Assembly (NCBI GenBank): GCA_030706015.1
Contig: JAUZPI010000003.1
Location: 7,004-71,003, forward strand
Direction of reading: 5' to 3'
Length of the DNA stretch: 64,000 nt
Origin: Bacillota bacterium
GTDB lineage: Bacteria; Bacillota; Clostridia; Clostridiales; Clostridiaceae
Numbering within the stretch: the stretch's first letter is position 1; every line of letters begins with the position of its first letter. The notes beneath the pieces were generated by a model. The model did not search any database. It was not told where the DNA came from and saw only the letters and a list, made by a program, of their open reading frames with translations. The translations under genes were made by a program, and so were the position numbers. This document shows, piece by piece, positions 1-64,000 of this stretch.

Positions 1-412
1 AGCGCTTATCTGTATTTAAGCTGAGTGGGTCCTCGTTTTTGTAGTACACTTGATACTTTAGGGATTCATCTGCAAACTTCGCTACACTCTCAACTACCTC
101 TATTGTTACCTTGGGCCATACCTCTGTTATTTTCTCTCTAAAAAGGTTTTCGTACCTCTCAGGAATAAGAAAATAGAAATTAACTTCATTTTTCTTTAAA
201 TCTATCATGAAGCTGCATTTACTCGGTGCTTCAACCTTCCATGCTTTTTCATCCCTACTTATCCTCTGCATGAGGCCTTTACTTAAGTGATTTATAGTTC
301 TAGCTATTGCAGTACTGTTATAATTGCGAATAGACGTATCTGGAATTAATCGTAGGATTACGTATCTTGGTTTCACTACCTTAAAATATTCACTTAGTTT
401 CAAACTCCTCAT
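1..412 (-). CDS. Hypothetical protein, N-terminal 137 codons only (runs off the left edge). Its position after two small membrane proteins would fit a VirB4-like gene, but no motif is visible in this part.
   Basis: My own minus-strand translation: the ATG at 412..410 directly abuts the TAA (415..413) of the upstream ORF. MRSLKLSEYFKVVKPRYVILRLIPDTSIRNYNSTAIARTINHL... stays open to position 1. It is absent from the ORF track because it is truncated. Confidence 0.45.
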   Translation of the reverse strand, partial: MRSLKLSEYFKVVKPRYVILRLIPDTSIRNYNSTAIARTINHLSKGLMQRISRDEKAWKVEAPSKCSFMIDLKKNEVNFYFLIPERYENLFREKITEVWPKVTIEVVESVAKFADESLKYQVYYKNEDPLSLNTDKR

Positions 413-616
413 TTAGAATACTCCATTTAGTAGGACCATTACTGCATATCCAAATAGAGTTATAATAGAAGCATTCAATCCTTTTTTCCATCCTACAATA
501 TAAGCAATAATAAATGCTGTTCCCAGGAGCATAGCTACAATATAACTATACCCAAATATACATGCCCATATTGAATGTCCTATACTTGCAAAACCAGATT
601 TCAGAAAATCCAACAT
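413..616 (-). CDS. Small membrane protein with two hydrophobic helices (VirB3-like by position only)
   Basis: 67 aa with two long hydrophobic stretches (IWACIFGYSYIVAMLLGTAFIIAYIV and ASIITLFGYAVMVLLNGVF). Tightly packed between ORFs on the same strand. Confidence 0.5.
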   Translation of the reverse strand: MLDFLKSGFASIGHSIWACIFGYSYIVAMLLGTAFIIAYIVGWKKGLNASIITLFGYAVMVLLNGVF

Positions 617-629
617 AGCAAATACCCCC

Positions 630-1010
630 TTAATTTCCGAAACTCTTAATTAGGTTCAACAGATCTAGAAAGAAAAATATAAAGGCATAACCTACCAAGT
701 ACTTTACGCCAGTTCTGACTATCTGTTTAATGTCAGAATTCCCGAGGTCGGTTATCATGTCCTTACTTGCAAAGATAGCTGCCGCCCAGTACCCTATAGT
801 AAGCATTATCTTCCACATAGCTAAACCCATTTTATTAGCTTTTGCAATATTATCATCCACTCCAGCTGCCAAAACGTGAAGGCTCCCTTGAGTTAAACAA
901 AGAGATACTACCATAAAGCTTATCTTTGCTACTGTAAATAATAATTTCTTAGTTCTATCACTTAATAAAGGTTTCTTTTTTCTCTTACAATAAAAAACAT
1001 GAAATTGCAT
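630..1010 (-). CDS. Secreted or membrane protein with VirB2/TrbC-pilin-like architecture (signal peptide plus two TM helices)
   Basis: Basic N-region KRKKKPLLSDRTKK, a hydrophobic core, LHVLA|AG, then two hydrophobic helices separated by a charged loop (SKDMITDLGNSDIKQIVR). The call rests on architecture only. Confidence 0.4.
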   Translation of the reverse strand: MQFHVFYCKRKKKPLLSDRTKKLLFTVAKISFMVVSLCLTQGSLHVLAAGVDDNIAKANKMGLAMWKIMLTIGYWAAAIFASKDMITDLGNSDIKQIVRTGVKYLVGYAFIFFFLDLLNLIKSFGN

Positions 1011-1080
1011 AATACCCCCTGTATAAAAAATTGATAATAGGAAAAAATATGAATAGTTAATAGTGAAAGGATTGATTGTT

Positions 1081-1155
1081 ATGCCAATATTGGTTGTTGG
1101 AGCTTTAATTTTAGCAGCTGTTTCTGAATCAGTTTTATTTAATTATTACTATTAA
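1081..1155 (+). CDS. 24-aa hydrophobic mini-protein (type I toxin-like candidate)
   Basis: AAAGGA lies 10 nt upstream of the ATG. Peptide MPILVVGALILAAVSESVLFNYYY, stop TAA. Followed by ~130 nt of untranslated sequence and an intrinsic terminator at 1285..1317. Below the ORF-track size cut-off. Confidence 0.45.
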   Translation: MPILVVGALILAAVSESVLFNYYY

Positions 1156-1284
1156 TTGTTAAACCTTTGAAAAATAATCAAGAAAATAACGTAAACTAGC
1201 ATAATTTCACTACCTACTCGCATATGCTGAAAGTGTAGCGCAGTGAAGCGAGAGCGAATGTAGCGCACTTAAAGCTTGATGCCT

Positions 1285-1317
1285 AAGTCTACCCTTCTTC
1301 GGTAGGCTTATTTTTTT
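1285..1317 (+). terminator. Intrinsic terminator of the 1081..1155 transcript
   Basis: aagtctacc / ggtaggctt stem (one G-U pair), 7-nt loop, then a TTTTTTT run on the plus strand only. Confidence 0.6.
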
Positions 1318-1322
1318 ACGGT

Positions 1323-1565
1323 TTATTCCCCCAATATGCTTGATATGGCATTAGAAACACTCTTATCTAATTTATTATCTTTTACAGGCTCCCTGACTTC
1401 TGGCGGTGGATTATTCTGAATTGTGATATTTGCATATCTGTATTTTAGAAAGAATCTTACAGCATCTTTAATAAAGCAACTCCTATTCCCTTGCCCTTTT
1501 ATCTCTAGAAGTAATTTAATATCTTCATCTGTTTCCTTAAAACTTAGAGGAATTGTTTTAGACAT
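1323..1565 (-). CDS. Ribbon-helix-helix (CopG/Arc-like) DNA-binding protein candidate
   Basis: N-terminus MSKTIPLSFKETDEDIKLLLEIKGQGNRSCFIKDAVRFFL has a beta-strand plus two-helix pattern. Inverted repeats tagatagaa/ttctatcta lie in its upstream region (about 1600..1645). Confidence 0.45.
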   Translation of the reverse strand: MSKTIPLSFKETDEDIKLLLEIKGQGNRSCFIKDAVRFFLKYRYANITIQNNPPPEVREPVKDNKLDKSVSNAISSILGE

Positions 1566-1741
1566 ATATATTTCTGCTCCTTTCTATATAGATTTAGATA
1601 GAAATATCTATAGGTTGCCATTAGGTTTGAATGCTTTTCTATCTAGTTCTATATATATCTATGTAGTTTTGTATAGAAAATTGCCTGTCCCCTTTAATTT
1701 TTTATAAAATTTTTCTAAAAAGTTAAATAAAAAAATAGCAT

Positions 1742-1960
1742 CTACTCAAGATGCCATATTTCCTCTACTCTTTTATTAAGTTTTTTAGCTACCTTTAGAG
1801 CTATAAGTAAAGGTGGAGTTGATTCTTCATTCTCCCACTTTATGTACGTTTGTATTGATATATCTATCATTCTGGCAAATTCACTTTTACTATCAATCAT
1901 GTATTCCTTAAGTCTTATCTCTTTTAATTTGCATTTAAAACCTTTACTCAAGTTAATCAC
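1742..1960 (-). CDS. XRE-family helix-turn-helix transcriptional regulator
   Basis: 72 aa. KEIRLKEYMIDSKSEFARMIDISIQTYIKWENEES is a typical HTH_3 pattern. A hairpin gcatct/agatgc plus U-run overlaps the stop codon. Confidence 0.75.
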   Translation of the reverse strand: MINLSKGFKCKLKEIRLKEYMIDSKSEFARMIDISIQTYIKWENEESTPPLLIALKVAKKLNKRVEEIWHLE

Positions 1961-2041
1961 CTCACAACTTTAGCATATGTATTATTTCGCCAACTGGTTA
2001 TAAAATCCTTTATTTGGTAATAATTTAGCTGAGGTGATTTT

Positions 2042-2152
2042 ATGTATTTTTGTTTGGAGGTATTAAGTATTCTGATATTAATATTAATGTTATTAGTACC
2101 GATTTGTATTGTATATATTATAGCTTTATTAAGTGCAAAAAAGATGATTTAA
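2042..2152 (+). CDS. 36-aa hydrophobic mini-protein (type I toxin-like or holin-like candidate), divergent from the XRE gene
   Basis: GAGGTG lies 5 nt upstream of the ATG. Peptide MYFCLEVLSILILILMLLVPICIVYIIALLSAKKMI, stop TAA. A terminator follows at 2172..2212. Confidence 0.5.
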   Translation: MYFCLEVLSILILILMLLVPICIVYIIALLSAKKMI

Positions 2153-2171
2153 TGTGAAAATAAGATAAAGA

Positions 2172-2212
2172 AAAACGATTGGTTTTAAAGAATGAAACCT
2201 ATCGTTTTTTTA
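2172..2212 (+). terminator. Intrinsic terminator
   Basis: aacgat-t-ggttt ... aaacc-t-atcgtt stem followed by TTTTTTT. Confidence 0.6.
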
Positions 2213-2452
2213 TAAAATTCATGTATTATTAATTCAAATAGGAAGAAAAGTGGCTTAAGACAGCATAATGCAAGCACTTAGTAGCATTTACAACCTATTA
2301 AAATTTACAAAAGAAATAAGCAGTATTGTTAAAATAAGCTCAGTTACAAGCAGAAAATTAACAATACTTCATAATGAAAAGGACATGTTATTACTTCATT
2401 AGAAGTTTTGACATATTCACTGTTTTTTAACCCCCAGATTTATAACATAAAA

Positions 2453-3532
2453 CTAATTTATATGTGTAATAAATTCTTTGAGGATTTCGCTGATATGTAT
2501 AAAATATTCATTATTAATAACAGCAAAATCCCCATACTCAAGCCTATAGATATTATACTTTTCTTTTTCCTCTAAGTATTGTTTATCCACAATGCCATTA
2601 TTATGTACATGAATATTCCTTCTTTTTACCATTTCAATGATATCAGTGAAGATATTTTTATCTTTAATAGTAAATAGTTCCTCATTGAATTCGTACAAAG
2701 TAAGTAATAGTTTATAAAGATGTATATTATCAAGAGCTTCTTTTACTAGGTTAGTTTTAAATTCATCGAAATTCTTGCATTTTCCAATGTCTGTATATGA
2801 AACTTTTCCTTTTGGAACTAGCTTATCAATACATTTAAAAAAATTATTGCAATATATTTCTTCAGATATTTCGTACATTATAGCATCAAATGCCGTAATT
2901 AATAAAATGAAGGATTGTCTGTATATATTAATTGGATTATTATCATCAAAAATATTATATAAGGTTTTTAAATTTACTAATTTATCATAATTATAATTCA
3001 ATTTAGCCACGTAATAATTATTATATTCTATCTTGCAGTATTCAATTAGTTTTTTATAATCTTCTATGCTAAATCTAGAGTAGTATTTTCGACCATCAGG
3101 CGTAAACCTTTCTATCTCGTTCTTTAATTCTTCCGCTGAAAGATTATTGATATATTCTTCATACGATCCATCTACATAACACGGGTCTAGATAATTTAAT
3201 AGGCCATGCTCCTTTTTTAAAATTTCTAACGATTCTGCCCATGATGGAATTTTTATTATATTATAAACTTTTCTCTCTTGTTCATAATTTTTAAGTTCAA
3301 CATTAATTTCTTCATATATTTGTTTTATTATTGATTGATTTTGCTTGTGTTCATTGGATTCGCTAGCATATAAATTAAATCCCTTTACTAATTTTTCAAT
3401 ATTTTCTGTCTCAATATAAACACACAGATCCTTATACTGCATATAGAAATTATCTTCAATATACTGAACATAATTTAATATTGTTTCTAGTTCGCCTAAA
3501 AATCTATTTATGGATAATTGAAGAGAATCCAT
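2453..3532 (-). CDS. HEPN-motif protein (AbiD/AbiF-like Rx4H motif), candidate abortive-infection or defence RNase
   Basis: 359 aa. The C-terminal helical region contains MVKRRNIHVHNNG (RNxxxH = Rx4-6H HEPN signature). The N-terminal ~200 aa are not recognisable. It lies downstream of the lysis cassette. Confidence 0.5.
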   Translation of the reverse strand: MDSLQLSINRFLGELETILNYVQYIEDNFYMQYKDLCVYIETENIEKLVKGFNLYASESNEHKQNQSIIKQIYEEINVELKNYEQERKVYNIIKIPSWAESLEILKKEHGLLNYLDPCYVDGSYEEYINNLSAEELKNEIERFTPDGRKYYSRFSIEDYKKLIEYCKIEYNNYYVAKLNYNYDKLVNLKTLYNIFDDNNPINIYRQSFILLITAFDAIMYEISEEIYCNNFFKCIDKLVPKGKVSYTDIGKCKNFDEFKTNLVKEALDNIHLYKLLLTLYEFNEELFTIKDKNIFTDIIEMVKRRNIHVHNNGIVDKQYLEEKEKYNIYRLEYGDFAVINNEYFIHISEILKEFITHIN

Positions 3533-3744
3533 TTTATCTACTCCTTTCTTTTTTCATATTTCACAAAACATTTGTATTCGATTTTATTTTATGAAAAAGT
3601 GAAATAAATCCTAGGACTGGCAAATGCCAATTCTGGGGGATTATTATGTTACTTATGTTAAGATTAAAGGACATGTCATCACCTGTTGATTGAAGTATTG
3701 ACATGTCAATATTAATTTAAAAATATTAATTTAAAAATGAAAAA

Positions 3745-4527
3745 CTATATCTCCCAAGCATCATCGCTCATGTATTTACAAGGTTCTTTTTCCACCTCAT
3801 TGACTTTTACTCTAAAAATCTTTCCCAAAAACTCATTTTGTACCTCATCTTGCAACATTTTTAAAAGATATTGCAGTTTTTCAGCATTATCATCAAAGAA
3901 TATTCTAAAGAATACAAGTTGATTTATATCTTTCTCGGAAAATTGTTCACACTTATCAAAATGGTTTGATGCTGTATATCGTGCAGTGTTTAAAGTATTT
4001 TTTTGAGTATCATATATCTTGGAGTATAGTTCATTAATATCTTTTATTCGATCTTGAAATTTATAGAGTATAATAATTCGCGTTTCAAAAATGTTATTTA
4101 ATGCTTTAATCTCATTGCTACATTTTTCTCCAGAGTTTTTAATATTCTCATATTCTTTCATTAGCGAATCTATAACCATTAAAGTACTATTAGCTAGATC
4201 TTTTTCTATTTTAGATTTACTTGAAATATCTCTCAAAGTTATATACATCTCACATAGACAATAAGTTCTACTGTAATCAATTATATTCTCAATAAAATTA
4301 TACATTTTTACTATTTCTTCATGGATTGATGTTATTTTATCTGTAATAAGTTCTGATACCTTTAGTTGTAAATCAGTTTTAAGCTTACTTTTTTCTCTAA
4401 TTGATGAAATTACGCCGGTCAAAACAGCTCCACTAACTGCACCACCACATAAAGTGACAACCTTACTCCAATCAATATCAGCTATTAGTTTAAAAATTGC
4501 ATAACTAGTTTGGGGATCAGCCATCAT
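3745..4527 (-). CDS. Single-pass membrane protein with a long helical cytoplasmic domain; function unknown
   Basis: AAGGAG lies 6 nt upstream of the ATG at 4527 (the track start at 4542 has no SD). One TM segment, VVTLCGGAVSGAVLTGVISSI; the rest is a charged helical region. Confidence 0.55.
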   Translation of the reverse strand: MMADPQTSYAIFKLIADIDWSKVVTLCGGAVSGAVLTGVISSIREKSKLKTDLQLKVSELITDKITSIHEEIVKMYNFIENIIDYSRTYCLCEMYITLRDISSKSKIEKDLANSTLMVIDSLMKEYENIKNSGEKCSNEIKALNNIFETRIIILYKFQDRIKDINELYSKIYDTQKNTLNTARYTASNHFDKCEQFSEKDINQLVFFRIFFDDNAEKLQYLLKMLQDEVQNEFLGKIFRVKVNEVEKEPCKYMSDDAWEI

Positions 4528-4620
4528 CCAACACTCCTTCATTTTCCTATAGTATTAAACATGAAACGCACATATATCTTATTCTACACATAATATCTCT
4601 TTCCTTCAAAAAATAAGAAA

Positions 4621-4657
4621 AAACCCCCAAGGCTAGCAAATGCTAATCCTGGGGGTT
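4621..4657 (-). terminator. Terminator after the lysis cassette
   Basis: Minus strand: ccccagg-at-tagc attt gcta-g-ccttgggg hairpin followed by gttttttcttatttttt. Confidence 0.6.
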
Positions 4658-4659
4658 TA

Positions 4660-5031
4660 CTATGCTGTAGTTTTATTTTTACTAATATTAATCTCAGCCA
4701 CTCCAGCTTTTATAATATTGAAAATTTCATCTTCTTTTAGTCCTGTCTTTCCTTCAATAAGTTCTAACACCTTAGAATGCTTAAAAGTACCTTCCCAATT
4801 GAATTCCTTACCTAACTGCTCCACTGCCATTACGGTTTCTCTTATTGTTTGTTTATCTTTATTATACTGTTCAGTTCCCATACTTTGCTCTAAGGCTTCT
4901 TTTTGTTTGCTTATCAATTCTTTTTTAGCATCAAGGTATGATTTTACCTGTCTTCTGGCTACCTCTAAAATAGTGCCTATAACGGCCACTAAAATTGGTA
5001 CAATAATTTGATTTATAACTAATTCTTTCAT
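4660..5031 (-). CDS. Holin-like protein (LL-H holin family-like: N-terminal TM plus charged tail)
   Basis: N-terminus VINQIIVPILVAVIGTILEV is a TM helix, followed by a highly charged helical tail. Adjacent to the endolysin gene. Confidence 0.5.
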   Translation of the reverse strand: MKELVINQIIVPILVAVIGTILEVARRQVKSYLDAKKELISKQKEALEQSMGTEQYNKDKQTIRETVMAVEQLGKEFNWEGTFKHSKVLELIEGKTGLKEDEIFNIIKAGVAEINISKNKTTA

Positions 5032-5082
5032 CAGAATCCCTCCATGAATTTAATAATAAAAGAGCCTAGATAAATCTAAACT

Positions 5083-6078
5083 CTAGCAATTCTCGTCCAA
5101 AAGTTTTGACCAAGTTTGAGAACCGACCACGCCATCAGGAACTAATCTGTGTGATGCCTGCCAGTTCTGAACATTAATTTTAGTTTGATTTCCAAAGGTT
5201 CCATCAATTGAGCCGCCACATCTGTATTGAATATACCTAGTAGCATATTCATAGTGTGGGTAAGGTACTCCATCAACTGATCTACTCAAAATTTGGTCTG
5301 CTGCTCCAGCTGTTCTTGGGCCCCATATTCCATCTACAGATAAACCCATTGCTTTTTGGAACTCTCTAATAGTAGAATCTGTTTGAGGTCCTTCTATTCC
5401 ATCTACAACTAGATTTTTCTTTAACAGAGTGTTTAACTGTTGCTGAATTGTTTTGATAGTGTCATTGACCTGGGTGATAGCTGCAGCCTCTGCTTTTACT
5501 GGATTACTGCTTGTATTTCCTGTAAAAATAGCTTCTGAAAATACATCTAAGTCACAATCTCCTGTAATGCCTGGTACACTACCGTGTTCAGAATACTGCC
5601 ATCCAACAAAGTTTGGTACTGAAGGTTGATGTGATCCATAGTTTGCAATCCATATTGGAATATCTGTAATGGTAGCTAGGTTAATATATTCGGTAAGGAA
5701 TGAGCTGTAAGTATAAAGTACACATTCCTTACCTGCAGCCTTCATAAGATCAAAGAAAGTCCTAACGTTATTTGTAATTTGCTGTAGGCTTTGTCCTAAA
5801 TCCACTTCACAATCAATAGCATATTTGCAATCTACAGGCAGTCCAGCAGTGGCATTTATCAAATTATTAACTTCATCCTGCATTGCATTGGCTCTTAAAA
5901 AGTGGTAGAATCCTACCTTTAAACCTACGGATTTTGCTTGGTTATAGTAATCCTTTAAGGTATTTGCCACATAAGTTTTCCCTTCTGTAGCTTTTATGTA
6001 GACTACCTCTACACCGCTGTTTTTTACTTCTTGAAAATCTACGTTCCCTTGGTATGGTGAAATATCTATTCCCTTCAT
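5083..6078 (-). CDS. Endolysin: GH25 muramidase with C-terminal peptidoglycan-binding (PG_binding_1) repeats
   Basis: MKGIDISPYQGNVDFQEVKNSGVEVVYIKATEG is a GH25 N-terminus. The C-terminus has repeats DGIEGPQTDSTIREFQKAMGLSVDGIWGPRT and DGTFGNQT...LVPDGVVGSQTWSKL. Confidence 0.9.
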   Translation of the reverse strand: MKGIDISPYQGNVDFQEVKNSGVEVVYIKATEGKTYVANTLKDYYNQAKSVGLKVGFYHFLRANAMQDEVNNLINATAGLPVDCKYAIDCEVDLGQSLQQITNNVRTFFDLMKAAGKECVLYTYSSFLTEYINLATITDIPIWIANYGSHQPSVPNFVGWQYSEHGSVPGITGDCDLDVFSEAIFTGNTSSNPVKAEAAAITQVNDTIKTIQQQLNTLLKKNLVVDGIEGPQTDSTIREFQKAMGLSVDGIWGPRTAGAADQILSRSVDGVPYPHYEYATRYIQYRCGGSIDGTFGNQTKINVQNWQASHRLVPDGVVGSQTWSKLLDENC

Positions 6079-6094
6079 AATTGCATCTCTCCCT

Positions 6095-6352
6095 TTATCT
6101 AATTTTAATTAAATATCCCAAAACAAAAAGGGTAATGGTAACTATAATACCAAAACCCCATTTAAGCGTATTTACTAAGTTTTTAATTTGTTCGCATAAA
6201 CTTTCTATTTTTGTATCAACTGCAGCCCCTCTTTGCTCCAGCTTGTCTAGTCGGTCGCTATGTCCATTTATCCTTTTTTCATGATTATCTAACCTTTCAT
6301 CTACTCTTTCGTGGATTTTTTCACATAGTTTTGCATCATAACTTTCGCTCAT
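6095..6352 (-). CDS. XhlA-like lysis-associated membrane protein
   Basis: 85 aa with a coiled N-terminal part and a C-terminal TM (WGFGIIVTITLFVLGYLI). Sits directly upstream of the endolysin, as in PBSX-type lysis cassettes. Confidence 0.6.
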   Translation of the reverse strand: MSESYDAKLCEKIHERVDERLDNHEKRINGHSDRLDKLEQRGAAVDTKIESLCEQIKNLVNTLKWGFGIIVTITLFVLGYLIKIR

Positions 6353-6387
6353 GGTATACCTCCTTAATTTTCAGTATAAAAAAACAC

Positions 6388-6663
6388 CTACTGAGTAGAT
6401 GCTATTGGATACTTGTTTAGTATTGATGTTGTTATTATCTCGAGTTGTTTAGTTTCAATATTAACTTTGTATCCTATAGGGCTATTAATAACAGTAGTAT
6501 CCTTGTCTACCACTACAACATCAATGATTATGGATAATTCTGCCGAATGATCTCCAAAATAAACATTTATGTCTTGAATACCAGTTGCAATTGAGTAAAT
6601 ATCACCATTACTCTTATAGTAAAAAACTGTCATACTATTGCTCATTTCAGTTATATCAGCCAT
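6388..6663 (-). CDS. Hypothetical phage protein
   Basis: 91-aa ORF packed between the tail and lysis genes on the same strand. Confidence 0.55.
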   Translation of the reverse strand: MADITEMSNSMTVFYYKSNGDIYSIATGIQDINVYFGDHSAELSIIIDVVVVDKDTTVINSPIGYKVNIETKQLEIITTSILNKYPIASTQ

Positions 6664-6676
6664 CTGTATTCCTCCT

Positions 6677-8629
6677 TTATGCTATTACAGAATATTCAAC
6701 TGTAATTGTTCCATCTGTAAAATTATTATAGGCTATATTACTTCCTATTATATAAGGCGTTAGTTTAATAATTAATGGACTTATAATAACTGTACCATTA
6801 CTATAATTTTCACTACTATATAGTCCTTGAAAACCAATTACTATTCCTGATACATTATAGTTTTTAATTGAGTAAGATACGCTAAACTCCTTACCTTTGA
6901 ACTCGTCTGGAAGCTGTACAGTTACTGATTGATTGTTATTTACAACGACTTCACCTTTGTAATTTAAATAATGATATTCCTTTTTTGTGGCTCCATTTAT
7001 ATGCTGCAATCCATCCGCTGAAATTTTAGTAAGAGTTCCATCCGAATGCGTCCACTGGGAGTAATCTTTAGTATGTTGAGCTGTATCCCCTGATTTACCC
7101 AGAGTAAAGGTTTGACCATCAAAACTATAGTCCCTACCAACCAATTTTAAGTCCGTACCATCAAAATATAAATTATAATCGGTTTTTGAATTTCCAATAA
7201 GTAGAGTTCCTTGGTCTAAATTGAATTGAACTTTACCACCTACAAGTAGGCCGGTTACAATTAAATCTGCTACAAATCCTTTCCCTGTCCCCCAGGTACG
7301 CCAGTTCCAAGCACCACCTATTTTATCCTTTGCAATAGAAAAGATGCCTGGACCCAAGTATAAAGCACCATAATCTTCGCTTGCTGCATTTGTATTCTCC
7401 AGTAGTATTCCTTTACCCTCAATTACTTGAGCATTTTGATAAGCTCCAGAAGCTATTAACTGATTCTTTAAGGTATCTATTATGCCTTGCAGAAAATAAG
7501 TATTAAGTTTACCTTGCGCTGTTAAAACTGCATCTAAAGCATTTGCCGCCCTTTGCATATTAATTTGCCTGTCTGTCATTGTTTCAAATTTGTTATCTAT
7601 TGTTAGTTTAGAGTTCCATGGATCTAGTAAGTCTTCATCTATCTCTATAACCGTAAAATAATCATCTACGTTTAATACCTCATTTTCGACTTTATAGTCA
7701 TTTCCAACCTCAAAATCATCAATGGTTAAATTCAATACATTAAGGTTTACTGCTGTTAACTGTAGTTTTATTTTAGCCTTTTTAGCATTATCTAGGTATT
7801 CTTGACCTGCTGCCTTTAATAAATTAACATCCTCTATATCCTTTAAATCTGCAATCTGCTCTATTATTCCATATTGTGCAACTGATTCAGCATCCTCTAA
7901 GTAGTCCTTACCATTATTCACAGTTTCAATTGTTGTACCATCCTTGCCAACTGGGACCACTCTAGTAGCTATATTGGTTACATCCTCGTCAAGTATCATA
8001 TCCTGCATATTGTAACCTAGTTTAATTTTAGTTGTGCTTTGCTGTCCTACTAAGCCAGTATAATCCAAATACCTTATACTATTTTCTTTCCTTACCTTTA
8101 AAACTCCACCAAACTTATTAACAAATTTATCAATAATAAAATTTAGTGATTTTTCATAGTTGGCTTGAATATCTAAGACACCTGTTACATCAACTCTCCC
8201 AAGAACAAACTGCTTGTCACTCGTGGTATGGCTATTATGGTTATCTACAATTAACTGCAGTGCATTTATCAGAATCATTCCTGACAAATCCCATGCTCTT
8301 GTATTGGTATCATTCAAGTATGCAAGTTCCCCCTCGCAAACCACTTCTTTATAGAACTGTCCAGTATTGTCCATTTTACGAGGTGAGCTTATTACTCTGC
8401 CTTCAAATCTTAAAGTATTGTCTCTAGTATCATAAACTTGAACAAATGTTACTAGGTCGTATATTTTAGAATATCCAGCATTTTGAATAGGAATAGTAAA
8501 AGTTAATTGCTCTGGAACTGACTTTTTTTTATTAAGGTTGAGTTTTAAAAATTTAGGAGTATCTTTACTTGGGTTAGGATAATGAACTGTTATTATTTCA
8601 GTTCCGGTCATTAGTTTTACCGAGTACAT
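6677..8629 (-). CDS. Tail-associated protein (Tal / prophage-tail minor structural protein, N-terminal region family)
   Basis: 650 aa. N-terminus MYSVKL...TFTIPIQNAGYSKIYDLVTFVQVYDTRDNTLRFEGRVI resembles siphovirus Tal N-termini. Located in the tail module. Confidence 0.65.
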   Translation of the reverse strand: MYSVKLMTGTEIITVHYPNPSKDTPKFLKLNLNKKKSVPEQLTFTIPIQNAGYSKIYDLVTFVQVYDTRDNTLRFEGRVISSPRKMDNTGQFYKEVVCEGELAYLNDTNTRAWDLSGMILINALQLIVDNHNSHTTSDKQFVLGRVDVTGVLDIQANYEKSLNFIIDKFVNKFGGVLKVRKENSIRYLDYTGLVGQQSTTKIKLGYNMQDMILDEDVTNIATRVVPVGKDGTTIETVNNGKDYLEDAESVAQYGIIEQIADLKDIEDVNLLKAAGQEYLDNAKKAKIKLQLTAVNLNVLNLTIDDFEVGNDYKVENEVLNVDDYFTVIEIDEDLLDPWNSKLTIDNKFETMTDRQINMQRAANALDAVLTAQGKLNTYFLQGIIDTLKNQLIASGAYQNAQVIEGKGILLENTNAASEDYGALYLGPGIFSIAKDKIGGAWNWRTWGTGKGFVADLIVTGLLVGGKVQFNLDQGTLLIGNSKTDYNLYFDGTDLKLVGRDYSFDGQTFTLGKSGDTAQHTKDYSQWTHSDGTLTKISADGLQHINGATKKEYHYLNYKGEVVVNNNQSVTVQLPDEFKGKEFSVSYSIKNYNVSGIVIGFQGLYSSENYSNGTVIISPLIIKLTPYIIGSNIAYNNFTDGTITVEYSVIA

Positions 8630-8651
8630 ATTTCACCTTCTTTCTGAGAAA

Positions 8652-8681
8652 TAAAAAAGAGAGTATTTCTACCCTCTTTTT
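8652..8681 (-). terminator. Terminator after the acyltransferase moron
   Basis: Minus strand: agagggta gaaa tactctct hairpin (one G-U pair) followed by tttttta. Confidence 0.55.
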
Positions 8682-8690
8682 ATATAAACG

Positions 8691-9740
8691 TTAAGCAATT
8701 TGATTTTCTTTGTAAACAATTTTATTACTTTTACCAATGAAATAATAGAAATATTCGTTAACTATATAGCAAGTAGGTAAAAATATTACAATTGAAATAG
8801 TTGTAATAATAATTCCCCAAATTAATGAGTTTCCATTAATTGTTGATTTGGGAACTTTAAATATAAAAACTAATATACCTTTTAATAGCGTAAATACTAC
8901 AGTTTGATGTAAACACATTAGTATTAAACTATTTTTACCAATATAAGATAGTAGTTTACTCTTTATACAATTAGATACTATAAAAATCATACCTATTCCT
9001 GATAAAGCTGATAAATAAAAGTAGAATATATTTCCATACTTGTTTACTGCCATATCAACTTTACTTATACTATTATTTAAATAACAACAAGTTATACTAA
9101 AAATTAATAAACTAATAAAAACAAATATACTTTTATAATTGGCCATTTTTATCAAAATAATATCTTTCTTGCTATATAATAAATTGCCTAATCCATAAAA
9201 TACTACTGCATTTAAAGCAATGTCAATTCCCCAAGGAAACTTAAACGTATTAAATATAGAGTTGAAATATCCAACTATAGCACTTAAAATTAATATTGAA
9301 TATAAAATATACTTGTTTTTTACTATATATAGCAATGTATAAAATATTATACTAACTATAAATAAACAAGGTAAAAACCAAAGCGCAGGATTATAAATCA
9401 AATCTCGACCATATAAAAAATCAATAAATATTTTTTCGATGCTTACACTTGCATAATTCCCAAACCTTCTACCTATTAATACCCAAAATAAAAGCGTGAC
9501 ACTTGAAAATGAAATATATGGTATAATTAATGAGTTAAATTTTCTTTTAAGGAATATTTTAAAGTTGTTATATTTTTTTATGTTAAATAAACAGCCTGAT
9601 AAAAAGAAAAATAATGGCATATGAAAAGAAAAAATATACTTGTCCAAATCTAGAGGAATTGCTGTATGTCCTAACAATACTAATATTATCCCAATACCCC
9701 TCATATTATCAATATTTTTCTTCCTTTGATTATTAAGCAC
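8691..9740 (-). CDS. Acyltransferase family 3 integral membrane protein (OafA/Oac-like O-acyltransferase)
   Basis: 349 aa with about 10 hydrophobic helices. N-terminal MRGIGIILVLLGHT motif and FFFLSG are typical of Acyl_transf_3. Confidence 0.8.
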   Translation of the reverse strand: MLNNQRKKNIDNMRGIGIILVLLGHTAIPLDLDKYIFSFHMPLFFFLSGCLFNIKKYNNFKIFLKRKFNSLIIPYISFSSVTLLFWVLIGRRFGNYASVSIEKIFIDFLYGRDLIYNPALWFLPCLFIVSIIFYTLLYIVKNKYILYSILILSAIVGYFNSIFNTFKFPWGIDIALNAVVFYGLGNLLYSKKDIILIKMANYKSIFVFISLLIFSITCCYLNNSISKVDMAVNKYGNIFYFYLSALSGIGMIFIVSNCIKSKLLSYIGKNSLILMCLHQTVVFTLLKGILVFIFKVPKSTINGNSLIWGIIITTISIVIFLPTCYIVNEYFYYFIGKSNKIVYKENQIA

Positions 9741-9773
9741 CTAAAATTTCTCCCCTCTGTATGTTTTTACTAT

Positions 9774-9784
9774 ATTATAACACA
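9774..9784 (-). promoter_or_regulatory. Extended -10 promoter (TGtTATAAT) for the acyltransferase gene
   Basis: The minus strand reads tgtgttataat about 35 nt upstream of the GGGGAG SD and start codon. The same 11-mer occurs at the sRNA promoter at 41041..41051. Confidence 0.4.
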
Positions 9785-9811
9785 TTATCCATACAGGAGA
9801 ATATATTTAAA

Positions 9812-11575
9812 TCAACCAAATGACACTCTAGTATATCCATTGTGAGGTAAGGTTGATGAAAAAGATATTGTAATTTTTCCGTTTACTACATCTACCGCAC
9901 TGATATATGCTGTAACGTTATTTTGCATGTTATTCCAATTACAAGATGATATTGCAAATGGATATGTAATTTGAGATATAAAACAACTATACATTGTTGC
10001 ACTTGTAGCTCCAGCATATGCAAATATATTTTCATCCGAATAACAATTAGTTGTAGTCCCTAATGAATTTTTATAATATCCTATACAATTTGTAAAACAA
10101 ACTTTTGCATTAGCGTTAAAATTAGTTGAATTAATTACCAATGACATATTAAAAATATCAAACAAACAATTAGTAAATAAAAGCCTTCCTCCACTACTTC
10201 CTGTATCAAATAAATAATTTACACTGCTGTACCACGATCCAGATGTTCCACTTGAATTAGATTCAAAATGACAATTATTAAAAAATAACATAGCATCATT
10301 AACACTGAAAAAATAATTAGAATAGTCACAACTACAGTTATTAAAATACATATCAAGTGCATTTGAACTTGCTTTACAAATTAACTGTGAGTTAAAGAAA
10401 TTGCAATTGTTAAAAGTAATTCTCTCTCCTGCCGTTGTTGCGCTTCTAGAATACAAGTCTGCATAAATATCTATTGCACATAAATAAATATTACAATAAT
10501 CCAAAGTAATTAAATATGTATTACTATGCGCTAAGTCAATTCCGTAATTAAAATAGTAAATACTAACTTTGTGAAAATTTAACTTATTTCCTATAACTGA
10601 TAAACCAGTTGAAGTTGTAGTAGAAAAATTCGATGCATTACCAGTGTTGTTTCCTTTTATATTTATATTACTTAATGGTGTAAACCCACTTCCATTAATT
10701 GTTATAGCAACTATATTTCCCGCACTAGAAAAGTCTAATAATGAGCCATTACCAATTAAAGTGACTCCTTGTGGTATTGTAATACCATTACTACATTTTA
10801 ATATCTTATTTGGTGGTAACATTAAACTTCCTGATCCAAAATTTGTACTAATATAGTTTAGTAAATTTTGAATTATCATACTATCATCAACTATATTGTC
10901 TGCATGTACAGCTATTTGTCCAGTAGGTGGATATAGGGCATTGATTTGGATGCCCTCTAATTTATTGTTATTGTAAGTTATTTGTGTTTGTTTATCACTT
11001 AATTGTAATCTATCATTTAAAATTGCTTGAACTAGGTTTGTTTCAGATATTTGGCTCATATCACCAGTTTTATCATCACTATACACTCCGATATTCACCC
11101 AGCTAGAGCTATTCCATCTATATCTAGTATGAGTATCGACAGTTTGAGTTGCCCATCCAATAGAAGGATTAGGGTATGTTGTAGCAATATCTGCATAAGT
11201 ATTGACATAAGGTTTCCATATTATTAAGGTATTATTGTTTATATTATTTACAGCACTATTTGCACTTGTTGCGGCGGTATTTGCCGCACTAGCTGCGTTA
11301 GTGGCATTTGTAGTTGCTGTAGTTGCTGCACTTGCCGCTGTATTTGCATTATTTGTTGCTGTTTCGGCTTCTGTCTTGAAAGTGTTAAATTCAGTTACTC
11401 TCTCATTTTCATTTGTAACCCTTTCATTTTCGGCTGATATTCTGTTATTCTCATTCTGTGTGTATTGGTCCACTTGATTATTGATAGCTTCTATGCCATC
11501 AGCAATGCTTGATCTAACTTCTTTACCCAAGATAGCATTTCTAATAGCTAAAATTTTATCTGAAATACTTGCCAT
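9812..11575 (-). CDS. Tail fibre or tailspike with a C-terminal right-handed beta-helix (pectate-lyase-like) domain, putative depolymerase
   Basis: N-terminus has a coiled, A/T/N-rich linker (ENERVTNENERVTEFN, NANTAASAATTATTNATNAASAANTAATSANSA). C-terminus has a periodic N-C-x-F/Y pattern (NCNFFN, NCSCDY, NCHFES, NCLFDI). The start overlaps the Dit stop (TAATG). Confidence 0.65.
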   Translation of the reverse strand: MASISDKILAIRNAILGKEVRSSIADGIEAINNQVDQYTQNENNRISAENERVTNENERVTEFNTFKTEAETATNNANTAASAATTATTNATNAASAANTAATSANSAVNNINNNTLIIWKPYVNTYADIATTYPNPSIGWATQTVDTHTRYRWNSSSWVNIGVYSDDKTGDMSQISETNLVQAILNDRLQLSDKQTQITYNNNKLEGIQINALYPPTGQIAVHADNIVDDSMIIQNLLNYISTNFGSGSLMLPPNKILKCSNGITIPQGVTLIGNGSLLDFSSAGNIVAITINGSGFTPLSNINIKGNNTGNASNFSTTTSTGLSVIGNKLNFHKVSIYYFNYGIDLAHSNTYLITLDYCNIYLCAIDIYADLYSRSATTAGERITFNNCNFFNSQLICKASSNALDMYFNNCSCDYSNYFFSVNDAMLFFNNCHFESNSSGTSGSWYSSVNYLFDTGSSGGRLLFTNCLFDIFNMSLVINSTNFNANAKVCFTNCIGYYKNSLGTTTNCYSDENIFAYAGATSATMYSCFISQITYPFAISSCNWNNMQNNVTAYISAVDVVNGKITISFSSTLPHNGYTRVSFG

Positions 11576-12270
11576 TACAGTACCTCCTTCCTAAATACGA
11601 ATTTAATATGTCCTGTGCCATTTATCTCAATTATATTTGCGCCATTCTTAAGTTTGAATAAATAATCTGTGTTATCTCCGATACTTAAATTACTTGTATA
11701 GTTTCCTATAGTAGCAGTCATGAAAGAAGAAACATTTATATTTGGTACAATAGTTCTTCCTGGATTATATATTGTAACTGTCTTGCTTCCAGAAACGTCA
11801 AATTCAGTATCTTGTAGGTAGTCAAATTCAAAACTGAAGGTATCCCACAATTTATTTCCCTCTAAGTCAATTCCGTATTTGAATGGCTCTGCTACAAATG
11901 TCACTGTTGATTCTCCATAAAGATATGTTTCTTGCCATGTTGGTTCTTTCTCAACCTCAGCGAGAAAATAAACATTTGCTAAATCATCAAAAATCAATTT
12001 TGATTGACCAACGTCATATATCCACGCTAAAAACTGCTCATATCTTACCTGTAGTTCTGTCTTAGAGGAAGCTTTTATTCCAAATTTACATTCTATAGGT
12101 CTTTGAGAATAAACAATCTCTCCACCACTACCAACTGTAGACATATCATAAGCTGAATTCATAAAAGGGACATTTACTTTAATTTTCTGCTTAGTGGGGG
12201 CAAGTATTTTTCTATCCTTGAGGAATAAACCTGGTATATCTGTTTCTTTTTTATCGTTAAATGTTACCAT
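11575..12270 (-). CDS. Distal tail protein (Dit, siphovirus tail family)
   Basis: 231 aa immediately downstream of the tape measure gene, with translational coupling on both sides. Confidence 0.65.
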   Translation of the reverse strand: MVTFNDKKETDIPGLFLKDRKILAPTKQKIKVNVPFMNSAYDMSTVGSGGEIVYSQRPIECKFGIKASSKTELQVRYEQFLAWIYDVGQSKLIFDDLANVYFLAEVEKEPTWQETYLYGESTVTFVAEPFKYGIDLEGNKLWDTFSFEFDYLQDTEFDVSGSKTVTIYNPGRTIVPNINVSSFMTATIGNYTSNLSIGDNTDYLFKLKNGANIIEINGTGHIKFVFRKEVL

Positions 12271-15036
12271 CTATAATCCTTGCCTCCTTGCTTCAAATTT
12301 AACATTTCTACCTTGGCTATAGTCATAATACTGGTGAATCATAGTTCCATCCAAAAACACTTGAACCACGTTAGGTTGTGAATTATTAAGCATTTTCTCT
12401 GATTGGTCTTTAGTCAAAACAGTTTCCCCACCTTTAAAATGCATTAAAAATGGCTGAGTTTCTTCATTAACCCAATGCAAACCAGGAGAAGCGTAGTCAG
12501 TTCCATCCTTGTATCCACCAAAGTTCTGAAACGTCATAGAGTTACCTGTTAATGCTTGCCCTATAATGCCTTTTCCAATTATGGGCCACGAAGAAGGGTC
12601 TGCAAGAGCCTTCCAACTTGCCGGGTCAGTTAACTCATTCCAAACCTCAGATATACTTCTTTTCAGATTTTGTGACCATGTATCTTGCGCTTGAGCTGCC
12701 TGCACTGCCTTCTGGTAGGTCTTTTCTATTTCATCACGCTTTTTCTGTTCAGTTGTCATTACGGCTTCAAGTTCATCATCAAGTGATTTCTTAGCAGCTT
12801 TATATTTTTCGTTCTCAGCATCTTGCTTGGATTTTAAATTATCATCTAATACTTTCTTTTGTTTCTTTGACCAACCATCAAGCGCTTTATCTTCCGCATC
12901 TAAGGAATCTTTAGCAGCTTTATATTTTGCATTTTCGGCAGATTCCTTTGCTTTTCTCTCTTCTTGTATTTTATCTATCTTAGCCTGAGTAGCTTTGTCA
13001 ACTTCGGCTTTTTCAGCATCAAGATTAGATTTCATTATAGCCTTCTTATCCTCTTCGGCCTTCTTTAGTTGGTCAATCTGCTTTTGTAAGGCTGTTTTTT
13101 GTTGGTCTGCAACATCTTGGTCTTTACGCTTATTCATTTCTTTTTCTAAGTCATTAATTTGAGTTTGAATTATAGCTTTTTCTGTAACAGATTTAGCGTT
13201 GTCCAACTGCATTTGTAAGGTTCTAAGCTTTTGATTATCCTTAGCGTTCTGTTCGGCTTCATCCTCGGCTTTTGATTTATTGTCTATGGCAGCAATCTGC
13301 TCATTTATTGCATCTATTTGTGCATTAGTTTGGTCTTCAAGAGTTTTAGTAGCAGCATTATAAGCATCCTCTAGAGCCTTTTTCTGCTTGTCTGCATCCT
13401 CTTTTACTATATCTGTAAGAGAGTGAGAAGTCTCAGAAGCTACTCCATAGTAATCTCGAATTTTTTGAATAGCATCATTATGTTCATCATCTAGTGCTTC
13501 TTTTCTTTTTTGTATAGAATCCTTGAGAGCCTGTTCTTGTGCTTGTAAACCATCCACCTGTGCTTGATATTCTTCTTGAATATTGTTAAGTACCGCACTA
13601 TGTGACTTATCTAAATCATCTATTTGCCTATTAATATCATCTTTCCTTGCTTTTGTTTCTTTATCCAATGCATCAATTTGTGCATTTTTAACTTTTTCTG
13701 CACTATCTATGGCTTTTTGGGTGAAGCTCTCTGTTGCAGTTGATGCATCATCAGACATTGTATTCCAAATAGCTATTTGCGCAACCAATAATCCTACAGC
13801 AGCCGCAAATATTCCTACTGGACTTGCAGCCATTGCTGTATTTAATAACCATTGTGCTGCTGTTGCTCCCTCTATCGCTGTGCCAGCTTCTGTAGTGGAA
13901 AATGCAAGCATAGCTTCTGCTGCCGCTTGATTTCCAGTCAATAGTATACCTGCCGCAGTAACTAAATTTTGTGCTTCTTGTGCTACTGATATCGCTAAAA
14001 CTGCCCCTTTATAAGCAACAAATGCAGCTGTTATACCACCAACTACAGCTAAAACAGCTTGACCGTGTTGACTAATGAAACTAAATACGTTGCCAATAGT
14101 GCTACCTATAACATTAATAGTTGTAGCGAGTTCTGGAGGAAAAAGTTCATTGAGTACACCCTTCATACCATTTATTTGAAAGGCTTCTTTTAGATCCTGA
14201 GTTTTCTTTATCAATGAAGGAAGAATATTATTCGTTAAATCCTCAAACTCCGGCTTCATTATTTCTCCTAAAGTCATTTGAGTGTTATCTTTCAAAGTTG
14301 ACATTAAACCTTCAAAACTCTTAGATTGCTTATCCATCATGTTTGGAAAACGAGTTTCCATACCATCAATAAGCTGTTTTACTGCTGTATCTGCTGGTAT
14401 AAGTCCCTGTTCAGAGAGCTTCATAACCTCAGCTGTAGATTTCCCCATTGCTTTAGCCAAGATATCCCAAGCTGGTACACCTGCATCTGTGAGTTGCATC
14501 ATGTCTTGAGCAGTTACTTTACCTTTAGCTTCCATCTGACCTAGTGCAATTGTTATTCTATTTATACCATCAGCACCAAGACTTAATCCTGAAGAAGCAT
14601 CACCGATTTTTTTCAAATCATCTGGTATTTCAGCTGCGCTAAACCCAAATGCTTCTAGTTTTTTTGTTGAATCTGCTAGTTGAGGAAGTGTGAAAGGCGT
14701 ATTGGCCGCCATGTTGCCAATTTGACTAAGTAATGTTCCTGCTTTATCAGCACTTCCTAACATTGTTTCAAAGGAAATCTGATTCTGCTGCATTGCGCTG
14801 TTAAATCCTAAAGACATGTCCCAAGCTTCTTTCATGCCTTCCTTTAACAAATCAAAGATCCCTTGCCCTACTGTAAATTGAAAGGCTCCTTTTAGGAAAC
14901 TGCTAAAGCTATTTGCATCACTCTTGGCATCATTCATACCTTTATTAAAATTACTTTTATCCAAGCCAAGTCTAACAATTAATTCACCTACATCCACTAT
15001 CTCACCGCCTTTCTTTTGAAAAATAAAAAGAACCAC
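12271..15036 (-). CDS. Tape measure protein
   Basis: About 900 aa. N-terminal TMP core, hydrophobic G/A-rich segments, and a long K/E/A/D coiled region with internal duplication (AENAKYKAAKDSLDAED / AENEKYKAAKKSLDDE). The likely true start is the GTG at 14997, after GGCGGTGAG. Confidence 0.9.
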   Translation of the reverse strand: MVLFIFQKKGGEIVDVGELIVRLGLDKSNFNKGMNDAKSDANSFSSFLKGAFQFTVGQGIFDLLKEGMKEAWDMSLGFNSAMQQNQISFETMLGSADKAGTLLSQIGNMAANTPFTLPQLADSTKKLEAFGFSAAEIPDDLKKIGDASSGLSLGADGINRITIALGQMEAKGKVTAQDMMQLTDAGVPAWDILAKAMGKSTAEVMKLSEQGLIPADTAVKQLIDGMETRFPNMMDKQSKSFEGLMSTLKDNTQMTLGEIMKPEFEDLTNNILPSLIKKTQDLKEAFQINGMKGVLNELFPPELATTINVIGSTIGNVFSFISQHGQAVLAVVGGITAAFVAYKGAVLAISVAQEAQNLVTAAGILLTGNQAAAEAMLAFSTTEAGTAIEGATAAQWLLNTAMAASPVGIFAAAVGLLVAQIAIWNTMSDDASTATESFTQKAIDSAEKVKNAQIDALDKETKARKDDINRQIDDLDKSHSAVLNNIQEEYQAQVDGLQAQEQALKDSIQKRKEALDDEHNDAIQKIRDYYGVASETSHSLTDIVKEDADKQKKALEDAYNAATKTLEDQTNAQIDAINEQIAAIDNKSKAEDEAEQNAKDNQKLRTLQMQLDNAKSVTEKAIIQTQINDLEKEMNKRKDQDVADQQKTALQKQIDQLKKAEEDKKAIMKSNLDAEKAEVDKATQAKIDKIQEERKAKESAENAKYKAAKDSLDAEDKALDGWSKKQKKVLDDNLKSKQDAENEKYKAAKKSLDDELEAVMTTEQKKRDEIEKTYQKAVQAAQAQDTWSQNLKRSISEVWNELTDPASWKALADPSSWPIIGKGIIGQALTGNSMTFQNFGGYKDGTDYASPGLHWVNEETQPFLMHFKGGETVLTKDQSEKMLNNSQPNVVQVFLDGTMIHQYYDYSQGRNVKFEARRQGL

Positions 15037-15049
15037 CGAAGTGATTCTC

Positions 15050-15802
15050 TTATTGTTTTTCTACTCTTACATTTTTAAACTCATAGAGATTTATACCATC
15101 TCCAATTGTTTGTATCTTTACGTCTATTTTATCTGTATCAACAGGTTTAAAAAATAGCACTAACTTAGCGTTTGATTTTGCATCTGCATACATAGGTATA
15201 TCTTTAGATATTTGTGAATTAAGTCTGTTAACTGCATCAAATTTAATGTCATAATACTCGTATTTGCCATTCACTGATAATCTAGTTGAAAAGTAACCAA
15301 TTGTTACTTGTTTGTCCGAATTGTTTTCGCAACTAAACTCTAACTTTAGAAAACTGCTATTTTGTGTCACATTATCAATCCTAATGCTTATATCATCCTG
15401 TTTATTTAAAACAGGAAAACTTTTAAACTCAACTTCATTTTTCTTATTAAATATAATATCACCGAGTCTTACAAAGCCATCCTTGTTTTGTTTTAAACCT
15501 GCCTGTGCTTTTGCAACTAATTTATCATCAGTAAAGGTTAATACAATGTTACTTCCATCTTTATTTTTCCAACTCTTAGCTTCTGATGTGATTCCTCCAA
15601 CTTCTGCTTTTGCTGTATTTTCTGTTGGTGAACCTAATATGTCAGTTATCTCATTGTAATTCATACCAGGTTCGATAAAATCATATTGATCTAATGAATA
15701 CTGTATTTTATCTGAGAAACTATTTGATGTACTAGTTGAACTACATCCTGTTAACACAGTTATTAATGCTACAAGAGTAAAAGCAACTCTTTTAAATCTC
15801 AT
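15050..15802 (-). CDS. Lipoprotein encoded between the tail chaperone and tape measure genes
   Basis: GAGGGGGAG SD then ATG at 15802. MRFKRVAFTLVALITVLTGC|SSTS is a signal peptide plus lipobox. The mature part is beta-rich. Confidence 0.7.
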   Translation of the reverse strand: MRFKRVAFTLVALITVLTGCSSTSTSNSFSDKIQYSLDQYDFIEPGMNYNEITDILGSPTENTAKAEVGGITSEAKSWKNKDGSNIVLTFTDDKLVAKAQAGLKQNKDGFVRLGDIIFNKKNEVEFKSFPVLNKQDDISIRIDNVTQNSSFLKLEFSCENNSDKQVTIGYFSTRLSVNGKYEYYDIKFDAVNRLNSQISKDIPMYADAKSNAKLVLFFKPVDTDKIDVKIQTIGDGINLYEFKNVRVEKQ

Positions 15803-15865
15803 AAAGAACTCCCCCTCAAATATATTTATATGCAAATTTTATCATATATTTGAGGTTTATGGAAA

Positions 15866-16294
15866 TTATCTAACTACTTTTATTCCTTTAGAAGTTTTTT
15901 GCACTGCATAACCATTCTTTTGCGCCCACTCTATCCAATGTAATTCAGATTCATTTATTTCGTTATCTTCAGTAACATCTTCATCTATTTGTTCATTTTT
16001 ATCAGATTTATCACCATATGTAGGATATGGACCAATCATATCCTCTATACTTGGGCCATCCTCAGAATTACATGCAATCCATCTAGCAAGTTTAGCAAAC
16101 TTGGTTAAATCTATGTAGTACTTCTCATGATTTTTAAAAGCCAAATAATCCGAATGTAAAATATTATAAAACTCATTAACCGTTAATTCCTCAATATCCT
16201 GCTTCTTATATCCTAGTTCCTTTGCGAAGAAGATAATCGTTTCTGTGCTAATTGCACAACTGGCAATATTACCTTCTTCACTCCTGTAAAATTT
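15866..16294 (-). CDS. Tail assembly chaperone, -1 frameshift extension (gpT-like part of a gpG-T fusion)
   Basis: The -1 frame relative to 16213..16557 is open from 16294 through the track ORF 15866..16144 (hand translation, no stops). The slippery heptamer is at 16288..16294. Confidence 0.6.
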   Translation of the reverse strand, partial: KFYRSEEGNIASCAISTETIIFFAKELGYKKQDIEELTVNEFYNILHSDYLAFKNHEKYYIDLTKFAKLARWIACNSEDGPSIEDMIGPYPTYGDKSDKNEQIDEDVTEDNEINESELHWIEWAQKNGYAVQKTSKGIKVVR

Positions 16295-16557
16295 ATATCA
16301 ATAAATCCTTCTATTAGTTCCTCAATCTCAGAAGGATATGCTTCATCAATATCATCCTTAGTTACACTTGGGAAAATAACTGGAATTTTGCCCTTCAATA
16401 AATCAGTACATGCAGCTGTGGCTTCTTTAACGGAAGTAGATTTGATTATATCTTCAAAATCTACCCCGAGTTTGTCTGCTAACTCGTTAAGTTCCTTGAT
16501 TTTCTTCTCTCTTATTGTTACCTCTTTACCTGCAAAATTAACTGTTTTGGTTCTCAA
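16213..16557 (-). CDS. Tail assembly chaperone (gpG-like)
   Basis: 114-aa acidic protein between the major tail and tape measure genes. Confidence 0.65.
   Translation of the reverse strand: MRTKTVNFAGKEVTIREKKIKELNELADKLGVDFEDIIKSTSVKEATAACTDLLKGKIPVIFPSVTKDDIDEAYPSEIEELIEGFIDINFTGVKKVILPVVQLAQKRLSSSQRN
16288..16294 (-). promoter_or_regulatory. Candidate -1 programmed ribosomal frameshift site, A AAT TTT
   Basis: The minus strand reads gat ata AAT TTT aca in the gpG frame, giving the heptamer AAATTTT (X XXY YYZ) in the correct phase. The -1 frame opens 9 nt upstream. Confidence 0.55.
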
Positions 16558-16575
16558 TTTACATCATCCTTTCTA

Positions 16576-17136
16576 TTATGGCATTTGTAGTGGACCATTA
16601 CCTGTAAATTTGATAGTTATCTTTACAAGGTTCTTGGTTTGGGTATCTATATCGAACTCTTCAATAAAGGCCTTACCTTCATATTTCTCTGTAGACACAT
16701 CTTCATCTACATAAAGTTCAAGGTCAATTTCATCTCCGCTATCAATCGCATCCTGCAATACTTTTTGCCCATATGGATCATCTGTAATATTAAAAGAACC
16801 ATCTATTTGTCCGCTCCAAGACTTTGTTCCCACAACTGAACTATCCCAGCCACCATCCCCGAAGTGTGAAGCATCTATTAGGGATTGCTTAATATTTAGC
16901 TTCCACGAACTCAGCTTAGATATTGCAAAACCATCTGTTACATCAATAAAATTAGCCTGCTCTGCTACATCAAAGGCGGCTCCTGCAGCATGTGCTGTTA
17001 TACAGTAATAATACTTAGTCGGACTACCATTAGTTACAATATCGCCAACTTTGTAGTTAGTACCAGTTGCCCACGCAGCAGCACTTGTTAAATCTATTTT
17101 TCTTCTCACATTTCCGTTTCTACCTGTCTTTATCAT
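16576..17136 (-). CDS. Major tail protein
   Basis: 186 aa directly upstream of the chaperone pair. Beta-rich. Confidence 0.6.
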   Translation of the reverse strand: MIKTGRNGNVRRKIDLTSAAAWATGTNYKVGDIVTNGSPTKYYYCITAHAAGAAFDVAEQANFIDVTDGFAISKLSSWKLNIKQSLIDASHFGDGGWDSSVVGTKSWSGQIDGSFNITDDPYGQKVLQDAIDSGDEIDLELYVDEDVSTEKYEGKAFIEEFDIDTQTKNLVKITIKFTGNGPLQMP

Positions 17137-17148
17137 CTATATTCCTCC

Positions 17149-17544
17149 TTACATTTGTTTTGTAACTTTAAAATTAACACTAAATTCCCATCTTAGCTTT
17201 TCATCTTTACCTATTCCTGCTGGGCTTTGTATTGCTGTTATTAAGTCTATTCCAGATATTTCACTGCACCCATGCAATGCTTTATAAATAGCATTTATCC
17301 TATCCCTAGTTTCTTTGTAGCTTGTACCTCTGCAGATAATTTGTAGTCCTGGATACTCAGTGTTGTCGTTCTCGAATGTTAATTCCGGCTCAAAACCACC
17401 TGTTTCATATAAGCATGTACAATTATCAGCATTAATTGTTACACCGCCAGAAACAATTGTATCTGCCATAGCTCCATAGAATAAGTAACTACCTGTTGGA
17501 ATTAGGTTTTGTGATTTTAAGTAATTTCCTACATCTTCAAGCAC
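17149..17544 (-). CDS. Tail terminator or tail completion protein candidate
   Basis: 131 aa. Assigned by position between the HK97 gp10-like gene and the major tail gene. Confidence 0.45.
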   Translation of the reverse strand: MLEDVGNYLKSQNLIPTGSYLFYGAMADTIVSGGVTINADNCTCLYETGGFEPELTFENDNTEYPGLQIICRGTSYKETRDRINAIYKALHGCSEISGIDLITAIQSPAGIGKDEKLRWEFSVNFKVTKQM

Positions 17545-17554
17545 TCTATATCAC

Positions 17555-17989
17555 CTACTCTAAATGCCTTCTATTTGCATCTGCAATATGATCAATATAC
17601 TTATTTATATTTTGTCTAAAAGGCTGCTCAAGATATTTGCTTTCGCCTCCTTGTGGATGTTTATACTCAGTGTGCTCATGCTGCCTAACTGCATACGGCT
17701 CATTAAATCCAACAGTACCAGCTAAAACTGTATCATCATGTACAGTACCTGTAACGCTTATATTACCCTCTTTGTTTCCTTTTGCTATCTGCACACCTTG
17801 TATATTAGCACTTCCACTTCCTCGTAAATCACCTGTATCCACCGGTGCTAACTCAACAGATTTTCCTAAAAGATCTAAAACATTATCTGTAAAGGCTTTT
17901 GTATTTACCTCCCCTAAGTCCTTTATGATCCTATTAAAGTTATTTTCTAAACTTGCTAACCCATCAATTTGTGTCCATTCATCTGCCAT
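17555..17989 (-). CDS. HK97 gp10-like head-tail joining protein
   Basis: LAPVDTGDLRGS motif, typical of the HK97 gp10 family. Confidence 0.65.
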   Translation of the reverse strand: MADEWTQIDGLASLENNFNRIIKDLGEVNTKAFTDNVLDLLGKSVELAPVDTGDLRGSGSANIQGVQIAKGNKEGNISVTGTVHDDTVLAGTVGFNEPYAVRQHEHTEYKHPQGGESKYLEQPFRQNINKYIDHIADANRRHLE

Positions 17990-17999
17990 AATATCACCT

Positions 18000-18284
18000 C
18001 TAATCTACATAGACCTCATAACCTTCTATTTCTCCATCTAGGCCAGTTAAGTTGTTTATCGCAATTACTAGCCTACTGTCTAGCTTATCATCTACATTAA
18101 CTTTATCCATTGTTAGATACATAGCGCTAGAAGTTACTTGAGTGCCTGTTTTATCCCTAACAAGCTTAAAACCTTCTTCTTTTCTACAATTGATATTATC
18201 AGTAGCAGTTATTTTTTCATTGTACTCATTTGTATCTGTTACATACTCCCATACCGTATCTTGATTTAAATAATCCTCAAGCAT
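18000..18284 (-). CDS. Head closure protein candidate
   Basis: 94 aa. Assigned by position in the head-tail connector module. Confidence 0.4.
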   Translation of the reverse strand: MLEDYLNQDTVWEYVTDTNEYNEKITATDNINCRKEEGFKLVRDKTGTQVTSSAMYLTMDKVNVDDKLDSRLVIAINNLTGLDGEIEGYEVYVD

Positions 18285-18295
18285 AATAACACCGC

Positions 18296-18835
18296 CTAGT
18301 AAATCTCAACTGAGGTTGCTAAATATGGCTGTAAAAGTTCTTTAGCTTCCTGTGAAAGTATTTTTATTGTGCTGCCTGTGTATGTTTCGGATAATTTGCT
18401 AACACTAAAAGATTTAACACCTTGTTGCTGGAGTTTAAGCCTTTTATTATTTCCAAATTCTAAAAGCGCTAATGCTTCTTCGCACACTGCTTGCTTAACT
18501 CTTTCACTAACCTCCGATTCTATTATCCACCCTTGGCTACTAGTTATATATTTATTACCATTCTCAGTTACAAAGTAAGAATCAAGCCAATTATAATTAT
18601 TGTAGCTATAAATCATTCGTGGGAATTGCAAAACTTGATTATTAACTGCTTTTCTACCTTGCAACGGTTGTCTTTCAATTTTTTTAGTCGCCATTAAAAT
18701 AGCTTTTACCTTTGTATCATCACCAGCACTATTCCAAGGGTCAGTATATAGCCTTTCGGAAAAGTAATTATTAGCATAATCCAAATCAATATACGAGTTA
18801 TCACCTATAACTAAAGTAACAGCCATAGTTACCAC
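18296..18835 (-). CDS. Head-tail connector (gp6-like DNA-packaging adaptor) candidate
   Basis: 179 aa. First connector gene after the capsid gene. N-terminus YIDLDYANNYFSERLYTDPWNSAGDDTKVKAILMATKKIE. Confidence 0.5.
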   Translation of the reverse strand: MVTMAVTLVIGDNSYIDLDYANNYFSERLYTDPWNSAGDDTKVKAILMATKKIERQPLQGRKAVNNQVLQFPRMIYSYNNYNWLDSYFVTENGNKYITSSQGWIIESEVSERVKQAVCEEALALLEFGNNKRLKLQQQGVKSFSVSKLSETYTGSTIKILSQEAKELLQPYLATSVEIY

Positions 18836-19083
18836 CCTCTTAAAATTAATCTAAATGTTGAAGTAGTAACAATTGAAATAGAATTAAAATCATCAAACGT
18901 GTCTGTAAATGTTTCTCCTGATTTAACTATGATTGATACTTCTCTAATATTTAATTGCAAATCTGTTGGTCCATAATTAGTTACTGAAGCACTAACAAAA
19001 CTTCTGTCTTGTGATGAATAACTGTAATTTCCAGAGCCACTATGCGTAAATCTTACTTTAGGCTGTTTCATTTCAGTTGCCAT
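18829..19083 (-). CDS. Hypothetical phage protein
   Basis: 84-aa ORF translationally coupled to both neighbours. Confidence 0.5.
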   Translation of the reverse strand: MATEMKQPKVRFTHSGSGNYSYSSQDRSFVSASVTNYGPTDLQLNIREVSIIVKSGETFTDTFDDFNSISIVTTSTFRLILRGW

Positions 19084-19316
19084 TATTCCACCGCCTTTAT
19101 TGCATTAATCAATTCATCCCTTTTTAGATTAGAGTATCCTTCAATGCTTTTTTCTTTAGCTAAATTTCTCAATTCTTGAACATTCATGTCCTCAAGCTTT
19201 GTTTCTTTTTTAATGCCATTTAACTTTTGATGTTCTAGGCAATTATCCTCATGTATCTTGAATATTTCTGGATTTTCTATGTCAATTCCACAATATTTAC
19301 ACTTCATGTTTCTCAC
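19083..19316 (-). CDS. Small protein with an N-terminal zinc-finger-like CxxC...C and a C-terminal Rho_N/SAP-like domain
   Basis: MKCKYCGIDIE...NCLEH, then LEDMNVQELRNLAKEKSIEGYSNLKRDELINAI (Rho N-terminal-domain pattern). Confidence 0.5.
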   Translation of the reverse strand: MRNMKCKYCGIDIENPEIFKIHEDNCLEHQKLNGIKKETKLEDMNVQELRNLAKEKSIEGYSNLKRDELINAIKAVE

Positions 19317-19351
19317 CTCGTTTCATAGAAAAAAAGGATAAGGTTTTACCC

Positions 19352-20461
19352 CTATCCTAATATTCTGCAAGCCAACTCAGGATAAATACTCTTTACTCCG
19401 TAAAGCATATCTATTGAAATAATATTTTGCTTGGTAGACATATTATACCCCATGGTTACTCTTAAGCTTAATCCACTTGGAGAAGTTGCAACGTAAGAGT
19501 TAGCACCTCCCATTGGTGGCTCCATTGGTCTACTTACTAACGCTAATGCATTTTTATGGAAGCCAAGTGATGCAACGTGGGATTTACCAAAGGAAACTGC
19601 TTGTGCTGAAAATGTATCTTTGACAGCAGGATACACATTAACACTAACAACACCAGCTACTGCGGCTGCACTATCAGCAATTACTACAAACTGTTGTCCG
19701 TTTGCAGTAAAGATATCTCCCTTCTTAAGTTGAGCAGTTGAAGCACCAGCAGCACTAGTCAATGTAACTGTTGAGTTTCCAGCAGTACCAGTACCAGTTA
19801 CATCAGTTAATGAAGTATAAGCACCAGCAACATGTGTTTTAATATTTTGATCCATATAATTATCAAATCCCATTACTCTACCCATTGAAGCTTCTCTTAA
19901 TGCATCAGTAGAACCTGATTTATTAGCATTTGCTAAAGAATCCATAGTTACAAGTTTTGCCTGAGCGTATGGGTCCCATACAGCACATCTATTTGCCATA
20001 GGTACTCTATTCTTATTCATTACGAGCATAGCATTTGATATGTCACTTAGGCTTGATGGCGTTGTACCACCTAAGCCACTGTAGTATGGTATCTCACTGT
20101 ACAAACCACATAAGTCTTGGTCTACTTTTTCAGCAATTGCTAGTGTAGCACCATCAAGTATTTGAGAACTAAAATCATCAATGTTTAAGGACAATTCTTT
20201 TGAAGATACTTCCACTGATACGTCAGCTATTTTATCCAACTTAACAAGTACATTTGATTCACCAACATCTTGGAGGTTTATAGTCTCTCCAAAATCATCA
20301 GCTATGAAGGTGGCTGGCTTCTTAACTTGGATTGTATCCCCTTTTTGCTTAAATTCATTTGCGTAGTCTGTGTATACTAAACCAGCCATTACAAAGTTAG
20401 AATGTAATCTTAATAATGCTTGTCTAGCAATTTCTTGGGTTGTTAAAAAATTATTTGCCAT
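19352..20461 (-). CDS. Major capsid protein (P22 coat/gp5-like family)
   Basis: 369 aa. N-terminus MANNFLTTQEIARQALLRLHSNFVMAGLV. Follows the scaffold gene. Confidence 0.8.
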   Translation of the reverse strand: MANNFLTTQEIARQALLRLHSNFVMAGLVYTDYANEFKQKGDTIQVKKPATFIADDFGETINLQDVGESNVLVKLDKIADVSVEVSSKELSLNIDDFSSQILDGATLAIAEKVDQDLCGLYSEIPYYSGLGGTTPSSLSDISNAMLVMNKNRVPMANRCAVWDPYAQAKLVTMDSLANANKSGSTDALREASMGRVMGFDNYMDQNIKTHVAGAYTSLTDVTGTGTAGNSTVTLTSAAGASTAQLKKGDIFTANGQQFVVIADSAAAVAGVVSVNVYPAVKDTFSAQAVSFGKSHVASLGFHKNALALVSRPMEPPMGGANSYVATSPSGLSLRVTMGYNMSTKQNIISIDMLYGVKSIYPELACRILG

Positions 20462-20482
20462 TAATAATCACTCTCCTATTTT

Positions 20483-21121
20483 TTATTTTGAATGTGCAGC
20501 GAACCACTCTGCATCTGTCATTTTTGATTCATCCTTGGGTGTATTGCCACCACCTCCAGGAGGGTTAGTTCCTCCACTTGGTGGAATAATCTCACCAAAT
20601 AGCTCTTTATAGCTTTCTTGAACTGCTTGAAGTTGTTCGTCTAAACCTTTTATTGAACCATCTTCACCAAATTCAAACTTTGATTTATCAAACTTGGTAG
20701 ATAATAGATCTGCATATTTTGGATTAACCTTAGCATTAACCAGACCTAATTTTATAGCAGTATCTATCTGTGTTTCCTTGTATTTGTTCTCCCATTCAGT
20801 ATTTTTTGTTTGATAATCATTCAGCTGGGTTGTAGAGGATTCAAGCTTCTTTTGTAAGTCCTCTAACTGCTGCTTAAGCAACGGATTTTCAGAGGATGCA
20901 GTTTTCATTGCTTCAAGCTGAGGTTTTAAATCTTCGTATTCCTTGGATACTTTCTCTAAATCTTTGATTTGAGTTTCAAGTTCCTTCTTCCTATCGTTAA
21001 TAGAGTTGAACTTGTCCTTGGGTATCCAGTTACCATCACTCACTATAGCAATTTTGTTATCACCTACCTTTTGTGATACCTGGTTATATAATTCTTCTCC
21101 AAGTAATTCTTTTAAGTCCAT
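20483..21121 (-). CDS. Scaffolding protein (GP20-like)
   Basis: MDLKELLGEELYNQVSQKVGDNKIAIVSDGNWIPKDKFN, followed by coiled coil. Confidence 0.75.
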   Translation of the reverse strand: MDLKELLGEELYNQVSQKVGDNKIAIVSDGNWIPKDKFNSINDRKKELETQIKDLEKVSKEYEDLKPQLEAMKTASSENPLLKQQLEDLQKKLESSTTQLNDYQTKNTEWENKYKETQIDTAIKLGLVNAKVNPKYADLLSTKFDKSKFEFGEDGSIKGLDEQLQAVQESYKELFGEIIPPSGGTNPPGGGGNTPKDESKMTDAEWFAAHSK

Positions 21122-21287
21122 TTATATCAATCTCCCTTCTATTTAACCTTTTTATTTAGTGGTCGGCTCCACCAATAGATTTCGTTTCTTTATGCTCTAA
21201 CCCTTAAAAAGAGCAAAATAAAAAAGCCTTATCTCTAAGACTTTTTATATGTATCTTTATATTCACTTTTAACCCATAATTTCCCTA

Positions 21288-21818
21288 TTACCTATGCCTA
21301 TACGTCCTATAGGCCTCATTATAAGCCTTTCTATTCATTTCTTCATAATACTGTAAGGGCTCTTGTAACATATCATTTAGGACGTTATCACTTATTTTTA
21401 GCAATTCAATTATTTTGGGAATGTTACCAAATATCACTAATGTTTTAAGATGATTTTCAGCTGTATTATGAGAATATCGTAAACGATCATAAAAAGATGA
21501 TAAACTGCATATTTCAATTTTAGCATTATGAAGGTTTATCCAAATTTCCTTTTTACTCTTCATCTTACTAAAATACTCTAGCCACTTTTCTAAATAGTTC
21601 TCCTTAAAATAATTTAGTACACACTCTTCTTGCTGATCGAACTTTATTTTTTTACTCTGCTCATACTCCCTTTGCTTTCTATCCTTTTCTTTACACTCTT
21701 CACACAAAATTATCTCAAAGAATTCTATCCTATTCCAATCATCCATTCTCGTTATTTTTTCAATTTTTCCATTACCGCACTGGCAATCCTCATATGAAGT
21801 AAATTCTTCCCAACTCAT
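21288..21818 (-). CDS. Hypothetical protein (insert between the head morphogenesis and scaffold genes)
   Basis: 176 aa with an N-terminal CxC...CxxC cluster. Flanked by ~100-160 nt intergenic spacers, with a hairpin plus U-run downstream (about 21226..21255). Confidence 0.55.
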   Translation of the reverse strand: MSWEEFTSYEDCQCGNGKIEKITRMDDWNRIEFFEIILCEECKEKDRKQREYEQSKKIKFDQQEECVLNYFKENYLEKWLEYFSKMKSKKEIWINLHNAKIEICSLSSFYDRLRYSHNTAENHLKTLVIFGNIPKIIELLKISDNVLNDMLQEPLQYYEEMNRKAYNEAYRTYRHR

Positions 21819-21921
21819 AATTCATTCTCCCCCGTAATTAATATTCTAATATAATTATATCTCTTATATTTTAAATATTAAAACAGGAACTTAAATTTAT
21901 CAACAAAGAAACTTTTTAAGC

Positions 21922-22980
21922 TTAAATAATTTCATTTTTTACAGCAGATTCATATAGCGTTTTTAATTTTTTCCATCTATTACTATTTGAATTTTTCATT
22001 TGCCTAAAGTTAGCAAAGTTTTTAGGTACGTCATTAGGTATAGCTAGTTTATATCTTTGATATTGATTCCTATCTGCTCTTAATTTCATTTTTTCAAACT
22101 GTTGTTTATTATAATCATCAATAGCCTTTTTATCTCTTTCAGATACTTCAAAACGTCTATTAGAATATTGAATGTCACCCTCTAAATCATCTGCCAAACT
22201 TTCTATATAAGGAAATATTCTATGTCTACAATTAGGATGAATATTTGCATGCTCTCCACTAAAAGCAGTGCTTAAAGGCGGAAATCTATTGTCTTTACCT
22301 GATATACTGTACACCCTACCTTGATATACCGAGCAAATAGGACACGTTGTTGCATGACTTGTCATTTTAACTAGATCATATCCTAACTCAGTAAGTTGGT
22401 TCGTTGTGGCTGTATTTGTTACCTCAGCAGTTGTAGAACGTGCTACGGTAGCAGCATAAGCTTCTAGACTAATAGTCCTGCCCCTTTTATCCTTTATGCC
22501 ATTTAATCCTTGGTCTATTAGCATATTAACAAGATTTTTCTTACATTCCTTAACTGTTTGTCCAGTACTAATTTTTAATGCTACAGCATCTAAACCAGCT
22601 TTTCTAACAGCATCTTGAATTTGCCTACCTACGAATACATTAGCATCATGTAAATTGCTGAAATAGTTCTTAACAATAGTCAAAATAGCATCTGTATGAA
22701 GCTTTGAAAATGTAGAACTCTGGCTTACATCAACGTTCTGCGCTAGAAGGCTTGAAACCACCTCGTCTATGGTATCCTTGTAGTAATTTTCTACTATCTG
22801 CTTGGTTAATTTGTATGCTTCGATATCTAAGTCAGCTAATATTTTATTGACCTTGGCTAACAAACTTCTCTGATAGGCTGTAACATTTCCTTTAGCTTCT
22901 TTCTCTGCGATAACCCTAATTAATTCTTGCTGCGCTTTCTCATAAACCTCTATAAGCTTTTGAACTAACTTATCATCCAT
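21922..22980 (-). CDS. Minor head protein (SPP1 gp7 / Mu F-like head morphogenesis)
   Basis: CPICSVYQGRVY...HPNCRHRIFPY motif. Confidence 0.8.
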   Translation of the reverse strand: MDDKLVQKLIEVYEKAQQELIRVIAEKEAKGNVTAYQRSLLAKVNKILADLDIEAYKLTKQIVENYYKDTIDEVVSSLLAQNVDVSQSSTFSKLHTDAILTIVKNYFSNLHDANVFVGRQIQDAVRKAGLDAVALKISTGQTVKECKKNLVNMLIDQGLNGIKDKRGRTISLEAYAATVARSTTAEVTNTATTNQLTELGYDLVKMTSHATTCPICSVYQGRVYSISGKDNRFPPLSTAFSGEHANIHPNCRHRIFPYIESLADDLEGDIQYSNRRFEVSERDKKAIDDYNKQQFEKMKLRADRNQYQRYKLAIPNDVPKNFANFRQMKNSNSNRWKKLKTLYESAVKNEII

Positions 22981-24455
22981 TATTCACCACCATTATTGGC
23001 ATTAGAGTTTGCATAAGGAAAATTATTTCCTCCTAATGGATTAGTTGAAGCTTCATCACTTCTTATTAAATCTAATTCAATCTGCGCATCTTCCTCATTT
23101 AATCCATCTAGGCGCTCTATTGCTGTCACCTGGCTAATTGTAGGCTTATCTCCTGTTCTCACTTGCATTATTTGCGCTTCTTCTAATGGGTCTTGTGGTA
23201 ATCCGTCATTCCATTGAATTGAAATAGATGCTTTACTGAGGTCTTGAATGCCCTCACCACCTAATTGGCTGCATAATTTAATTGCCTTTTTAAGTGCTGG
23301 GTCTAGTCTCATTCTGATTCTTCTTACTTTAGCTAAAGGAGAAATCATCAACCGTCTTAAGGCACTACCTGAGGGTATTTGTCCGGTTCTATGCCCTTCC
23401 ATATCTCCAAATATTGCACTTCCCATTTCACTTATTGTATAGAGTAAATTTACCAACTTCTCAATGTATTTAAAGTTTGCTTCTAAGGATGCATCCCAGG
23501 TTATATATTTTGTCTCAGGATCTTCATTATTATCTCTAGCAAAGAAATTTCCCATCTTAAGATGATATTCTCCTGTTTGAGGGTCTTGCCGCAACGCACT
23601 GCTCGGTCCACTTACACTAGGTTCTGCGTGTTTATCTAGCACCTTGGCTATTTGAGATACTCTAACTTCTAATTCAGATACAATGGAATCAATATCACCA
23701 TAATCATCAATTCCAAAAACTCTATCACTTGTTATTGTGTTAGACACCTGTATAATAGCAAAATCATTAAGGCCGGTTTTAATTGTAGTTGGTTCTCCTA
23801 ACATTGCTACTATTTGTCCATCCTTTAGCAGATATTCTCTTACCTCATAGCTACTAATTGAATGTATTTGCACCTTTAAATGCTTTGATTTTTGAACCTT
23901 GCCATTCATTATTCTGTTTAATACACCATCATTACTTTCAATAACATCAAATGTCCATGCTAGAACATGGTATTGAACTTTCTTTATATTGTCTGGAGAA
24001 ACTACAGGAAACCATATGCTCGGCTGAGTAACATCTATTTTCCCTGCTGACGTATCAGCATCCTTATAAATAAAAAACAACCCATCACCCATCCTAGATA
24101 TATCAATGACAGCTTGATAAGCTGTGTTGTTAAAATCACTATTTGAACATATAGTGTCAATGACCTCCTGCTCCTGACTATCTTCTTTCCCTACAAGAAT
24201 CTTAGGAGGGTCACCAAGCAATAAATCAGCAACTTTAAGTGAAATAAGCTTCTGAAAGTTAGCCAATACAGCATAACTTATTACATTTTGAAAATTACCT
24301 ATGACACGCTGGATTCTCTTAAATTGTTCTGCATACACTTCATCATGCTTGTTTTCAAATAGCTTTCTATTTCTATCGTAAAGCTTTAATCTATCAACTT
24401 CGCTTGGGGGTGGCCACATTTGCCCTATACTAAGAAAGCCTAAATCTGTTAGCAT
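22980..24455 (-). CDS. Portal protein (SPP1 gp6-like)
   Basis: 491 aa between TerL and the minor head protein. Acidic C-terminus. Confidence 0.8.
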   Translation of the reverse strand: MLTDLGFLSIGQMWPPPSEVDRLKLYDRNRKLFENKHDEVYAEQFKRIQRVIGNFQNVISYAVLANFQKLISLKVADLLLGDPPKILVGKEDSQEQEVIDTICSNSDFNNTAYQAVIDISRMGDGLFFIYKDADTSAGKIDVTQPSIWFPVVSPDNIKKVQYHVLAWTFDVIESNDGVLNRIMNGKVQKSKHLKVQIHSISSYEVREYLLKDGQIVAMLGEPTTIKTGLNDFAIIQVSNTITSDRVFGIDDYGDIDSIVSELEVRVSQIAKVLDKHAEPSVSGPSSALRQDPQTGEYHLKMGNFFARDNNEDPETKYITWDASLEANFKYIEKLVNLLYTISEMGSAIFGDMEGHRTGQIPSGSALRRLMISPLAKVRRIRMRLDPALKKAIKLCSQLGGEGIQDLSKASISIQWNDGLPQDPLEEAQIMQVRTGDKPTISQVTAIERLDGLNEEDAQIELDLIRSDEASTNPLGGNNFPYANSNANNGGE

Positions 24456-24466
24456 CCTATCACCTC

Positions 24467-25750
24467 CTACATTCTTACGTTTACTGGTCCTATTGCATTC
24501 TTTATATTCGATACTTCATATCCATCCAAGCCATACCATATAGCACTAAAGGTATGAGGGTCAATGTTAAATTCATCCTCAATTATTTCTCCATCCTTAT
24601 TGGTAGCATAAGTTAATTCTTTAAGTTCCTCAATTGTATTTACACAATTCTCTGAGCATATAATTTTCTTAAACCTCTTAACTTTTTTAGTGTTTTGAAG
24701 TCTACTCCCAGGGAATTTCTTTGCACCCTTCATATTGAAACCTTGCTGCTTATAGTACTTAATTGTTTTAGGCTCTGCACTATCAGAGTAGATTAATTCC
24801 TGAGTATTTTTAAATTCTGCTATTTCCACAGCAGTTTTATCATCTGTCATTTGATTTTTATAGTACTCCCAATAAATATAGAGAATTTTCTCTTCATGAT
24901 CTACCACCATACGAACTATTGCATTATATGAAGTCTCAAAACCAAAATCCATTCCTACTCTCATGATAGAGTTTTTTATTTTCTGTATGGCTTCAAGAAC
25001 TTCGTGGTGTGGCCTAACTTCAAACTGTGGTAAAACTCTAACACCGTTAATACCAAATTGACCTTTTCGGGCTATTCTATAGAGGTCTACATCATAGGTT
25101 TTGAGTTCTTCCAGCTGCTCTATATAACTTTTAGGCAAAAATAAATTATCATCAGCAGTAGAGTGATGATAATAAGTGTTATTTTTAACTATTGTTCTAT
25201 TCTTGTAAAGTTCTTGATCATCAAGTATAAATACATTTTTCTTCATGTCATTAAAAAAGTGCTTAAAGGACCAATTGCTTTTGCTTACCGGGTTGGTTGA
25301 TAGCAACATATGCAAACTTAATGATGGATGCCTTAAACGTCCTAAAAGTTCTTTAAAACCTTCATATTTTACCTCGGAACATTCTTCAATCCATACAATT
25401 GATACATTGTTAATTGATTTAAGCTTAGCAGGCTTATCCATGCCCTTGAATATTATCTTAGAGCCATTAGGAAACTTAACTTGCATAGGTGATGATGTGA
25501 ATTTAATCCTATCATCCAATTCCATTTCAGTTACAATTTCTTCTAGGAGTGAAAAGCAGCTATCTCTTATAGTGTCATATACTTCCCTAACTACCAAGGC
25601 CGTTCTTTTTTCTGATAACAGTTTAAGAATAAGCTTTAAGGCTACATGGTAACTCTTAGATGAACCATAGCCGCCAACTAAGAAATAAAACTTGTATTCC
25701 CAATTAAAGAGGAAATCTTCAAAGTGAGGATTGACTTCTTTTTCAATCAT
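24467..25750 (-). CDS. Terminase large subunit (PBSX/Terminase_3 type)
   Basis: Walker A-like [16 protein letters not shown], followed by a nuclease half. Overlaps the TerS stop. Confidence 0.9.
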
Positions 25751-26475
25751 TTTTCCTCACCCTTTCGCTTTATGACTATCTCGATTGGTTTATCATCATC
25801 TGGATTCTTAGATACTTTTTCAATATCAACCTTAAGCTTTTCAATTCTAAGTTTCTGTTCCTCGGTTGCTAAATCCCAATTCTTGTGCAGAAGTTCATCA
25901 TAGTTCTTAATCATGCTTTGCAATGTTGCCATGGCTCTACTTTGAGCGTTAAGGAAGGTTGCTTGCCTATCCCATGCGAATTGAAATTCCCATTCTCTTT
26001 CCTCAGAAGAACTCTTGTCGCCCCATGAATCCTTTGTCTTTTTCAATTCCTTAATCATTTCACTCTTGGATTCAACAAGCATAATCCTTTGCGCCCTTAT
26101 GATTGCAGCATACTGGATTGTGATGTTTTCCCACAGAATATCTAGTGGGTGTTTTTGCTCAATCTCCTGTATAATCCCTAAGGTTTCCTCCGGAAGATAC
26201 TTAGAAAAAAAACCATGAGTCTCAGCGTTCTTATTCTTTGCCGGTGCTCCATGACCTTCTGCATTCTTATTATTCAAGGGTGCACCTTTTTTCTTTTTGG
26301 GTGCACCCTTCTCTTTTTTATCCTTGGACCAGTTATAACGCTTAATCCATGACTTTATTGTATTTACACTTACTTCATATTTTTCTGCTAATTCTTTATA
26401 CTTCATACCTTTTAAGTAATCTCGTTTTGCCTGTTCTTTTACATCAGGTGCCCTTGCTTCATTCATTACCACCAC
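25747..26475 (-). CDS. Terminase small subunit
   Basis: N-terminal [33 protein letters not shown] and a basic G/A/P-rich linker. Directly upstream of TerL. Confidence 0.75.
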
Positions 26476-26508
26476 CTCATTGCTAGTTGCTTTTGTTTGT
26501 TTTGGGTA

Positions 26509-26540
26509 TAAAAAAGAACTCTGTTAAGAGTTCTTTTTTA
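26509..26540 (-). terminator. Perfect 9-bp hairpin terminator between the minigene unit and terS (bidirectional by sequence)
   Basis: aagaactct gtta agagttctt flanked by an A-run and a T-run. Abuts the stop codon of 26538..26879. Confidence 0.6.
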
Positions 26541-26879
26541 CTGATTGCTATATTTTGGTATTATATTATCTATTTCTGCAATTTTATTCCTCAGCTTACT
26601 AATAGCTATTTTGTATTCATTCTTTTCATTCTCAATTTTGGAGGTTAAATCATTGTATTCTTCATGATATTTGTAGTATTCTTCGCTATATGATTCATCG
26701 CTATGCTTTAACGCTCCATATAACTCTCTCTTAGCCCAAGTTTCTCCTATCTTCTGCCTTTTCGCAACTATTTCTTCTGCCTTTTTAGCCAATTCTTGTA
26801 TACAATTTTCTTTAATATCTTTTAACGCTTTAACAATTTCTTTTGAGTAATTATTAGAAAACATTTGATTTGTATCCAT
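26538..26879 (-). CDS. Hypothetical helical protein
   Basis: AAGGTGG SD then ATG at 26879 (MDTNQMF...). The track start at 26906 lacks an SD. Confidence 0.55.
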   Translation of the reverse strand: MDTNQMFSNNYSKEIVKALKDIKENCIQELAKKAEEIVAKRQKIGETWAKRELYGALKHSDESYSEEYYKYHEEYNDLTSKIENEKNEYKIAISKLRNKIAEIDNIIPKYSNQ

Positions 26880-26991
26880 TCTTTCATTCCACCTTCTACC
26901 ACACATTTCTACATTTGAAAGAAGGTTTCCTTCTTTTGTCGAATAAAAAAGAGCCTATCTAATGTAAGCCCTTTAAAACCAATATACTATT

Positions 26992-27313
26992 TTATAACCA
27001 TATTGGAACCATATCTATCCCTCCAACTTACCATAAAACAGGGTGCATTTTAACACTTCCTTAATCTACTAGCCATATAGGTGCCATAATTTTCACTTCC
27101 TAACGATACCATAATGGAGTCATATTATTCACTCCCATCCCACAGGCATATCACCATCTCCTTTTATCCTAATAAAATAGGCATGTTGTCACACATCCTT
27201 ATAAAAGTATTACTGGCAACTTAAACACTCCTTATAAAACCAATATAGGCATCTCTACCACTCCTAATGATTGCAAATTATTCGAATAATACTAAACCCC
27301 ATAAAATCGGCAT
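26992..27313 (-). other. Tandem array of nine SD-led minigenes (6-11 codons each)
   Basis: Hand reverse-complement gives these units. 27278..27313 MPILWGLVLFE. 27232..27252 MPILVL. 27199..27219 (TTG start) MPVILL. 27164..27184 MPILLG. 27129..27149 MPVGWE. 27100..27123 MTPLWYR. 27061..27087 MAPIWLVD. 27028..27048 MHPVLW. 26992..27012 MVPIWL. Eight units have GGAG, GGAAG or GGAGG 7-8 nt upstream of the start; the fourth has a weaker AAGGAT about 10 nt upstream. Stops abut or overlap the next SD. Confidence 0.6.
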
Positions 27314-27396
27314 ACTATCCCTCCTTTTTCTGTATAATTCTACAGCAAACAGGAAATTCCTTCTTTTATGACAATTGTTTGTTAATTAGTTTTCAA

Positions 27397-27528
27397 TTAC
27401 TTCTTATTAGCATATATCTGCCTATTCGTTAGCCTTTTACGTGCTTTCTTAAATTCACATGCCTTTTGGTCTTTATCGCAAGATATACAGCACTTATGAC
27501 ATTTATAGGCTAAAGTATCATCTTTCAT
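27397..27528 (-). CDS. 43-aa Cys-rich small protein
   Basis: GAAGGAG SD. Peptide MKDDTLAYKCHKCCISCDKDQKACEFKKARKRLTNRQIYANKK. ATGA overlap with the upstream ORF. Confidence 0.4.
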   Translation of the reverse strand: MKDDTLAYKCHKCCISCDKDQKACEFKKARKRLTNRQIYANKK

Positions 27529-27686
27529 CTCCTTCTAATTGCTCCCCTATGTCTTTTATAGCTATCATGCTTCATAAGGTTTTCAAAATCTTCAAATGAG
27601 AGGTCTTTTTCTTTATCTCTCACCTTACTGTTAAGTTTGTTGTATTCATTCGGCTGCTGCTCTCTTAATATATCTCCTAGTTTCAT
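27525..27686 (-). CDS. 53-aa hypothetical protein
   Basis: GGTGAGAGG SD. Peptide MKLGDILREQQPNEYNKLNSKVRDKEKDLSFEDFENLMKHDSYKRHRGAIRRR. Confidence 0.4.
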   Translation of the reverse strand: MKLGDILREQQPNEYNKLNSKVRDKEKDLSFEDFENLMKHDSYKRHRGAIRRR

Positions 27687-27711
27687 TACCTCTCACCTAC
27701 TTTGTGAACAT

Positions 27712-27731
27712 AAAAAGGGCCCTTAGGCCCT
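27712..27731 (-). terminator. Terminator of the ChW-repeat gene
   Basis: Minus strand: agggcc taag ggccct followed by ttttt. Confidence 0.6.
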
Positions 27732-27748
27732 AATTTTAAAATTTTAAA

Positions 27749-29191
27749 CTATTTTTTACTTGCATTAATAATTACTGCTTCCATTCTTAAGCTTTGTCCA
27801 GTTGTTCCGGCTGTTTGTCCAGTATAAACTAGATTTTGCCATCCAATATCTTGTACATGGGCTTGATAAGATAAATTATAGTCACTTCTCACAACCCCGT
27901 TGTTATCTACAATTTTTATTTCTAACGCTTCCATTCTTAAGCTTTGTCCTGTTGTTCCTGCTACTTCACCATCTTTAACCCATGGAAGCCAGCCTAAATT
28001 AGCAACATGTGCTCTATACATTATATGTAAATTATGATCATTATTATATGGTGCCTTAAATCTAATTCTTATAGCTTCCATTCTTAAACTTTGACCAGTC
28101 GTTCCTGCTACATTACCACTATCTACCCAATTTTGCCAACCGATGTTTTGAACATGTGCTTGATATTCTATAGCTGGTCCACTAAATGGAACATTTGTAA
28201 CAACTACTGTTGAATTATATACATGTAAGTATAATATTAGCTCTTGAATAGTACCATCTATACCTATAGATTGTATCTTTAAAATATGATCTCCAACAGT
28301 ATAGTTATTTGCACTTAATGTAACATTATATCCTCCGTTATTTGTTGCAGTATACGCTGGATAATTTGCGGCAACATCTGCTCTTGCTATGCCAAACTGT
28401 GTGTTATAAAACGCACCACCATCGATTGAGTATTTTACAGAACTGATTCCAGATTGATTTAACGCTATACCAGTTACCGGTACTGTATTAGTGAATATAG
28501 TATTTAATACCGACGAATCAACAGTTAGTACTGGGTTTAATTTAGGTATATCATTTTGTGAAATCAATTTTCCATCTGTATCAATTGCATCTAATTCATA
28601 TAAATAATCGTCACCACTTGTCGGATTAACATGATTAATTTGGATATTATGCAAACCATTTGTATTGAATGTGTATTCGAATGAGATAGCCTCTATTTTT
28701 GTATTGAAAGCGTTACCTGGAAGTATTGTTGCTATCGTATTTAAAACAACTCCATCACCAACTATCTGTTCATTACAACCAGCTAGGCTAGGGTAACTAG
28801 AATGTATTGGTTGAATTATTCTAATTTTTTTACCGTAAATGAAAAATTGTGTACTATTTCCGGTATAAGATCGAGTATATGTACCCTTGTACTCAGTAGT
28901 TGTATCACCGTTTACTAATTTATCATATTGCCCTGAATAATTGATGTTAGTATTAGAGAAATCATATCTGTTCCAACCTATTTCAGGCTCTTTGATTGTA
29001 TCACCTACTTGAGCACTATTGGCTGATGTATTATTTAAATTGTGCGTTCCTACCAGTACATCATCATAGTGTACATCTGGATTCACTGTGTCTGCTTTTA
29101 CTAAATCAGTTTTTCCAAAACCAATAAAAAACGACATAAGAGCAATGACAAATGCCATTACTAAACTAAACTTTTTTCTCATTCTTTTCAC
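27749..29191 (-). CDS. Secreted ChW-repeat (clostridial hydrophobic W repeat) surface protein
   Basis: Signal peptide MKRMRKKFSLVMAFVIALMSFFIGFG. Three C-terminal repeats YQAHVQNIGWQNWV..AGTTGQSLRMEAI.I. Confidence 0.8.
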   Translation of the reverse strand: MKRMRKKFSLVMAFVIALMSFFIGFGKTDLVKADTVNPDVHYDDVLVGTHNLNNTSANSAQVGDTIKEPEIGWNRYDFSNTNINYSGQYDKLVNGDTTTEYKGTYTRSYTGNSTQFFIYGKKIRIIQPIHSSYPSLAGCNEQIVGDGVVLNTIATILPGNAFNTKIEAISFEYTFNTNGLHNIQINHVNPTSGDDYLYELDAIDTDGKLISQNDIPKLNPVLTVDSSVLNTIFTNTVPVTGIALNQSGISSVKYSIDGGAFYNTQFGIARADVAANYPAYTATNNGGYNVTLSANNYTVGDHILKIQSIGIDGTIQELILYLHVYNSTVVVTNVPFSGPAIEYQAHVQNIGWQNWVDSGNVAGTTGQSLRMEAIRIRFKAPYNNDHNLHIMYRAHVANLGWLPWVKDGEVAGTTGQSLRMEALEIKIVDNNGVVRSDYNLSYQAHVQDIGWQNLVYTGQTAGTTGQSLRMEAVIINASKK

Positions 29192-29394
29192 TCCTTAAAA
29201 AATATTATCACTAGTAAAATAATACCATCCTTACTAATATACATCAATAATATAATTATGACACATAAATACATAATACTACACGCTAATTATTTTACGA
29301 TATTTTTCGTACAGTAAATTTAGTGAAACTTAAGATATTATTTAAGGAATTTAGTGAGAATATTGTCAATTACTTAGCTACCGAAATCATCGAA

Positions 29395-29436
29395 TTAAAA
29401 AAGCACCCAACCAAGACAAAACTTAGTTAAGTGCTT
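29395..29436 (-). terminator. Strand-specific terminator upstream of the ChW gene unit
   Basis: Minus-strand 13-bp stem gcacuuaacuaag/cuugguugggugc with three G-U pairs, then a UUUUUU run. On the plus strand the G-U pairs become C-A mismatches. Confidence 0.6.
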
Positions 29437-29557
29437 TTTAATGTAATCCCATGTGTACTTGACAATTAGTTGTATGTAGATGTTTGTTATTCTACAATGT
29501 TTATTTTAGCATAAGAATTTACCTAAAAAACGTCGATTTTGCGTCAATTTTGCGTCA

Positions 29558-29794
29558 CTATTTTTGTTTCAAATTTGTTTTTATTTTTTCAGCTATTAGT
29601 TTAGGTTCTAATTTTTCATATATTTCCTTGTACTCTTTATGATTCTTAGTAATTCTTTCTCTTCTTTTTCCACTTACCTTTTTGGTTATATCGAATATTC
29701 GTCCATCCCTAGCCTTAGCTGTTGTTCCAACTAAATCTTCTTTTTCGCTGTAATGAAAAGTTCCGTTTATATACTTGCAGTTAATTTTTACCAT
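29558..29794 (-). CDS. Hypothetical basic protein
   Basis: 78-aa ORF downstream of the late regulator. Confidence 0.5.
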   Translation of the reverse strand: MVKINCKYINGTFHYSEKEDLVGTTAKARDGRIFDITKKVSGKRRERITKNHKEYKEIYEKLEPKLIAEKIKTNLKQK

Positions 29795-29899
29795 TTCGCA
29801 TTCCTCCTTTATTTCACTTATATATTAATTAAGGAATGTAAAATTATTAACATATTTATTTATTACAATATAAGCAATTGTTATTTGATTAATTCTATA

Positions 29900-30430
29900 T
29901 CATCCTTTAATATCCAAGCACTTACATACTAAATTTACTATCTCTTTTTTCTTATTTCTTATAGTAGGCTCTGTTGAATTCAATTCCATAGCTAGGGTAT
30001 AATTTGAAATTTTTCTTATGTTGCCATATTTCATCTTAACCAGCATTTGAGAATATTCATCTAACAGCTTAATAGTACATTCGATATCTGTTATTTCTCT
30101 TTTGGATTCTCTTATCCTGTACTCCAGCTTGGCCTTTTTCTTCCTAAGGAATATTGCTTCAAGTTCTAGGTTCTCTATCTGCCTTATTAGTTCTTTTTCT
30201 GCATAACTTGTCCCATCACTAGAGCTTTGTACCCTTTCCTCATATGTTATTGACCTGCTTTCTTCCTCCAAGGATACATTATTATGCTTAATATCATCCT
30301 CAATACACTTTATTTGTTCCTCTAAGATTTTAACTTTATGCTCCATCTTATCTATATCTCTTAGCTGTCTATAGTATCTATACAGCCTACCTTCTGTTTT
30401 TCTGAATTGTTCATCACTTATTGGTATCAT
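29900..30430 (-). CDS. ArpU/RinA-like late transcriptional activator (sigma-70 region-4-like HTH)
   Basis: Start at MIPISDEQF (the track start at 30523 overlaps the upstream gene). TEGRLYRYYRQLRDID at the N-terminus and a C-terminal HTH ISNYTLAMELNSTEPTIRNKKKEIVNLV. Last gene before the late region. Confidence 0.5.
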   Translation of the reverse strand: MIPISDEQFRKTEGRLYRYYRQLRDIDKMEHKVKILEEQIKCIEDDIKHNNVSLEEESRSITYEERVQSSSDGTSYAEKELIRQIENLELEAIFLRKKKAKLEYRIRESKREITDIECTIKLLDEYSQMLVKMKYGNIRKISNYTLAMELNSTEPTIRNKKKEIVNLVCKCLDIKG

Positions 30431-30465
30431 TAGCAACACCCCTTTGCAATATATTATTCCACTTA

Positions 30466-31293
30466 TTAACCAGTTATCAAATTCATGGCTTTTCCTCTGT
30501 TTTCTTTCCTGGTTCCAGCCCATGATTTTCCTTCCTCTGACAATTCGATATTCTTCAGATATTCTCCAATAGCTTTTATTGTTGCAACATCGTTAAGTAA
30601 TCCAGAAGCTCCACCAAGTATATTCTTTATCTCGTATAGACTAGGTAACTCTAATCTATCATTGTCAGTGGTTATTTCATCGGGTACTTCAAACCCAAAC
30701 TCCTTAAATATCTCCCAAAGATTTTCGCACCATCTTTCTATTTGTGATTCTATTGTCTTGTCCAATCTCCTTGATATCTCCCATCCTATGTTTTTAGCTT
30801 TATGACTTAATTTAACGTTAGAATCTGCAATGATTCTATCCCTTAAATCCCTTTGCAACTTAGTTTCTTCATATCCTCTGTATAATAGACTTAGTATGAA
30901 ATCCACATCCATTTTAGAAGGATTTATACTTAATTTAGGTGATTTTATAACTCTCCATCCATTATCGTTTCTAGTAATTAAACCAACTTCCTTTGGTACT
31001 TCTTCTTTCTTAATTACTCCCTTAGGGCAAGCTATATACATCCTATTGCAGCAATCTAAATATTTTTGAAATTTCTTATCAGCTAACCAAACTCCCCTGG
31101 TTAATTTAACTTCATATAGCCTTATATCCTTTGTTGAGTACCTATGAGGTGTCATTGCTATAACATCTGCTCGAGAACCATGCATATTAGGTATTTGAAT
31201 TTCTGTAAAGGTTAGTAGTCCACTTTCTCTTAGGAAACAAGCCAAGTCCTCTTGGAGTTCTCTTTCATTTTTAAATTCATTAGTTTTTTTCAT
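30466..31293 (-). CDS. PD-(D/E)xK nuclease-fold protein (MmcB-like) candidate
   Basis: HGSRADVIAM...RLYEVKLTRGVW...YIACPKG pattern (D...E-x-K). Confidence 0.4.
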   Translation of the reverse strand: MKKTNEFKNERELQEDLACFLRESGLLTFTEIQIPNMHGSRADVIAMTPHRYSTKDIRLYEVKLTRGVWLADKKFQKYLDCCNRMYIACPKGVIKKEEVPKEVGLITRNDNGWRVIKSPKLSINPSKMDVDFILSLLYRGYEETKLQRDLRDRIIADSNVKLSHKAKNIGWEISRRLDKTIESQIERWCENLWEIFKEFGFEVPDEITTDNDRLELPSLYEIKNILGGASGLLNDVATIKAIGEYLKNIELSEEGKSWAGTRKENRGKAMNLITG

Positions 31294-31302
31294 CCTATCC
31301 CC

Positions 31303-31593
31303 TCATTTCTTCTTTTTTTCATATAGTGCCTGTCTATTCTTAACACGCTTTTCATACTTGCATAGCTTCTCTTTTTTAAACTCCTTTAACGTAAGGTTAG
31401 TTTCCTCTGCCTTTATCACCTCAGGAGCCTTTTCTACTTTTGCAACCTTTCTATGATTTTTCTCATACCTTTGAATATAAACGCAGTGATCTAACACTTG
31501 TACATTTCTTTCATGCTTTAAATTTCTCATTATACTTAGATACTCTTGAAAATTTGAAAACGGAATACCCTCTACAACTAGCATGTTAATCAC
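31303..31593 (-). CDS. Hypothetical protein
   Basis: 96-aa ORF in the early operon. Confidence 0.5.
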   Translation of the reverse strand: MINMLVVEGIPFSNFQEYLSIMRNLKHERNVQVLDHCVYIQRYEKNHRKVAKVEKAPEVIKAEETNLTLKEFKKEKLCKYEKRVKNRQALYEKKKK

Positions 31594-31916
31594 CTTCCCC
31601 TTTCTCCCTGCTCTCCTTTATTCCAAATCATTCTTAAAAATTCATGAATATACTTCAATGTTTGATACTTTCTGTAGCAATAATCCTTTAATTCAGTTTT
31701 ATTAATCTTATTACTCAAAGCTAATTTCCCAGCATTAGTCATAAGGCACGACCACCTATCTGCAAGACTTAAGGCATCTTTGCTTACTTGGAATGCAGTT
31801 AAATAATTCTCAGGTGTAATTTCCATAAACTTTTGCAGAATATCATAGAACTGGTCTGCATCCACTGGAAAACATTCATCTAATTCCGTATCTCTTTTGG
31901 TTATAGCTAATCCCAT
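31590..31916 (-). CDS. Hypothetical protein
   Basis: 108-aa ORF in the early operon. Confidence 0.5.
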   Translation of the reverse strand: MGLAITKRDTELDECFPVDADQFYDILQKFMEITPENYLTAFQVSKDALSLADRWSCLMTNAGKLALSNKINKTELKDYCYRKYQTLKYIHEFLRMIWNKGEQGERGR

Positions 31917-32411
31917 TTAATCACCCTTTCCTAAGCTTTCTATCGTGTATGCATATCTGCAATTACCTAAATCATCTCCAGGCTCAGGTATGCAGTGTTC
32001 TTCAAACTCTTCGTAAATCTCACATTCGCAGTGATTTTTCTTACAATCCTTGCAGTTCTTATCCATTATTAACTCAACTAGCTTGTAATAATCTCTATTC
32101 TTTTCATAGCAATCATCTAATTTACTGGATATTTCTCTGTTGTATTGCTTAATTGCGAATTTATCCTGTACATATACATAAGCTTCAACTACACTATTCG
32201 TAAATGTCTGTAATGCCTGATTACATTGTCTACTAGTTATACTGTCGAATGCCTTTTTACCCCATGTCTTTGCTAACTTGAGAGCCTTTATTTCTTCTTT
32301 GGTTAGATTATTTCTTTTAGTCCATGTTTTTAGAATTTCATCTATGTTATCAATATGTTTTATTAGAAAAAGCATCTGTACACGTTCATCCTTAGAAAAA
32401 TAATCTTTCAT
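31917..32411 (-). CDS. Hypothetical protein with a C-terminal Cys cluster
   Basis: GGAGGGG SD then ATG at 32411 (MKDYFSKDER). C-terminus CKDCKKNHCECEIY...C...C. Confidence 0.5.
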   Translation of the reverse strand: MKDYFSKDERVQMLFLIKHIDNIDEILKTWTKRNNLTKEEIKALKLAKTWGKKAFDSITSRQCNQALQTFTNSVVEAYVYVQDKFAIKQYNREISSKLDDCYEKNRDYYKLVELIMDKNCKDCKKNHCECEIYEEFEEHCIPEPGDDLGNCRYAYTIESLGKGD

Positions 32412-32499
32412 ATCAACCCCTCCATTTTTGCATACACATAGCTTGTACTCTTGCAAAACTGTTTGTACTAAGCCATGTGTACATGTTTATTATTGCAAC

Positions 32500-33519
32500 T
32501 TATTTCTCTATGTAGTTGCGAATATTCTTGATTAGCATATCTATAGATCCATCACCATTTCTAATAATCTCAAATCTATTAGTATCTTTATAAGCTTCCT
32601 GAGTTATGCTTAATTCAATATCTTTATCAATTTTTAACTTTTTCTTTTTTAACTTAGCTTCAACCCATTGCTTATCCACACTAAATTTTTCATCAACATT
32701 ACATTCATTCATGTACTCAACAAAGTTTTCTCTAATATCTTTACCTTGGCCCAATATTTCATCGGCCAACTTTGGAATATTAATTTTATCCTCTTCTATC
32801 AGTTTTTTATTAATAGAGTTTCTAATAATTTCTGCTGCGTCTGCATTTTCCTTTAAGCCACTTTTAATCCATTTATCAGTTGCATTTAGAAATTTCTTAG
32901 TTATATCTCTTTCATTCTCAACTTCGTAGCACTCTAGGAATTTTTCCTTGAACCAATTGGAGCTATATTCTTCTTCCTTGGTATCTTTAGTTTTATCCAG
33001 CACCATTAGGTCATAACTTCCATTTAGTTTCATGCCCTTTATAAATGCACATTGCTTTACTGTCTTAGGCAATGATGTTACTGGAATAATGTTCATTCCC
33101 AACTTGTTATCAACAAATTCAATGTTATGATGATAGTTCTTTGCATAATCCAGCTTGAATATTGCAATTATTGGTCCATACTCAGTAGAAATAGAAACTA
33201 CTAACAAATCTGCAGAAGGAATATTACATTTGTGTTTCATAATACTGAAAATATCCTTTGCTATCTCTTGGGATATCTCAATTAATTCCTTATGCCCGTT
33301 AATATAGTCGCTGGCTAGATCTTTAATGACTGAATCGTTATTGAATTTTGCATACTTCAATTTTTCATCTTTAAGACTCTTTGCAGTAATTTTGTGAATA
33401 AACATGTAGGTTTCATCATTAAGTCTTAGAGGATATTCATTTAAAATAGGTTCCCCTGCATTGCTATCTAGTGCATGTATTACAGCTTCATTTATGGTAA
33501 TTTCGTTTATATACTCCAT
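32500..33519 (-). CDS. Nucleoid-associated protein (NdpA/YejK, 37-kDa NAP family)-like
   Basis: The N-terminus MEYINEITINEAVIHALD and the size (339 aa) resemble the NA37 family. Confidence 0.5.
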   Translation of the reverse strand: MEYINEITINEAVIHALDSNAGEPILNEYPLRLNDETYMFIHKITAKSLKDEKLKYAKFNNDSVIKDLASDYINGHKELIEISQEIAKDIFSIMKHKCNIPSADLLVVSISTEYGPIIAIFKLDYAKNYHHNIEFVDNKLGMNIIPVTSLPKTVKQCAFIKGMKLNGSYDLMVLDKTKDTKEEEYSSNWFKEKFLECYEVENERDITKKFLNATDKWIKSGLKENADAAEIIRNSINKKLIEEDKINIPKLADEILGQGKDIRENFVEYMNECNVDEKFSVDKQWVEAKLKKKKLKIDKDIELSITQEAYKDTNRFEIIRNGDGSIDMLIKNIRNYIEK

Positions 33520-34010
33520 TATTGTTCTCCCTTCACATACATATCATAATAAGTAATTCCAACAGCATAGGCTGCCCAAACATCTTTAGCAAAACCGTAA
33601 AACCAATCAGGATTCTTCTTAGTACCCTTACCGTTCTTTAAGTCATGCTTAGCAAACCTGTCTATTAAGGCTCTTCTAATATTGCTATCATTAGCCCTGT
33701 TGGAATGGCAAAGATTTAACTTCTCTTCTTTTCTGTAGATATAAGTTGCATTCATGTTGTAGTATTCGGCCATTTCTTTATATCTACCTATCCATACACA
33801 TGTTTCAAATACTTCCTTACCTACTGCCATACCATAGCTATCTATCATTTCAATTACAATACATAGATCATATCCATACTTTTTAATATATCTTCTTAAC
33901 TCTTGCCTAACATTTTCATTTACATATTTCCCGAATTCTATTGGCTTCAAATTATCATCTATAAGCACAATTCCGCTTTCAATATTTCCAGGATCTATTG
34001 CTAGTATCAA
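33519..34010 (-). CDS. RuvC-fold Holliday junction resolvase
   Basis: (M)ILAIDPGNIESGIV...VIEMIDSYG acidic catalytic pattern. Confidence 0.6.
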   Translation of the reverse strand: MILAIDPGNIESGIVLIDDNLKPIEFGKYVNENVRQELRRYIKKYGYDLCIVIEMIDSYGMAVGKEVFETCVWIGRYKEMAEYYNMNATYIYRKEEKLNLCHSNRANDSNIRRALIDRFAKHDLKNGKGTKKNPDWFYGFAKDVWAAYAVGITYYDMYVKGEQ

Positions 34011-34174
34011 AACTGCCCCACCTTCTTCCTCATGGTTTTTTCCATACCTCTGTAGTGGATGTTATTTAATTCACTTTCCATTCGCCTTTCTTCATACATT
34101 TTGTTTTTCTTTTTCATTGCTATAGCATTAGATGTCCTTCTGGCTGCTTCTTTCCGTTGTTCCTTAGTCAGCAT
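34007..34174 (-). CDS. 55-aa basic hypothetical protein
   Basis: GGGAGGG SD. Peptide MLTKEQRKEAARRTSNAIAMKKKNKMYEERRM... Overlaps both neighbours by a few nt. Confidence 0.35.
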   Translation of the reverse strand: MLTKEQRKEAARRTSNAIAMKKKNKMYEERRMESELNNIHYRGMEKTMRKKVGQF

Positions 34175-34532
34175 AGAGCATCCCTCCCATGCATGATCGT
34201 ACTATGTCAATTCTCTCGTAGCCTTCCTTGCACCATGTTAATGTTTTTGTAAGCTTGTCTACCTGATTATGATTAATTCCCAGTAACTCTGCTATCTCCG
34301 ACTTGTGATAATATTCCTTGTTGAATAACTCAAACAATTTCTTCTGTAACTCTTTCTTGTACTTCAAATCTATTTTTCTGTCCCTATGAGGACTAGCGTT
34401 TCCCCTGTGGTGTTCTCCACAAAGATATTTAATATTTATTCTTGCACCTACCATATAGGAAGCTTGGGAACGATATACAATATGGTGTTCCTCTATTCCT
34501 GCAGTTGTGCCGCACTCTTTGCAGTATTCCAT
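34164..34532 (-). CDS. HNH endonuclease-like protein
   Basis: CKECG...EEHHIVYRS...YLCGEHHRG pattern. Confidence 0.55.
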   Translation of the reverse strand: MEYCKECGTTAGIEEHHIVYRSQASYMVGARINIKYLCGEHHRGNASPHRDRKIDLKYKKELQKKLFELFNKEYYHKSEIAELLGINHNQVDKLTKTLTWCKEGYERIDIVRSCMGGMLYAD

Positions 34533-34544
34533 TTTTTCATCTCC

Positions 34545-34853
34545 TTAATCGTAGAATCTGTTTTTCTTCCAGTTCTCAGGCCTTTTAATTTGAGGTTTAA
34601 CTTCACATTTTTCATTAAATTCCGCGCTAATTTCATCAATCAAATCTTTTAATGATTTTGGCTTTGGCATTATCCACGATGCTAAATATTGCTCACTTAC
34701 CTCAAGTTGTTCGATTTTTCTCCTTTGCTCTTCTTCCTGAGCATTTTGAATTATCTTGAAATATTCTCTTATTATCTTTGAACTCCTGAATCCAACACAT
34801 AGGATTACAAACTTATCCATCAGAATCACCAACCATTTTTCCTTAGAGGACAA
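34545..34853 (-). CDS. Hypothetical protein
   Basis: 102-aa ORF. Confidence 0.45.
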   Translation of the reverse strand: MSSKEKWLVILMDKFVILCVGFRSSKIIREYFKIIQNAQEEEQRRKIEQLEVSEQYLASWIMPKPKSLKDLIDEISAEFNEKCEVKPQIKRPENWKKNRFYD

Positions 34854-34952
34854 GCCGAAGCCTGTCCAAGATTATTGTATTATTTGTATATACAGATATA
34901 ACGGTTTATATAGTGTTACTATTGCTTAATTTGCTGTGCTTCTAACTAAGTT

Positions 34953-35054
34953 TTATTTAATTTCCTTTATGCCTTTTGCTATCTCTGGTATACATACAGC
35001 AGCAATTACAGCTACCATTCCTAGCATGCATAGAGCTTCTTTTAGACTAGGCAT
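34953..35054 (-). CDS. 33-aa membrane mini-protein
   Basis: GGAGG SD. Peptide MPSLKEALCMLGMVAVIAAVCIPEIAKGIKEIK. Confidence 0.4.
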   Translation of the reverse strand: MPSLKEALCMLGMVAVIAAVCIPEIAKGIKEIK

Positions 35055-35096
35055 GTTACTAACCTCCTTAGAGTCGTATTTTCCTTGAAAGACGAA

Positions 35097-35699
35097 CTAA
35101 CTAAAGTAGTCTAAGTTGCTTGTAAATCCTTTAATAATTTCATTTTCAATATTGACAAACTCGGTTACTCTTTCATTCAGCTCTTTAAGGCTTCTATCTA
35201 TATATTCATCACTTTCTTCATCATATTTAGAAAACCAATATTCTACATTATCATCACAACTGGTATTTTTAAATATTAAAAACGGATATTCATTTTCATC
35301 TATTTTTAATATTTCTTCTGCTATTTCATTAAATCTATCATGAATATGCTCTTCCAATTCGGTAGCATATTCTTTATTTGTTTTAAGAAACATCTTTATC
35401 GAATTTACAATAAAAACTTTATCTTTTGTAAAAAACACCTGTTGATTGCTCATTTCCCATAATACTCTATCTTCTTGAACTTCTGAATTGTTGAGTTTTT
35501 CATTCAGCCTTCCATGTATAGTTTTATCAAACATTGTAGCACTTAAAAAACTTCTTTTGCTTTCAAATGGTTTCTTTGGAATATATTTTTCTAATAAAAT
35601 ATCCCACGATACAGGAGAAAATAACCAAGAATTTTTAAATTCTATTAATTCCTCACCATTAAAATTTTTATCCATTACCCATAAACTACTATTGCTCAT
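35097..35699 (-). CDS. Hypothetical acidic protein
   Basis: 200-aa ORF flanked by non-coding spacers. Confidence 0.55.
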   Translation of the reverse strand: MSNSSLWVMDKNFNGEELIEFKNSWLFSPVSWDILLEKYIPKKPFESKRSFLSATMFDKTIHGRLNEKLNNSEVQEDRVLWEMSNQQVFFTKDKVFIVNSIKMFLKTNKEYATELEEHIHDRFNEIAEEILKIDENEYPFLIFKNTSCDDNVEYWFSKYDEESDEYIDRSLKELNERVTEFVNIENEIIKGFTSNLDYFS

Positions 35700-35777
35700 T
35701 CTATAAATTCCCCCTTAATTTTTATAAACTATTATGTCGTCCTTTATTCAGATTCTGAATTAACTTTTTAAACTATC

Positions 35778-36797
35778 TTAAACTATCTTAAACTGCTGGT
35801 ATCTGGCACCTTGTCCATTAATAGCATCGACTTCTGCCAGGTATGGTACATTAATATAATCTAATACCTCCGCCATACCAAGTCCTCCAGATTCCCAAGA
35901 TTTAAAGCAATATTCATGGAGCTGTGGATGGGTAATTTGCATCTTTTGAAATCTATTAGGGCATCCTTCCATGTGGCATCCAAAAGCACAAAACATGCAG
36001 CCTGTCCTTTGTACTCCTGTTGTATATAATTCTCCAGAAGAGCTTTGCTTTATCTCACCATATACACTACAAATGTCTATATTATTTTCTGCTGCATATC
36101 TTAATACATCCTGTTTAGTCCAAAAACCCATAGGCTGGCTCTTGGGAACATTGGAATCATAAACATTACAGCCTGTTTTTTCATATTTCCTCCTACGTTC
36201 AAAACTTTCATCTTGTGTAATTCCAACGTAAGGAACACGATTAGTTTTTTTATGATACTCTTTAAATGGTTTCTTCTTCATAACATCACAGCACTTTTCA
36301 GAAGTTTCAAATGGTGCATCCAAAAGTATTTTCCACTTTTCTGCAAGCTTTCCTATAGAACCTCGTTCATCTCCGTTGAGAAGATAATTTCTATAACGCT
36401 CTCCTAGGTTGCCATTTCTTAATTTTCTTACCTTTGCTGCTGTCTCTTTTGATACCACTGGATAACCATATTCTTTTATAACTTGCCTAAATGATTTCTG
36501 AGGTCTTAATATAGTTACATCGTCAAAAGTTTTTACAAACTGTTTTAGCTCAGGATATTCTAAGCCAGTGTCAGCAAATACAGCAGGTATATCGCTATAT
36601 AGATGTTTTCTAATTAAATGAAGCAAAACTGTACTATCTAAACCACCGCTAAAGCTAATGTAAACATCTCCGCTCCAGTGGCTATACCAGTCCTCTATTC
36701 TTTTTTTAGTAAGTTCTAATTTTAATTCGTATGGCAAGTTTTTCCTCTGGCTAAATGCCCAATCCTTAAGCTTTAGATCTATATCCTGTATAAACAT
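35778..36797 (-). CDS. PAPS reductase-like PP-loop ATP pyrophosphatase family protein with a C-terminal Cys cluster
   Basis: SFSGGLDSTVLLHL PP-loop. C-terminus GCMFCAFGCHMEGC. Confidence 0.7.
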   Translation of the reverse strand: MFIQDIDLKLKDWAFSQRKNLPYELKLELTKKRIEDWYSHWSGDVYISFSGGLDSTVLLHLIRKHLYSDIPAVFADTGLEYPELKQFVKTFDDVTILRPQKSFRQVIKEYGYPVVSKETAAKVRKLRNGNLGERYRNYLLNGDERGSIGKLAEKWKILLDAPFETSEKCCDVMKKKPFKEYHKKTNRVPYVGITQDESFERRRKYEKTGCNVYDSNVPKSQPMGFWTKQDVLRYAAENNIDICSVYGEIKQSSSGELYTTGVQRTGCMFCAFGCHMEGCPNRFQKMQITHPQLHEYCFKSWESGGLGMAEVLDYINVPYLAEVDAINGQGARYQQFKIV

Positions 36798-36826
36798 TAT
36801 TTCACCTCTCTGCCCCCGAAATTCTA

Positions 36827-37294
36827 CTAATACCCCTGCTGCTGTCTCTCTATATTCTTCTTATATTTCTTGTTATATGCTGCTTCCATTTCTTCTAAGC
36901 TAATATCCAGGCATCTTCCTAAGGCAACGATTGTTGCTAAAACACATTGTTCATCTGAAACATTTGAGAAAGCCACCAAGAAAGCTTTGTCAATATCCTC
37001 TTTATCTAAAATCAAATCTATATGGTTAATCACTGCTTCATTTGCTTGGTGCAACTCATTCTCTAGACTTAGAGCAAAGTGAAAGCAATCCGCCCATTCT
37101 TCTTCTATCTTGGATCTAACGATATACTGTTCTTTCTTCCAGTACTTAAAGCTTTGAACCTCATTCGCTAACTCACCCAACTCAACTAAGAGAGCCAGTT
37201 TGATTTTTTCCTTAGGATATTCAGATATTTCAGCATTTTTAAAAATAAGGTTGTCCAACTCCTTTTGTTTGCTTAGAAGCTTCTTTAACTCCAT
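36827..37294 (-). CDS. Dimeric dUTPase / MazG-like all-alpha NTP pyrophosphatase
   Basis: LALLVELGELANE...YWK...EEWADCFHFALSL pattern. Confidence 0.6.
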   Translation of the reverse strand: MELKKLLSKQKELDNLIFKNAEISEYPKEKIKLALLVELGELANEVQSFKYWKKEQYIVRSKIEEEWADCFHFALSLENELHQANEAVINHIDLILDKEDIDKAFLVAFSNVSDEQCVLATIVALGRCLDISLEEMEAAYNKKYKKNIERQQQGY

Positions 37295-37312
37295 TACTTA
37301 ACCACCTCTCTA

Positions 37313-37726
37313 TTAGACTATTTCAAAGTGTTTCTCGACTATCTCTTGAACCTTTTCGTAATTATGATGTTGACTAATATCATTTAATACTGACTTCTTT
37401 TTAAAACCTGCAGACTCGCGCCTAGTAGCTTCTCTATATTCCCAAGAATCCCACATGCACTTATTTACATAGCAGGCATTTATAAAATAAATATCTCCAG
37501 CATCATTAATGTTATATCTTGGCCTTAATTCACTTGTGTCACCACAATATTTAGGATCTAAATCCCCTAAGTTTTCTAAACTTTCATCGTCTACTGACCT
37601 CTTATATCTATTTAACTCTAACGCAAACTTTCTTGCCTTCTCAATGAAGTTTTCACCTATCTTAACTATAAACATATGTCTTGAATGATAGTATTGACTA
37701 ACTATCAAGCAGTATTTGTACTCCAT
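37313..37726 (-). CDS. Hypothetical protein
   Basis: 137-aa ORF. Confidence 0.5.
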   Translation of the reverse strand: MEYKYCLIVSQYYHSRHMFIVKIGENFIEKARKFALELNRYKRSVDDESLENLGDLDPKYCGDTSELRPRYNINDAGDIYFINACYVNKCMWDSWEYREATRRESAGFKKKSVLNDISQHHNYEKVQEIVEKHFEIV

Positions 37727-37980
37727 TACTTAACCACCTTCAATCCTTTAATTTCGCCAAGGCATTTCTTGCAGATATTTTTACCCTTGTAGTTTTCAAC
37801 TTCTTTAGCTTCACCGCAGAATACACATGCTGGCTCATACTTCTTTAGAATTATGTGCTCTCCATCTACAAAGATTTCTAAAGCATCTTTCTCCTCAATA
37901 TTGAATGTTCTTCTTAGCTCCTTTGGAATTACTATTCTTCCTAACTCGTCCACTCTTCTTACTATTCCTGTTGATTTCAT
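37726..37980 (-). CDS. AbrB/SpoVT-domain DNA-binding protein with a C-terminal zinc-ribbon-like tail
   Basis: GIVRRVDELGRIVIPKELRRTFNIEEKDALEIFVDGEHIILKKY, then CVFCG...CKKC. Confidence 0.75.
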   Translation of the reverse strand: MKSTGIVRRVDELGRIVIPKELRRTFNIEEKDALEIFVDGEHIILKKYEPACVFCGEAKEVENYKGKNICKKCLGEIKGLKVVK

Positions 37981-37984
37981 AATT

Positions 37985-38512
37985 TTATTTCCCCTCTCTA
38001 TTTTTGATTTCTTTTATTTCAAACTCTATTACCCATACCCAAGGGTTTTCATCCCAATTTTTATAGATACTATTCCATTCTGCTTCAAATAGTTCTCTTG
38101 CTGTAAACAACTCAGGCACTTCATTAAAACCTTCCTTTATTGCCCCATCCTCTGTAATGGTCTGTAATCTCTCAACTCTAACATCAGTAACCTTTAAGAA
38201 TATCCTTGCTGCTTCTTTAGGCGTATGGATTGATGGTCGCCACCTTTTTACACCAACATCTATAAACGTATGCTCAACACCGTTATCATCACATTTATAG
38301 AGATACTTCAAATCTTTGTCTATTTCCACATCAGCGTAATTTTGAAAGTCGTCTATTGTGGTCCATGTTTCTCTGATATAAAGAACATCTCCTACTTTAT
38401 AAGATGGTTCGTAGGGTACTAGTCTTTCATTACCCCTTGGCTTAGTTATTAATCCATTAGGATGAACCTCTGTAGGCTGCTTATTAAATTCTTCCGAAGC
38501 TATATAATCCAT
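37985..38512 (-). CDS. ASCH/PUA-fold-like phage protein
   Basis: GGAGGG SD then ATG at 38512. YKVGDVLYIRETW...RWRPSIHTPKEAARIFLKVTDVRVERLQ. Confidence 0.45.
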   Translation of the reverse strand: MDYIASEEFNKQPTEVHPNGLITKPRGNERLVPYEPSYKVGDVLYIRETWTTIDDFQNYADVEIDKDLKYLYKCDDNGVEHTFIDVGVKRWRPSIHTPKEAARIFLKVTDVRVERLQTITEDGAIKEGFNEVPELFTARELFEAEWNSIYKNWDENPWVWVIEFEIKEIKNREGK

Positions 38513-38523
38513 CTGTGTCCCTC

Positions 38524-38715
38524 CTACGCCTGGTAAACTTGTCCAGCTTGTTGAGTCCATTGCTGAATAAACATTACTTCTGCAAAGGCTCTACTGCCTT
38601 TGTTTGCTTGTATTTGTCTTACTGCTTCTGCATAGCTGCATTTGTAGTCACGTGCTACCTGTACTACCTCTAAAGTTTCTTCATGCTCGTTATTAACCAA
38701 CATCCTTCTACTCAT
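38524..38715 (-). CDS. Hypothetical protein
   Basis: 63-aa ORF. Confidence 0.45.
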   Translation of the reverse strand: MSRRMLVNNEHEETLEVVQVARDYKCSYAEAVRQIQANKGSRAFAEVMFIQQWTQQAGQVYQA

Positions 38716-38738
38716 TTTCTTATCCCCCTTATTCCCTT

Positions 38739-39098
38739 TTAATTAATCTTTTTCACTTCTCTAAGCATTGCTTTTACAGCTTTCTCAGCATCCTCATCAT
38801 CATTATCTAGCGCCCAAGCTGTATTAAAATACATGAGAGCTTTCTTTTTATCGCCAGTTTTTAGATAAGCATATCCTAAGTTGAAAGCAGCTTTGTTATC
38901 TTGCTTAAGGATGTATGCTGATTTAAGACTTTCTAACGCTTTATCGTATTGCTTTAGTTTCACATAACATGTTCCAATGTTATATACTGCTGCACGATAA
39001 AATTCTGAATCTATGCTTATTTCTCTATACTTTTTAATTGCATTTTTGTAATCTCTTTTTTCGTACAAGGCATTGCCTTCTTCAAATATTTCATCCAC
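38739..39098 (-). CDS. TPR-repeat protein
   Basis: Three A-x-x-x-Y-N-x-G-type TPR units (AVYNIGTCYVKLKQYDKALESL, AAFNLGYAYLKTGDKKKAL). Confidence 0.65.
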   Translation of the reverse strand: MDEIFEEGNALYEKRDYKNAIKKYREISIDSEFYRAAVYNIGTCYVKLKQYDKALESLKSAYILKQDNKAAFNLGYAYLKTGDKKKALMYFNTAWALDNDDEDAEKAVKAMLREVKKIN

Positions 39099-39100
39099 CC

Positions 39101-39913
39101 CTATCCCTCCTTAAAGAATTTTCTCATTCTATAATTATTCTTCTGGTCCTTAAAGACCGTAATATTATCCCCGCAGGCTTCAATAATTCTTCCAGCTAAT
39201 GCTTCATCCAAATCGAATAACATTCTAGGAGTACACTCACTGGATACAAGCATTGGCAGCCTGTTATTGTATCTATAATTAAGTATTGGATAAATGTGTT
39301 TCATGTCCGATTCGCTCAATTCACCAACCAATCTGCCTTTCTTTACCTTATCCTTGAACAAATCATCAATTATCAAAAGCTTGGCTCTGCTGTATCGGTT
39401 AATTAGTTTGTTATAGTATTCATCATCTAGGGTATTAGCTTTAAGTTCTCTCATGGATTCTAAGTAAGGCATATATACAACTGGCACTGGATTAGCTTCT
39501 CGGTTAATAAGGTTGGTGCCTATTGCTATAACTATGTGAGTTTTGCCGGCTCCTGGTTGACCGAACAATCCGAAGCTATTTTCTCTAGTGTCTTTTATTT
39601 CTTCAAAGGATTTTATATATTCAACAGCTTTTGCTCTGGCAGCCTTGGTTACTTCATCGTAAGGCTTGTAGTCGTTCAGCTTTAGATTCTTTTGGTCTGC
39701 CTTGATTCCGCTGTTATCCCATAGCCTTTTGATGTAGTCCAACTCTACACAGTCACATTTAGCATAAGTTCCTCTCTCGGTTAGGACCCATCCGGTATCT
39801 CTGCATTTATTGCATTTATACTCTGATTGGGTTTTAACCTCCGAGTTTCCCGAAGTCGATAATTTCTGCCGTGTCTTTTGTATTAGTTGCTCGAGTTCCT
39901 CCAACCTTATCAC
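39101..39913 (-). CDS. DnaC/IstB-like helicase loader ATPase
   Basis: Walker A GLFGQPGAGKTH, Walker B LLIIDDL, and an N-terminal CxxC...C zinc motif. Confidence 0.8.
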   Translation of the reverse strand: MIRLEELEQLIQKTRQKLSTSGNSEVKTQSEYKCNKCRDTGWVLTERGTYAKCDCVELDYIKRLWDNSGIKADQKNLKLNDYKPYDEVTKAARAKAVEYIKSFEEIKDTRENSFGLFGQPGAGKTHIVIAIGTNLINREANPVPVVYMPYLESMRELKANTLDDEYYNKLINRYSRAKLLIIDDLFKDKVKKGRLVGELSESDMKHIYPILNYRYNNRLPMLVSSECTPRMLFDLDEALAGRIIEACGDNITVFKDQKNNYRMRKFFKEG

Positions 39914-40550
39914 CGCCTTTTTTAACCTTGTGATTCCTTTGGCTTGTGTATGCTTCTGCTTGACCTAAAGTCTTTATGCCTTGGCTATTCCAATCAGCTA
40001 AAATACTGTTTATATATTTAATCTTCCTAACATTCTCATGAACTGCTACCTCAATAGCTTTGATTATTACGTCTGCATTATCCTCGAATGTTTCAAACCA
40101 CTTTATTAATTCATCACGTTCCATGCTTCCACATACAGGGTTGATATTATTTTGATAAACCTTTATTACATCACCTATGCCTTTTACAGTTTCTTTAGGC
40201 TCTTCTGCTGCAGTAGTATCCTGTTTAACTTCTTCCTCTTCCACATACTCTGGATAAGGCAACAATGTATAAAGGTTACTTTTATACTTCTGGCCATCAA
40301 ATCTATGCTCTATAGAAATAAATCCTTTATCTTCTAGTGACTTTAAATTTTTTCTAACAGTATTTTCAGACCATTTTAAATTTGTAGCTAATGTTCCAAT
40401 ACCAGGAAAGCATTCACTATTTGAGTTAGCATATTTTTTTAGGTGAATATAAATTATCTGTTCATCACCATTTAAACTTTTATGATCCAAAACATAGTTA
40501 TCAATTATCGTAAAATGAAACCCAGTTGTCTTATCATATACTTTATCCAT
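39834..40550 (-). CDS. Replisome organiser (N-terminal wHTH plus DnaD/DnaB_2 domain)
   Basis: C-terminus YINSILADWNSQGIKTLGQAEAY is a typical DnaD-domain end. Iterons lie immediately upstream. Confidence 0.7.
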   Translation of the reverse strand: MDKVYDKTTGFHFTIIDNYVLDHKSLNGDEQIIYIHLKKYANSNSECFPGIGTLATNLKWSENTVRKNLKSLEDKGFISIEHRFDGQKYKSNLYTLLPYPEYVEEEEVKQDTTAAEEPKETVKGIGDVIKVYQNNINPVCGSMERDELIKWFETFEDNADVIIKAIEVAVHENVRKIKYINSILADWNSQGIKTLGQAEAYTSQRNHKVKKGGDKVGGTRATNTKDTAEIIDFGKLGG

Positions 40551-40575
40551 CTAGTCACCTTCTTCTTTATCTTTA

Positions 40576-40714
40576 ATATAGTTAAAAATTAATATAGTTA
40601 ATTGGATATAGTTATTACGCAAATTTTGAAGTACCCTGGTTCAAAATTTGAAGTACCCCTCCTTCAAGATTTGCAGTACCTCAAATTTTGAAGTACCTCA
40701 GAATTTGAAGGGGG
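40576..40714. repeat. Iteron cluster, putative phage origin of replication
   Basis: atatagtta occurs three times (40576, 40592, 40606). aaattttgaagtacc-like units occur five times (40621, 40643, 40666, 40683, 40700) with 17-23 bp spacing. Confidence 0.6.
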
Positions 40715-40717
40715 TCA

Positions 40718-41017
40718 TTATTCTTCTATTGGTATTTGTAGAACCTCTCCTGCCATTACTTCGCTGCTAGATCTATTGTTTTGGTATTCTATCTCTGCTA
40801 TATAGTTGGTTAATTCGGTGTCTTTAGACTTGAATCTTTCTGCAATTTGACTTAGTGTATCTCCCTCTTGAACTGTATAAGTTTTGTAATATAAAATTTT
40901 AGGAAATGTAACTTTTTGGGTATATTGTTCTGTAGTTATGGATATACTAGTAAAGAGGAAGATTGCGGCAATCGCCGCTTTAAAAAAAGTGTTCCTGTTA
41001 ATGAATTTGTGGTTCAT
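40718..41017 (-). CDS. TM plus LysM domain protein (YneA-like architecture)
   Basis: GGGGGA SD then ATG at 41017. TM helix FFKAAIAAIFLFTSISI, then LysM YTVQEGDTLSQIAERF...GEVLQIP. Confidence 0.7.
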   Translation of the reverse strand: MNHKFINRNTFFKAAIAAIFLFTSISITTEQYTQKVTFPKILYYKTYTVQEGDTLSQIAERFKSKDTELTNYIAEIEYQNNRSSSEVMAGEVLQIPIEE

Positions 41018-41042
41018 AATAATTCCCCCATTCATTTACATG

Positions 41043-41137
41043 TGTTATAATGGGGACAAGAGTTTGCCGACTCTTATCCTATTTACTAACGAATTTCTGT
41101 TTAGATTAAGTCCTTTAGCAAGGACTTTTTCTTTTTT
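41043..41137 (+). ncRNA. Candidate cis-antisense sRNA (~80 nt) opposite the LysM-gene leader
   Basis: Extended -10 TGtTATAAT at 41043..41051. 5' hairpin aagagt/actctt. An 8-bp terminator stem aagtcctt tagc aaggactt (41108..41127) is followed by TTTCTTTTTT on the plus strand only. Confidence 0.45.
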
Positions 41138-41159
41138 GTGAGCATATCCTCACGCCCCT

Positions 41160-41900
41160 TTACAATTCAATTTCTAGTCCTTTATCTGCCACATAAGTTG
41201 GTTTTCCTGTAAGTTTTTCAATCTCAGTTTTAAACTCTTCTGAATTGCTGTTTCCATCACTTAGATGTATAAGCACTATTTCTCTAAGTTGGCTTAAGTC
41301 ATTAGCGCTTAAGAACTCTTTTACATTTGCTAGACTAAAGTGTGATTTTAGCAGTCTATTTCTTAAGCTAAGAGGAATTTTCCCCTCACTTATATTATCC
41401 TGTAGTATTTCAGTACTATAATTACACTCTATAAGAATGTGGTTAAGTCCCTTAAATTTGTATTGACAATAATAGCTATCAGTTATGAAGAGTAATTTTC
41501 CTATTTCCTCGTGCTGTACGAGAAATCCAAGTGGCTCTACTGCATCATGTTGTGTTTCAAATGGTAGAATTGTAAAACCACCCAAAGTAATTTGCTCTTC
41601 TGACTTTATAAAATTAAGTCTATGGTAGGTTTCTAACGCATTACATTCCTTTACAATTGCTCTAGCTGTACCTAAACTTGTGTAAATGTCTATTCCGTAC
41701 CTTAGCAACTCTCTAAGCGACTTAGAATGGTCTTTGTGTTCATGTGTGACTAAACACCCTACAACATTACTCAGATTGAAATTCAAGCCCTTTAGAATGC
41801 TTTTGTAATTGATTCCACATTCCAGTATCAATGTTTCTTTTTCTCCCTCTAACAGATAGCAATTACCCAAGCTGCTACTGCTTAAAACTTTCAATCTCAT
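41160..41900 (-). CDS. MBL-fold metallo-hydrolase
   Basis: THEHKDH motif. Adjacent to recT. Confidence 0.8.
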   Translation of the reverse strand: MRLKVLSSSSLGNCYLLEGEKETLILECGINYKSILKGLNFNLSNVVGCLVTHEHKDHSKSLRELLRYGIDIYTSLGTARAIVKECNALETYHRLNFIKSEEQITLGGFTILPFETQHDAVEPLGFLVQHEEIGKLLFITDSYYCQYKFKGLNHILIECNYSTEILQDNISEGKIPLSLRNRLLKSHFSLANVKEFLSANDLSQLREIVLIHLSDGNSNSEEFKTEIEKLTGKPTYVADKGLEIEL

Positions 41901-41902
41901 AT

Positions 41903-42820
41903 CTAGAAACCTGGTCCATCAAAGGTCGTTTGTTTAGAATCAACTGGAGTTGGTTCAACATCTATTACCTTTTGAGTTGCTTTTTCTTCTTGTTTAACAG
42001 GTTGATTAATGTCAATTTCTTTAGTGTTTCCCTTATCTTTGATTTCTTCTTTAACTTCATAGTCAACATTATTCACAACATCTGCTTCATCAAATGTTCT
42101 TTCATCAGATTTGTTAAATGCTTCGATTAGTAAATCACTATCATCTGAGGTATTGGCAAACATCTTGCAGGCTCTATTGATTACAGTTTTCTTTGCCATT
42201 TCATCAGTGAAGTTATTATGTGCTGTAGACCTACCACTTTTATAAGCAATTCCTTGGCCCCAAGCTTTTTTAATTTGGTCAATATTCATTACCTCAGTAT
42301 GAATTGGACCTTTCTCTCCTAGTACAACTGCAAATGCACCTTTAATTTTGGTTATATCTATGTTCTCAAATTTAGGATTAAACTTAGTTATTTTCAATGT
42401 GGCAGTATCTAGATCATATTGTTGCTCAAATTCATCACCCTCATAGATGCAATATGCTTTTATGTCTTTTATTCCATTTAGTCTTTTGGTAACTGCTACG
42501 GTACCCATGTAGCTTCTCATAAGTTGCAGTTTACTTCCGTATACTACAAAATAGCATTGCTTCTTAGCAGGACTTAGACCTTGTAGCACCATGTTGTAGA
42601 GACCTTCTATTATTGAGTTTTTAGTGCATATCTCCAACGCAGGTTTATCATTTTTATCCTTGATATCTTGAAGCATTAACCATGCACTATTCATTGCATT
42701 TTGAGGTGAATAGTTCTTTGGAATTACTATATTCTGTTGCTTTTGCAGTTCTGTAATCTTTGATGTTACTACATTAAGGGCTTCTTCTTTAACTAGTGAT
42801 AATTGATTATTTTCACTCAT
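41903..42820 (-). CDS. recT: RecT-family single-strand annealing recombinase
   Basis: 305 aa. ...CTKNSIIEGLYNMVLQGLSPAKKQCYFVVYGSKLQLMRSYMG... is a RecT-like core. Acidic C-terminal tail. Confidence 0.75.
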   Translation of the reverse strand: MSENNQLSLVKEEALNVVTSKITELQKQQNIVIPKNYSPQNAMNSAWLMLQDIKDKNDKPALEICTKNSIIEGLYNMVLQGLSPAKKQCYFVVYGSKLQLMRSYMGTVAVTKRLNGIKDIKAYCIYEGDEFEQQYDLDTATLKITKFNPKFENIDITKIKGAFAVVLGEKGPIHTEVMNIDQIKKAWGQGIAYKSGRSTAHNNFTDEMAKKTVINRACKMFANTSDDSDLLIEAFNKSDERTFDEADVVNNVDYEVKEEIKDKGNTKEIDINQPVKQEEKATQKVIDVEPTPVDSKQTTFDGPGF

Positions 42821-42821
42821 A

Positions 42822-44780
42822 TTAAGCTACCTCGCTTTCTTTACTTTCAACTTTTAGTTTTTTATCTTCACTCACGATAAGGTTTATAATTTGTGAGTTA
42901 CATTCCAATATTTCATTTACGCTTTCACGGTTATCTATGAATATTGGAGCTGATACACTATAGTGCTCAGATAAGGCATTTATGATATCCAGTCCAGCAT
43001 TTATTTGACTTGCAGTATTTGCGTTTGAAAATGGAACACCGTTAATTAAGGCTTCACAAGTTTCAACTAGACCGCCATTCACTTGGGTATCGAATAATTT
43101 AAAACTTACAAATTTAAACTTACTGTTTATGCTGCTTTCCAATAATTCAACCTTGGTTTTGATATACTCTTCGCACATAAACTCTTGTCCTTCTATCTCA
43201 GCTATTTGTTGAGCGAGTGCCTTTTCTTCTTCTTCCAGTTCAATTACCCTAGCCTTAAACTTTTCATTTTGCTCTTTATAAGTCAGTTGGCTATTAACCT
43301 CATGTAGTTCGTTTTGTAGTGCAGATTTCTTACCCTTTAACTCATTTAGCTGAGCATTAGCTTCTGCTGGCTGAGCGTGTTTAGTTTCTAATTCCTCTAT
43401 TTGATTTTTGATTTTTCTATGTTCAGGATATGATCCTAAATTTATAACTGGTTCAAATTTATCTACTAGGACCTTTCTTTCTACTACCACCTCCCTAACT
43501 TCTGCTAACTTGGTTTCAATGGAAGTTTTTTCAGCTGCCAAACTTTTCAACTCTGCTTTGATACCTTCTAATCTCCCCTTTTGCTTCTTTCCAGTATCAT
43601 TTATTTCACTTAGTTTTTTAGCTTTATTAAGATTAAAGTTTTCTGTCATTTCATGCTTCTTATCTTCAACATCATGTTCCTCGAATGGTCTTTTGCATGT
43701 AGGACAAATAAAGCTATCCTCAGGAATTACCAGCGTTTCTTGGTTGATTCTGTTCCATTTTTCTCTTAGGTCGATAATCTCTTTCTCTAGGTCAGTAATT
43801 TGAGTTTCTTTAGGTTGAATTTTATAAGTTATTCTAGCAAGTTGATTATTCAAGCTATTCTCTTCATCAAGCGCTTGATTTAGTTCTGCTCTAAGCTGCT
43901 TGAGTGGTAGTTCTGCATCTTCTCTTGCTTTATATTCAATATCTCTTAGTTTTGATTTAAGGCTGTATAGTCTGTCTTTTTCTTTAAGGAGTTCATCATT
44001 GATCTTTGAACTATCTAAAAGCTGCTCCTCAACACTTTGTATTTGAGTGATTATCCCTTGTTTTCTTACTTCTAGCGCTCCAAAATCCAAATCCTTTATA
44101 GAGTTATTACATTCATCAATTCTTATAGGAATAGCCTTTATGTCATCATTTAACTTTTTCTTTTTGGCTGCTATGGATTTCTTAAGAGTGTCTACATCCT
44201 TATCTTTCAATAGGATTTCTAAACCCTTTAGACTGCTCTTATAATTAAGTATTCTGTCCTGGGATACATCGCCAATAATGTCTATAATCAGATTTCTTCT
44301 ATCTTGCCACTTCATATTTGAACTAAAATACAAAGGATTGCTAAGAAGTTTGAAGAGCTGTTCATCTATGATGTCGTTAATTCTCTCTTGGAACTCTGAT
44401 TTTTTAACTGGAACTTCATCAATATAGTAAAGAGTTTCATGTCCAGTTAACTGCTTATCGGCTTCTCCCCTTTTTTTAGTCCATTTCTCCTTATAGATCT
44501 TGCTTAAAACTGTTGACCTTCCATCTATGTTCAAGGTTCCTGTCACTTCATGTTCTAGACCGTGAATTACATTGTTATTTTCATCTAAGGTCTTAATTTC
44601 AAAGTCCTTACGGTCCTGGCTGTCTTTATCAAATAACAGATAAGTAAAAGCATCAAATACAGTAGTTTTACCTGTTCCGTTATCTCCAAGGATGTCAGTT
44701 AACTTTGAAAAGTCTATGTTTAATTCCCATATTCCTTTAAAGTTTTTCAGTTTTAAATTTTCTAGTAGAATTTTACTCAC
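42822..44780 (-). CDS. Rad50/SbcC-like AAA ATPase with a long coiled coil and a CxxC hook
   Basis: Walker A GDNGTGKTT, central coiled coil with FICPTCKRPF, and C-terminal PIFIDNRES (Walker B/D-loop-like). Confidence 0.75.
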   Translation of the reverse strand: MSKILLENLKLKNFKGIWELNIDFSKLTDILGDNGTGKTTVFDAFTYLLFDKDSQDRKDFEIKTLDENNNVIHGLEHEVTGTLNIDGRSTVLSKIYKEKWTKKRGEADKQLTGHETLYYIDEVPVKKSEFQERINDIIDEQLFKLLSNPLYFSSNMKWQDRRNLIIDIIGDVSQDRILNYKSSLKGLEILLKDKDVDTLKKSIAAKKKKLNDDIKAIPIRIDECNNSIKDLDFGALEVRKQGIITQIQSVEEQLLDSSKINDELLKEKDRLYSLKSKLRDIEYKAREDAELPLKQLRAELNQALDEENSLNNQLARITYKIQPKETQITDLEKEIIDLREKWNRINQETLVIPEDSFICPTCKRPFEEHDVEDKKHEMTENFNLNKAKKLSEINDTGKKQKGRLEGIKAELKSLAAEKTSIETKLAEVREVVVERKVLVDKFEPVINLGSYPEHRKIKNQIEELETKHAQPAEANAQLNELKGKKSALQNELHEVNSQLTYKEQNEKFKARVIELEEEEKALAQQIAEIEGQEFMCEEYIKTKVELLESSINSKFKFVSFKLFDTQVNGGLVETCEALINGVPFSNANTASQINAGLDIINALSEHYSVSAPIFIDNRESVNEILECNSQIINLIVSEDKKLKVESKESEVA

Positions 44781-44910
44781 TTTCTTATCCCTCCATAATT
44801 TCTTTTATTTCCTCTTTATTAAGTTCACTGGTTTCCTTAACTGTCTCTCCTGTCCGGCTGTCAAATATCTCTTCTCCATCCAGTTCAATCACTTTGCCAT
44901 CCCCTCGATT

Positions 44911-45510
44911 CTATTCAGTTTCTACAAATTTACCATCTTTTAGCGTGTAGAAAATGTTTTCTTTAATAATCTCACCATCTACTTTGGTAGATTTAACATC
45001 TTTTATATGGTATTCTTCTTCATCATCATTGAACCATTCTGCTAATACAATCCAGCATCCTAGAGCACCTTTGGCTTTGCCTTCGTATCCTATAGACATA
45101 GCAACTGATTCTTTGCCTTCCACTATGGCAGCACTTCGGTATCCTGTATTAGTGGCAGCACTTTGGTCTTGATCATTAGATTCTTTTGCATTCTTCCAAT
45201 CAACTCTGTCTAAAATAAACTTAACACCAGCTTCAACAATCCCTTTAATTCCAATCTCTAATCCGATATGAAGTTTTGTAGAAGCAATCTTGCTATCTCC
45301 ATCATCTTCTTTGTCGATTTTGCCATCTGCTTCAACTTCGCAATATCTGCTATCGTTAGGTGCATAGTAGTTAAAAACATCTAACGGATACTCACAGCTG
45401 TGTAAACCTCTGTTACATACTTTTGCTTCCTGTTCCTCGTAGGTCTTACCTATCTCGTACTGCATTCCTCTGCATTGTAAATTTTTATTAAATCCTTTAA
45501 AGCTCTTCAT
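44911..45510 (-). CDS. Conserved-looking phage hypothetical protein
   Basis: 199-aa ORF. GFNKNLQCRGMQYEIGKTYE...NRGLHSCEYPLDVFNYY. Confidence 0.55.
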   Translation of the reverse strand: MKSFKGFNKNLQCRGMQYEIGKTYEEQEAKVCNRGLHSCEYPLDVFNYYAPNDSRYCEVEADGKIDKEDDGDSKIASTKLHIGLEIGIKGIVEAGVKFILDRVDWKNAKESNDQDQSAATNTGYRSAAIVEGKESVAMSIGYEGKAKGALGCWIVLAEWFNDDEEEYHIKDVKSTKVDGEIIKENIFYTLKDGKFVETE

Positions 45511-45563
45511 TTTTCCATCCCCTTATTTTTATAAATACTTTTTATTCCTAAACAACTTAATGC

Positions 45564-45725
45564 CTATATTCTTACGTCACCTCTATACCTACCACCTATA
45601 GTAAGTAATCTTAGGTTTCTGAATGCTGTAATAAAGCCTTGTTTGATATCACCTATCTTAACTGGAATTAGCATTTCCTCAGTGTCGAAGAACCAGTTAT
45701 TGATGGTTATAACTGAAAATATCAT
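45564..45725 (-). CDS. 53-aa hypothetical protein
   Basis: GAGGTGA SD. Peptide MIFSVITINNWFFDTEEMLIPVKIGDIKQGF... Confidence 0.4.
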   Translation of the reverse strand: MIFSVITINNWFFDTEEMLIPVKIGDIKQGFITAFRNLRLLTIGGRYRGDVRI

Positions 45726-45965
45726 CTATTCACCTCTTTCCTCAAACTCCTTCAAGTCCTCTTTATAAGCTTCATCCCAGTCGCTAAAAGACACGTCGCC
45801 TGATAGTATTTCTTCCAACGCTTGAATAGAGCAATGAATGCCTTGTAGCCGCCAGTTGTATTGACCACGTGCTTTGCTATTTAAGTCTTCATACTTTTCG
45901 GCCATGCAGTACAAATAAGCGATTTTTTTAGTGATGTTATCTTTTATATTTTCCATTACAATCAC
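45726..45965 (-). CDS. Hypothetical protein
   Basis: 79-aa ORF. Confidence 0.5.
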   Translation of the reverse strand: MIVMENIKDNITKKIAYLYCMAEKYEDLNSKARGQYNWRLQGIHCSIQALEEILSGDVSFSDWDEAYKEDLKEFEERGE

Positions 45966-46092
45966 AACCTAACTAATTTTAAATGCGCCCTCTTTAGCCA
46001 TTTTTGCAACAGTTCTAGTTAGATTTATTTCTGCTGCAGGAATGGATTCTGGATTTACAATCCTTACGTTTACCTTTACTTCTTTTACTTTT

Positions 46093-46251
46093 CTAGCCAA
46101 TTGCATCCCCCTTTCCTTTCTCAATTATTAAATTGGTAATTTTACTACATCTAGTGCATTTTATTTCAACTCTTAAGCTACCTTTCAATTTGTATTTAAA
46201 AAATAATTTATTACATGATGGACATCTAAACTCGTCATAATTTTCAAACAT
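46093..46251 (-). CDS. Mu Com-like zinc-finger protein
   Basis: GGAGGG SD. Peptide MFENYDEFRCPSCNKLFFKYKLKGSLRVEIKCTRCSKITNLI..., with a CxxC...CxxC pattern and spacing like the Com family. Hand-translated. Confidence 0.55.
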   Translation of the reverse strand: MFENYDEFRCPSCNKLFFKYKLKGSLRVEIKCTRCSKITNLIIEKGKGDAIG

Positions 46252-46312
46252 TAGAAACCCTCCAAAAGTTTAATGCCCTCATTCCCCTGTTCCACGAAAC
46301 CCTATTTAATTT

Positions 46313-46588
46313 TTAATTTTCAATTGACTCGATTTCTTTAACAATTTCAACATTGTTAAACATCCAATTTAAAGCGAATATTTTTAACTCTTCTAAATCA
46401 ATTAGTTCATCCGTTTTCTCAGAATCATTTTGTTCAAGTAATTCATCAGTTTTACCACCAGTCATATAGATATCTATCCACGGATATGTTTCTTCTTTGA
46501 TAAATTTAAAAGCTCCAACCTTAACAATTAATGAAGTGCCAGTGGTTACTGTTAAATCCGTGTCAGTAGTTCTAATTTTCTTACTCAC
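46313..46588 (-). CDS. Hypothetical protein
   Basis: 91-aa ORF. Confidence 0.5.
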   Translation of the reverse strand: MSKKIRTTDTDLTVTTGTSLIVKVGAFKFIKEETYPWIDIYMTGGKTDELLEQNDSEKTDELIDLEELKIFALNWMFNNVEIVKEIESIEN

Positions 46589-46599
46589 TTCATCACCTC

Positions 46600-47412
46600 C
46601 TAAGCAATTTTGTATTTGATAGCCATTTCTTTGGCTATTGCTGTATAAATTTCGATAAGCTTCTTATCTTCTGCGATTACATCTAAGTAATTCAAATTAT
46701 CTATTTTTGTTTTTGTAGCACCTTCTAATGCTAATCTTCCTCTCATATTCTTCAACCTAACTTTTAAATCGCAAGAAGCACGTTCTTGGAGCGCTTTATA
46801 GATTTCATCCTTAGGCTTCTGATAATCTTTGAGCTTGTAGCATATTTTAGTTATAAGAGAGTTTGTTTCACTTCTCCAATTTTGGGAAGGTCTAATTTCT
46901 ACTACTTCTCTTATATCCTCAACCTCTTGTTTAACTGCTGCAGTTTCTTGAGATGCCTTCTCTATTTGCAATCTCATATCTTTCATTTCTTGCAACTGTT
47001 GAATTAATATATCTTCTAAGCAAGTTGGCTTTTTACCTAAGAAAACTTCTGCTAATGCATCTTTTGCCTTAAGTTGATATTCAATTAACCTCTCCACAAC
47101 TTCTAGTTGCCCTGTTTTCATGCTTGGAGTAATATTAATCTTTGCTAGCCACAAAGGTAAATAATCAATATCTATTGCTATGGTTTCATTATTTGAATCA
47201 AATACCCCTGCCTCGAATTTCAAGCACCCTTTTTTAAGAACTAAATCGGTTTGAACATTTTGAACCTGTGTATCCTTTTGACTTTTACTTAATCCAACTC
47301 CTTTGCAGATATAGCTAACACCTGTGTAAATTTTGTCAGTGTTTTTGTCTTTTACTGCAACTAAATTATCACCATAAAAATTTATCTCTTTTATGATTAA
47401 GTCGTTCCTCAC
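46600..47412 (-). CDS. Antirepressor-like protein (ORF6N/KilAC-type)
   Basis: N-terminus IKEINFYGDNLVAVKDKNTDKIYTGVSYICKGVGL. Second gene of the early operon after cro. Confidence 0.5.
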   Translation of the reverse strand: MRNDLIIKEINFYGDNLVAVKDKNTDKIYTGVSYICKGVGLSKSQKDTQVQNVQTDLVLKKGCLKFEAGVFDSNNETIAIDIDYLPLWLAKINITPSMKTGQLEVVERLIEYQLKAKDALAEVFLGKKPTCLEDILIQQLQEMKDMRLQIEKASQETAAVKQEVEDIREVVEIRPSQNWRSETNSLITKICYKLKDYQKPKDEIYKALQERASCDLKVRLKNMRGRLALEGATKTKIDNLNYLDVIAEDKKLIEIYTAIAKEMAIKYKIA

Positions 47413-47462
47413 TTTTCCATCCTCTTTCTGTATTTAATTTTCAAAGAACTACATAAAATAAG

Positions 47463-47711
47463 TTAAGCAGTAGTAGTGGTGTCATTTTGTTGCAACACAC
47501 AAATTGAAAAAAAATTATCAAAGTTCTCTTTTGGAAAAGAAGCCTTGAATCCAGCTATAAATTGTTCTCCAGGGTTACTTTTGTCATTTAATACTCTCCA
47601 AAGCTGAGCTCTTGATACGCCAAGTTTTTTTGCTAAATCAGCCATGCTCAATGAGTATTTATTCATTAATTCTGTAAAATTTTTCAAATTAACTTTAAGT
47701 TGAGCTTGCAA
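47463..47711 (-). CDS. Cro-like HTH regulator
   Basis: LSMADLAKKLGVSRAQLWRVLN HTH. Divergent from the repressor gene. Confidence 0.7.
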   Translation of the reverse strand: MQAQLKVNLKNFTELMNKYSLSMADLAKKLGVSRAQLWRVLNDKSNPGEQFIAGFKASFPKENFDNFFSICVLQQNDTTTTA

Positions 47712-47866
47712 GTGTTCACCTCCTTTATTTAGTGTTGCACTTATGTGACACTCTATGTTTATATTATATACCTAAGTGTAACTTTTATGCAACACTTATT
47801 TTAAAAAAAATAATATATTTGTTTCATCTATGCAACAAATACAGTAAAATACTACTATAAGGAGGT
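47712..47866. promoter_or_regulatory. Divergent switch region with operator half-sites
   Basis: agtgttgca (47731..47739) and its complement tgcaacact (47788..47796). Related tgcaacaaa (47831..47839), agtgttcac (47711..47719) and a further related tgcaacaca inside the 3' end of cro (about 47490..47498). Confidence 0.55.
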
Positions 47867-47872
47867 TTGGGT

Positions 47873-48346
47873 ATGCTTAATAAATTAGAAACCGAATCCT
47901 TTGGTAAATATATAACAAGATTAAGAGAAAACAAAGGATATTCTCAAAGAAAATTAGCTCAAGTCACTGGTATAAGTAATACAACTATTAGCAGGATTGA
48001 GAAGGATATAACTACAAATCCTGATTTAAATACACTAAAACTATTGTCAAAATACCTAGATGTTGATGAAATATATATGCTTAAAGCTTCTGGATATAAA
48101 GATGAAAATAGTTTAGAAAAAGAAAATGCTCAACCTGAATTATCAAAAAAAGATGAAAAAGATATAGAAAAAAGACTTAAACAAGTAAAAGAAGAATTTA
48201 TGGAGCAACAAAAAGGACTAATGCTTTCTGGAGAACCAGTTTCAGAGGAAGCGCTACAAAGTATTTTAGATGCTCTTGAATTTGGTATGAAACAAGCAAA
48301 AATTATAAATAAAAAATATACTCCAAAACAATACAGAAAAGAATAG
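47873..48346 (+). CDS. CI-like XRE-family repressor (ImmR-like)
   Basis: GGAGG SD then ATG at 47873. YSQRKLAQVTGISNTTISRIEKD HTH. Confidence 0.8.
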   Translation: MLNKLETESFGKYITRLRENKGYSQRKLAQVTGISNTTISRIEKDITTNPDLNTLKLLSKYLDVDEIYMLKASGYKDENSLEKENAQPELSKKDEKDIEKRLKQVKEEFMEQQKGLMLSGEPVSEEALQSILDALEFGMKQAKIINKKYTPKQYRKE

Positions 48347-48386
48347 CTTAAAATGGGTTAATGGTCGTAAAATTGGGGGTATTAAT

Positions 48387-48827
48387 TTGAGGGGATGTAT
48401 TAAAGATAAGGTAAAGATATTAATAAAAAAATACAAAACAGAAGATCCTTTTATTATAGCTGACCTTTTACATATACATGTAATAGAATGGCCTTTGCAT
48501 GAGGAGATAAATGGACTTTATCAGTATGAGAGAAGAGAGAAGTTTATTTACATTAATTCATCTCTTCCCGACTATGTTCAGAAGGTCATTTGTGCACATG
48601 AATTAGGACATGCTATACTTCATCCTAAAACAAATTGCACATTTTTAAAAAATCATACACTATTTAATATTAACAAATATGAAAAAGAAGCAAATTTATT
48701 TGCAATAGAAATGCTTATCTCAGATGAAAAAATTGAAAATTATAAAGAGTACTCGCTACAACAGATTGCAGCTATAGAAAAAGTGCCATTAGAGATATTA
48801 AAACTCAAATTTCAAAATAAGATTTGA
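48387..48827 (+). CDS. ImmA/IrrE-family zinc metallopeptidase
   Basis: CAHELGHAILH (HExxH) directly downstream of the repressor. Confidence 0.8.
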   Translation: MRGCIKDKVKILIKKYKTEDPFIIADLLHIHVIEWPLHEEINGLYQYERREKFIYINSSLPDYVQKVICAHELGHAILHPKTNCTFLKNHTLFNINKYEKEANLFAIEMLISDEKIENYKEYSLQQIAAIEKVPLEILKLKFQNKI

Positions 48828-49006
48828 GTATTTTTTATAATATTGGCAGAAATATTTTACTATTATGTAATATGTCGTAACTTATATATTATTGTCGAAT
48901 AAAAATACGACCATTAAGAGAGCCTTTGAGCACCTACCCTTTATTTTATAGATTGGTTTGTAATTATAATTAATTATAAATATTTTTATTTTGAGGAGGA
49001 TAAATT

Positions 49007-49462
49007 ATGAACTTAGAATTAACAGGAAGACAAGGAAAAAGTATTGTTGTAGAAGGAAACACAGTTAAAATAATAAAGAAAGGTAAACTTTTCTCAGCTA
49101 AAAGAGAAAAGACCCTGCCAATAAGAAATATTTCTTCCGTTGAAGTTAAAAAGCCAGGGTTGGCAGTGGGTTTCATTCAATTTTCTATCGCTGGAGGTGT
49201 AGCAAGAGATAGTTCTGCTAAATTAACAGGTGGAGCATTTGATGCAGTAAATGATGAAAATTCAGTTATATTCGCTGATAAAAAAGCTTATGAAGTTGCA
49301 TTAAAAATCAAAGAATACATAGAATCATTTTCTGAATCAGCAGCAGTTGTTACTAAGGAATCAGCGGCTGATGAATTAGTTAAATTCAAAAAATTATTAG
49401 ATGATGGTGTTATAAATCAAGATGAATTTAACACCAAAAAGAAACAGCTACTTGGGTTATAA
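49007..49462 (+). CDS. PH-like (DUF4429-like) plus SHOCT domain protein
   Basis: C-terminus ELVKFKKLLDDGVINQDEFNTKKKQLLGL is a SHOCT pattern. Confidence 0.6.
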   Translation: MNLELTGRQGKSIVVEGNTVKIIKKGKLFSAKREKTLPIRNISSVEVKKPGLAVGFIQFSIAGGVARDSSAKLTGGAFDAVNDENSVIFADKKAYEVALKIKEYIESFSESAAVVTKESAADELVKFKKLLDDGVINQDEFNTKKKQLLGL

Positions 49463-49474
49463 AACAACTAACTA

Positions 49475-49503
49475 TTGACACTCAAACACACGTTTGTTAT
49501 ATT
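49475..49503 (+). promoter_or_regulatory. Near-consensus sigma-A promoter upstream of int
   Basis: TTGACA, 17 nt, TATATT. Confidence 0.55.
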
Positions 49504-49509
49504 ATAGAT

Positions 49510-49615
49510 AGAAACCCATAAAGACTCTTGAAGTCTATTTTGCCTTGTAAATATTAAGAGGTTCCACGAAACCCTATGCAGACTATTATTTAGTCATGTA
49601 TTGGGTTTTTTTATT
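49510..49615 (+). ncRNA. Structured ~100-nt leader or sRNA between the promoter and int
   Basis: Hairpins agact/agtct and gacta/tagtc. Two aaaccc segments (49512.., 49569..) can each pair with gggttt (49603..49608), which is followed by a T-run. Contains the 17-mer repeated at 46289..46305. Confidence 0.4.
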
Positions 49616-49635
49616 TTAATATTTTGGAGGTATAT

Positions 49636-51183
49636 ATGATAGCAGCGATATATAGTAGAAAATCAGTTATAACATGTAAAGGAGAATCTGTAGAGAATCA
49701 AATTCAGATTTGCAAAGACTATGGAAGAAATTTAGGTGTGACTGAATACCTAATTTATGAGGATGAAGGTTTCTCCGGTAAGAATACAGCAAGACCTGAG
49801 TTTCAGAAAATGTTAGAAGATGCTAAGAAGAAAAAATTTGATACTTTAATTTGTTATAGATTAGATCGTATCAGTAGAAATATAGCAGACTTTTCAGCCT
49901 TTATGGAAAGACTTGAAAAGCTAAAAATTAATTTTGTTAGTGTAAGAGAGCAATTTGACACTAGCACTCCAATGGGACGTGCTATGCTTTACATAGCTTC
50001 TGTATTTGCTCAATTGGAGCGTGAAACTATAGCTGAACGTGTTAAGGATAATATGCTCGAATTGGCTAAGACTGGCCGATGGTTGGGCGGAAATCCACCA
50101 CTTGGTTTCCAGGCTGTAAAGACAGTTGAAAAAGGTAAACCAGTGACTTATCTACAGATAATACCAGAGGAAATAGAATTGGTTAAACTAATTTTTGATA
50201 AATACCTAGAGTATAAAAGTATATATAAAGTGGTAAAATATTTAGTAACAAAAAATATTGGTATTGAGTACCGTAAATGGGGTGTGCACCCTGTTAGAAG
50301 GGTTTTGACAGCTCCAAATTATGTTATAACTAACGAAAAGGTTAAAGAATACTGTGAAGACAGAGGAATAAATATTGTTGGCGAAATGAACGGTAACGGA
50401 TTTATACCTTACAATCAAAAAACTGGTACAAACAATTTTAAACCAATGAATGAATGGGTATTTGCTACCGGAAAACATAAAGGCATTATAAAAAGCGATG
50501 ATTGGATCCTAGTGCAGGAAATGCTTGATAAAAATAAAACTAAAATGGATATTTCAAGAGGAAGTTCAAAATACTCTTACTTAACAGGTATTTTAAGATG
50601 TTCAAAATGCGGAATCAGTATGCGTGTGGCTTTAGGAAATACACCTAAAGGTAAAAGTGAAAGAACTGCTTACTACTCTTGCACAAATAAAAGTTTATAT
50701 GGGAAATGCGACAATAAAAACATTCGAAAAGATGCAATGGAAAAAGCAGTGCTTGAAAAACTCTATAATTTAAGCATAAATGAGGATGAATTTAATAAAA
50801 TATATAACACTAAATCAACATATGATATGAGTGAAATTAAAAGGATTAAGAAGTCTATTTCTAGCAATGATACTGCTATTCAAAATCTAATAAAACAAAT
50901 GGCTCTATTAAGCATAGAAGCTTCTGCATATATTACAATTGAACTAGAACGATTAAGTAAAGAAAATACTAGATTAAAGGAAGAACTATTAGGATTAGAA
51001 AGACAAAAAGAAATGCAAAACGAAAATGATTTAAAAAATCAACTTTTTTACAAGCAGCTTAAAAATTTTAAAACTTCTTTTGAAAAATGTAAAGATAACC
51101 AGCAGCGAAGATTACTAATATCAAGTGTGGTCCGTAAAATAGAATGGGATGGTGAAAATATTAATATAGAGCTATTAAATTAA
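49636..51183 (+). CDS. int: Large serine recombinase (phage integrase)
   Basis: GGAGG SD then ATG at 49636. IAAIYSRKS catalytic-Ser region, recombinase domain, zinc ribbon CSKCG...YYSC...GKC, and a C-terminal coiled coil. Confidence 0.9.
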   Translation: MIAAIYSRKSVITCKGESVENQIQICKDYGRNLGVTEYLIYEDEGFSGKNTARPEFQKMLEDAKKKKFDTLICYRLDRISRNIADFSAFMERLEKLKINFVSVREQFDTSTPMGRAMLYIASVFAQLERETIAERVKDNMLELAKTGRWLGGNPPLGFQAVKTVEKGKPVTYLQIIPEEIELVKLIFDKYLEYKSIYKVVKYLVTKNIGIEYRKWGVHPVRRVLTAPNYVITNEKVKEYCEDRGINIVGEMNGNGFIPYNQKTGTNNFKPMNEWVFATGKHKGIIKSDDWILVQEMLDKNKTKMDISRGSSKYSYLTGILRCSKCGISMRVALGNTPKGKSERTAYYSCTNKSLYGKCDNKNIRKDAMEKAVLEKLYNLSINEDEFNKIYNTKSTYDMSEIKRIKKSISSNDTAIQNLIKQMALLSIEASAYITIELERLSKENTRLKEELLGLERQKEMQNENDLKNQLFYKQLKNFKTSFEKCKDNQQRRLLISSVVRKIEWDGENINIELLN

Positions 51184-51211
51184 GAGGCCCTTTGTGGGCT
51201 TTTTTTAATGT

Positions 51212-51697
51212 CTAATTTGTGACATAACCAGATCCTACACACATCGATATTATATGTGTTCCTCCTTCCTTATCAATATATCTAAAACTAAAGGCATCGC
51301 TTGTCATTCCAAATCTATCAATCTGAATAGATTTATCAATTCTTGCAATGTTAATTTGAGTTAATTTAAAACCCTTTGGAACCTGGAGAATGCCTCTTTT
51401 TCTTGAAGTTATACCACCAGTATTATATTCATGAGCGTAGAAGGAAATGGAATTATTGCTTATATCCACAAGTATATGACCGCCTTGTTCCTTTTCTCTG
51501 CAGAACATTTTTGAATTGTTAATAAATACAAGAAATGAATTATTGAACTTGGTTGTTTCAATATTGTTTTTCATCTTATTGTAAGCCTTGGATCCAAATA
51601 CACCAATGCTGCACAGCATAGATATTATTACAATAGCTGCTGTTAGCTCTACTAGGGTGTATCCCTTGCTAACTCTATTTAACTTCATAATTGCCAC
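51212..51697 (-). CDS. Prepilin-type N-terminal cleavage/methylation domain protein (minor pseudopilin)
   Basis: KGYTLVELTAAIVIISML class III signal. Confidence 0.8.
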   Translation of the reverse strand: MAIMKLNRVSKGYTLVELTAAIVIISMLCSIGVFGSKAYNKMKNNIETTKFNNSFLVFINNSKMFCREKEQGGHILVDISNNSISFYAHEYNTGGITSRKRGILQVPKGFKLTQINIARIDKSIQIDRFGMTSDAFSFRYIDKEGGTHIISMCVGSGYVTN

Positions 51698-52043
51698 TTA
51701 GGGGCCAAACCGTTACAACATAATTAATTCCGCTGCTCTTAAAGCCTATATCAACTTTATTATATGCATCCATAGCACTTGGAACTGTTAAATTTTCTAT
51801 ATTTCCATTTGTCATATCTTTAATAGAATTTATAATACTACTGGAATCATATTTCTCTTCATCTAAATAATCATTATAGACAGCCAAGGAAATTTGACGG
51901 GCTAATTGTTCAACTTTTGCTTGTTTTGTCCTATTTATATATCCCGCTGCACAAGGTACTAGTACACTAGTCAATATTCCCATTATAGAAATTACTAAAA
52001 TCAGCTCTACTAGAGTAAAACCTTTTTTTATTTTTTCATTCAT
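51675..52043 (-). CDS. Type IV pilin / pseudopilin
   Basis: KKGFTLVELILVISIMGIL class III signal. Confidence 0.8.
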   Translation of the reverse strand: MNEKIKKGFTLVELILVISIMGILTSVLVPCAAGYINRTKQAKVEQLARQISLAVYNDYLDEEKYDSSSIINSIKDMTNGNIENLTVPSAMDAYNKVDIGFKSSGINYVVTVWPLSGNYEVK

Positions 52044-52081
52044 GCCATTTACTCCTTTATAAAAAACTTTTATATAAATAA

Positions 52082-53722
52082 TTACTCGCTAATATACACC
52101 CTATTCATTACCTCTTTATAGGTTGTGATTCCCTGCCTAACTAGGTTATATCCTCCTTCTTTTAAACTTATCATTCCTTGCTGCAGACTATATTGTCTTA
52201 ATTTATTCATACCTTCCCCATTAACTATAAACTCTCTATGTTTTTTATTTAAATACATTATTTCAAAAAGAGCTCTTCTGCCTAAATATCCAGTTTGATT
52301 ACATTTACAGCAACCCTTACCATGAAATAATACGTGTTGTGTTAAATTCAATTTTTCAATCTCTTCATTTGAAGGTTTATATTCTGCTTTACAATGTGGA
52401 CAAATAATCCGAACAAGCCTTTGAGCTACTACTGCAGTTAGTGCATCTGCAACTAGATATTGGGGTACTCCCATGTCCATTAATCTCAAAACTGAACTTA
52501 TTGAATCATTGGTATGCATAGTTGTCAAAACAAGATGTCCTGTTATTGCCGCTCTTACTGCAATTTTAGCAGTTTCATCATCACGCACTTCTCCCACCAT
52601 AATAACATCAGGATCTTGTCTTAAAATACTCTTTAGACCCAAACTGAACGTTAAACCAGCTTTATTATTTACCTCCATTTGATTTATACCATACATTGAA
52701 TATTCTACTGGATCTTCTATGGTAACAATATTTCTTTCCTTACTGTTAAGATAGTTAATCATTGAATACAAGGTAGAGGATTTTCCTGATCCGGTTGGAC
52801 CAGTTATGATAATTGTTCCTTGTGAGTTCATTTTTAATATTTCTATTAACTGAGGATTATCTAAATGATATTCTATTGTATTATATAAAATTCTTAACAC
52901 AAGTTTTTCGCCATGAATTGTTGGCACCGATGACACCCTTAAATCATATTTATAAGAAGAGTAGATGTAACTTATTTTTCCATCCTGAGGTATTCTATTT
53001 ATTGCAATATTTATCTTCGCCATAACCTTTATTCTTGTGCAGAGAGTTTGGTGAACTTGTTTTGGTATACTGGTTAATTCGTGTAAAATACCATTTATTC
53101 TTATTCTAATAAGTACATTTTCACTAAATGGTTCAATGTGAATGTCGCTCGCTTTTTCATTAATTGCCTGACTTAGAATATAGTCAACTAATCTAACTGC
53201 TGGCGCTTCTTCAATAGTTACGTCTTGGATATTATTCTCAAAGCTTTTACTAGATAATATTGAACCTGTTAGTTCCTTCAGTACATTTTCACATTCATTT
53301 TTTCCATAAAGTAAATTAATATAATAATCAATTTGACTTTTTAAACCTTTAAATGGAATTACTTGTTTTTTTGTTAAAAAGCTTATTTCCTCTACATTAT
53401 CCGAATTGATAGGATTATGAAATGCAGCGAATATTTTATCACCCACTAATTTAAATGGTAAAACGCTATATTTTATAGCTTGTTCTTTAGATATCCCATC
53501 AATTGCTTTCTGTTGTATGTCAACCTCATCTAAATCAATATACTGTATAGAAAACTTCTCTTTTAATATTCTTAAGATAATTTTTTCATCTATAAAATTA
53601 TTAGAAAACACCACCTCTTCAAAAGTGTCACTTTTTTCTTTCATAAAGCTGTGAACCAATTTATTTTTTTCATCATCCATATGACCTTCCTTGATAAGCA
53701 TTTTTTCAAGTTTGCTGTGCAT
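52082..53722 (-). CDS. pilB: GspE/PilB-family type IV pilus assembly ATPase
   Basis: Walker A GPTGSGKSS and tetracysteine CPHC...CCKC. Confidence 0.85.
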   Translation of the reverse strand: MHSKLEKMLIKEGHMDDEKNKLVHSFMKEKSDTFEEVVFSNNFIDEKIILRILKEKFSIQYIDLDEVDIQQKAIDGISKEQAIKYSVLPFKLVGDKIFAAFHNPINSDNVEEISFLTKKQVIPFKGLKSQIDYYINLLYGKNECENVLKELTGSILSSKSFENNIQDVTIEEAPAVRLVDYILSQAINEKASDIHIEPFSENVLIRIRINGILHELTSIPKQVHQTLCTRIKVMAKINIAINRIPQDGKISYIYSSYKYDLRVSSVPTIHGEKLVLRILYNTIEYHLDNPQLIEILKMNSQGTIIITGPTGSGKSSTLYSMINYLNSKERNIVTIEDPVEYSMYGINQMEVNNKAGLTFSLGLKSILRQDPDVIMVGEVRDDETAKIAVRAAITGHLVLTTMHTNDSISSVLRLMDMGVPQYLVADALTAVVAQRLVRIICPHCKAEYKPSNEEIEKLNLTQHVLFHGKGCCKCNQTGYLGRRALFEIMYLNKKHREFIVNGEGMNKLRQYSLQQGMISLKEGGYNLVRQGITTYKEVMNRVYISE

Positions 53723-53880
53723 TTTTCCTCCTAATGAAAATAATTATAAATACTGTAATGAAAATTATTTCCACATTTTAACTTTATATTCAGGTGTTTT
53801 TGAAGTTTTTGAATTTATTGTTTGGTAATATATAAAACTTAACTGCATATACATGTAAAAAAAGCATCGAGGTGATGAAT

Positions 53881-54000
53881 ATGCTAATAATTAATTTAGG
53901 AAGATTTCTATTTTCATCTTTAGCAATTGCAATACCACTTTATTTAGTTGGGTATGTAATATACGAAGTAAGACATTTAATTAAGCATTTTAGATTATAG
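53881..54000 (+). CDS. 39-aa membrane mini-protein candidate
   Basis: GAGGTGA SD. Peptide MLIINLGRFLFSSLAIAIPLYLVGYVIYEVRHLIKHFRL. Confidence 0.3.
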   Translation: MLIINLGRFLFSSLAIAIPLYLVGYVIYEVRHLIKHFRL

Positions 54001-54066
54001 GCTATATCTAAGCTTACATATTCTAATATAAAAATAAGACATATAATCCTCTCAAGATTATATGCC

Positions 54067-55152
54067 TTATTTAGCACCACTATATAAACGGTAATTTCCG
54101 CTTTGGTTAGATATTAAATTTACTGATTTATTTGTATAATCATATTGAAATACATCATTGTCACTGGATGCTTGTGCGTAACCTACAAAATATACTTTTC
54201 CTTCTTGATCTAAAATCAAGTCAGTATTCTCGTCAATACTTTGAGGAAAATCATAAACCAAACGATTAACGTTTCTCTTGGTTAAATTTACACTATATAA
54301 TGAGTTATTTTCTTCATTACTTTCTTTAGCAATAACATATACATTACCAATATTAGTATCAATAGCTACAGAAAATATCTTCTCAAAGTTTGAGCTTACA
54401 TCAATTCTCATGTTATTAGAAAAATTATAGTAAAACAAACTGTACTGTCCCATATTATTTTCTAATGCAATAAATTCATTACTATTAAGAGGAAAGAAAT
54501 TTGTACAGTAACCATTGAATTTATCAAAAATTATTGTTCTTGTATTAGTTGCAAAGTCATATTTATAAATTGCTCCATACCCCTGCTCACCCTTCTTTAC
54601 TCCATAGTATAACAAATTGCTGTCATCCAGCCATTTATATAAATCGCCGGATATGAGCACCTCTTTATCAAAATTATACCTTTTACCATTTATATCATAT
54701 ATTCTCACGTCATCGGCAGAACTTATAGAGTCCTCTGTATAAGTTCTAAAGGCTAACTTGCTGCCTTTACTTGATAATCTTAGATTTTTTGCACTATAGA
54801 AATCTTTTATAACAAGACTTTTATCCCCAGAGGAAATATTTATTATGGCTTGAGGTAATTCTGTACCTCTTTTGATACCAACTAGGGATATATATGTTTC
54901 TTTATCCTTAAGGTATTGAAGCTCCAATATGTTAGCTGTATTCCCTAAAAAATTAAGCTTTCCCTTTTCAATATTATAGATACTTTCAGTACTTTTTTTG
55001 ATATTTATACCGACTTGTTCACCTAATTTAGGTAACTTTACAAAATAATTATCATTCTGTGGCTTTGAGGGTTCATTTTTTTTATTACAGCCAACTGAAG
55101 CTAAGCAAGAAAATAACATCATTACAATTATTATTTTCCTATTAATTTTCAT
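54067..55152 (-). CDS. Lipoprotein, beta-propeller-like
   Basis: MKINRKIIIVMMLFSCLASVGC lipobox. Repetitive beta-strand pattern. Confidence 0.65.
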   Translation of the reverse strand: MKINRKIIIVMMLFSCLASVGCNKKNEPSKPQNDNYFVKLPKLGEQVGINIKKSTESIYNIEKGKLNFLGNTANILELQYLKDKETYISLVGIKRGTELPQAIINISSGDKSLVIKDFYSAKNLRLSSKGSKLAFRTYTEDSISSADDVRIYDINGKRYNFDKEVLISGDLYKWLDDSNLLYYGVKKGEQGYGAIYKYDFATNTRTIIFDKFNGYCTNFFPLNSNEFIALENNMGQYSLFYYNFSNNMRIDVSSNFEKIFSVAIDTNIGNVYVIAKESNEENNSLYSVNLTKRNVNRLVYDFPQSIDENTDLILDQEGKVYFVGYAQASSDNDVFQYDYTNKSVNLISNQSGNYRLYSGAK

Positions 55153-55976
55153 ACTAACTCTGTTTCTCCTGTAAAGGTTGTTACTGCTGGACCAGTCATC
55201 ATAACCCCTTCTTCACAAATATTTATTTTTAATTCTCCTCCTGGAACCTGAACAGACACATTTGTATCAGTTAATCCAAGCTTATTGCAAGCTACTACAC
55301 TGGCACAGCATCCAGTACCGCAAGCCAAAGTTGCACCCGCTCCTCTTTCCCAAGTTTTAACCTTTATTCTTTTTCTATCGATCACTTCACAAAAGTTAAC
55401 ATTTGTTCCCTGTGGAAATAATTGTTTACTATTCTCAATATATTTACCTTCTTCCACATCAAACTTATTGAGTTCACCCATTATAATTGTATGTGGTACT
55501 CCAAGTAACATTGTATTTAATTTGTAATTTTTATTATTAGCCTGGAAATCCATATTAACAATCTCTTCATCCACTAACGCAGGAATAGAAGCTGGCTCAA
55601 AAGAAGGCTCACCCATATTTATTGTTATTTCAGTTGCAACTCCATTAATATGTGTTACTTCCGCTAGTTTAATTCCATCGCCAGTTTCTACATTTATCTT
55701 ATCACTGTTTATAAGCTTATTATCAAATACATATTTCACAAAGCATCTTAAACCATTACCACACATAGAAGCGTAAGAACCATCTGAATTAATTATTACC
55801 ATTTGTATATCTGCAGTGTGACTCTTTCTTACAAGTAATATACCATCTCCACCTACACCAAAATGTCTGTCACATAGAGTTACCGCTAAATCTTTTTCTT
55901 TTCCAACAAAATTATTTTCTAAATCTTCAATTACAATAAAGTCATTTCCTGTTCCATGCATTTTTGTTATTTTCAT
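55149..55976 (-). CDS. dapF: Diaminopimelate epimerase
   Basis: MHGTGNDFIVIED..., two catalytic Cys contexts (SMCGNG, LACGTG). Confidence 0.9.
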   Translation of the reverse strand: MKITKMHGTGNDFIVIEDLENNFVGKEKDLAVTLCDRHFGVGGDGILLVRKSHTADIQMVIINSDGSYASMCGNGLRCFVKYVFDNKLINSDKINVETGDGIKLAEVTHINGVATEITINMGEPSFEPASIPALVDEEIVNMDFQANNKNYKLNTMLLGVPHTIIMGELNKFDVEEGKYIENSKQLFPQGTNVNFCEVIDRKRIKVKTWERGAGATLACGTGCCASVVACNKLGLTDTNVSVQVPGGELKINICEEGVMMTGPAVTTFTGETELV

Positions 55977-56233
55977 TTTTCTGCTCCTTCCAATATCCAG
56001 AATAAGATTAATTCTTCTTATTTCTAATGCTGCATTACATCTATTTCATAAAAGTATGTATAAATACATAATCGGTAAGTTAAGCTTTATTTTAATATTA
56101 TTAAATGTTATACTATTTGTTAAGTATGCTATAGATGTATTTTTATTCTATTATTAATAATAATAAATTTTATGTGCATTGTATACTGTTTTAAATAATA
56201 ATTTCTTGTTAATTTATAAAAGGAAAGGAATGA

Positions 56234-57967
56234 TTGATTTTGGCACTGGACGGTATATTCTTACACAGTTTAGTTGATGAAATAAGTGATGTTTTAGTTG
56301 GAGGAAGGGTATCAAAAGTCAATCAACCTGAAAAGGATGAAATAATACTTTTAGTAAGAGGCAGCAATAACGTAAATTATAAATTATTAATCAGCGCAAG
56401 TTCCTCTTACCCTAAAATACATTTTACAAAGGAATCAAAAGCAAATCCATTAAAAGCTCCTATGTTTTGCATGGTGCTAAGAAAATATTTAAATAATTCT
56501 AGAATAATTAATATCCATCAGCTTCAAACAGATAGAATTGTAATGATTGATTTCGAAAGTGTTGATGAATTAGGATTTAACAGCATTTACACCTTAATTG
56601 TTGAAATTATGGGTAGACATAGTAACATAACTCTTGTAAGACAAAGAGATGATATTATTATGGATAGTATCAAACATATCACTCCTGATATAAATAGATA
56701 CAGAAGTTTAATGCCTAATATTAAATTTGTATATCCTCCAAGTTCTGAGAGGCTGGAACCTTTTAACTTTATTGAAAATGATTTTATTTCATTTATAAAA
56801 AACAATACTATAGAGCTGAATGAAAAAGCCTTTTCAAAGATATTTGTAGGAGTGAGTGCTAATTTATCAAAGGAACTCTTTTGGAGACTAAACAATTATA
56901 ATCTCATTGCCGATAAATTAAATTTTACTGAAATCTATAATAAGATTAAATCGATCTTCGATGATATTAAAAACAATAATTATTATTTTGCTTCTTACAC
57001 AAAGAATAATAATTTAATTGATTTTTATTGTATTAAATTAAGCTATTTAACAGATTCAGAAGAAAAAGTTTACACCTCACCTTCTATCCTATTAGAAGAC
57101 TTTTACTATGAAAAGGATAAACTTGACAGACTGAATAATCGTAGTAATGATTTGCAGAAAATTATCAGCATTAATTTAGATAGATGTAATAAAAAGATTC
57201 AAATTCTAGAGGATAAACTTAAAGAATGTGCTGATAAAGAGTATCTAAAAATTTGCGGAGAATTATTAACTGCTAATATATACAGTGTAAAAAAAGGTGA
57301 TACAGAAATCAGCGTATATAATTACTACAGTGAAAATGGTGACAATATGACTATTCCACTAAATGAACATAAGACTCCTTCTGAAAACATTCAATCCTAT
57401 TTTAAAAAGTATAATAAACTAAAGAAATCTGAAGAAATGGCAACAATCCAATTAGATTCAACTAAGGATGAAATTGAATATCTGCAATCCGTATTAACAA
57501 ATATACAAAATGCAGATAAGTATGAAGAAATTGAAGAGATAAAGAAGGAACTTATAGATACAGGGTATATTAAATATGGGAAGAGTTCAAAAAAAGGCAA
57601 AAAGGATAAGCCTACTAAGCCTTTACATTTTAAGTCTTCTGATGATATTGATATATATGTTGGAAAGAATAATTTACAGAATGATTTCTTAACATTAAAA
57701 TTTGCGGATAAAAGAGATATTTGGATGCACACAAAAAATATTCCTGGTTCTCATGTTATTGTGAAAAACATGAATGGCAAAATTCCAGACTCCACTCTGT
57801 TAGAAGCCGCAGCACTGGCTGCTTTTTATAGTAAGGCTAAGAATTCCTCCAATGTACCTGTGGATTATACTGAGGTTAAAAATGTAAAAAAACCTTCTGG
57901 CGCTAAACCTGGCATGGTTATTTACACGACAAATAAGACTATTTTAACTGAACCTAAAACACTATAA
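56234..57967 (+). CDS. rqcH: NFACT-family ribosome quality control protein (FbpA/RqcH)
   Basis: (M)ALDGIFLHSL N-terminus, coiled coil, C-terminal DIWMHTKNIPGSHVIVK. The true start may be the TTG at 56240. Confidence 0.8.
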   Translation: MILALDGIFLHSLVDEISDVLVGGRVSKVNQPEKDEIILLVRGSNNVNYKLLISASSSYPKIHFTKESKANPLKAPMFCMVLRKYLNNSRIINIHQLQTDRIVMIDFESVDELGFNSIYTLIVEIMGRHSNITLVRQRDDIIMDSIKHITPDINRYRSLMPNIKFVYPPSSERLEPFNFIENDFISFIKNNTIELNEKAFSKIFVGVSANLSKELFWRLNNYNLIADKLNFTEIYNKIKSIFDDIKNNNYYFASYTKNNNLIDFYCIKLSYLTDSEEKVYTSPSILLEDFYYEKDKLDRLNNRSNDLQKIISINLDRCNKKIQILEDKLKECADKEYLKICGELLTANIYSVKKGDTEISVYNYYSENGDNMTIPLNEHKTPSENIQSYFKKYNKLKKSEEMATIQLDSTKDEIEYLQSVLTNIQNADKYEEIEEIKKELIDTGYIKYGKSSKKGKKDKPTKPLHFKSSDDIDIYVGKNNLQNDFLTLKFADKRDIWMHTKNIPGSHVIVKNMNGKIPDSTLLEAAALAAFYSKAKNSSNVPVDYTEVKNVKKPSGAKPGMVIYTTNKTILTEPKTL

Positions 57968-57985
57968 ATTTCTAGATTCATATAT

Positions 57986-58025
57986 AAAAAAATAGTTAGG
58001 ATAATGATAATCCTAACTATTTTTT
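57986..58025. terminator. Bidirectional terminator between convergent rqcH and pyrP
   Basis: 10-bp perfect stem atagttagga/tcctaactat flanked by an A-run and a T-run. Confidence 0.7.
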
Positions 58026-58039
58026 ATATATTATTTTCT

Positions 58040-59356
58040 TTATTTTTCTTCAGTTCTACTATTTTCAGGCAGTATTAGATTTAAAATCACACCTACTAAG
58101 GTAGCTAATGCAACTCCTGAAACTTCTAATTCAGAACCATGCACAGGAAATTTAATTGAAGCCCCGCCAATTCCAAGTACTATGATTACTGAAGCAATAA
58201 TAAGATTTCTTTTCTTACCAAAATCAATCTTATCTTCAACAAAAACTCTAAAACCAGATGATGCTATTATACCAAATAACAATATGCTTACTCCGCCTAT
58301 AACTGGCAGCGGCATATTAGCAATTACTACTGAAACTGGACCTATGAAAGATAATAGTATTGCTATTACTGCAGCCCAACCTATAACCCAAACGCTATAA
58401 ACCTTAGTTATTGCCATAACTCCTATGTTTTCTCCGTAAGTTGTATTTGGAGGTCCTCCTAAAAGTCCTGCAGTGATAGTCGCAACTCCGTCTCCTAATA
58501 TAGATCTGTGCAGTCCAGGTTCTCTTGTGAAGTCTTTTCCTACTACATTGTTAGTAACATAAACGTGTCCTATATGCTCTGCAATTGTTACAAAAGAAAC
58601 AGGTGCCATTAATATAATCACATCCCAGCTAAATCTCGGAAGTGAACTGCTAAATGCAAAGTGAGGCAGCTGTAATATCGGTGTTGTAGCTATTTGGTGT
58701 AAAACTTCATTTGGTATTACACCTAGTGCTAGTGCTGTACAATATCCTGCTATCATTGAAATAAGTATTGGAACTACTCCTAGGAAGCCTTTAAAGAACA
58801 TGCTTCCAATTATGCCCACTGCCAAAGTTACCATTGCAACTGTAATCCAAGCCCATCTTGGAACACTTGCTGATATTGATGCAGTTGGACTAAGTCCTGC
58901 CCAGTTAACAGCTACACTAGCAAGTCCTAAACCAATTACTATAACAACTGAACCAACTACAACTGGTGATAAAGCCCTGCTTAACCATGCCGAACCAAAA
59001 ACTGCTATAATACCTGCAACTATAATATATACCACACCTGCAGAAATAACACCTGCTGCAATGGCTCCTGTAGTGGCAGCTCCTGTTGGGTCAACAGCAT
59101 TATATTTAGCTGCAACAGCTAATATTGGTCCAATGAATGCAAAAGATGATCCTATATATGCTGGTAGTTTAGCCTTGGTACATAGTATGTACAGTAATGT
59201 ACCTATACCACTGCATAATAGAGCTATTGATGGATTCATCTTAGTTAGGATCGGTACAAGTATAGTTGCACCAACCATAGCAAACAAATGCTGAAAACTT
59301 AATGGGATTGTTTTAGGTATAGGTAATTTCTCTTCTACATCGACGAAATTCTTCAT
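58040..59356 (-). CDS. pyrP: Uracil permease (NCS2 family)
   Basis: 438 aa, polytopic. Directly downstream of pyrR, as in the Bacillus pyr operon. Confidence 0.8.
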   Translation of the reverse strand: MKNFVDVEEKLPIPKTIPLSFQHLFAMVGATILVPILTKMNPSIALLCSGIGTLLYILCTKAKLPAYIGSSFAFIGPILAVAAKYNAVDPTGAATTGAIAAGVISAGVVYIIVAGIIAVFGSAWLSRALSPVVVGSVVIVIGLGLASVAVNWAGLSPTASISASVPRWAWITVAMVTLAVGIIGSMFFKGFLGVVPILISMIAGYCTALALGVIPNEVLHQIATTPILQLPHFAFSSSLPRFSWDVIILMAPVSFVTIAEHIGHVYVTNNVVGKDFTREPGLHRSILGDGVATITAGLLGGPPNTTYGENIGVMAITKVYSVWVIGWAAVIAILLSFIGPVSVVIANMPLPVIGGVSILLFGIIASSGFRVFVEDKIDFGKKRNLIIASVIIVLGIGGASIKFPVHGSELEVSGVALATLVGVILNLILPENSRTEEK

Positions 59357-59395
59357 TTATTACTTCCCCTTCAACTTCATTTAATGTTAAATCTA

Positions 59396-59947
<552 letters not shown>

Positions 59948-59963
59948 CTAGCTTAAACTACTT

Positions 59964-60060
59964 AAATAAAAAGCGCCATAACCATAAGGTCAAGGCGCAC
60001 TAATGCTATAAGTTTCTAGCTATGTTAATATCGCCTTATGACCTCACGGGATCACTTAAA
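59964..60060 (-). promoter_or_regulatory. pyr attenuator: PyrR-binding loop plus terminator
   Basis: The minus strand has gaucccgugaggucau, resembling the PyrR box, upstream of a gcgcc...ggcgc hairpin with a U-run. Confidence 0.6.
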
Positions 60061-60107
60061 GGTCCTTCATCTAAATTTATTAAACAAATTTTATCACATA
60101 GCGTAAA

Positions 60108-61025
60108 CTATTTCAATTCATTCCTTAAAATATTTAATACTTTTTCAAAATAATTTGGTGTAGGTACTTGGAATTCTATATATTTTCCCAAAGTTGGGTG
60201 GATAAAACCAAGTTTTTTTGCATGCAGCAACTGTCCCTCAGCAGAAAATCTCTGTTTCTTAAATCCATACACGGCATCTCCCACTAATGGATGACCAATA
60301 TGAGCCATATGAACTCTAATTTGATGAGTTCTTCCTGTTTCCAATTTGCACTCAACTAAGGTACTGTTTTTAAAACGTTCTAGAACGGTATAATGAGTTA
60401 CAGCATTTCTACCATCCTTAATTACAGCCATTTTAATTCTATCCTTTGGATGTCTACCTAAGGGAGCATCTACGGTACCGTCATCTTCTTTAATAATACC
60501 TTCTACTATTGCCAGATACACTCTTGTCATAGAATGCTCTTTTAACTGCTCAGCTAATTTATTATGTGAAAAATCATTCTTTGCTACAACTAATACTCCT
60601 GAGGTATCCTTATCTATTCTATGTACAATACCCGGCCTTGTAACACCATTTATACCCGATAAGTCCTTACAATGATAAAGCAAGGCATTTACAAGAGTAC
60701 CAGTATAATTTCCTGGAGCCGGATGTACTACCATGCCTTGTGGTTTATTAACAACTATGACATCGCTATCCTCATATAATATGTCTATAGGAATATTTTC
60801 TGGTTCCACATCTAAATCAACAGCCTCCGGTATATCAACTACTATTTCATCGCCAAACTTTAATTTGTAATTACTCTTCTTTACTTTATTATTTACTAAT
60901 ACTCCTTCATTTTGGATGATGTTTTGTATATATGATCTAGATTTATCTTGAAAATATTCTGATATAAATAAATCTAATCTATAATTAACTTTATCTTCTT
61001 CAACAACAAATTTAAAACTAGACAT
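60108..61025 (-). CDS. rluD: RluA-family 23S rRNA pseudouridine synthase
   Basis: S4 domain N-terminus and HRIDKDTSGVLVVAK motif. Confidence 0.85.
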   Translation of the reverse strand: MSSFKFVVEEDKVNYRLDLFISEYFQDKSRSYIQNIIQNEGVLVNNKVKKSNYKLKFGDEIVVDIPEAVDLDVEPENIPIDILYEDSDVIVVNKPQGMVVHPAPGNYTGTLVNALLYHCKDLSGINGVTRPGIVHRIDKDTSGVLVVAKNDFSHNKLAEQLKEHSMTRVYLAIVEGIIKEDDGTVDAPLGRHPKDRIKMAVIKDGRNAVTHYTVLERFKNSTLVECKLETGRTHQIRVHMAHIGHPLVGDAVYGFKKQRFSAEGQLLHAKKLGFIHPTLGKYIEFQVPTPNYFEKVLNILRNELK

Positions 61026-61478
61026 TTACTTACCATCCCTCGCTACATGTATTATAAGAAATGCAGTTCCTATTACAACGCACATATCAGCTACGTTAAA
61101 AGTAGGAAAATTATAAACGTCTTTATAATGGAAATGAATAAAGTCAACTACATATTTATATATAAGTCTATCATATAAATTTCCTAGAGCACCTGCCAAT
61201 ATTAATGCCAAGGCTGCTCTAAATAATTTCCCCTTAGGCTTAAATTTAACAAAATAAAAAATCATTCCAGCAATTATCAATAAAGTTACGGCAGCCAGAA
61301 AAACCGTCTTATTTTGAAAAGTTCCCCAGGCAGCACCCCTGTTTTCTAAATACTGTAGATCAAAAAAATTATTTATTATAGCTATCTGATCAACCTTAGT
61401 TAGAGAGTTTAAAGCCCACAGCTTAGTTAGTCTGTCTATCAAAATTCCTAAAATAATTATTATAATTTCCATTCCCAT
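61026..61478 (-). CDS. lspA: Lipoprotein signal peptidase II
   Basis: NRGAAWG and FNVADMCV motifs. Confidence 0.9.
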   Translation of the reverse strand: MGMEIIIIILGILIDRLTKLWALNSLTKVDQIAIINNFFDLQYLENRGAAWGTFQNKTVFLAAVTLLIIAGMIFYFVKFKPKGKLFRAALALILAGALGNLYDRLIYKYVVDFIHFHYKDVYNFPTFNVADMCVVIGTAFLIIHVARDGK

Positions 61479-61511
61479 CCCGCCTTAAAAGCTATTAAAT
61501 TATCGATGTTT

Positions 61512-62111
61512 TTAATCTGGCAGTTGATTTCTATACTGCTCATTACTAATTCTATCCATTGGATCTGTATACGATTCTTCATCATCATAATACTCTTCAG
61601 TGTTTGTAATTCTATTGAATCTGGACACTGCCTGAAAACTATCCTCTGCATCAAATGCTATATCATCTCTATATTCATTTAACCCTAGGCCAAAGGGCTT
61701 TCCAATAACATCTTCTTCAGAAGGATTATCATTTATGTCTCGAATTAAATATTTTTTTGATTGACAATCTATGCATCTCTCAGCATAGGGTATAAACTCA
61801 AGTCTCTCTTCACTTATGTTTTCACCACATACTTTGCAGGTTCCATATGTTCCATTATGAATCCTTCTTATGGCATCGTCAATTTGATTAATAATATTGA
61901 CCTCGTTATTCTTAAATGCCATGCCTTTCTCAATATCATAAATTTCTGTTGAGATATCAGCTGGGTGATTATCATAAAGTGACAATTCAGATGAAATTTC
62001 ATTTCGTGAGTCTATAGTATCATTTTGCTTCATTAGATCAAGAAGTTCATTAACTCTGTCTTTTTCCCTAAATAATTTACCTTTAAAATACTCCATTCTT
62101 TCTCTATCCAT
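61512..62111 (-). CDS. DksA/TraR-type C4 zinc-finger protein (YteA-like)
   Basis: CKVCGENISEERLEFIPYAERCIDC. Confidence 0.75.
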   Translation of the reverse strand: MDRERMEYFKGKLFREKDRVNELLDLMKQNDTIDSRNEISSELSLYDNHPADISTEIYDIEKGMAFKNNEVNIINQIDDAIRRIHNGTYGTCKVCGENISEERLEFIPYAERCIDCQSKKYLIRDINDNPSEEDVIGKPFGLGLNEYRDDIAFDAEDSFQAVSRFNRITNTEEYYDDEESYTDPMDRISNEQYRNQLPD

Positions 62112-62208
62112 ACCAACATCTCCCTCTAAAATTTAATTAGTATGCTTTTATTTTTCCAATAGAGAAAGAAATTATTACTTTAATAAATTAATTTCTATTA
62201 TTACTTTA

Positions 62209-62901
62209 TTAAATTAACTTCAGCATATTTTCAATTATTGTACTAGAGTTTTTAACTGCAATAGGCTTAAATTTTTCATAATCCATGTGAGCACCGTTAT
62301 TAGCATTATCTGAAATTGATCTAATTACAACAAAAGGTATACTATTTAAATAGCAAACGTGAGCTATGCTGCCGCCTTCCATCTCACAGGCCATTGCTTT
62401 AAATTCTTCTTCAAGCCATTGTATTTTTTTTGAATCTGCAATGAATTGATCTCCAGTTACAATTCTTCCTGCATAATGATTGTTTTCATTTAATTCTTCA
62501 CAAGCCTTTTTAGCAAGAAGCACTAATTCCTCATTGCATACAAATTCATAAGTATCTAATCTTGGTATTTGACCAATTCTATCTCCGAATGCAGTTGTAT
62601 CTACGTCATGTTGAACTAAATTGCTGCCTATGACAACATCTCCAGGGAAAACGTCTTTACCTATTCCTCCTGCAACTCCAACGTTTATCACTGTATTCAC
62701 ATTAAAATCATCAATTAATATTTGTGTGCATACGGCTGCATTTACTTTTCCTATTCCGCATCTAACTAATACAACCTGCTTACCAAATAATGTTCCAAAA
62801 TTAAATTCCATTTGAGCCTTAATCTCTTTTCTGTCTAAGTTTAGCTTTGGTAAAAGAATTTCTAATTCCTCATCCATAGCTGCTATTACACCAATTATCA
62901 T
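62209..62901 (-). CDS. mtnN: 5'-methylthioadenosine/S-adenosylhomocysteine nucleosidase
   Basis: MIIGVIAAMDEE... and ACEMEGGSIAHV motifs. Confidence 0.85.
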   Translation of the reverse strand: MIIGVIAAMDEELEILLPKLNLDRKEIKAQMEFNFGTLFGKQVVLVRCGIGKVNAAVCTQILIDDFNVNTVINVGVAGGIGKDVFPGDVVIGSNLVQHDVDTTAFGDRIGQIPRLDTYEFVCNEELVLLAKKACEELNENNHYAGRIVTGDQFIADSKKIQWLEEEFKAMACEMEGGSIAHVCYLNSIPFVVIRSISDNANNGAHMDYEKFKPIAVKNSSTIIENMLKLI

Positions 62902-62914
62902 AATATTTCCTCCT

Positions 62915-62943
62915 TAAAAAATCTCACTCATTAGAGTGAGATT
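62915..62943 (-). terminator. Terminator after divIVA
   Basis: atctcactc atta gagtgagat with a U-run on the minus strand. Confidence 0.6.
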
Positions 62944-62948
62944 TTAAA

Positions 62949-63551
62949 TTATTCCTTAACAAAAAAACTCTTTATTTCATTTAAATCATTACTGAAATTT
63001 TCTTCTTTTACTTCATTAGCTTTGAATTCTTCAATTTCTGGTTCTATATCTTTTTCTTTTAGTCTTTCACTCAATGATATACCTACATTATAATTCTTTT
63101 CAAAATCAGCTTCAAGACTATTAAACATCTCAACTTGAGTATTCATAAAATTCTTAAACTTAGCTCTGAATTTTACAAACTCCTGCTTTATTGTTTCATA
63201 ATCATCATTAATTCTAACAACATCATGATTTGCTTTATCTAATATTCTCTGCGCTGAATCATTAGCATTTTTCATGATTAAATCCGCCTCTTTTTTAGCA
63301 GATTGTTTTGCCTGCTCAGCTGCATTTTGTGCTAACAATAATGTATTCTGTATAGTATCCTCAACCTTTGAATAATGTTCTAGTTTTTCATTTAGAACAG
63401 CTACTTTTTCCTTAAGTGCTGAATTTTCTTTAAAAATTTCTTCGTAATCTTCAACAATTTTATCTAAGAATTCATCTACTTCATCTGGGTCATACCCTCT
63501 AAGAGAACGCCTAAACTCTTTATTGTTAATATCCATAGATGTCAGTCTCAT
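62949..63551 (-). CDS. divIVA: Cell division protein DivIVA
   Basis: GGTGG SD then ATG at 63551. MRLTSMDINNKEFRRSLRGYDPDEVDEFLDKI. Confidence 0.85.
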   Translation of the reverse strand: MRLTSMDINNKEFRRSLRGYDPDEVDEFLDKIVEDYEEIFKENSALKEKVAVLNEKLEHYSKVEDTIQNTLLLAQNAAEQAKQSAKKEADLIMKNANDSAQRILDKANHDVVRINDDYETIKQEFVKFRAKFKNFMNTQVEMFNSLEADFEKNYNVGISLSERLKEKDIEPEIEEFKANEVKEENFSNDLNEIKSFFVKE

Positions 63552-63564
63552 ATTACCACCCCAA

Positions 63565-64000
63565 TTAAATATATTTTTTAACAAGTATCTTAACTCTTTC
63601 TTTATTGGTATAGCCAATCTGATTTAAAATTTTGAATTTACCATACCCCTTAATTGTAAGAGTACAATCTTCTTCAACCGGAAAATCTTTTTGGCTAATT
63701 TCAATATAGTCTTTAAGAACACTACCTCTTTTAATTAGTTCCACAGCATTACTTCTAGATAACCCGCATATAGAACTAACAACACAATCTGCTCTGAAGG
63801 ATGAAATAATATACTCCTTAGTTTCAAAATTATGCTTTGGTAATTTGTCTTCTTCCATAGATATAACATCTGCCACACAGGGACATTTACCTATAAAGTT
63901 TAAATTACTTAATATGTAGTCACATACATCTTCACTAATAACACAATAACAGTTTCCATCTTCTAATATTAAGTCGCCAACTTTATCTCTTACTATTCCA
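63565..64000 (-). CDS. ylmH: YlmH-like S4-domain RNA-binding protein (5' end beyond the window)
   Basis: The frame stays open upstream of the track start to position 64000. S4-like C-terminus. Located upstream of divIVA. Confidence 0.65.
   Translation of the reverse strand, partial: GIVRDKVGDLILEDGNCYCVISEDVCDYILSNLNFIGKCPCVADVISMEEDKLPKHNFETKEYIISSFRADCVVSSICGLSRSNAVELIKRGSVLKDYIEISQKDFPVEEDCTLTIKGYGKFKILNQIGYTNKERVKILVKKYI

Follow-up and report, generated by a model that had tools for sequence, protein, structure and literature searches.

What is a 24-codon hydrophobic open reading frame (ORF), trailed by a long G+C-rich region and a terminator, doing between two sets of genes in a Clostridial prophage? 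The question is raised by a locus near the start of a 64,000-nucleotide stretch of Clostridiaceae DNA (the window, meaning the whole stretch that was analyzed), where a first-pass annotation had noted the size and hydrophobicity of the encoded peptide and the length of the tail, and had likened the unit to type I toxin mRNAs. Here we examine in turn the genes around the ORF, the ORF itself, its 3′ region, and the promoters that may drive both strands, before weighing what the unit might be for.

The neighborhood proves informative. On the minus strand, a divergent operon in the ORF list opens with a 126-residue transmembrane (TM) protein (630..1010), continues with a 67-residue TM protein (413..616), and ends with a 774-residue P-loop ATPase that starts at 412, runs off the window, and has a full-length match to phrog_5156 (E 1.7e-95). 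On the other side, an RHH-like gene for an 80-residue product (1323..1565, minus strand; PHROG match phrog_18533) converges on the unit, with an XRE gene (1742..1960, minus strand) beyond it. Relatives of the ATPase were found in 93 phage records, and the named hosts of these phages are Bacillus, Geobacillus, Lysinibacillus, Brevibacillus, Alicyclobacillus, Clostridium, and Terrisporobacter, all of which we take to be endospore-forming genera. The TM-TM-ATPase module comes after the lysis genes in two phages, phiCp-D of Clostridium and TPDSL_ph2 of Terrisporobacter, which places the locus within the prophage that the window carries, at the end near the lysis genes. The genes first described as T4SS-like therefore belong to a phage module, as the phrog_5156 match and these two phages indicate, and not to a fragment of a conjugative element; a plasmid search with positions 1..2400 returned no match, and nothing places the locus on a plasmid or conjugative element. 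Searches of PDB, Pfam, and NCBIfam assigned the ATPase no function, with weak matches only to the TraD P-loop and to PADLOC mad8.

The ORF runs from an ATG at 1081 to a TAA at 1155 on the plus strand, and its 24-residue hydrophobic product, MPILVVGALILAAVSESVLFNYYY, is predicted to form a single helix. The Shine-Dalgarno (SD) sequence AAAGGA at 1066..1071 lies 9 nt 5′ of the start codon, so that both ORF and SD stood as first annotated when the sequence was read again, and an SD at comparable spacing precedes the homologues of the gene too. With the ATPase alignment as query, we gathered 12 genomic and 80 viral loci, and the 79 distinct loci with enough sequence upstream of the ATPase could be compared. 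In 50 of these 79 phage or prophage loci, an 18–32-residue hydrophobic ORF with an SD occupies the strand opposite to the ATPase, about 600–1000 nt upstream of the ATPase start. The synteny persists down to about 35–40% ATPase identity; in the Bacillus and Geobacillus phages having the ATPase, the divergent peptide/RNA unit is absent. Genomes of the same family that were reached by an independent route, through the RNA model described below (n = 10), tell a similar story: six of the eight new loci examined have the ORF before the RNA.

How the ORF has changed is as telling as where it lies. Across 48 ORF pairs that are 70–99% identical, substitutions at codon positions 1, 2, and 3 number 203, 57, and 226. 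We consider the ORF protein-coding because substitutions avoid position 2, a pattern that selection for hydrophobic residues characteristically leaves. Members of the family are 20–30 residues long with a mean hydropathy above 1, and their sequences have diverged widely (MFWVGIGLVAVSSTVLTFFY, MSPLFWFGAGMIIATHIIEKF, MLFTIACTALGVSAGIEIALRLLA, MEFLFFCSSTYVVLELLKTICCK) while length, frame, and hydrophobicity have been retained. The nearest relative of the window peptide, MIIMFIVIAGLTLAAVSEFALFVLY (genome G034), begins MIIMFIV; the window peptide itself ends in LFNYYY, and the ends of its homologues carry zero to two charged residues. Searches of Pfam and PHROGs with the peptide gave no match and no toxin family, and the gene is not annotated in the public records of phages phiCp-D and TPDSL_ph2. 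Taken together, synteny and substitution pattern identify the 24-codon ORF as a genuine, conserved gene for a small predicted membrane peptide of Clostridium-type prophages.

Its promoter is harder to pin down. A (T/A)ATAAAA block at 1022..1028 (plus strand), within the 70-nt divergent control region, is kept in 14 of 15 aligned homologous loci, and the TATAAA that had been proposed as a −10 element is indeed present inside it, at 1022..1027; this sequence is without the T6 of a −10 element, however, a promoter role could not be demonstrated, and a search for a consensus −35 to accompany the block found none. The block may be a weak −10 of the peptide gene, or it may belong to the divergent operon's leader. 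A second conserved motif, TTGT(A/T)AAA, directly follows the stop codon (1156..1164, plus strand) and recurs at the same place in most homologues, with no convincing promoter there on either strand. Candidate sigma-A promoters for the peptide gene, for an antisense RNA located past the stop codon, or for a short RNA were inconsistent between loci and were set aside; among them were TACAAT on the minus strand and TTGTAA as a −35.

Beyond the stop codon, the G+C-rich tail is, on the evidence of its alignment and covariation, a conserved folded RNA that has not previously been catalogued. A covariance model built for it, R1, matches 1175..1316 on the plus strand at 100.5 bits (E about 1e-17), the one match in the window and the one match in the 5.1-Mb genome. 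Within the family, nine of 148 other genomes also contain it; of 146 genomes that belong to the class but to other families, none does. Rfam 15 gave zero matches at gathering score across the window, a relaxed Rfam search of 900..2300 yielded chance matches only (no more than 21 bits), and a tRNA scan found nothing. From 5′ to 3′, the family is laid out as the post-stop TTGTAAA, an A/T-rich stretch, GCATA, a helix that we call P1, a short linker, and the terminator.

P1 spans 1220..1282 on the plus strand, with its 5′ arm at 1226..1235 and its 3′ arm at 1266..1275; in the fold of the window sequence its base is formed by GCAU/AUGC (1220..1223 and 1279..1282), while its apical part is G+C-rich and variable across the family. 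RNAalifold finds the base of P1, and five of its six pairs show compensatory changes. When 27 sequences were aligned without structure information, P1 was 88% paired with double changes in six of seven pairs, a level of covariation reached in none of 500 shuffles, and sliding the 3′ partner reduced pairing to 33–52%. The result stands on 43 distinct sequences, in which one pair is AU in 21 and GC in 21, and another is UA in 18, AU in 13, GC in 2, and CG in 1. The window RNA folds in agreement with this consensus. Counts of G.U versus A.C in P1 (8 versus 3) do not settle which strand is folded; for the terminator, the corresponding counts (29 versus 7, with one U.G pair kept in 37 of 43 members) lead us to read its structure on the ORF strand. 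This intrinsic terminator (1284..1317, plus strand) has a conserved stem, AAGTCTAnCC...GGnTAGGCTT, and the clean terminator that had been annotated at 1285..1317 is confirmed, with its 10-bp stem spanning 1284..1310 and its T7 run 1311..1317, in a region where terminator-like sites number three versus 0.6 expected.

The two parts of the locus can be found apart. In two genomes (L109 and L114) the RNA occurs but the ORF does not, and in one of these an extended −10, TGgTATACT, lies upstream; the RNA can therefore stand alone as its own gene. Conversely, 16 loci have the ORF with a plain terminator and without the RNA motif, so that the parts are separable and may have separate functions.

Within the RNA, the nonamer tgtagcgca had been reported to occur twice, and both copies are there, at 1234..1242 and 1259..1267. 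A 9-nt direct repeat arose in none of 300 shuffles of this 50-nt stretch. Both copies fall inside the apical part of P1 and are partly base-paired to one another. In 15 of 43 members there are significant internal direct repeats, with words that differ from member to member (TAACGTAGT, ACGTAGTA, TAGCGTA, and others). We also considered whether the second copy might serve as an alternative full partner of the 5′ arm of P1, forming a two-state switch; this holds in only 4 of 39 members. Since such a second complement is rare and the words vary between members, we read the duplication as a local event in a variable region rather than as a conserved switch, and regard repetition as a recurrent trait of the family.

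In the RNA region proper, only C-A-T-A and a T four bases on are invariant columns, and these lend the tail a further probable role. In the window they fall within CATATGCT (1221..1228, plus strand), a −10 of the CATAnnnT(A) type that is invariant in the family alignment, and a sigma-E-like −35, GCATAAT, lies at 1199..1205 with a 15-nt spacer between them. Together they make up a putative internal promoter of the mother-cell type (1199..1228, plus strand), with a predicted start near 1234. The mother-cell sigma factors recognize a common −10, with AC as the −35 for sigma-K or ATA for sigma-E (PMC3789822). The dinucleotide AC lies 15–17 nt upstream of CATAnnnT in 35 of 58 model matches, versus 15% at background CATAnnnT sites, and [GT][AC]ATA[AT][AT] lies 14–15 nt upstream in 10 of the 58, the window among them; the window has no AC at 15–17 nt and the sigma-E-like GCATAAT instead, and a weight matrix made from the AC-type sites gives no match in the window. 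Promoters of sigma-K mapped in C. difficile (Table S7) have the same look, with the +1 about 6 nt past the −10 (PMC3789822).

Similar motifs recur around the unit. Weak matches of the model on the opposite strand turned out to be the promoter motif without the hairpin, 25–60 nt before the SD and start of RHH-like and XRE-like genes. A systematic scan of the operon strand, reaching 1.5 kb, detected the motif ahead of an SD and a start codon at 25 of 43 loci versus 0.09 expected. In the window, a sigma-K-like motif, AAC-N17-CATATGCTA (1971..2001, minus strand), lies just upstream of the XRE gene, with homologous motifs in other loci. In other loci, the RHH position is taken by a homologous 'SFKET..DIKLY' gene that has a sigma-K-like promoter; the promoter of the window's own RHH gene bears only a loose resemblance to the motif. 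The cotJ operon of the host has AC-16-AATATACTA. No Sigma70_r2 match marks a sigma factor gene in the prophage. The RNA thus probably has its own internal promoter of the sigma-E/K type, and the tail is in turn likely to be more than untranslated RNA: the long 3′ region of roughly 130 nt that was first described holds up as a long, functional, and conserved element, but its reading as an untranslated tail gives way to that of a structured RNA. A short RNA that begins near 1234 would start at the first copy of the nonamer, without the 5′ arm of P1, so that the covariation of P1 calls for either the long peptide mRNA or an opposite-strand transcript as its explanation.

Transcription from the opposite strand is to be expected. 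No minus-strand terminator was found between 1565 and 1010, which means that transcripts from the RHH promoter should cross the unit in antisense and enter the ATPase operon; read from the opposite strand, the plus-strand terminator is not followed by a U run, and the same flanking genes, likewise co-directional, are present in phiCp-D and TPDSL_ph2. Pairing within the peptide mRNA itself was assessed by comparing cognate with noncognate duplex energies. Long-distance 5′–3′ pairing of the kind found in hok, fst, and aapA mRNAs was rejected, the ribosome site of the peptide gene showing no cognate specificity toward the 3′ region (p = 0.48), and the ORF and the 3′ region gave no signal. Between the operon's ribosome site and the 3′ region there is a weak pairing signal (p = 0.02, with relatedness uncontrolled).

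What, then, might the unit be? That the frame is open by chance, and the DNA around it no more than an intergenic spacer with a terminator, is scarcely credible: the ORF is short, the genome AT-rich, and databases return no match, but frame, SD, and hydrophobicity are kept in dozens of diverged loci, substitutions are of the coding type, and the RNA covaries. A classical type I toxin-antitoxin system deserves more attention, and on this reading a membrane-damaging peptide would be encoded by a structured mRNA that is checked by read-through or by a minus-strand small RNA, and would stabilize the prophage or abort infection. The Ibs toxins of E. coli, at 18–19 residues, provide a precedent for toxins this short, and the small hydrophobic peptide with its own SD, the long structured 3′ region, and the strong terminator all fit, as does convergent antisense transcription, which is unavoidable if the RHH promoter fires. 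The prophage accessory region is, moreover, the usual site of Firmicute type I systems (PMC6563280). The likeness drawn in the first-pass annotation is therefore sound as far as peptide and 3′ region go, yet it falters elsewhere. Known Clostridial type I toxins are 34–59 residues long with lysine-rich ends (PMC6563280), and the present peptide has no charged or lysine-rich C-terminus, unlike the known Clostridial and Bacillus toxins of 28–60 residues; Pfam and PHROGs place it in no toxin family; no conserved minus-strand antitoxin unit, with promoter plus terminator, was found at the loci; and the gene is present as one copy per genome, always at the same operon, where type I loci are typically multicopy and in varied contexts. 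An antisense RNA, if specific to sporulation, could not in any case be a constitutive antitoxin. We regard a type I toxin as unlikely on balance.

Two further explanations look to partners of the peptide. It might be a small subunit, an assembly factor, or an inhibitor of the TM-TM-ATPase machine, with the 3′ structure only stabilizing or terminating the mRNA. There are precedents for this, KdpF and AcrZ among them, in the small single-helix partners that some membrane ATPases and transporters have. Both the synteny with the operon at low ATPase identity and the 16 loci in which the ORF has a plain terminator point to a peptide role tied to the ATPase module. A subunit gene would normally be co-transcribed with its partners, though, and this one is divergent; the invariant CATA..T, the conserved stem, and the covarying P1 exceed what a terminator needs; and the RNA motif is also found without the ORF, while the promoter motif recurs before genes on the other strand. 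This explanation, too, strikes us as rather improbable. The other candidate partner is an array of minigenes 26 kb away, which had been suggested to derive from initiation regions of this kind of gene. The first 15 nt of the ORF are identical to minigene 2 (27238..27252, minus strand) at 14 positions, as reported, and a longer alignment, in which the SDs are also in register, gives 22 matches in 28 nt. Far from being common background for the genome, the ORF start and minigene 2 are the only two sites of that 15-mer type in the 5.1 Mb, and among 24,270 SD+ATG sites there is one other non-array site within one mismatch of any minigene start. When the two loci were aligned and scored against controls, 1.7% of shuffles scored as high, as did 0.8% of real SD+ATG segments; the match is real and unusual (p about 0.01–0.02), though selected after the fact. 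The agtgaaa that was said to be shared with the SD regions of minigenes 6 and 7 is background: it occurs 25 times in the window versus 17.5 expected, and once, exactly, in the array. The suggestion that the array derives from or mimics the peptide gene's initiation region and N-terminus, serving as a decoy for a regulator or as a source of mimic peptides, thus retains a statistically unusual similarity, but the MPILV start is not conserved in the family, the nearest homologues beginning MIIMF, MFWVG, and MFTAF. Of 29 peptide subfamilies, three have starts of the form M-x-P-[ILV]-[ILFWV], versus 0.7–1% in the background; the motif was itself defined post hoc, and no pairing or antisense partner is known. 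Such a derivation of the array is very doubtful.

The reading we prefer, tentatively, is one of coupling between the strands, and it may well hold even if we stop short of calling it probable: the peptide gene and the small RNA embedded in it, lying antisense inside a prophage operon that appears wired to sporulation, would couple or limit expression of that operon. The locus would be a two-part accessory unit of Clostridiaceae prophages, of which one part is a translated single-helix membrane peptide of about 24 residues and the other a structured RNA, P1 plus terminator, that forms the 3′ end of the peptide mRNA. The RNA would also be made as a short form of about 80 nt from the internal mother-cell-type promoter, sigma-E-like in the window and sigma-K-like in most relatives, starting near 1234; being without the 5′ arm of P1, this form would leave its repeat-bearing segment unpaired, and the duplicated nonamer may offer two copies of a recognition sequence. 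The unit sits antisense in the gap between the RHH-like gene and the TM-TM-ATPase operon, the RHH and XRE genes of relatives appear to have the same promoter type, and no terminator has been predicted before the unit. In such an arrangement, the peptide mRNA and the short RNA would be cis-antisense partners of the operon transcript, and this would couple or limit expression of the ATPase module and of the peptide in the sporulating lysogen. It is possible to go further, to a scheme that we think quite unlikely, in which the whole cassette (XRE, RHH, small RNA, mini-peptide, two membrane proteins, and HerA/FtsK-like ATPase) runs on the host's mother-cell sigma factors as an antisense-RNA-controlled device for membrane translocation or for spore entry or exclusion, with the nine-minigene array supplying N-terminal mimics of the mini-peptide.

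Whichever role emerges, the locus adds an unannotated family of small proteins and an uncatalogued RNA supported by covariation to the temperate phages of Clostridium-type spore formers. Both are tied, through sporulation-like promoters, to phrog_5156, a widespread and uncharacterized phage ATPase module. What might have passed for a long 3′ UTR appears here as an element that is conserved and functional by itself. Should the promoters prove real, they would provide a concrete handle on how prophages time expression to the sporulating mother cell, a matter on which there is little molecular detail beyond the skin and SPbeta excision systems.

Several known systems help to place the unit. [quoted passage not shown] The Firmicute prophage type I systems, for example TxpA/RatA, BsrG/SR4, and YonT/SR6 of B. 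subtilis and CD0956.2-RCd10 and its relatives of C. difficile, are alike in encoding a small hydrophobic peptide at a prophage accessory site, on an mRNA whose structured 3′ region is long and whose terminator is strong, with transcription converging from the other strand. In contrast to them, the present peptides have 20–30 residues and no charged tail, no antitoxin small-RNA gene was found at their loci, and the unit is single-copy, locked to one operon, and without sequence similarity to those systems. The minigenes of lambda bar, with which the array was compared, are likewise tiny SD-led phage ORFs, but the ORF described here, 24 codons in length, shows conservation at the protein level and lies outside any array.

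Further parallels may be found among RNAs that are carried within other units. DapZ and MicL of enterobacteria are small RNAs embedded in 3′ UTRs with internal promoters of their own, and they likewise combine a promoter inside the upstream unit with a terminator common to mRNA and short RNA. The present RNA differs from them in that its putative promoter is of the sporulation sigma-E/K type and its parent is a prophage mini-peptide gene. Phage antisense RNAs such as lambda oop and P22 sar, along with excludon-type and convergent units, share with our locus a short unit set antisense in a longer operon, such that the transcripts must overlap; beyond this common plan, the unit described here also has a conserved peptide and a covarying hairpin.

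The 'VirB2/VirB3/large protein' trio at the start of the window, comprising two small membrane proteins and a phrog_5156 ATPase (window 1..1010 and upstream, 5091..8013 of L009, the sequence record that continues the window in that direction), is a phage module. The combination of two membrane proteins with the phrog_5156 ATPase is contained in 93 phage records, whose named hosts are all endospore formers, and PDB, Pfam and NCBIfam returned no assignment for it. After the ATPase, the minus-strand stretch 4484..4981 of L009 carries an 87-aa ORF together with a 70-aa protein that is nothing but a LexA-type DNA-binding domain. Host type IV pilin genes start beyond this pair, a switch that probably marks the prophage boundary.

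The gene at 1323..1565 (minus strand) encodes a probable RHH-type regulator, an 80-aa phrog_18533 protein whose N-terminus bears the conserved motif 'SFKET..DIKLY'. Many loci have this partner immediately ahead of their peptide/RNA unit. A promoter-like motif, AC-N16/17-(G)CATAnnnTA, lies at 1971..2001 (minus strand). In 25 of 43 loci, including the related loci L013, L031, L080, L084 and L094, such motifs stand ahead of the XRE-like and RHH-like genes that lie upstream of the ATPase operon. This placement suggests that mother-cell sporulation sigma factors drive expression of the whole cassette.

Directly 3' of the peptide stop codon, the motif TTGTAAA...TTGTTAAC (window 1156..1164 and homologues) is kept in most loci; neither of its strands yielded a functional assignment. 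The RNA motif also occurs without the peptide ORF, and distant from the ATPase operon, in two Clostridiaceae genomes (L109 1501..1640; L114 1501..1638, minus strand), preceded in L114 by an extended -10, TGgTATACT.

Several of the minigene peptides (26992..27313, minus strand), namely MTPLW, MAPIW, MVPIW, MHPVLW and MPILW, are akin to N-termini of small-ORF subfamilies in other phages (MSPLFW..., MCPLTW..., MPLV...), a resemblance that may be due to chance among hydrophobic starts.

Divergent from the XRE gene lies a second small hydrophobic ORF (2042..2152, plus strand), which encodes 36 aa ending in a basic tail (...SAKKMI) and has its own terminator. In character, this ORF is closer to classical type I toxins than is the 24-aa peptide.

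What the first reader, a model, noticed from the sequence alone, without database searches (positions are those of the whole stretch)
2453..4527. Accessory gene pair at the prophage end: HEPN-motif protein plus single-pass membrane protein
Two genes with no structural or lysis role lie downstream of the lysis cassette, beyond its terminator at 4621..4657.
- 3745..4527 encodes a protein with one N-terminal TM helix and a ~230-aa helical domain.
- 2453..3532 encodes a 359-aa protein whose C-terminal helical domain carries RRNIHVH (RNxxxH, the Rx4-6H HEPN RNase signature seen in AbiD/AbiF-type abortive-infection proteins). Its ~200-aa N-terminal region is not recognisable.

By eye both genes look more A+T-rich than the neighbouring phage genes. 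Each is followed by a copy of the same ~45-bp module (see the separate finding). A prophage end is a classic location for defence or superinfection-exclusion cargo. I do not recognise a HEPN protein with this N-terminal domain paired with a TM partner as a named system.
Basis: partly seen in the sequence, partly recalled or inferred. Interest (0 to 1): 0.7.

Follow-up and report, generated by a model that had tools for sequence, protein, structure and literature searches.

The report
Unnamed HEPN-like gene plus orphan membrane gene
Two low-GC cargo genes sit at the end of a prophage: one belongs to a large, unannotated family that looks like a HEPN-type RNA-cutting defence toxin carried by many mobile elements, and the other is a one-off membrane-anchored protein that is not its conserved partner.

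Summary
They are low-GC (0.25 and 0.28, against 0.33 for the prophage) and sit beyond the holin terminator.

**ORF-A (2453..3532, minus strand, 359 aa)**
- It belongs to an unannotated family: 1,067 50%-identity cluster representatives match at E<=1e-3.
- It has no Pfam, NCBIfam, PADLOC or PHROG hit.
- The conserved core is the C-terminal ~165 aa. E300, R304, R305 and G313 are invariant. N306, H308, H310, R205, Q206 and D216 are at least 90% conserved across 106 diverse members.
- In the AlphaFold model (pLDDT 86), RNIHVH sits at the end of the penultimate helix, as in HEPN domains.
- The only Pfam family that members hit repeatedly is HEPN_RiboL-PSP, of the Abi2/Swt1 (AbiD/AbiF) clade: 7 of 96 C-terminal domains, best E 1.7e-4. 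These hits are weak.
- Foldseek and PDB profile searches found no HEPN match.
- Homologues are cargo of prophage ends, integrase elements and mobilisable elements, and lie next to McrBC, Fic and LA2681-HEPN genes.

**ORF-B (3745..4527)**
- It is an orphan with one N-terminal hydrophobic helix.
- No homologue locus carries it or a comparable TM partner.

**Verdict:** ORF-A is a plausible stand-alone HEPN abortive-infection-type gene of a new family. The HEPN-TM pair reading is not supported. Interest is moderate.

The parts
2453..3532 (-). ORF-A: 359-aa protein of an unannotated family, a candidate HEPN-type RNase.
   Evidence: ORF and translation. SD AAAGGAG lies upstream of the ATG. There are 17 full-length homologues and 1,067 cluster representatives at E<=1e-3. 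The AF2 model has pLDDT 86.2 and pTM 0.74 and is all-alpha.
2456..2947 (-). Conserved C-terminal domain of ORF-A (residues 196-359): the HEPN-like core.
   Evidence: All invariant and near-invariant columns of the 106-sequence alignment fall here, except the extreme N-terminal motif. HEPN_RiboL-PSP hits persist when only this region is scanned: 7 of 96, best E 1.7e-4.
2603..2623 (-). R304-R305-N306-I-H308-V-H310: the RNxxxH (Rx4H) motif.
   Evidence: Sequence. Conservation. It lies at the C-terminal end of helix 295-311, followed by loop 312-340 and the last helix 341-357. This is the position described for HEPN in PMC3710099, section 7.
2882..2929 (-). N202-A217 (NIYRQSFILLITAFDA): second conserved motif, in the putative HEPN helix-2, including near-invariant D216.
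   Evidence: R205, Q206, F208, F215, D216, A217 and D221 are at least 90% conserved. The motif lies in helix 203-229.
2948..3532 (-). Variable N-terminal helical region of ORF-A (residues 1-195): a candidate sensor or oligomerisation part.
   Evidence: It is poorly conserved apart from RFxxExxxIxxYV near the N-terminus. The only matches are coiled-coil-type noise against PDB sequences.
3745..4527 (-). ORF-B: 260-aa orphan protein with one N-terminal hydrophobic helix.
   Evidence: ORF. It matches only itself among 5.8 billion proteins. It has no Pfam, PADLOC, PHROG or NCBIfam family and no relative in any fetched locus.
4405..4461 (-). Predicted TM helix of ORF-B (residues 23-41).
   Evidence: Kyte-Doolittle 19-residue mean of 1.82. 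A positively charged flank (REKSKLK) follows, suggesting a cytoplasmic C-terminal domain (inference).
4581..4609 (-). Sigma-70-like promoter match (TTGAAG, 17 nt, TAGAAT) upstream of ORF-B.
   Evidence: This is a consensus match only, and the number of such matches in the region is no higher than in shuffles.
4621..4658 (-). Intrinsic terminator of the lysis cassette.
   Evidence: Inverted repeat I16. It folds at -24.1 kcal/mol, z -4.26, and is followed by a U-run.
3607..3642 (-). Weaker hairpin between ORF-B and ORF-A that aligns with the holin terminator (a decayed copy).
   Evidence: Alignment. It folds at -12.3 kcal/mol, z -3.3.
3666..3704 (-). Copy 1 of the shared ~40-nt module (two ACATGTC cores), downstream of ORF-B.
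2378..2414 (-). Copy 2 of the shared module, downstream of ORF-A.
2322..2368 (-). Hairpin followed by a U-rich tract downstream of ORF-A: a candidate terminator.
   Evidence: It folds at -14.6 kcal/mol, z -3.7.
2171..2209 (-). Second hairpin plus U-tract downstream of ORF-A.
   Evidence: I9. It folds at -11.8 kcal/mol, z -4.0.

Best explanation
ORF-A is a stand-alone cargo gene (moron) of an unnamed family, most likely within the Abi2/Swt1 clade of the HEPN superfamily.

**Proposed mechanism (inferred, not shown)**
- The protein sits idle in the lysogen.
- Its variable ~195-residue N-terminal helical region senses or is released by a signal from an infecting phage.
- The C-terminal domain, probably as a dimer, then uses E300/R305/N306/H310 (with H308) as a metal-independent RNase site.
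- RNA cleavage stops growth or aborts the infection. This is the way Tha-1, AbiD/AbiF-type and ApeA-type proteins are thought to work.

**ORF-B**
- It is an independent orphan gene for a membrane-anchored protein, with its own promoter-like site.
- It is not a conserved partner of ORF-A.
- Its role is unknown; superinfection exclusion or lysis control are guesses.

**Shown here**
- gene structure and low GC;
- family size and residue conservation;
- motif position in the model;
- weak HEPN-specific Pfam signal;
- mobile-element and defence neighbourhoods;
- absence of a conserved partner.

**Inferred**
- RNase activity;
- the defence role;
- the sensing role of the N-terminus;
- dimerisation.
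For: **Conservation**
- The family is conserved over its full length and is large: 1,067 representatives at E<=1e-3 and 140 at E<=1e-30.
- Among 106 diverse members, E300, R304, R305 and G313 are invariant. R205, Q206, D216, D221, N306, H308, H310 and D316 are at least 90% conserved.
- RNxHxH occurs in essentially every full-length representative.

**Structure model**
- Both AF2 models are confident (pLDDT 86 and 85).
- They place the motif at the end of helix 295-311, before a long loop and a final helix. An ~65-residue insert lies between helix 203-229 and helix 295-311.
- This matches the HEPN description in PMC3710099: Rx4-6H at the end of helix-3, a polar residue after R, an acidic residue in helix-2, and an insert between helices 2 and 3.

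**Pfam signal**
- The only Pfam family matched by more than 3 of the 106 members is HEPN_RiboL-PSP: 6 of 106, best E 3.5e-4.
- With the C-terminal domain alone it is 7 of 96, best E 1.7e-4, plus one HEPN_Swt1 hit.
- PMC3710099 Table 1 lists Ribo L-PSP-HEPN in the Abi2/Swt1 group, 'distantly related AbiF and AbiD'.

**Genomic context of homologues**
- End of a C. formicaceticum prophage, after holin and amidase and next to a PIN/HNH gene.
- Directly after McrB-McrC and before a methylase.
- After Fic in two loci.
- Between a KAP NTPase and a TPR-LA2681-HEPN protein.
- In integrase elements.
- Upstream of MobL relaxase-primase genes in at least 6 loci.
- PADLOC hits among the neighbours include PtuA, PDC-S04, SoFic, MTase and REase.

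**Precedent**
- Tha-1 is a prophage-encoded 301-aa protein with an unrecognisable N-terminus and a C-terminal HEPN (RNSIMH). It is a proven tail-activated RNase defence (PMC11087260).
Against: - No HMM in Pfam, NCBIfam, PADLOC or PHROGs matches the window protein itself.
- The HEPN_RiboL-PSP hits are weak, touch only ~7% of members, and could not be inspected residue by residue.
- Foldseek found no HEPN structure and nothing at E<=0.001. This held for the full model and the C-terminal model against the PDB, and for the full model against BFVD.
- Profile searches against PDB sequences found only coiled-coil noise.
- hhalign of the family profile against a genuine LA2681 HEPN domain gave probability about 1% (1.3-1.5%), and against Tha-1 it gave <=0.4%.
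- No experiment exists for any member. The defence role rests on neighbourhood alone, with no statistical enrichment test.
Confidence: 0.55

Rival explanations
1. ORF-B and ORF-A form a two-gene HEPN + transmembrane defence system, in which the membrane protein acts as sensor or effector and the HEPN protein as its partner.
For: The genes are adjacent, co-oriented and both low-GC. Both lie after the lysis terminator, and each is followed by a copy of the same module. A HEPN-TM system is known from phage-inducible chromosomal islands.
Against: - ORF-B has no homologue anywhere.
- None of ~35 homologue loci has an ORF-B relative or a consistent N-terminal-TM neighbour.
- The upstream neighbours are instead Fic, an HExxH protein, DUF4238, McrC, PIN/HNH or small soluble proteins.
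- The genes are 212 bp apart, with a hairpin between them.
- PADLOC gives no hit for either protein.
Confidence: 0.1
2. ORF-A is a helical protein that is not a HEPN RNase. The E-x3-RRNxHxH motif would serve another role, such as metal or ligand binding or a different nuclease chemistry, or the protein acts in mobile-element maintenance rather than defence.
For: No structural or profile match to any solved HEPN. The second conserved histidine (H308), the invariant G313 and the near-invariant D316 are not part of the classical HEPN signature. The family often sits beside relaxase-primase genes of mobilisable elements.
Against: - The motif, its polar second residue and its position at the helix end before the last helix all fit HEPN.
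- The only recurrent Pfam signal is HEPN-specific and maps to the motif-bearing domain.
- The family also occurs in prophages and beside restriction genes, not only in conjugative contexts.
Confidence: 0.25
3. ORF-A is the toxin of a toxin-antitoxin-like module. Its variable upstream neighbour (here ORF-B; elsewhere Fic, an HExxH protein or DUF4238) would be the neutralising or regulating partner.
For: Many homologues have a co-oriented upstream gene of ~230-350 aa at short distance. In L005 and L012 that gene overlaps the homologue by 4 nt. HEPN toxins are commonly neutralised by partners such as MNT.
Against: The upstream genes are unrelated to one another, and several are themselves toxins or defence enzymes (Fic, McrC, PIN/HNH). 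In at least 6 mobilisable-element loci the upstream gene is a 95-aa protein 242 bp away. There is no evidence that ORF-A is toxic on its own.
Confidence: 0.1

Closest known systems
Tha-1/Tha-2 of Staphylococcus aureus prophages (tail-activated HEPN anti-phage system; PMC11087260)
   Same: Both are prophage-encoded single proteins of ~300-360 aa. Each has an unrecognisable N-terminal region and a C-terminal domain carrying RNxxxH. Both are cargo, not structural genes.
   Different: - There is no detectable sequence relation (hhalign probability <=0.4%).
- Tha lies in the lysogeny module next to int/cI with an antisense inhibitor gene ith. ORF-A lies after the lysis cassette, and no small antisense inhibitor gene was identified.
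Abi2/Swt1 clade of HEPN domains: AbiD/AbiD1/AbiF (Pfam Abi_2) and Ribo L-PSP-HEPN (PF18735)
   Same: Both have a conserved R-N-x3-H motif and occur as single-gene proteins on mobile elements. This is the only HEPN clade that gives recurrent, though weak, Pfam hits to family members.
   Different: - The window protein itself hits neither model.
- The hits are far weaker than a family-level match.
- There is no L-PSP domain.
- The extra conserved H308, G313, D316 and the NxYRQ motif define a separate family.
HEPN-TM system of phage-inducible chromosomal islands (cited in PMC12948488 and PMC11087260)
   Same: A HEPN-like gene and a gene for a membrane protein lie side by side on a mobile element.
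   Different: The pairing here is not conserved. ORF-B is an orphan, and PADLOC gives no hit for either protein. Sequence comparison with the PICI proteins themselves could not be made.
ApeA and LA2681-like HEPN single-gene or TPR-fused defence proteins
   Same: These are HEPN effectors found in defence islands. A TPR-LA2681-HEPN gene lies directly next to ORF-A homologues in three loci.
   Different: The family is different (hhalign probability ~1.5%). There is no PADLOC ApeA hit.

Membership tests
HEPN superfamily | Conserved Rx4-6H motif with a polar residue (N/D/H) right after the R (PMC3710099) | tested here: met
   The motif is R305-N306-I-H-V-H310. R305 is invariant, and N306 and H310 are at least 90% conserved in 106 diverse members.
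HEPN superfamily | [quoted passage not shown] | tested here: met
   DSSP on two AF2 models gives helix 203-229, an insert at 230-294, helix 295-311 carrying the motif at its end, a loop at 312-340, and helix 341-357. Only the secondary-structure order could be read. 3-D packing could not be inspected.
HEPN superfamily | Conserved acidic residue in helix-2 near the active site | tested here: inconclusive
   D216 and D221 are at least 90% conserved in helix 203-229, and E300 is invariant in helix-3 as Ex3R. Spatial proximity to the motif was not measurable.
HEPN superfamily | Structural similarity to solved HEPN domains | tested here: not met
HEPN superfamily | Profile or HMM similarity to a recognised HEPN family | tested here: inconclusive
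   - HEPN_RiboL-PSP is the only recurrent Pfam family: 6 of 106 and 7 of 96 members, best E 1.7e-4, plus one HEPN_Swt1 hit.
- The window protein itself has no hit.
- hhalign against LA2681-HEPN and Tha-1 is not significant.
HEPN superfamily | Metal-independent endoribonuclease activity dependent on R and H | not testable with these tools
   This needs biochemistry or a toxicity assay with R305A and H310A mutants.
Abi_2 (AbiD/AbiD1/AbiF, PF07751) | Match to the Abi_2 HMM or the PADLOC AbiD models | tested here: not met
   There is no Pfam hit at E<=1 for the window protein or 26 relatives. Abi_2 is not among the recurrent families at E<=10. PADLOC gives no hit.
Ribo L-PSP-HEPN (PF18735) | Score above the Pfam threshold; fusion to an endoRNase L-PSP domain or an operon with ParB (PMC3710099 Table 1) | tested here: not met
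   The best E is 1.7e-4, in only 7% of members. No L-PSP domain was found. No ParB appears among the listed neighbour families.
Tha | Homology to Tha-1/Tha-2; adjacent antisense ith inhibitor; location in the lysogeny module | tested here: not met
   hhalign probability is 0.2-0.4%. The gene lies after the lysis module.
HEPN-TM two-gene system | Conserved co-occurrence of the HEPN gene with a TM-protein gene | tested here: not met
   ORF-B is an orphan. No TM partner recurs in ~35 loci.

The most novel reading that the evidence does not exclude
The ORF-A family, with at least 1,000 clusters and no model in Pfam, NCBIfam, PADLOC v2 or PHROGs, is a new single-gene anti-phage system. A new type of N-terminal helical sensor would be coupled to a divergent HEPN RNase with an RRNxHxH-G-x2-D active site. 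The system would travel on prophages, integrative elements and mobilisable elements of Clostridia and beyond. It may work with interchangeable upstream partner genes (Fic, HExxH peptidase-like, DUF4238, McrBC, or here the orphan membrane protein).
Probability: 0.2. Interest if true: 0.6.

Novelty: new variant of a known kind. Interest (0 to 1): 0.42.

Why it matters
If ORF-A is an active HEPN RNase used for defence, it adds a sizeable unmodelled family to the defence-gene catalogue. DefenseFinder- and PADLOC-type tools would currently miss it. It would also supply a new sensor domain whose trigger could be mapped with escaper phages.

The locus also shows how prophage ends collect independent low-GC cassettes. 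Each cassette here is bounded by terminator remnants and a shared ~40-nt module.

The finding would not change how HEPN abortive-infection systems are understood.

Tried and rejected
**Searches that found nothing**
- Pfam, PADLOC, PHROGs and NCBIfam on both proteins gave no hit.
- Pfam on 17 close and 10 distant relatives at E<=1 or 0.1 found no HEPN family.
- Megablast of 12 kb against GenBank phages found no match.
- Foldseek of the full model against the PDB and BFVD, and of the C-terminal model against the PDB, gave nothing significant.
- Profile hmmsearch against PDB sequences with A1 and A2 gave only coiled-coil-type hits (influenza HA2, ORF99) in the N-terminal region, treated as compositional noise.
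- hhalign of the family profile against a real LA2681 HEPN domain and against Tha-1 was not significant.
- The shared module was not found in any of the 24 loci fetched at that point.

**Searches that failed technically**
- A third homologous-protein search with the 106-sequence profile returned only known members, because of the candidate cap. That search was wasted.
- The search for related loci with A2 failed because the alignment had no conserved stretch.
- Cluster names for 10 distant representatives were 'hypothetical protein' or absent.
- The supplement of the HEPN paper is only an index page.

**Ideas considered and rejected**
- An HNH/beta-beta-alpha-metal reading of the small hairpin plus helix around the motif: the hairpin has no conserved catalytic residue.
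- attL/attR by exact repeats: only a 10-nt match was found, so the att assignment stays speculative.
Full report
**1. The observation**

The region holds two minus-strand ORFs.

ORF-A is 2453..3532 (359 aa).

ORF-B is listed as 3745..4542:
- Its AAGGAG Shine-Dalgarno at 4534-4539 lies 6 nt before the ATG at 4527.

Upstream context:
- a GH25 + PG_binding endolysin at 5083..6078;
- a holin at 4660..5031;
- a strong hairpin at 4621-4658 (-24.1 kcal/mol, z -4.3) with a U-run.

GC content:

| Region | GC |
|---|---|
| ORF-A | 0.252 |
| ORF-B | 0.284 |
| Prophage body | 0.333 |
| Endolysin | 0.382 |

Other checks:
- RRNIHVH is at residues 304-310 (2603-2623).
- ORF-B has one hydrophobic stretch: the Kyte-Doolittle 19-residue mean is 1.82 at residues 23-41, followed by a basic flank.
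- A ~40-nt module with two ACATGTC cores follows each gene (3666-3704 and 2378-2414). These are the only two copies in the window.

The far end of the prophage is marked by a serine recombinase (49624..51183). Pilin-like and T2SSE ATPase host genes follow it. ORF-A is therefore the last long ORF at the lysis-side end.

**2. ORF-A family**

Family size:
- A search of 5.8 billion proteins gave 17 full-length relatives of 28-49% identity, all unannotated.
- A profile search of 1.84 billion cluster representatives gave 1,067 hits at E<=1e-3 and 140 at E<=1e-30, mostly 350-410 aa.

Conservation in an alignment of 106 diverse members:
- The N-terminal ~195 residues are variable, apart from an RFxxExxxIxxYV motif.
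- The C-terminal ~165 residues are the conserved core.
- E300, R304, R305 and G313 are invariant.
- R205, Q206, F208, F215, D216, A217, D221, N306, H308, H310, D316 and Y319 are at least 90% conserved.
- R-N-x-[H/Y]-x-H is present in essentially every full-length representative.

This is the pattern of an enzyme active site, not a chance motif.

**3. Is it HEPN?**

*For*

The motif is R-N-x3-H with the polar residue after R. AF2 models were made of the whole protein (pLDDT 86, pTM 0.74) and of residues 150-359 (pLDDT 85). Both give:
- helix 203-229, carrying R205, Q206, D216 and D221;
- a ~65-residue insert;
- helix 295-311 with the motif at its C-terminal end;
- a loop at 312-340;
- a last helix at 341-357.

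Anantharaman et al. 2013 (PMC3710099) describe HEPN the same way. It is a four-helix core with Rx4-6H at the end of helix-3 running into the loop to helix-4. It has an acidic residue in helix-2 and frequent inserts of up to ~60 aa between helices 2 and 3.

I scanned all 106 members against Pfam at a permissive threshold.
- The only family hit by more than three members was HEPN_RiboL-PSP (6 members, best E 3.5e-4).
- On the C-terminal domain alone it was 7 of 96 (best E 1.7e-4), plus one HEPN_Swt1 hit.
- Seven members converging on one of 24,736 models, in the motif-bearing domain, is unlikely to be chance.
- Both families belong to the Abi2/Swt1 group. There, Ribo L-PSP-HEPN is noted as 'distantly related AbiF and AbiD'.

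*Against*

- The window protein itself has no HMM hit in Pfam, NCBIfam, PADLOC or PHROGs.
- Foldseek with both models found no PDB or BFVD match at E<=0.001 and no HEPN entry.
- Profile searches against PDB sequences gave only coiled-coil noise.
- hhalign against a genuine LA2681 HEPN domain, found next to a homologue, and against Tha-1 was not significant.

I therefore treat HEPN superfamily membership as likely but not established. Membership of any named family (Abi_2, RiboL-PSP, LA2681, Tha, ApeA) was tested and not met.

**4. Context of homologues**

| Locus | Context |
|---|---|
| L001/L025 (C. formicaceticum) | Homologue (48% id) closes a prophage, after holin-amidase-holin and cargo including a PIN/HNH protein; it lies ~600 bp from the end of the IMG/VR viral contig |
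| L010 | Directly after McrB-McrC, before a C5 methylase |
| L003, L023 | Directly after a Fic gene |
| L013 (Parablautia muri), also L039/L040 | Between a KAP NTPase and a TPR-LA2681-HEPN protein |
| L021, L028 | After DUF4238 |
| L005, L006, L012 | After an integrase and a 244-246-aa HExxH protein whose gene overlaps the homologue by 4 nt |
| L004 | Inside an integrase/relaxase/RadC/ParE element |
| At least six loci | Just upstream of a 932-aa MobL-DUF3991-Toprim relaxase-primase |

PADLOC hits among 85 neighbouring proteins include PtuA, PDC-S04, SoFic, MTase and REase. The gene is therefore mobile-element cargo that often keeps company with defence genes. No formal enrichment test was done.

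**5. ORF-B and the pair**

- ORF-B matches only itself in the 5.8-billion-protein collection.
- It has no family hit.
- It has no relative among all ORFs of the 45 fetched loci.
- The immediate neighbours of ORF-A homologues show no recurrent N-terminal-TM protein of this size.

In the window:
- ORF-B has a promoter-like match just after the holin terminator.
- It is separated from ORF-A by 212 bp.
- That spacer contains the module and a hairpin that aligns with the holin terminator as a decayed copy.
- ORF-A has its own SD and two downstream hairpin/U-tract candidates.

The simplest reading is two independent cassettes, not a two-gene system.

A named HEPN-TM system exists on phage-inducible chromosomal islands (PMC12948488; cited in PMC11087260). 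Nothing ties this locus to it.

**6. Mechanism**

The best-supported model is a stand-alone HEPN-type RNase effector with a variable N-terminal helical region acting as sensor or regulator. This is analogous to Tha-1 of S. aureus prophages. Tha-1 is 301 aa, has an undiscernible N-terminus and a C-terminal HEPN with RNSIMH, and is activated by a minor tail protein of incoming phages (PMC11087260).

Activity, trigger, dimerisation and the defence phenotype are all inferred. The extra conserved H308, G313 and D316 suggest a variant active-site geometry.

**7. Novelty and score**

This is a new, unmodelled family within a well-known kind: HEPN abortive-infection-type genes on mobile elements. It sits next to an orphan membrane protein.

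It is useful for defence-gene catalogues and easy to test, but it is not conceptually surprising. The more interesting pair hypothesis is not supported. Interest is 0.42.

Noticed in passing
window 8691..9740 (-): An Acyl_transf_3 membrane acyltransferase (E 3e-33) has the lowest GC in the region (0.228). It is wedged between tail genes 6677..8629 and 9812..11575. It is probably another moron, possibly modifying a surface polysaccharide.
   Followed up: partly
window 3666-3704 and 2378-2414 (-): A ~40-nt module with two ACATGTC (palindromic ACATGT) cores lies ~35-40 nt after the stop of each cargo gene. The two copies differ by a 2-nt indel. They are the only copies in the window, and the module is absent from the 24 loci fetched at that point. 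It could be an operator, a recombination scar or a shared 3' element.
   Followed up: partly
window 3607-3642 (-) and 2428-2436 (-): The hairpin after ORF-B aligns with the holin terminator at 4621-4658 as a decayed copy (-12.3 vs -24.1 kcal/mol). A CTGGGGGTT remnant of the same 3' arm follows the ORF-A stop. This suggests the cassettes were inserted by recombination at or near the terminator.
   Followed up: partly
window 2059-2100 and 51151-51172: An imperfect palindrome lies downstream of ORF-A. It shares ATATTAATAT, and a looser GGT..AATA..TTAATAT pattern, with the 3' end of the serine recombinase gene (49624..51183). These are candidate attL and attR half-sites, which would make ORF-A the last prophage gene.
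   Followed up: partly
window 49007..49462 (+), 47867..48346 (+), 46600..47412 (-): The lysogeny end of the prophage holds a DUF4429+SHOCT protein, an HTH_3 repressor-like protein and a P22_AR_N antirepressor-like protein next to the serine recombinase. Host pilin-like (51212..51697) and T2SSE ATPase (52082..53722) genes follow.
   Followed up: partly
window 413..616 and 630..1010 (-), 1323..1565 and 1742..1960 (-): Beyond the cargo genes lie two small multi-TM proteins with no family hit, plus an RHH-like (phrog_18533) gene and an HTH_3 gene. It is unclear whether they belong to the host, to the prophage or to another mobile element.
   Followed up: no
L005:7264-8004, L006:7252-7986, L012:5246-5986: A 244-246-aa protein with an HEMCH (HExxH, metallopeptidase-like) motif and no Pfam or NCBIfam hit lies directly upstream of the ORF-A homologue, after an integrase. 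In L005 and L012 its gene overlaps the homologue by 4 nt. It may be a true operon partner in that clade.
   Followed up: partly
L013:7138-8697 (also L039, L040): A 520-aa TPR + HEPN_LA2681 protein (E 7e-60) lies directly downstream of the ORF-A homologue. In L013 a KAP-family NTPase lies upstream. The arrangement looks like a small defence island in Parablautia muri.
   Followed up: partly
L019, L020, L029, L034, L035, L038 (also L011, L026): The ORF-A homologue sits between small ORFs (167 aa and 95 aa) and a 931-932-aa MobL/DUF3991/Toprim relaxase-primase. This is a recurrent mobilisable-element cargo slot. In L019 a group II intron RT is inserted between them.
   Followed up: partly

What the first reader, a model, noticed from the sequence alone, without database searches (positions are those of the whole stretch)
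26992..27313. Tandem array of nine minigenes, each with its own Shine-Dalgarno sequence, encoding M-P-[IV]-[LI]-[WL]-type hexa- to undecapeptides upstream of the packaging genes
**What the sequence shows.** Reverse-complementing this apparently non-coding stretch gives nine consecutive units of SD, 7-10 nt spacer, start codon, 5-10 sense codons and a stop.
- 27313 MPILWGLVLFE
- 27252 MPILVL
- 27219 (TTG) MPVILL
- 27184 MPILLG
- 27149 MPVGWE
- 27123 MTPLWYR
- 27087 MAPIWLVD
- 27048 MHPVLW
- 27012 MVPIWL

Start-to-start spacing is 61, 33, 35, 35, 26, 36, 39 and 36 nt. Stops abut or overlap the next SD (TAAGGAG, TAAGGAAG, TAGGAAG; the SD of unit 6 lies inside unit 5), so the units form a termination-reinitiation chain. 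A tenth, degenerate unit without an SD follows at about 26975..26990 (tatattggttttaaag).

**Why translation seems to matter.** The peptide motif is kept while codons differ: Pro is CCG/CCT/CCA, Ile is ATT/ATA, Leu is TTA/TTG/CTT. That pattern fits selection on the translated product rather than on a DNA repeat.

**Context.** The array lies in the leader of the late/packaging region. Together with a 113-aa ORF it is closed off from terS by a strong hairpin.

**Possible roles (inference only).** I know of no described phage module with this layout. Established analogies are:
- lambda bar minigenes, which cause peptidyl-tRNA drop-off and load Pth;
- cis-acting macrolide-resistance pentapeptide minigenes;
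- regulatory leader peptides;
- multi-GGA RNAs that sponge CsrA.

Which of these applies, if any, is unknown.
Basis: partly seen in the sequence, partly recalled or inferred. Interest (0 to 1): 0.9.

Follow-up and report, generated by a model that had tools for sequence, protein, structure and literature searches.

The report
Nine tandem mini-genes in a prophage
A Clostridium-type prophage carries a small cassette with its own stationary-phase (sigma-H-type) promoter and terminator; it holds nine back-to-back ribosome-ready mini-genes for 6-11-residue Pro/Ile/Leu/Trp peptides, a layout I found nowhere else and whose function is unknown.

Summary
**Observation:** confirmed. On the minus strand, 27313..26992 holds nine units of Shine-Dalgarno, start codon, 5-10 sense codons and stop, exactly as listed.

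**More than chance:**
- No chain longer than 5 occurs in 2.4 Mb of related DNA, and none longer than 6 in 2000 shuffles.
- All nine ribosome-binding sites are as strong as those of the prophage's real genes.
- The units are only about 48% identical as DNA, yet all keep the start codon, Pro, an aliphatic residue and a stop.
- Length differences inside the ORFs are always multiples of three.

The array is not a leader of terS. It has its own promoter, which is the best match in the whole window to experimentally defined clostridial SigH promoters. It also has its own terminator. It sits in a slot upstream of terS that, in related Clostridium prophages, holds varied protein cargo behind the same promoter type.

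**Homologues:** none found in any collection searched. The host is a poorly sampled Clostridiaceae lineage, so this absence says little.

**Best reading:** a translated accessory cassette whose tiny peptides are the product.

**Best functional guess (unproven):** leaderless mimics of clostridial Pro...Trp quorum-sensing peptides.

The parts
27337..27363 (-). SigH (sigma-H)-type promoter of the array. The -35 is GAAGGAATT (27363..27355), followed by an 11-nt spacer, and the -10 is GTAGAAT (27343..27337). The predicted transcription start is about 27329..27327 (inferred).
   Evidence: A PWM was built from 30 SigH promoters of C. difficile (Table 3 of PMC7438776). Scored over both strands of the window, this site ranks first at 20.7 bits, against a training median of 18.4. 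The element AAAAGAAGGAA-N12/13-TGTAGAA occurs only twice in the window.
27278..27325 (-). Unit 1: SD AAGGAGGG, then ATG at 27313, MPILWGLVLFE, TAA
   Evidence: (SD duplex -14.3 kcal/mol)
27232..27266 (-). Unit 2: SD TAGGAG, then ATG at 27252, MPILVL, TAA (the stop overlaps the next SD: TAAGGAG)
   Evidence: (-9.4)
27199..27233 (-). Unit 3: SD AAGGAG, then TTG at 27219, MPVILL, TAA
   Evidence: (-8.5)
27164..27200 (-). Unit 4: SD AAGGAT, then ATG at 27184, MPILLG, TAA
   Evidence: (-9.2)
27129..27165 (-). Unit 5: SD AAAGGAG, then ATG at 27149, MPVGWE, TGA (contains the SD of unit 6)
   Evidence: (-11.8)
27100..27137 (-). Unit 6: SD GGGAG, then ATG at 27123, MTPLWYR, TAG
   Evidence: (-11.8)
27061..27102 (-). 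Unit 7: SD TAGGAAG, then ATG at 27087, MAPIWLVD, TAA
   Evidence: (-10.6)
27028..27063 (-). Unit 8: SD AAGGAAG, then ATG at 27048, MHPVLW, TAA
   Evidence: (-8.8)
26992..27027 (-). Unit 9: SD TGGAGGGA, then ATG at 27012, MVPIWL, TAA
   Evidence: (-11.4)
26965..26990 (-). Decayed tenth unit. It is a copy of unit 1 that has lost its SD, ATG, Pro codon and Trp codon, and it overlaps the terminator stem.
   Evidence: D3, 73% to 27318..27293
26940..26974 (-). Intrinsic-terminator-like hairpin (10 pairs) plus T-run, closing the array transcript
   Evidence: (-9.2 kcal/mol, z = -1.83, 9 of 200 shuffles fold as well)
26906..26933 (-). Second SigH-type promoter (GAAGGAAAC-N12-GTAGAAA). It drives the neighbouring 113-aa cassette and is not part of the array.
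   Evidence: 18.9 bits, rank 3 in the window
26538..26879 (-). 113-aa coiled-coil ORF, an orphan. It is the neighbouring cargo gene.
   Evidence: the only hit among 5.8 billion proteins is itself, from an NCBI MAG 'Bacillota bacterium'
26508..26541 (-). Strong terminator hairpin between the cargo slot and terS
   Evidence: -20.7 kcal/mol, z = -4.3
25747..26475 (-). Terminase small subunit (terS), first gene of the packaging module
   Evidence: phrog_509, 1.5e-95

Best explanation
The array is a self-contained accessory ('moron'-type) cassette of a temperate Clostridiaceae phage. It works in three layers, with decreasing support.

**1. Transcription.** Host RNA polymerase with the transition-phase sigma factor SigH starts at a canonical SigH-type promoter (27363..27337). 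It makes an unstructured RNA of roughly 390 nt that ends at an intrinsic terminator (26974..26940). Expression is therefore expected in the lysogen as cells leave exponential growth or start to sporulate. Read-through from the two small genes upstream is also possible.

**2. Translation.** The RNA carries nine closely spaced minigenes, each with its own strong Shine-Dalgarno sequence. Ribosomes can initiate at each one, or re-initiate down the chain.

**3. Product.** What selection has kept is the peptide class, not the DNA or RNA sequence. The peptides are fMet/Met, an optional small residue, Pro, one or two aliphatic residues, then Trp or an aliphatic residue. They total 6-11 residues, and 77% of non-Met residues are L, P, V, I or W. 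So the peptides themselves are the product, made in nine variants and at high dose.

**Favoured function (inferred only).** The peptides act inside the cell as small ligands. The closest resemblance is to the Pro...Trp hydrophobic RRNPP (Qsp-type) signalling peptides of clostridia, which control sporulation and solvent formation.

**Status of each step.** Shown: the anatomy, SD strength, promoter and terminator matches, the cargo-slot context and the pattern of conservation. Inferred: actual transcription by SigH, actual translation, peptide stability and the target.
For: **Own transcription unit.**
- The promoter is the best SigH-type site in 64 kb on both strands: 20.7 bits against a training median of 18.4.
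- It is nearly identical in form to experimentally supported C. difficile SigH promoters, such as cwp27 and CD1543.1.
- A terminator-like hairpin and T-run follow the array.
- A second promoter copy sits immediately after it, in front of the next gene.

**Cargo slot.**
- The same promoter element precedes very varied protein cargo just upstream of terS in many Clostridium prophages. Where the downstream sequence was inspected (L008, L096, L098), the cargo is followed by a terminator and a conserved terS leader.

**Competence for translation.**
- All nine SDs range from -8.5 to -14.3 kcal/mol, like real genes of this prophage.
- SD-to-start spacing is normal.
- The RNA has no structure beyond shuffles (z = +0.21).

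**Peptide-level constraint.**
- Units are only 48% identical.
- CC of the Pro codon is kept in 9 of 9 units, while its third base is G, T or A.
- In the next codon the middle T is kept in 9 of 9 units, while the first and third bases vary (giving I, V or L).
- ATG-to-CC distances are 3 or 6 nt. CC-to-TGG distances are 6 or 9 nt. Distances from TGG to the SD-abutting stop are 3, 9 or 12 nt. All are multiples of three.
- Four of the eight inter-ORF gaps are not multiples of three.
- Trp makes up 11% of non-Met residues.
- The one unit that lost its start codon (U10) also lost its SD, Pro codon and Trp codon.

**Resemblance to Qsp peptides.**
- In C. acetobutylicum Qsp peptides, Pro at -5 and Trp at -1 are always present, and most of these peptides are highly hydrophobic. 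The active heptapeptide is AEPTWGW (PMC7376267).
- I read the QspG and QspH precursors from pSOL1. They end in ...SPMTPW and ...GLPLWVW.
- Compare MTPLWYR, MAPIWLVD, MVPIWL and MPILWG.
- phr signalling-peptide genes of B. subtilis are under sigma-H control. This rests on the title of McQuade et al. 2001, seen in a reference list.
Against: - There is a single occurrence and no homologous array anywhere, so conservation across genomes could not be tested. Searches covered 80 genome loci, 80 IMG/VR loci and 4 Logan loci holding terS relatives, 25 loci with the same promoter, two IMG/VR pattern scans and one metagenome pattern scan, and BLAST against phages and plasmids.
- There are no expression data.
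- The terminator is only moderate (z = -1.83).
- The frame argument rests on perhaps five independent indel events.
- Free 6-residue peptides are normally short-lived in the cytoplasm.
- No RRNPP/TPR receptor gene lies in the window.
- Qsp peptides end in Trp with Pro at -5. Here Trp is C-terminal in only one unit, and the Pro-Trp spacing is one or two residues shorter.
- Three units have no Trp.
Confidence: 0.45

Rival explanations
1. The act of translating the minigenes is the function; the peptides are not. As with lambda bar and artificial minigenes, very short ORFs with strong SDs release peptidyl-tRNA. This loads peptidyl-tRNA hydrolase, ties up tRNAs and ribosomes, and slows translation. 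Here that would happen at entry into stationary phase, or as an abortive-infection-like brake.
For: - There are nine strong SDs on an unstructured RNA.
- ORF lengths of 6-11 codons overlap the 3-8-codon range in which minigenes inhibit translation and accumulate peptidyl-tRNA (PMC2490762).
- The slot often carries defence-like cargo.
Against: - Inhibition falls as minigenes lengthen, and these are at the long end of that range.
- A pure drop-off or tRNA-sink device needs no conserved peptide. Here amino-acid classes are conserved while codons and isoacceptors vary: Ile ATT/ATA, Leu TTA/TTG/CTT, Val GTA/GTG/GTT. The last sense codons are also heterogeneous: GAA, TTA three times, GGA, GAG, CGT, GAT and TGG.
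- No natural role has been established, even for bar (my own knowledge).
Confidence: 0.15
2. The array is a non-functional or only transiently useful by-product. The ribosome-binding site and first codons of a small hydrophobic (membrane) protein gene were tandemly duplicated, and the copies are now drifting.
For: - Unit 1 (MPILWGLVLFE) looks like the start of a transmembrane segment.
- Neighbouring slots in relatives carry small membrane proteins.
- A decayed tenth unit exists.
- The array is unique to one MAG.
Against: - After divergence to about 48% identity, nine of nine units still have the SD, start codon, in-frame Pro, an aliphatic residue and an early stop.
- Under neutral drift, most units should look like U10.
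- The cassette keeps an intact high-scoring promoter and a terminator.
Confidence: 0.15
3. The RNA is the product. It would be a GGA/SD-rich sponge that titrates CsrA, another RNA-binding protein or 30S subunits, or a ribosome-binding stabiliser element of the STAB-SD / LEE4 mini-ORF type.
For: - About a dozen GGA motifs lie in roughly 330 nt.
- The first SD lies a few nt from the predicted 5' end (inference).
- A six-codon mini-ORF whose SD occupancy stabilises an mRNA is known (described in PMC8708949).
Against: - There is no Rfam match, even at E <= 10.
- There is no folding beyond chance, so the GGAs are not presented in hairpin loops.
- A sponge does not explain the conserved ATG, the in-frame CCN-NTN-TGG or the stops.
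- Before the terminator there is no downstream gene to stabilise.
Confidence: 0.1
4. The peptides act in cis on the ribosome that makes them, like the erythromycin-resistance 'E-peptide' pentapeptides or the cat/cmlA leader peptides. Nine copies would raise the fraction of ribosomes treated.
For: - The peptides are short and hydrophobic, with Ile or Val at position 3 and a hydrophobic residue at position 4 in units 1-4.
- This partly fits the recalled consensus M-(bulky/hydrophobic)-(L/I)-(hydrophobic)-V (my own knowledge, not checked here).
- The multicopy chain layout suits a cis-acting product.
Against: - Most units have six or more codons.
- Val at position 5 occurs in only 1 of 9 units, and position 2 is Pro.
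- There is no resistance gene or drug-related context.
- A SigH promoter has no obvious link to antibiotic exposure.
Confidence: 0.05
5. The repeats are DNA sites for a protein, and the ORFs are incidental. Candidates are TerS (a pac site), the phage transcription regulator, a partition protein or a replication protein.
For: - The array lies about 500 bp upstream of terS.
- It contains a recurring CC-(A/T)n-GG core.
Against: - No fetched locus holding a TerS relative (best 71-83% identical) has such repeats upstream.
- Spacing is irregular at 26-61 bp.
- The CC...GG core varies in length by whole codons.
- The core motif is not enriched elsewhere in the window: 8 found against 6.5 expected.
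- The conserved positions are exactly the translation signals.
Confidence: 0.05

Closest known systems
Phage lambda bar minigenes and artificial toxic minigenes
   Same: Both are phage-borne. Both have an SD, a start codon, a very short ORF and a stop. Translation is expected to end in rapid termination or peptidyl-tRNA release.
   Different: - bar minigenes are single two-codon ORFs. Their effect depends on the tRNA and stop context, not on the peptide.
- Here there are nine units of 6-11 codons with a conserved amino-acid pattern and non-conserved codons.
- Here the units sit in a dedicated promoter-terminator cassette.
Clostridial RRNPP (Qsr/Qsp) signalling peptides, and Phr/AimP-type peptides in general
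   Same: - Both are very short peptides, mostly hydrophobic, built around Pro and Trp: QspB AEPTWGW, QspH ...GLPLWVW, QspG ...SPMTPW, compared with MTPLWYR, MAPIWLVD, MVPIWL and MPILWG.
- Both come from the clostridial lineage.
- B. subtilis phr genes are sigma-H controlled, and this array has a SigH-type promoter.
- There are several paralogous peptide variants.
   Different: - Known signals are cut from 35-50-residue secreted precursors encoded next to a TPR receptor gene. These units have no signal sequence, and no receptor gene lies in the window.
- In Qsp peptides Trp is C-terminal with Pro at -5. That register is not kept here.
Staphylococcal PSM-alpha operon (tandem small-peptide genes)
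   Same: Several similar, very small, hydrophobic, formyl-Met peptides are encoded head to tail, each with its own SD, on one short transcript.
   Different: PSMs are 20-25-residue amphipathic helices with a dedicated exporter. The peptides here are too short to form a helix, and no transporter is nearby.
Regulatory mini-ORFs and leader peptides (erm/cat leaders, the LEE4 six-codon mini-ORF, the axe-txe two-codon minigene)
   Same: Both are tiny ORFs with strong SDs in AU-rich, unstructured RNA.
   Different: Those are single ORFs placed to control or stabilise a downstream gene. Here there are nine, and they are followed by a terminator and a fresh promoter, so nothing is under their control.
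Prophage morons
   Same: It is a promoter-cargo-terminator unit inserted between phage modules. It is predicted to be expressed from the prophage by a host sigma factor. It sits in a slot whose content differs between related phages.
   Different: The cargo is an array of minigenes, not a protein-coding gene.

Membership tests
SigH-dependent promoter (Firmicutes transition-phase sigma factor) | -35 AGGA(A/T)(A/T)(A/T) and -10 (R)NNGAAT, separated by 11-12 nt | tested here: met
   GAAGGAATT-N11-GTAGAAT. It scores 20.7 bits with a PWM from 30 C. difficile SigH promoters, ranks 1 of about 128,000 positions, and exceeds the training median of 18.4.
SigH-dependent promoter (Firmicutes transition-phase sigma factor) | Transcription starts there and depends on sigH | not testable with these tools
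   Needs 5'-end mapping in the wild type and a sigH mutant.
Prophage moron | Own promoter and own terminator, located between phage modules, with cargo that varies among related phages | tested here: met
   Promoter. Terminator. The same slot holds TIR-like, Abi-like, membrane and other proteins in relatives.
bar-type toxic minigene | SD, start codon, ORF of a few codons, stop | tested here: met
bar-type toxic minigene | The effect is tied to a particular tRNA or last sense codon and is independent of the peptide sequence | tested here: not met
   The last sense codons are GAA, TTA three times, GGA, GAG, CGT, GAT and TGG. Codons vary while amino-acid classes are kept.
bar-type toxic minigene | Peptidyl-tRNA accumulation and toxicity when Pth is limiting | not testable with these tools
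   An experiment is needed.
Macrolide-resistance pentapeptide (E-peptide type) | An ORF of about 5 codons with the consensus M-(bulky/hydrophobic)-(L/I)-(hydrophobic)-V (recalled, not verified here) | tested here: not met
   No unit has 5 codons. Val at position 5 occurs in 1 of 9 units. Position 2 is Pro in 5 of 9.
Leader-peptide attenuator | A uORF coupled to alternative RNA structures that control a downstream gene in the same transcript | tested here: not met
   The fold is no better than shuffles (z = +0.21). The terminator is not overlapped by unit 9. The downstream gene has its own promoter.
CsrB/RsmZ-type protein-sponge RNA | Many GGA motifs presented in loops of short hairpins, with a match to the known families | tested here: not met
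   GGA motifs are present, but there is no significant structure and no Rfam hit at the gathering threshold or at E <= 10. Whether the host has CsrA was not tested.
RRNPP signalling propeptide (Qsp/Phr/AimP) | A 35-50-residue precursor with an N-terminal export signal | tested here: not met
   The units encode 6-11 residues with no signal sequence.
RRNPP signalling propeptide (Qsp/Phr/AimP) | Encoded next to its HTH/TPR receptor gene | tested here: not met
   No TPR or RRNPP-like protein was found among the window ORFs scanned. The rest of the host genome is not available.
RRNPP signalling propeptide (Qsp/Phr/AimP) | Qsp-type mature motif: Pro at -5 and C-terminal Trp | tested here: inconclusive
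   Pro is present in 9 of 9 units and Trp in 6 of 9. However, the patterns are P-x-W or P-x-x-W, and Trp is C-terminal only in unit 8.
TerS recognition (pac) repeats | Repeats conserved upstream of, or within, terS in phages with homologous TerS | tested here: not met
   The array is absent from all 164 loci holding TerS relatives (best 71-83% identical to this TerS).

The most novel reading that the evidence does not exclude
The cassette is a phage device that makes mature-size, leaderless mimics of the host's own Pro...Trp RRNPP (Qsp-type) quorum-sensing peptides directly in the cytoplasm, under SigH control.

[quoted passage not shown] There are several such receptors in solventogenic clostridia, which would explain the nine variants.
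- The prophage would thereby steer sporulation or dormancy.
- A variant of this reading: the peptides are released at lysis and imported by neighbouring cells, giving a precursor-free arbitrium-like signal.
Probability: 0.18. Interest if true: 0.9.

Novelty: new variant of a known kind. Interest (0 to 1): 0.62.

Why it matters
- **Size limit of functional genes.** Genes this small (6-11 codons) are invisible to annotation, and almost none are known to have a selected product. If the nine units are translated and maintained by selection, they would be among the smallest functional coding units known.
- **New architecture.** This would be the first natural multi-copy minigene operon.
- **Prophage control of dormancy.** The predicted SigH control and the likeness to clostridial Pro...Trp pheromones suggest a direct, testable route by which a prophage could manipulate sporulation or quorum sensing without a receptor or an export step.
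- **A reusable by-product.** In Clostridium prophages, a conserved SigH-type promoter marks a hypervariable cargo slot just upstream of terS. This can be used for mining accessory and defence genes.

Tried and rejected
**Searches for homologues that found nothing.**
- BLAST (distant mode) of the array against phages and plasmids gave no hit on the array itself.
- Loci around terS relatives showed no array: 80 GTDB genome loci, 80 IMG/VR loci and 4 Logan contigs around the closest relatives at 80-83% identity.
- A search for loci around the 122-aa ORF in IMG/VR returned none.
- Three degenerate pattern scans built on the peptide and SD grammar returned only isolated chance matches at ordinary gene junctions. 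These were two IMG/VR scans (42 hits and 1 hit) and one metagenome scan (65 hits).
- 25 IMG/VR loci with the same promoter all carry protein cargo.
- Exact-protein look-ups of window proteins were not on record.
- The 113-aa ORF has no relative at all.
- C. tetani phages sharing the 53-aa gene have no array.

**Other negative results.**
- Rfam gave nothing, at the gathering threshold and at E <= 10.
- No tRNA genes are present.
- No RRNPP receptor was found in the window. The large 'XRE' protein of phiCT9441A turned out to be HTH plus ImmA peptidase, not TPR.

**Ideas rejected.**
- Before the literature check, I read the TGTAGAA element as a phage late promoter dependent on the phrog_36 regulator. 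Its match to SigH promoters is much better supported.
- An 'ATGG-N8-ATGG' DNA half-site idea was dropped. The first site is ATGC, ATGA or TTGC in most units.

**Literature.**
- Phrase searches for tandem bacterial minigene arrays returned only immunology 'tandem minigene' papers.
Full report
**1.

Reading 27600..26700 on the minus strand and listing every short ORF there reproduces the nine units at the stated starts:

| Unit | Start | Peptide |
|---|---|---|
| U1 | 27313 | MPILWGLVLFE |
| U2 | 27252 | MPILVL |
| U3 | 27219 (TTG) | MPVILL |
| U4 | 27184 | MPILLG |
| U5 | 27149 | MPVGWE |
| U6 | 27123 | MTPLWYR |
| U7 | 27087 | MAPIWLVD |
| U8 | 27048 | MHPVLW |
| U9 | 27012 | MVPIWL |

- The spacings, the stop/SD overlaps and the degenerate tenth unit are all as described.
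- A script that chains SD-led ORFs of 3-14 codons finds 9 in a row here.
- The same script finds at most 5 in 2.4 Mb of fetched phage, genome and metagenome DNA scanned on both strands.
- It finds at most 6 in 2000 shuffles of the cassette.
- Duplex energies between each upstream region and the 3' end of 16S rRNA are -8.5 to -14.3 kcal/mol.
  - That is the same range as the real genes of this prophage (median -11.1).
  - It is far from the background of all ATGs (mean -3.3; 12% at or below -7).

**2. It is an old, diverged repeat that kept only its translation signals**

- Tandem Repeats Finder sees nothing here, and the units are on average 48% identical.
- What is invariant or nearly so is the GGA/GGAG core, the start codon, CC of a Pro codon, the middle T of the following codon and an early stop.
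  - The Pro third base is G, T or A.
  - The next codon reads ATT, ATA, GTA, GTG, GTT or TTA, giving Ile, Val or Leu.
- Distances between conserved elements inside the ORFs are always multiples of three:
  - ATG to CC is 3 or 6 nt.
  - CC to TGG is 6 or 9 nt.
  - TGG to the SD-abutting stop is 3, 9 or 12 nt.
- The stop-to-next-start gaps are 25, 12, 14, 14, 5, 12, 12 and 15 nt, so they are not held to the reading frame.
- Of 53 non-Met residues, 41 are L, P, V, I or W, and Trp makes up 11%.
- The tenth unit lost its ATG and, with it, its SD, Pro codon and Trp codon.
- The array RNA folds no better than shuffled sequence (z = +0.21).
- There is no Rfam match, even at E <= 10.

This pattern is what selection on translated peptides predicts. 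It is not what a protein-binding DNA repeat or a structured RNA predicts. The argument is internal to one sequence and rests on few independent events, so I regard translation and peptide-level selection as likely, not shown.

**3.

The window is a temperate siphovirus-type prophage in a Clostridiaceae genome. It has a serine recombinase, an XRE/ImmA module, RecT, terminase, an SPP1-type portal and a GH25 lysin. On the minus strand, the order of features around the array is as follows.

| Feature | Coordinates | Source |
|---|---|---|
| phrog_36 regulator | 30523..29900 | |
| ChW-repeat secreted protein | 29191..27749 | |
| Terminator | 27731..27716 | |
| 53-aa phrog_3928 gene | 27686..27525 | |
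| Unlisted 43-aa Cys-rich ORF | 27528..27397 | read; no Pfam hit |
| The array | 27325..26992 | |
| Hairpin plus T-run | 26974..26940 | |
| 113-aa orphan ORF | 26879..26538 | |
| Strong terminator (-20.7 kcal/mol) | 26541..26508 | |
| terS | 26475..25747 | |

- The same 30-nt element, AAAAGAAGGAA-N12/13-TGTAGAA, lies directly before the array and again directly before the 113-aa ORF. It occurs nowhere else in the window.

**4. That element is a SigH-type promoter**

- The experimentally supported SigH promoters of C. difficile look the same (Table 3 of PMC7438776). Examples are:
  - CD1543.1: TATAAAGGAAAAACCTCTTTTAATGTAGAAAC
  - cwp27: CATAAAGGAAAATATTCTTTTATGTAGAATT
- I built a PWM from 30 of them and scored both strands of the window. 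The top four sites are shown below.

| Rank | Site | Score (bits) |
|---|---|---|
| 1 | Array promoter | 20.7 |
| 2 | 2012 (-), in front of accessory genes beyond the lysis module | 19.1 |
| 3 | Promoter of the 113-aa ORF | 18.9 |
| 4 | 4608 (-), in front of accessory genes beyond the lysis module | 16.0 |

- The training median is 18.4 bits.
- The predicted start is near 27328, which would leave about 15 nt of leader carrying the SD of unit 1 (inference).

**5. The slot is a cargo hotspot**

- The same promoter element lies upstream of terS in many Clostridium prophages. The consensus is aaaAGAAGGAAAACCTCCTAAAATGTAGAA, with an SD about 20 nt downstream.
- There it drives very different proteins: TIR-like, Abi-like, DUF2971, small membrane proteins, zinc-ribbon proteins and others.
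- Where I inspected the sequence downstream of the cargo (L008, L096, L098), it is followed by a terminator and a conserved terS leader.
- Some phages have two such cassettes in tandem (L004), as this window does.
- The array is therefore the cargo of a moron-type cassette predicted to be read by a host stationary-phase sigma factor. It is not a leader of the packaging operon.

**6. No relative of the array was found**

- None of the 164 loci around TerS relatives (best 71-83% identical to this TerS) has it.
- None of the 25 loci with the same promoter has it.
- The C. tetani phages with the 53-aa gene do not have it.
- BLAST of the array against phage and plasmid collections found nothing.
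- Three degenerate scans for the minigene grammar in IMG/VR and JGI metagenomes gave only isolated chance hits.
- The neighbouring 113-aa protein has no relative among 5.8 billion proteins except itself, from an NCBI MAG labelled 'Bacillota bacterium'.
- The host's RqcH is at most 65% identical to any Clostridium protein.
- The lineage is therefore poorly sampled, and the absence of homologues says little either way. It does mean that the decisive comparative test (ORF integrity versus DNA identity) could not be run.
- The absence of any such repeat next to homologous TerS genes also argues against a pac-site role.

**7. How it most likely works**

- *Shown.* A promoter-array-terminator unit exists. 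It has nine initiation-competent minigenes on unstructured RNA, and a peptide-class pattern is kept through heavy divergence.
- *Inferred.* SigH-dependent transcription occurs in the lysogen at the transition phase. All units are translated, by independent initiation and by re-initiation across gaps of 5-25 nt. The products are nine related tiny peptides with Pro at position 2 or 3.
  - A small second residue (P, T, A or V in 8 of 9 units) would allow Met removal.
  - An N-terminal Pro or X-Pro would slow aminopeptidases.
  - Both points are established enzymology applied by inference.
- *Favoured function (speculative).* The peptides are intracellular ligands resembling clostridial RRNPP pheromones.
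  - In C. acetobutylicum all eight Qsp peptides keep a Pro and a Trp, and most are very hydrophobic.
  - The active QspB fragment is AEPTWGW (PMC7376267).
  - From pSOL1 I read QspG ending in ...SPMTPW and QspH ending in ...GLPLWVW.
  - These share the P-[aliphatic]-W core with MTPLWYR, MAPIWLVD and MVPIWL.
  - B. subtilis phr signalling-peptide genes are sigma-H controlled (title of McQuade et al. 2001, seen).
- *Against membership in that family.*
  - There is no export signal.
  - No receptor gene lies in the window.
  - The register is different.
  - Three units lack Trp.

**8. Rivals**

- *A pure minigene effect* (ribosome, tRNA or Pth load) fits the layout. It does not explain the conserved amino-acid classes with varied codons and varied last sense codons.
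- *A decaying duplication* fits the uniqueness and the dead tenth unit. It does not explain nine intact units at 48% identity.
- *An RNA sponge or stabiliser* fits the GGA density. It does not explain the conserved ATG, frame and stops, the lack of structure, or the terminator.
- *A cis-acting resistance peptide* fits poorly with the recalled consensus.
- *A DNA-binding repeat* fits poorly with the irregular spacing, the codon-sized length changes and the absence from relatives.

**9. Verdict**

This is a real, statistically exceptional and apparently undescribed arrangement. It is one instance, with no expression data and no homologues, so the function remains a hypothesis.

Noticed in passing
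window 27363..27337 and 26933..26906 (-); L001, L002, L004 (two copies), L008, L088, L090, L094-L098, L118, L206-L230, L299/L300: A conserved SigH-type promoter (aaaAGAAGGAAAACCTCCTAAAATGTAGAA) marks a hypervariable accessory-gene slot just upstream of terS in many Clostridium prophages. The cargo includes TIR-like, Abi-like, DUF2971, zinc-ribbon and membrane proteins. This suggests stationary-phase or sporulation-timed expression of prophage cargo.
   Followed up: partly
window 26541..26470 (-); phiCD119 53020..53067; phiCT9441A 16867..16915; L008, L096, L098: A terminator hairpin followed by the conserved leader CCAAAACAAACAA..AGCAAyTAGCAATGAGGTGGTG lies directly before terS. It is shared at 88-90% identity with C. 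difficile and C. tetani phages, although the flanking genes differ. It could be a late promoter or antitermination site, or a packaging signal.
   Followed up: partly
window 27528..27397 (-): An unlisted 43-aa Cys-rich ORF (MKDDTLAYKCHKCCISCDKDQKACEFKKARKRLTNRQIYANKK) has a start codon that overlaps the stop of the 53-aa phrog_3928 gene (ATGA). It may be a zinc-ribbon-like small protein. It has no Pfam hit.
   Followed up: partly
window 2012 (-) and 4608 (-): Two further high-scoring SigH-type promoters (19.1 and 16.0 bits) lie in front of accessory genes beyond the lysis module. These genes are a 72-aa XRE HTH protein and a 265-aa protein with no Pfam hit. Downstream of the latter is a 359-aa protein, also without a Pfam hit.
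   Followed up: partly
window 29191..27749 (-): A 480-aa secreted protein with three ChW (clostridial hydrophobic W) repeats and an Ig-like domain sits between the phage regulator and the packaging region, with its own terminator. It is probably a lysogenic-conversion (moron) gene.
   Followed up: partly
window 26920 (+): An antisense SigH-like match (AAGAAGGTTTCCTTCTTTTGTCGAAT, 13.5 bits) overlaps the inverted repeat of the second promoter and points back into the array. Its spacing is 3-4 nt shorter than usual, so it is probably not functional.
   Followed up: no
window 26879..26538 (-): The 113-aa coiled-coil ORF next to the array is a complete orphan. The only match in a 5.8-billion-protein collection is itself.
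   Followed up: yes
window 51200..64000: The host flank carries housekeeping genes (DivIVA, RluD-like, PyrR-like, uracil permease, RqcH, DapF, a type IV pilus ATPase). RqcH is at most 65% identical to any known Clostridium protein, so the host is a poorly sampled Clostridiaceae lineage.
   Followed up: partly
L301 9389..9508 (-) and L302 8777..8896 (-) (pSOL1 of C. acetobutylicum): The QspG and QspH pheromone precursor ORFs (39 aa each) are absent from the plasmid gene table that PLSDB distributes (which is incomplete), but they are readily read downstream of the two HTH-TPR regulators. Their C-termini are SPMTPW and GLPLWVW.
   Followed up: yes
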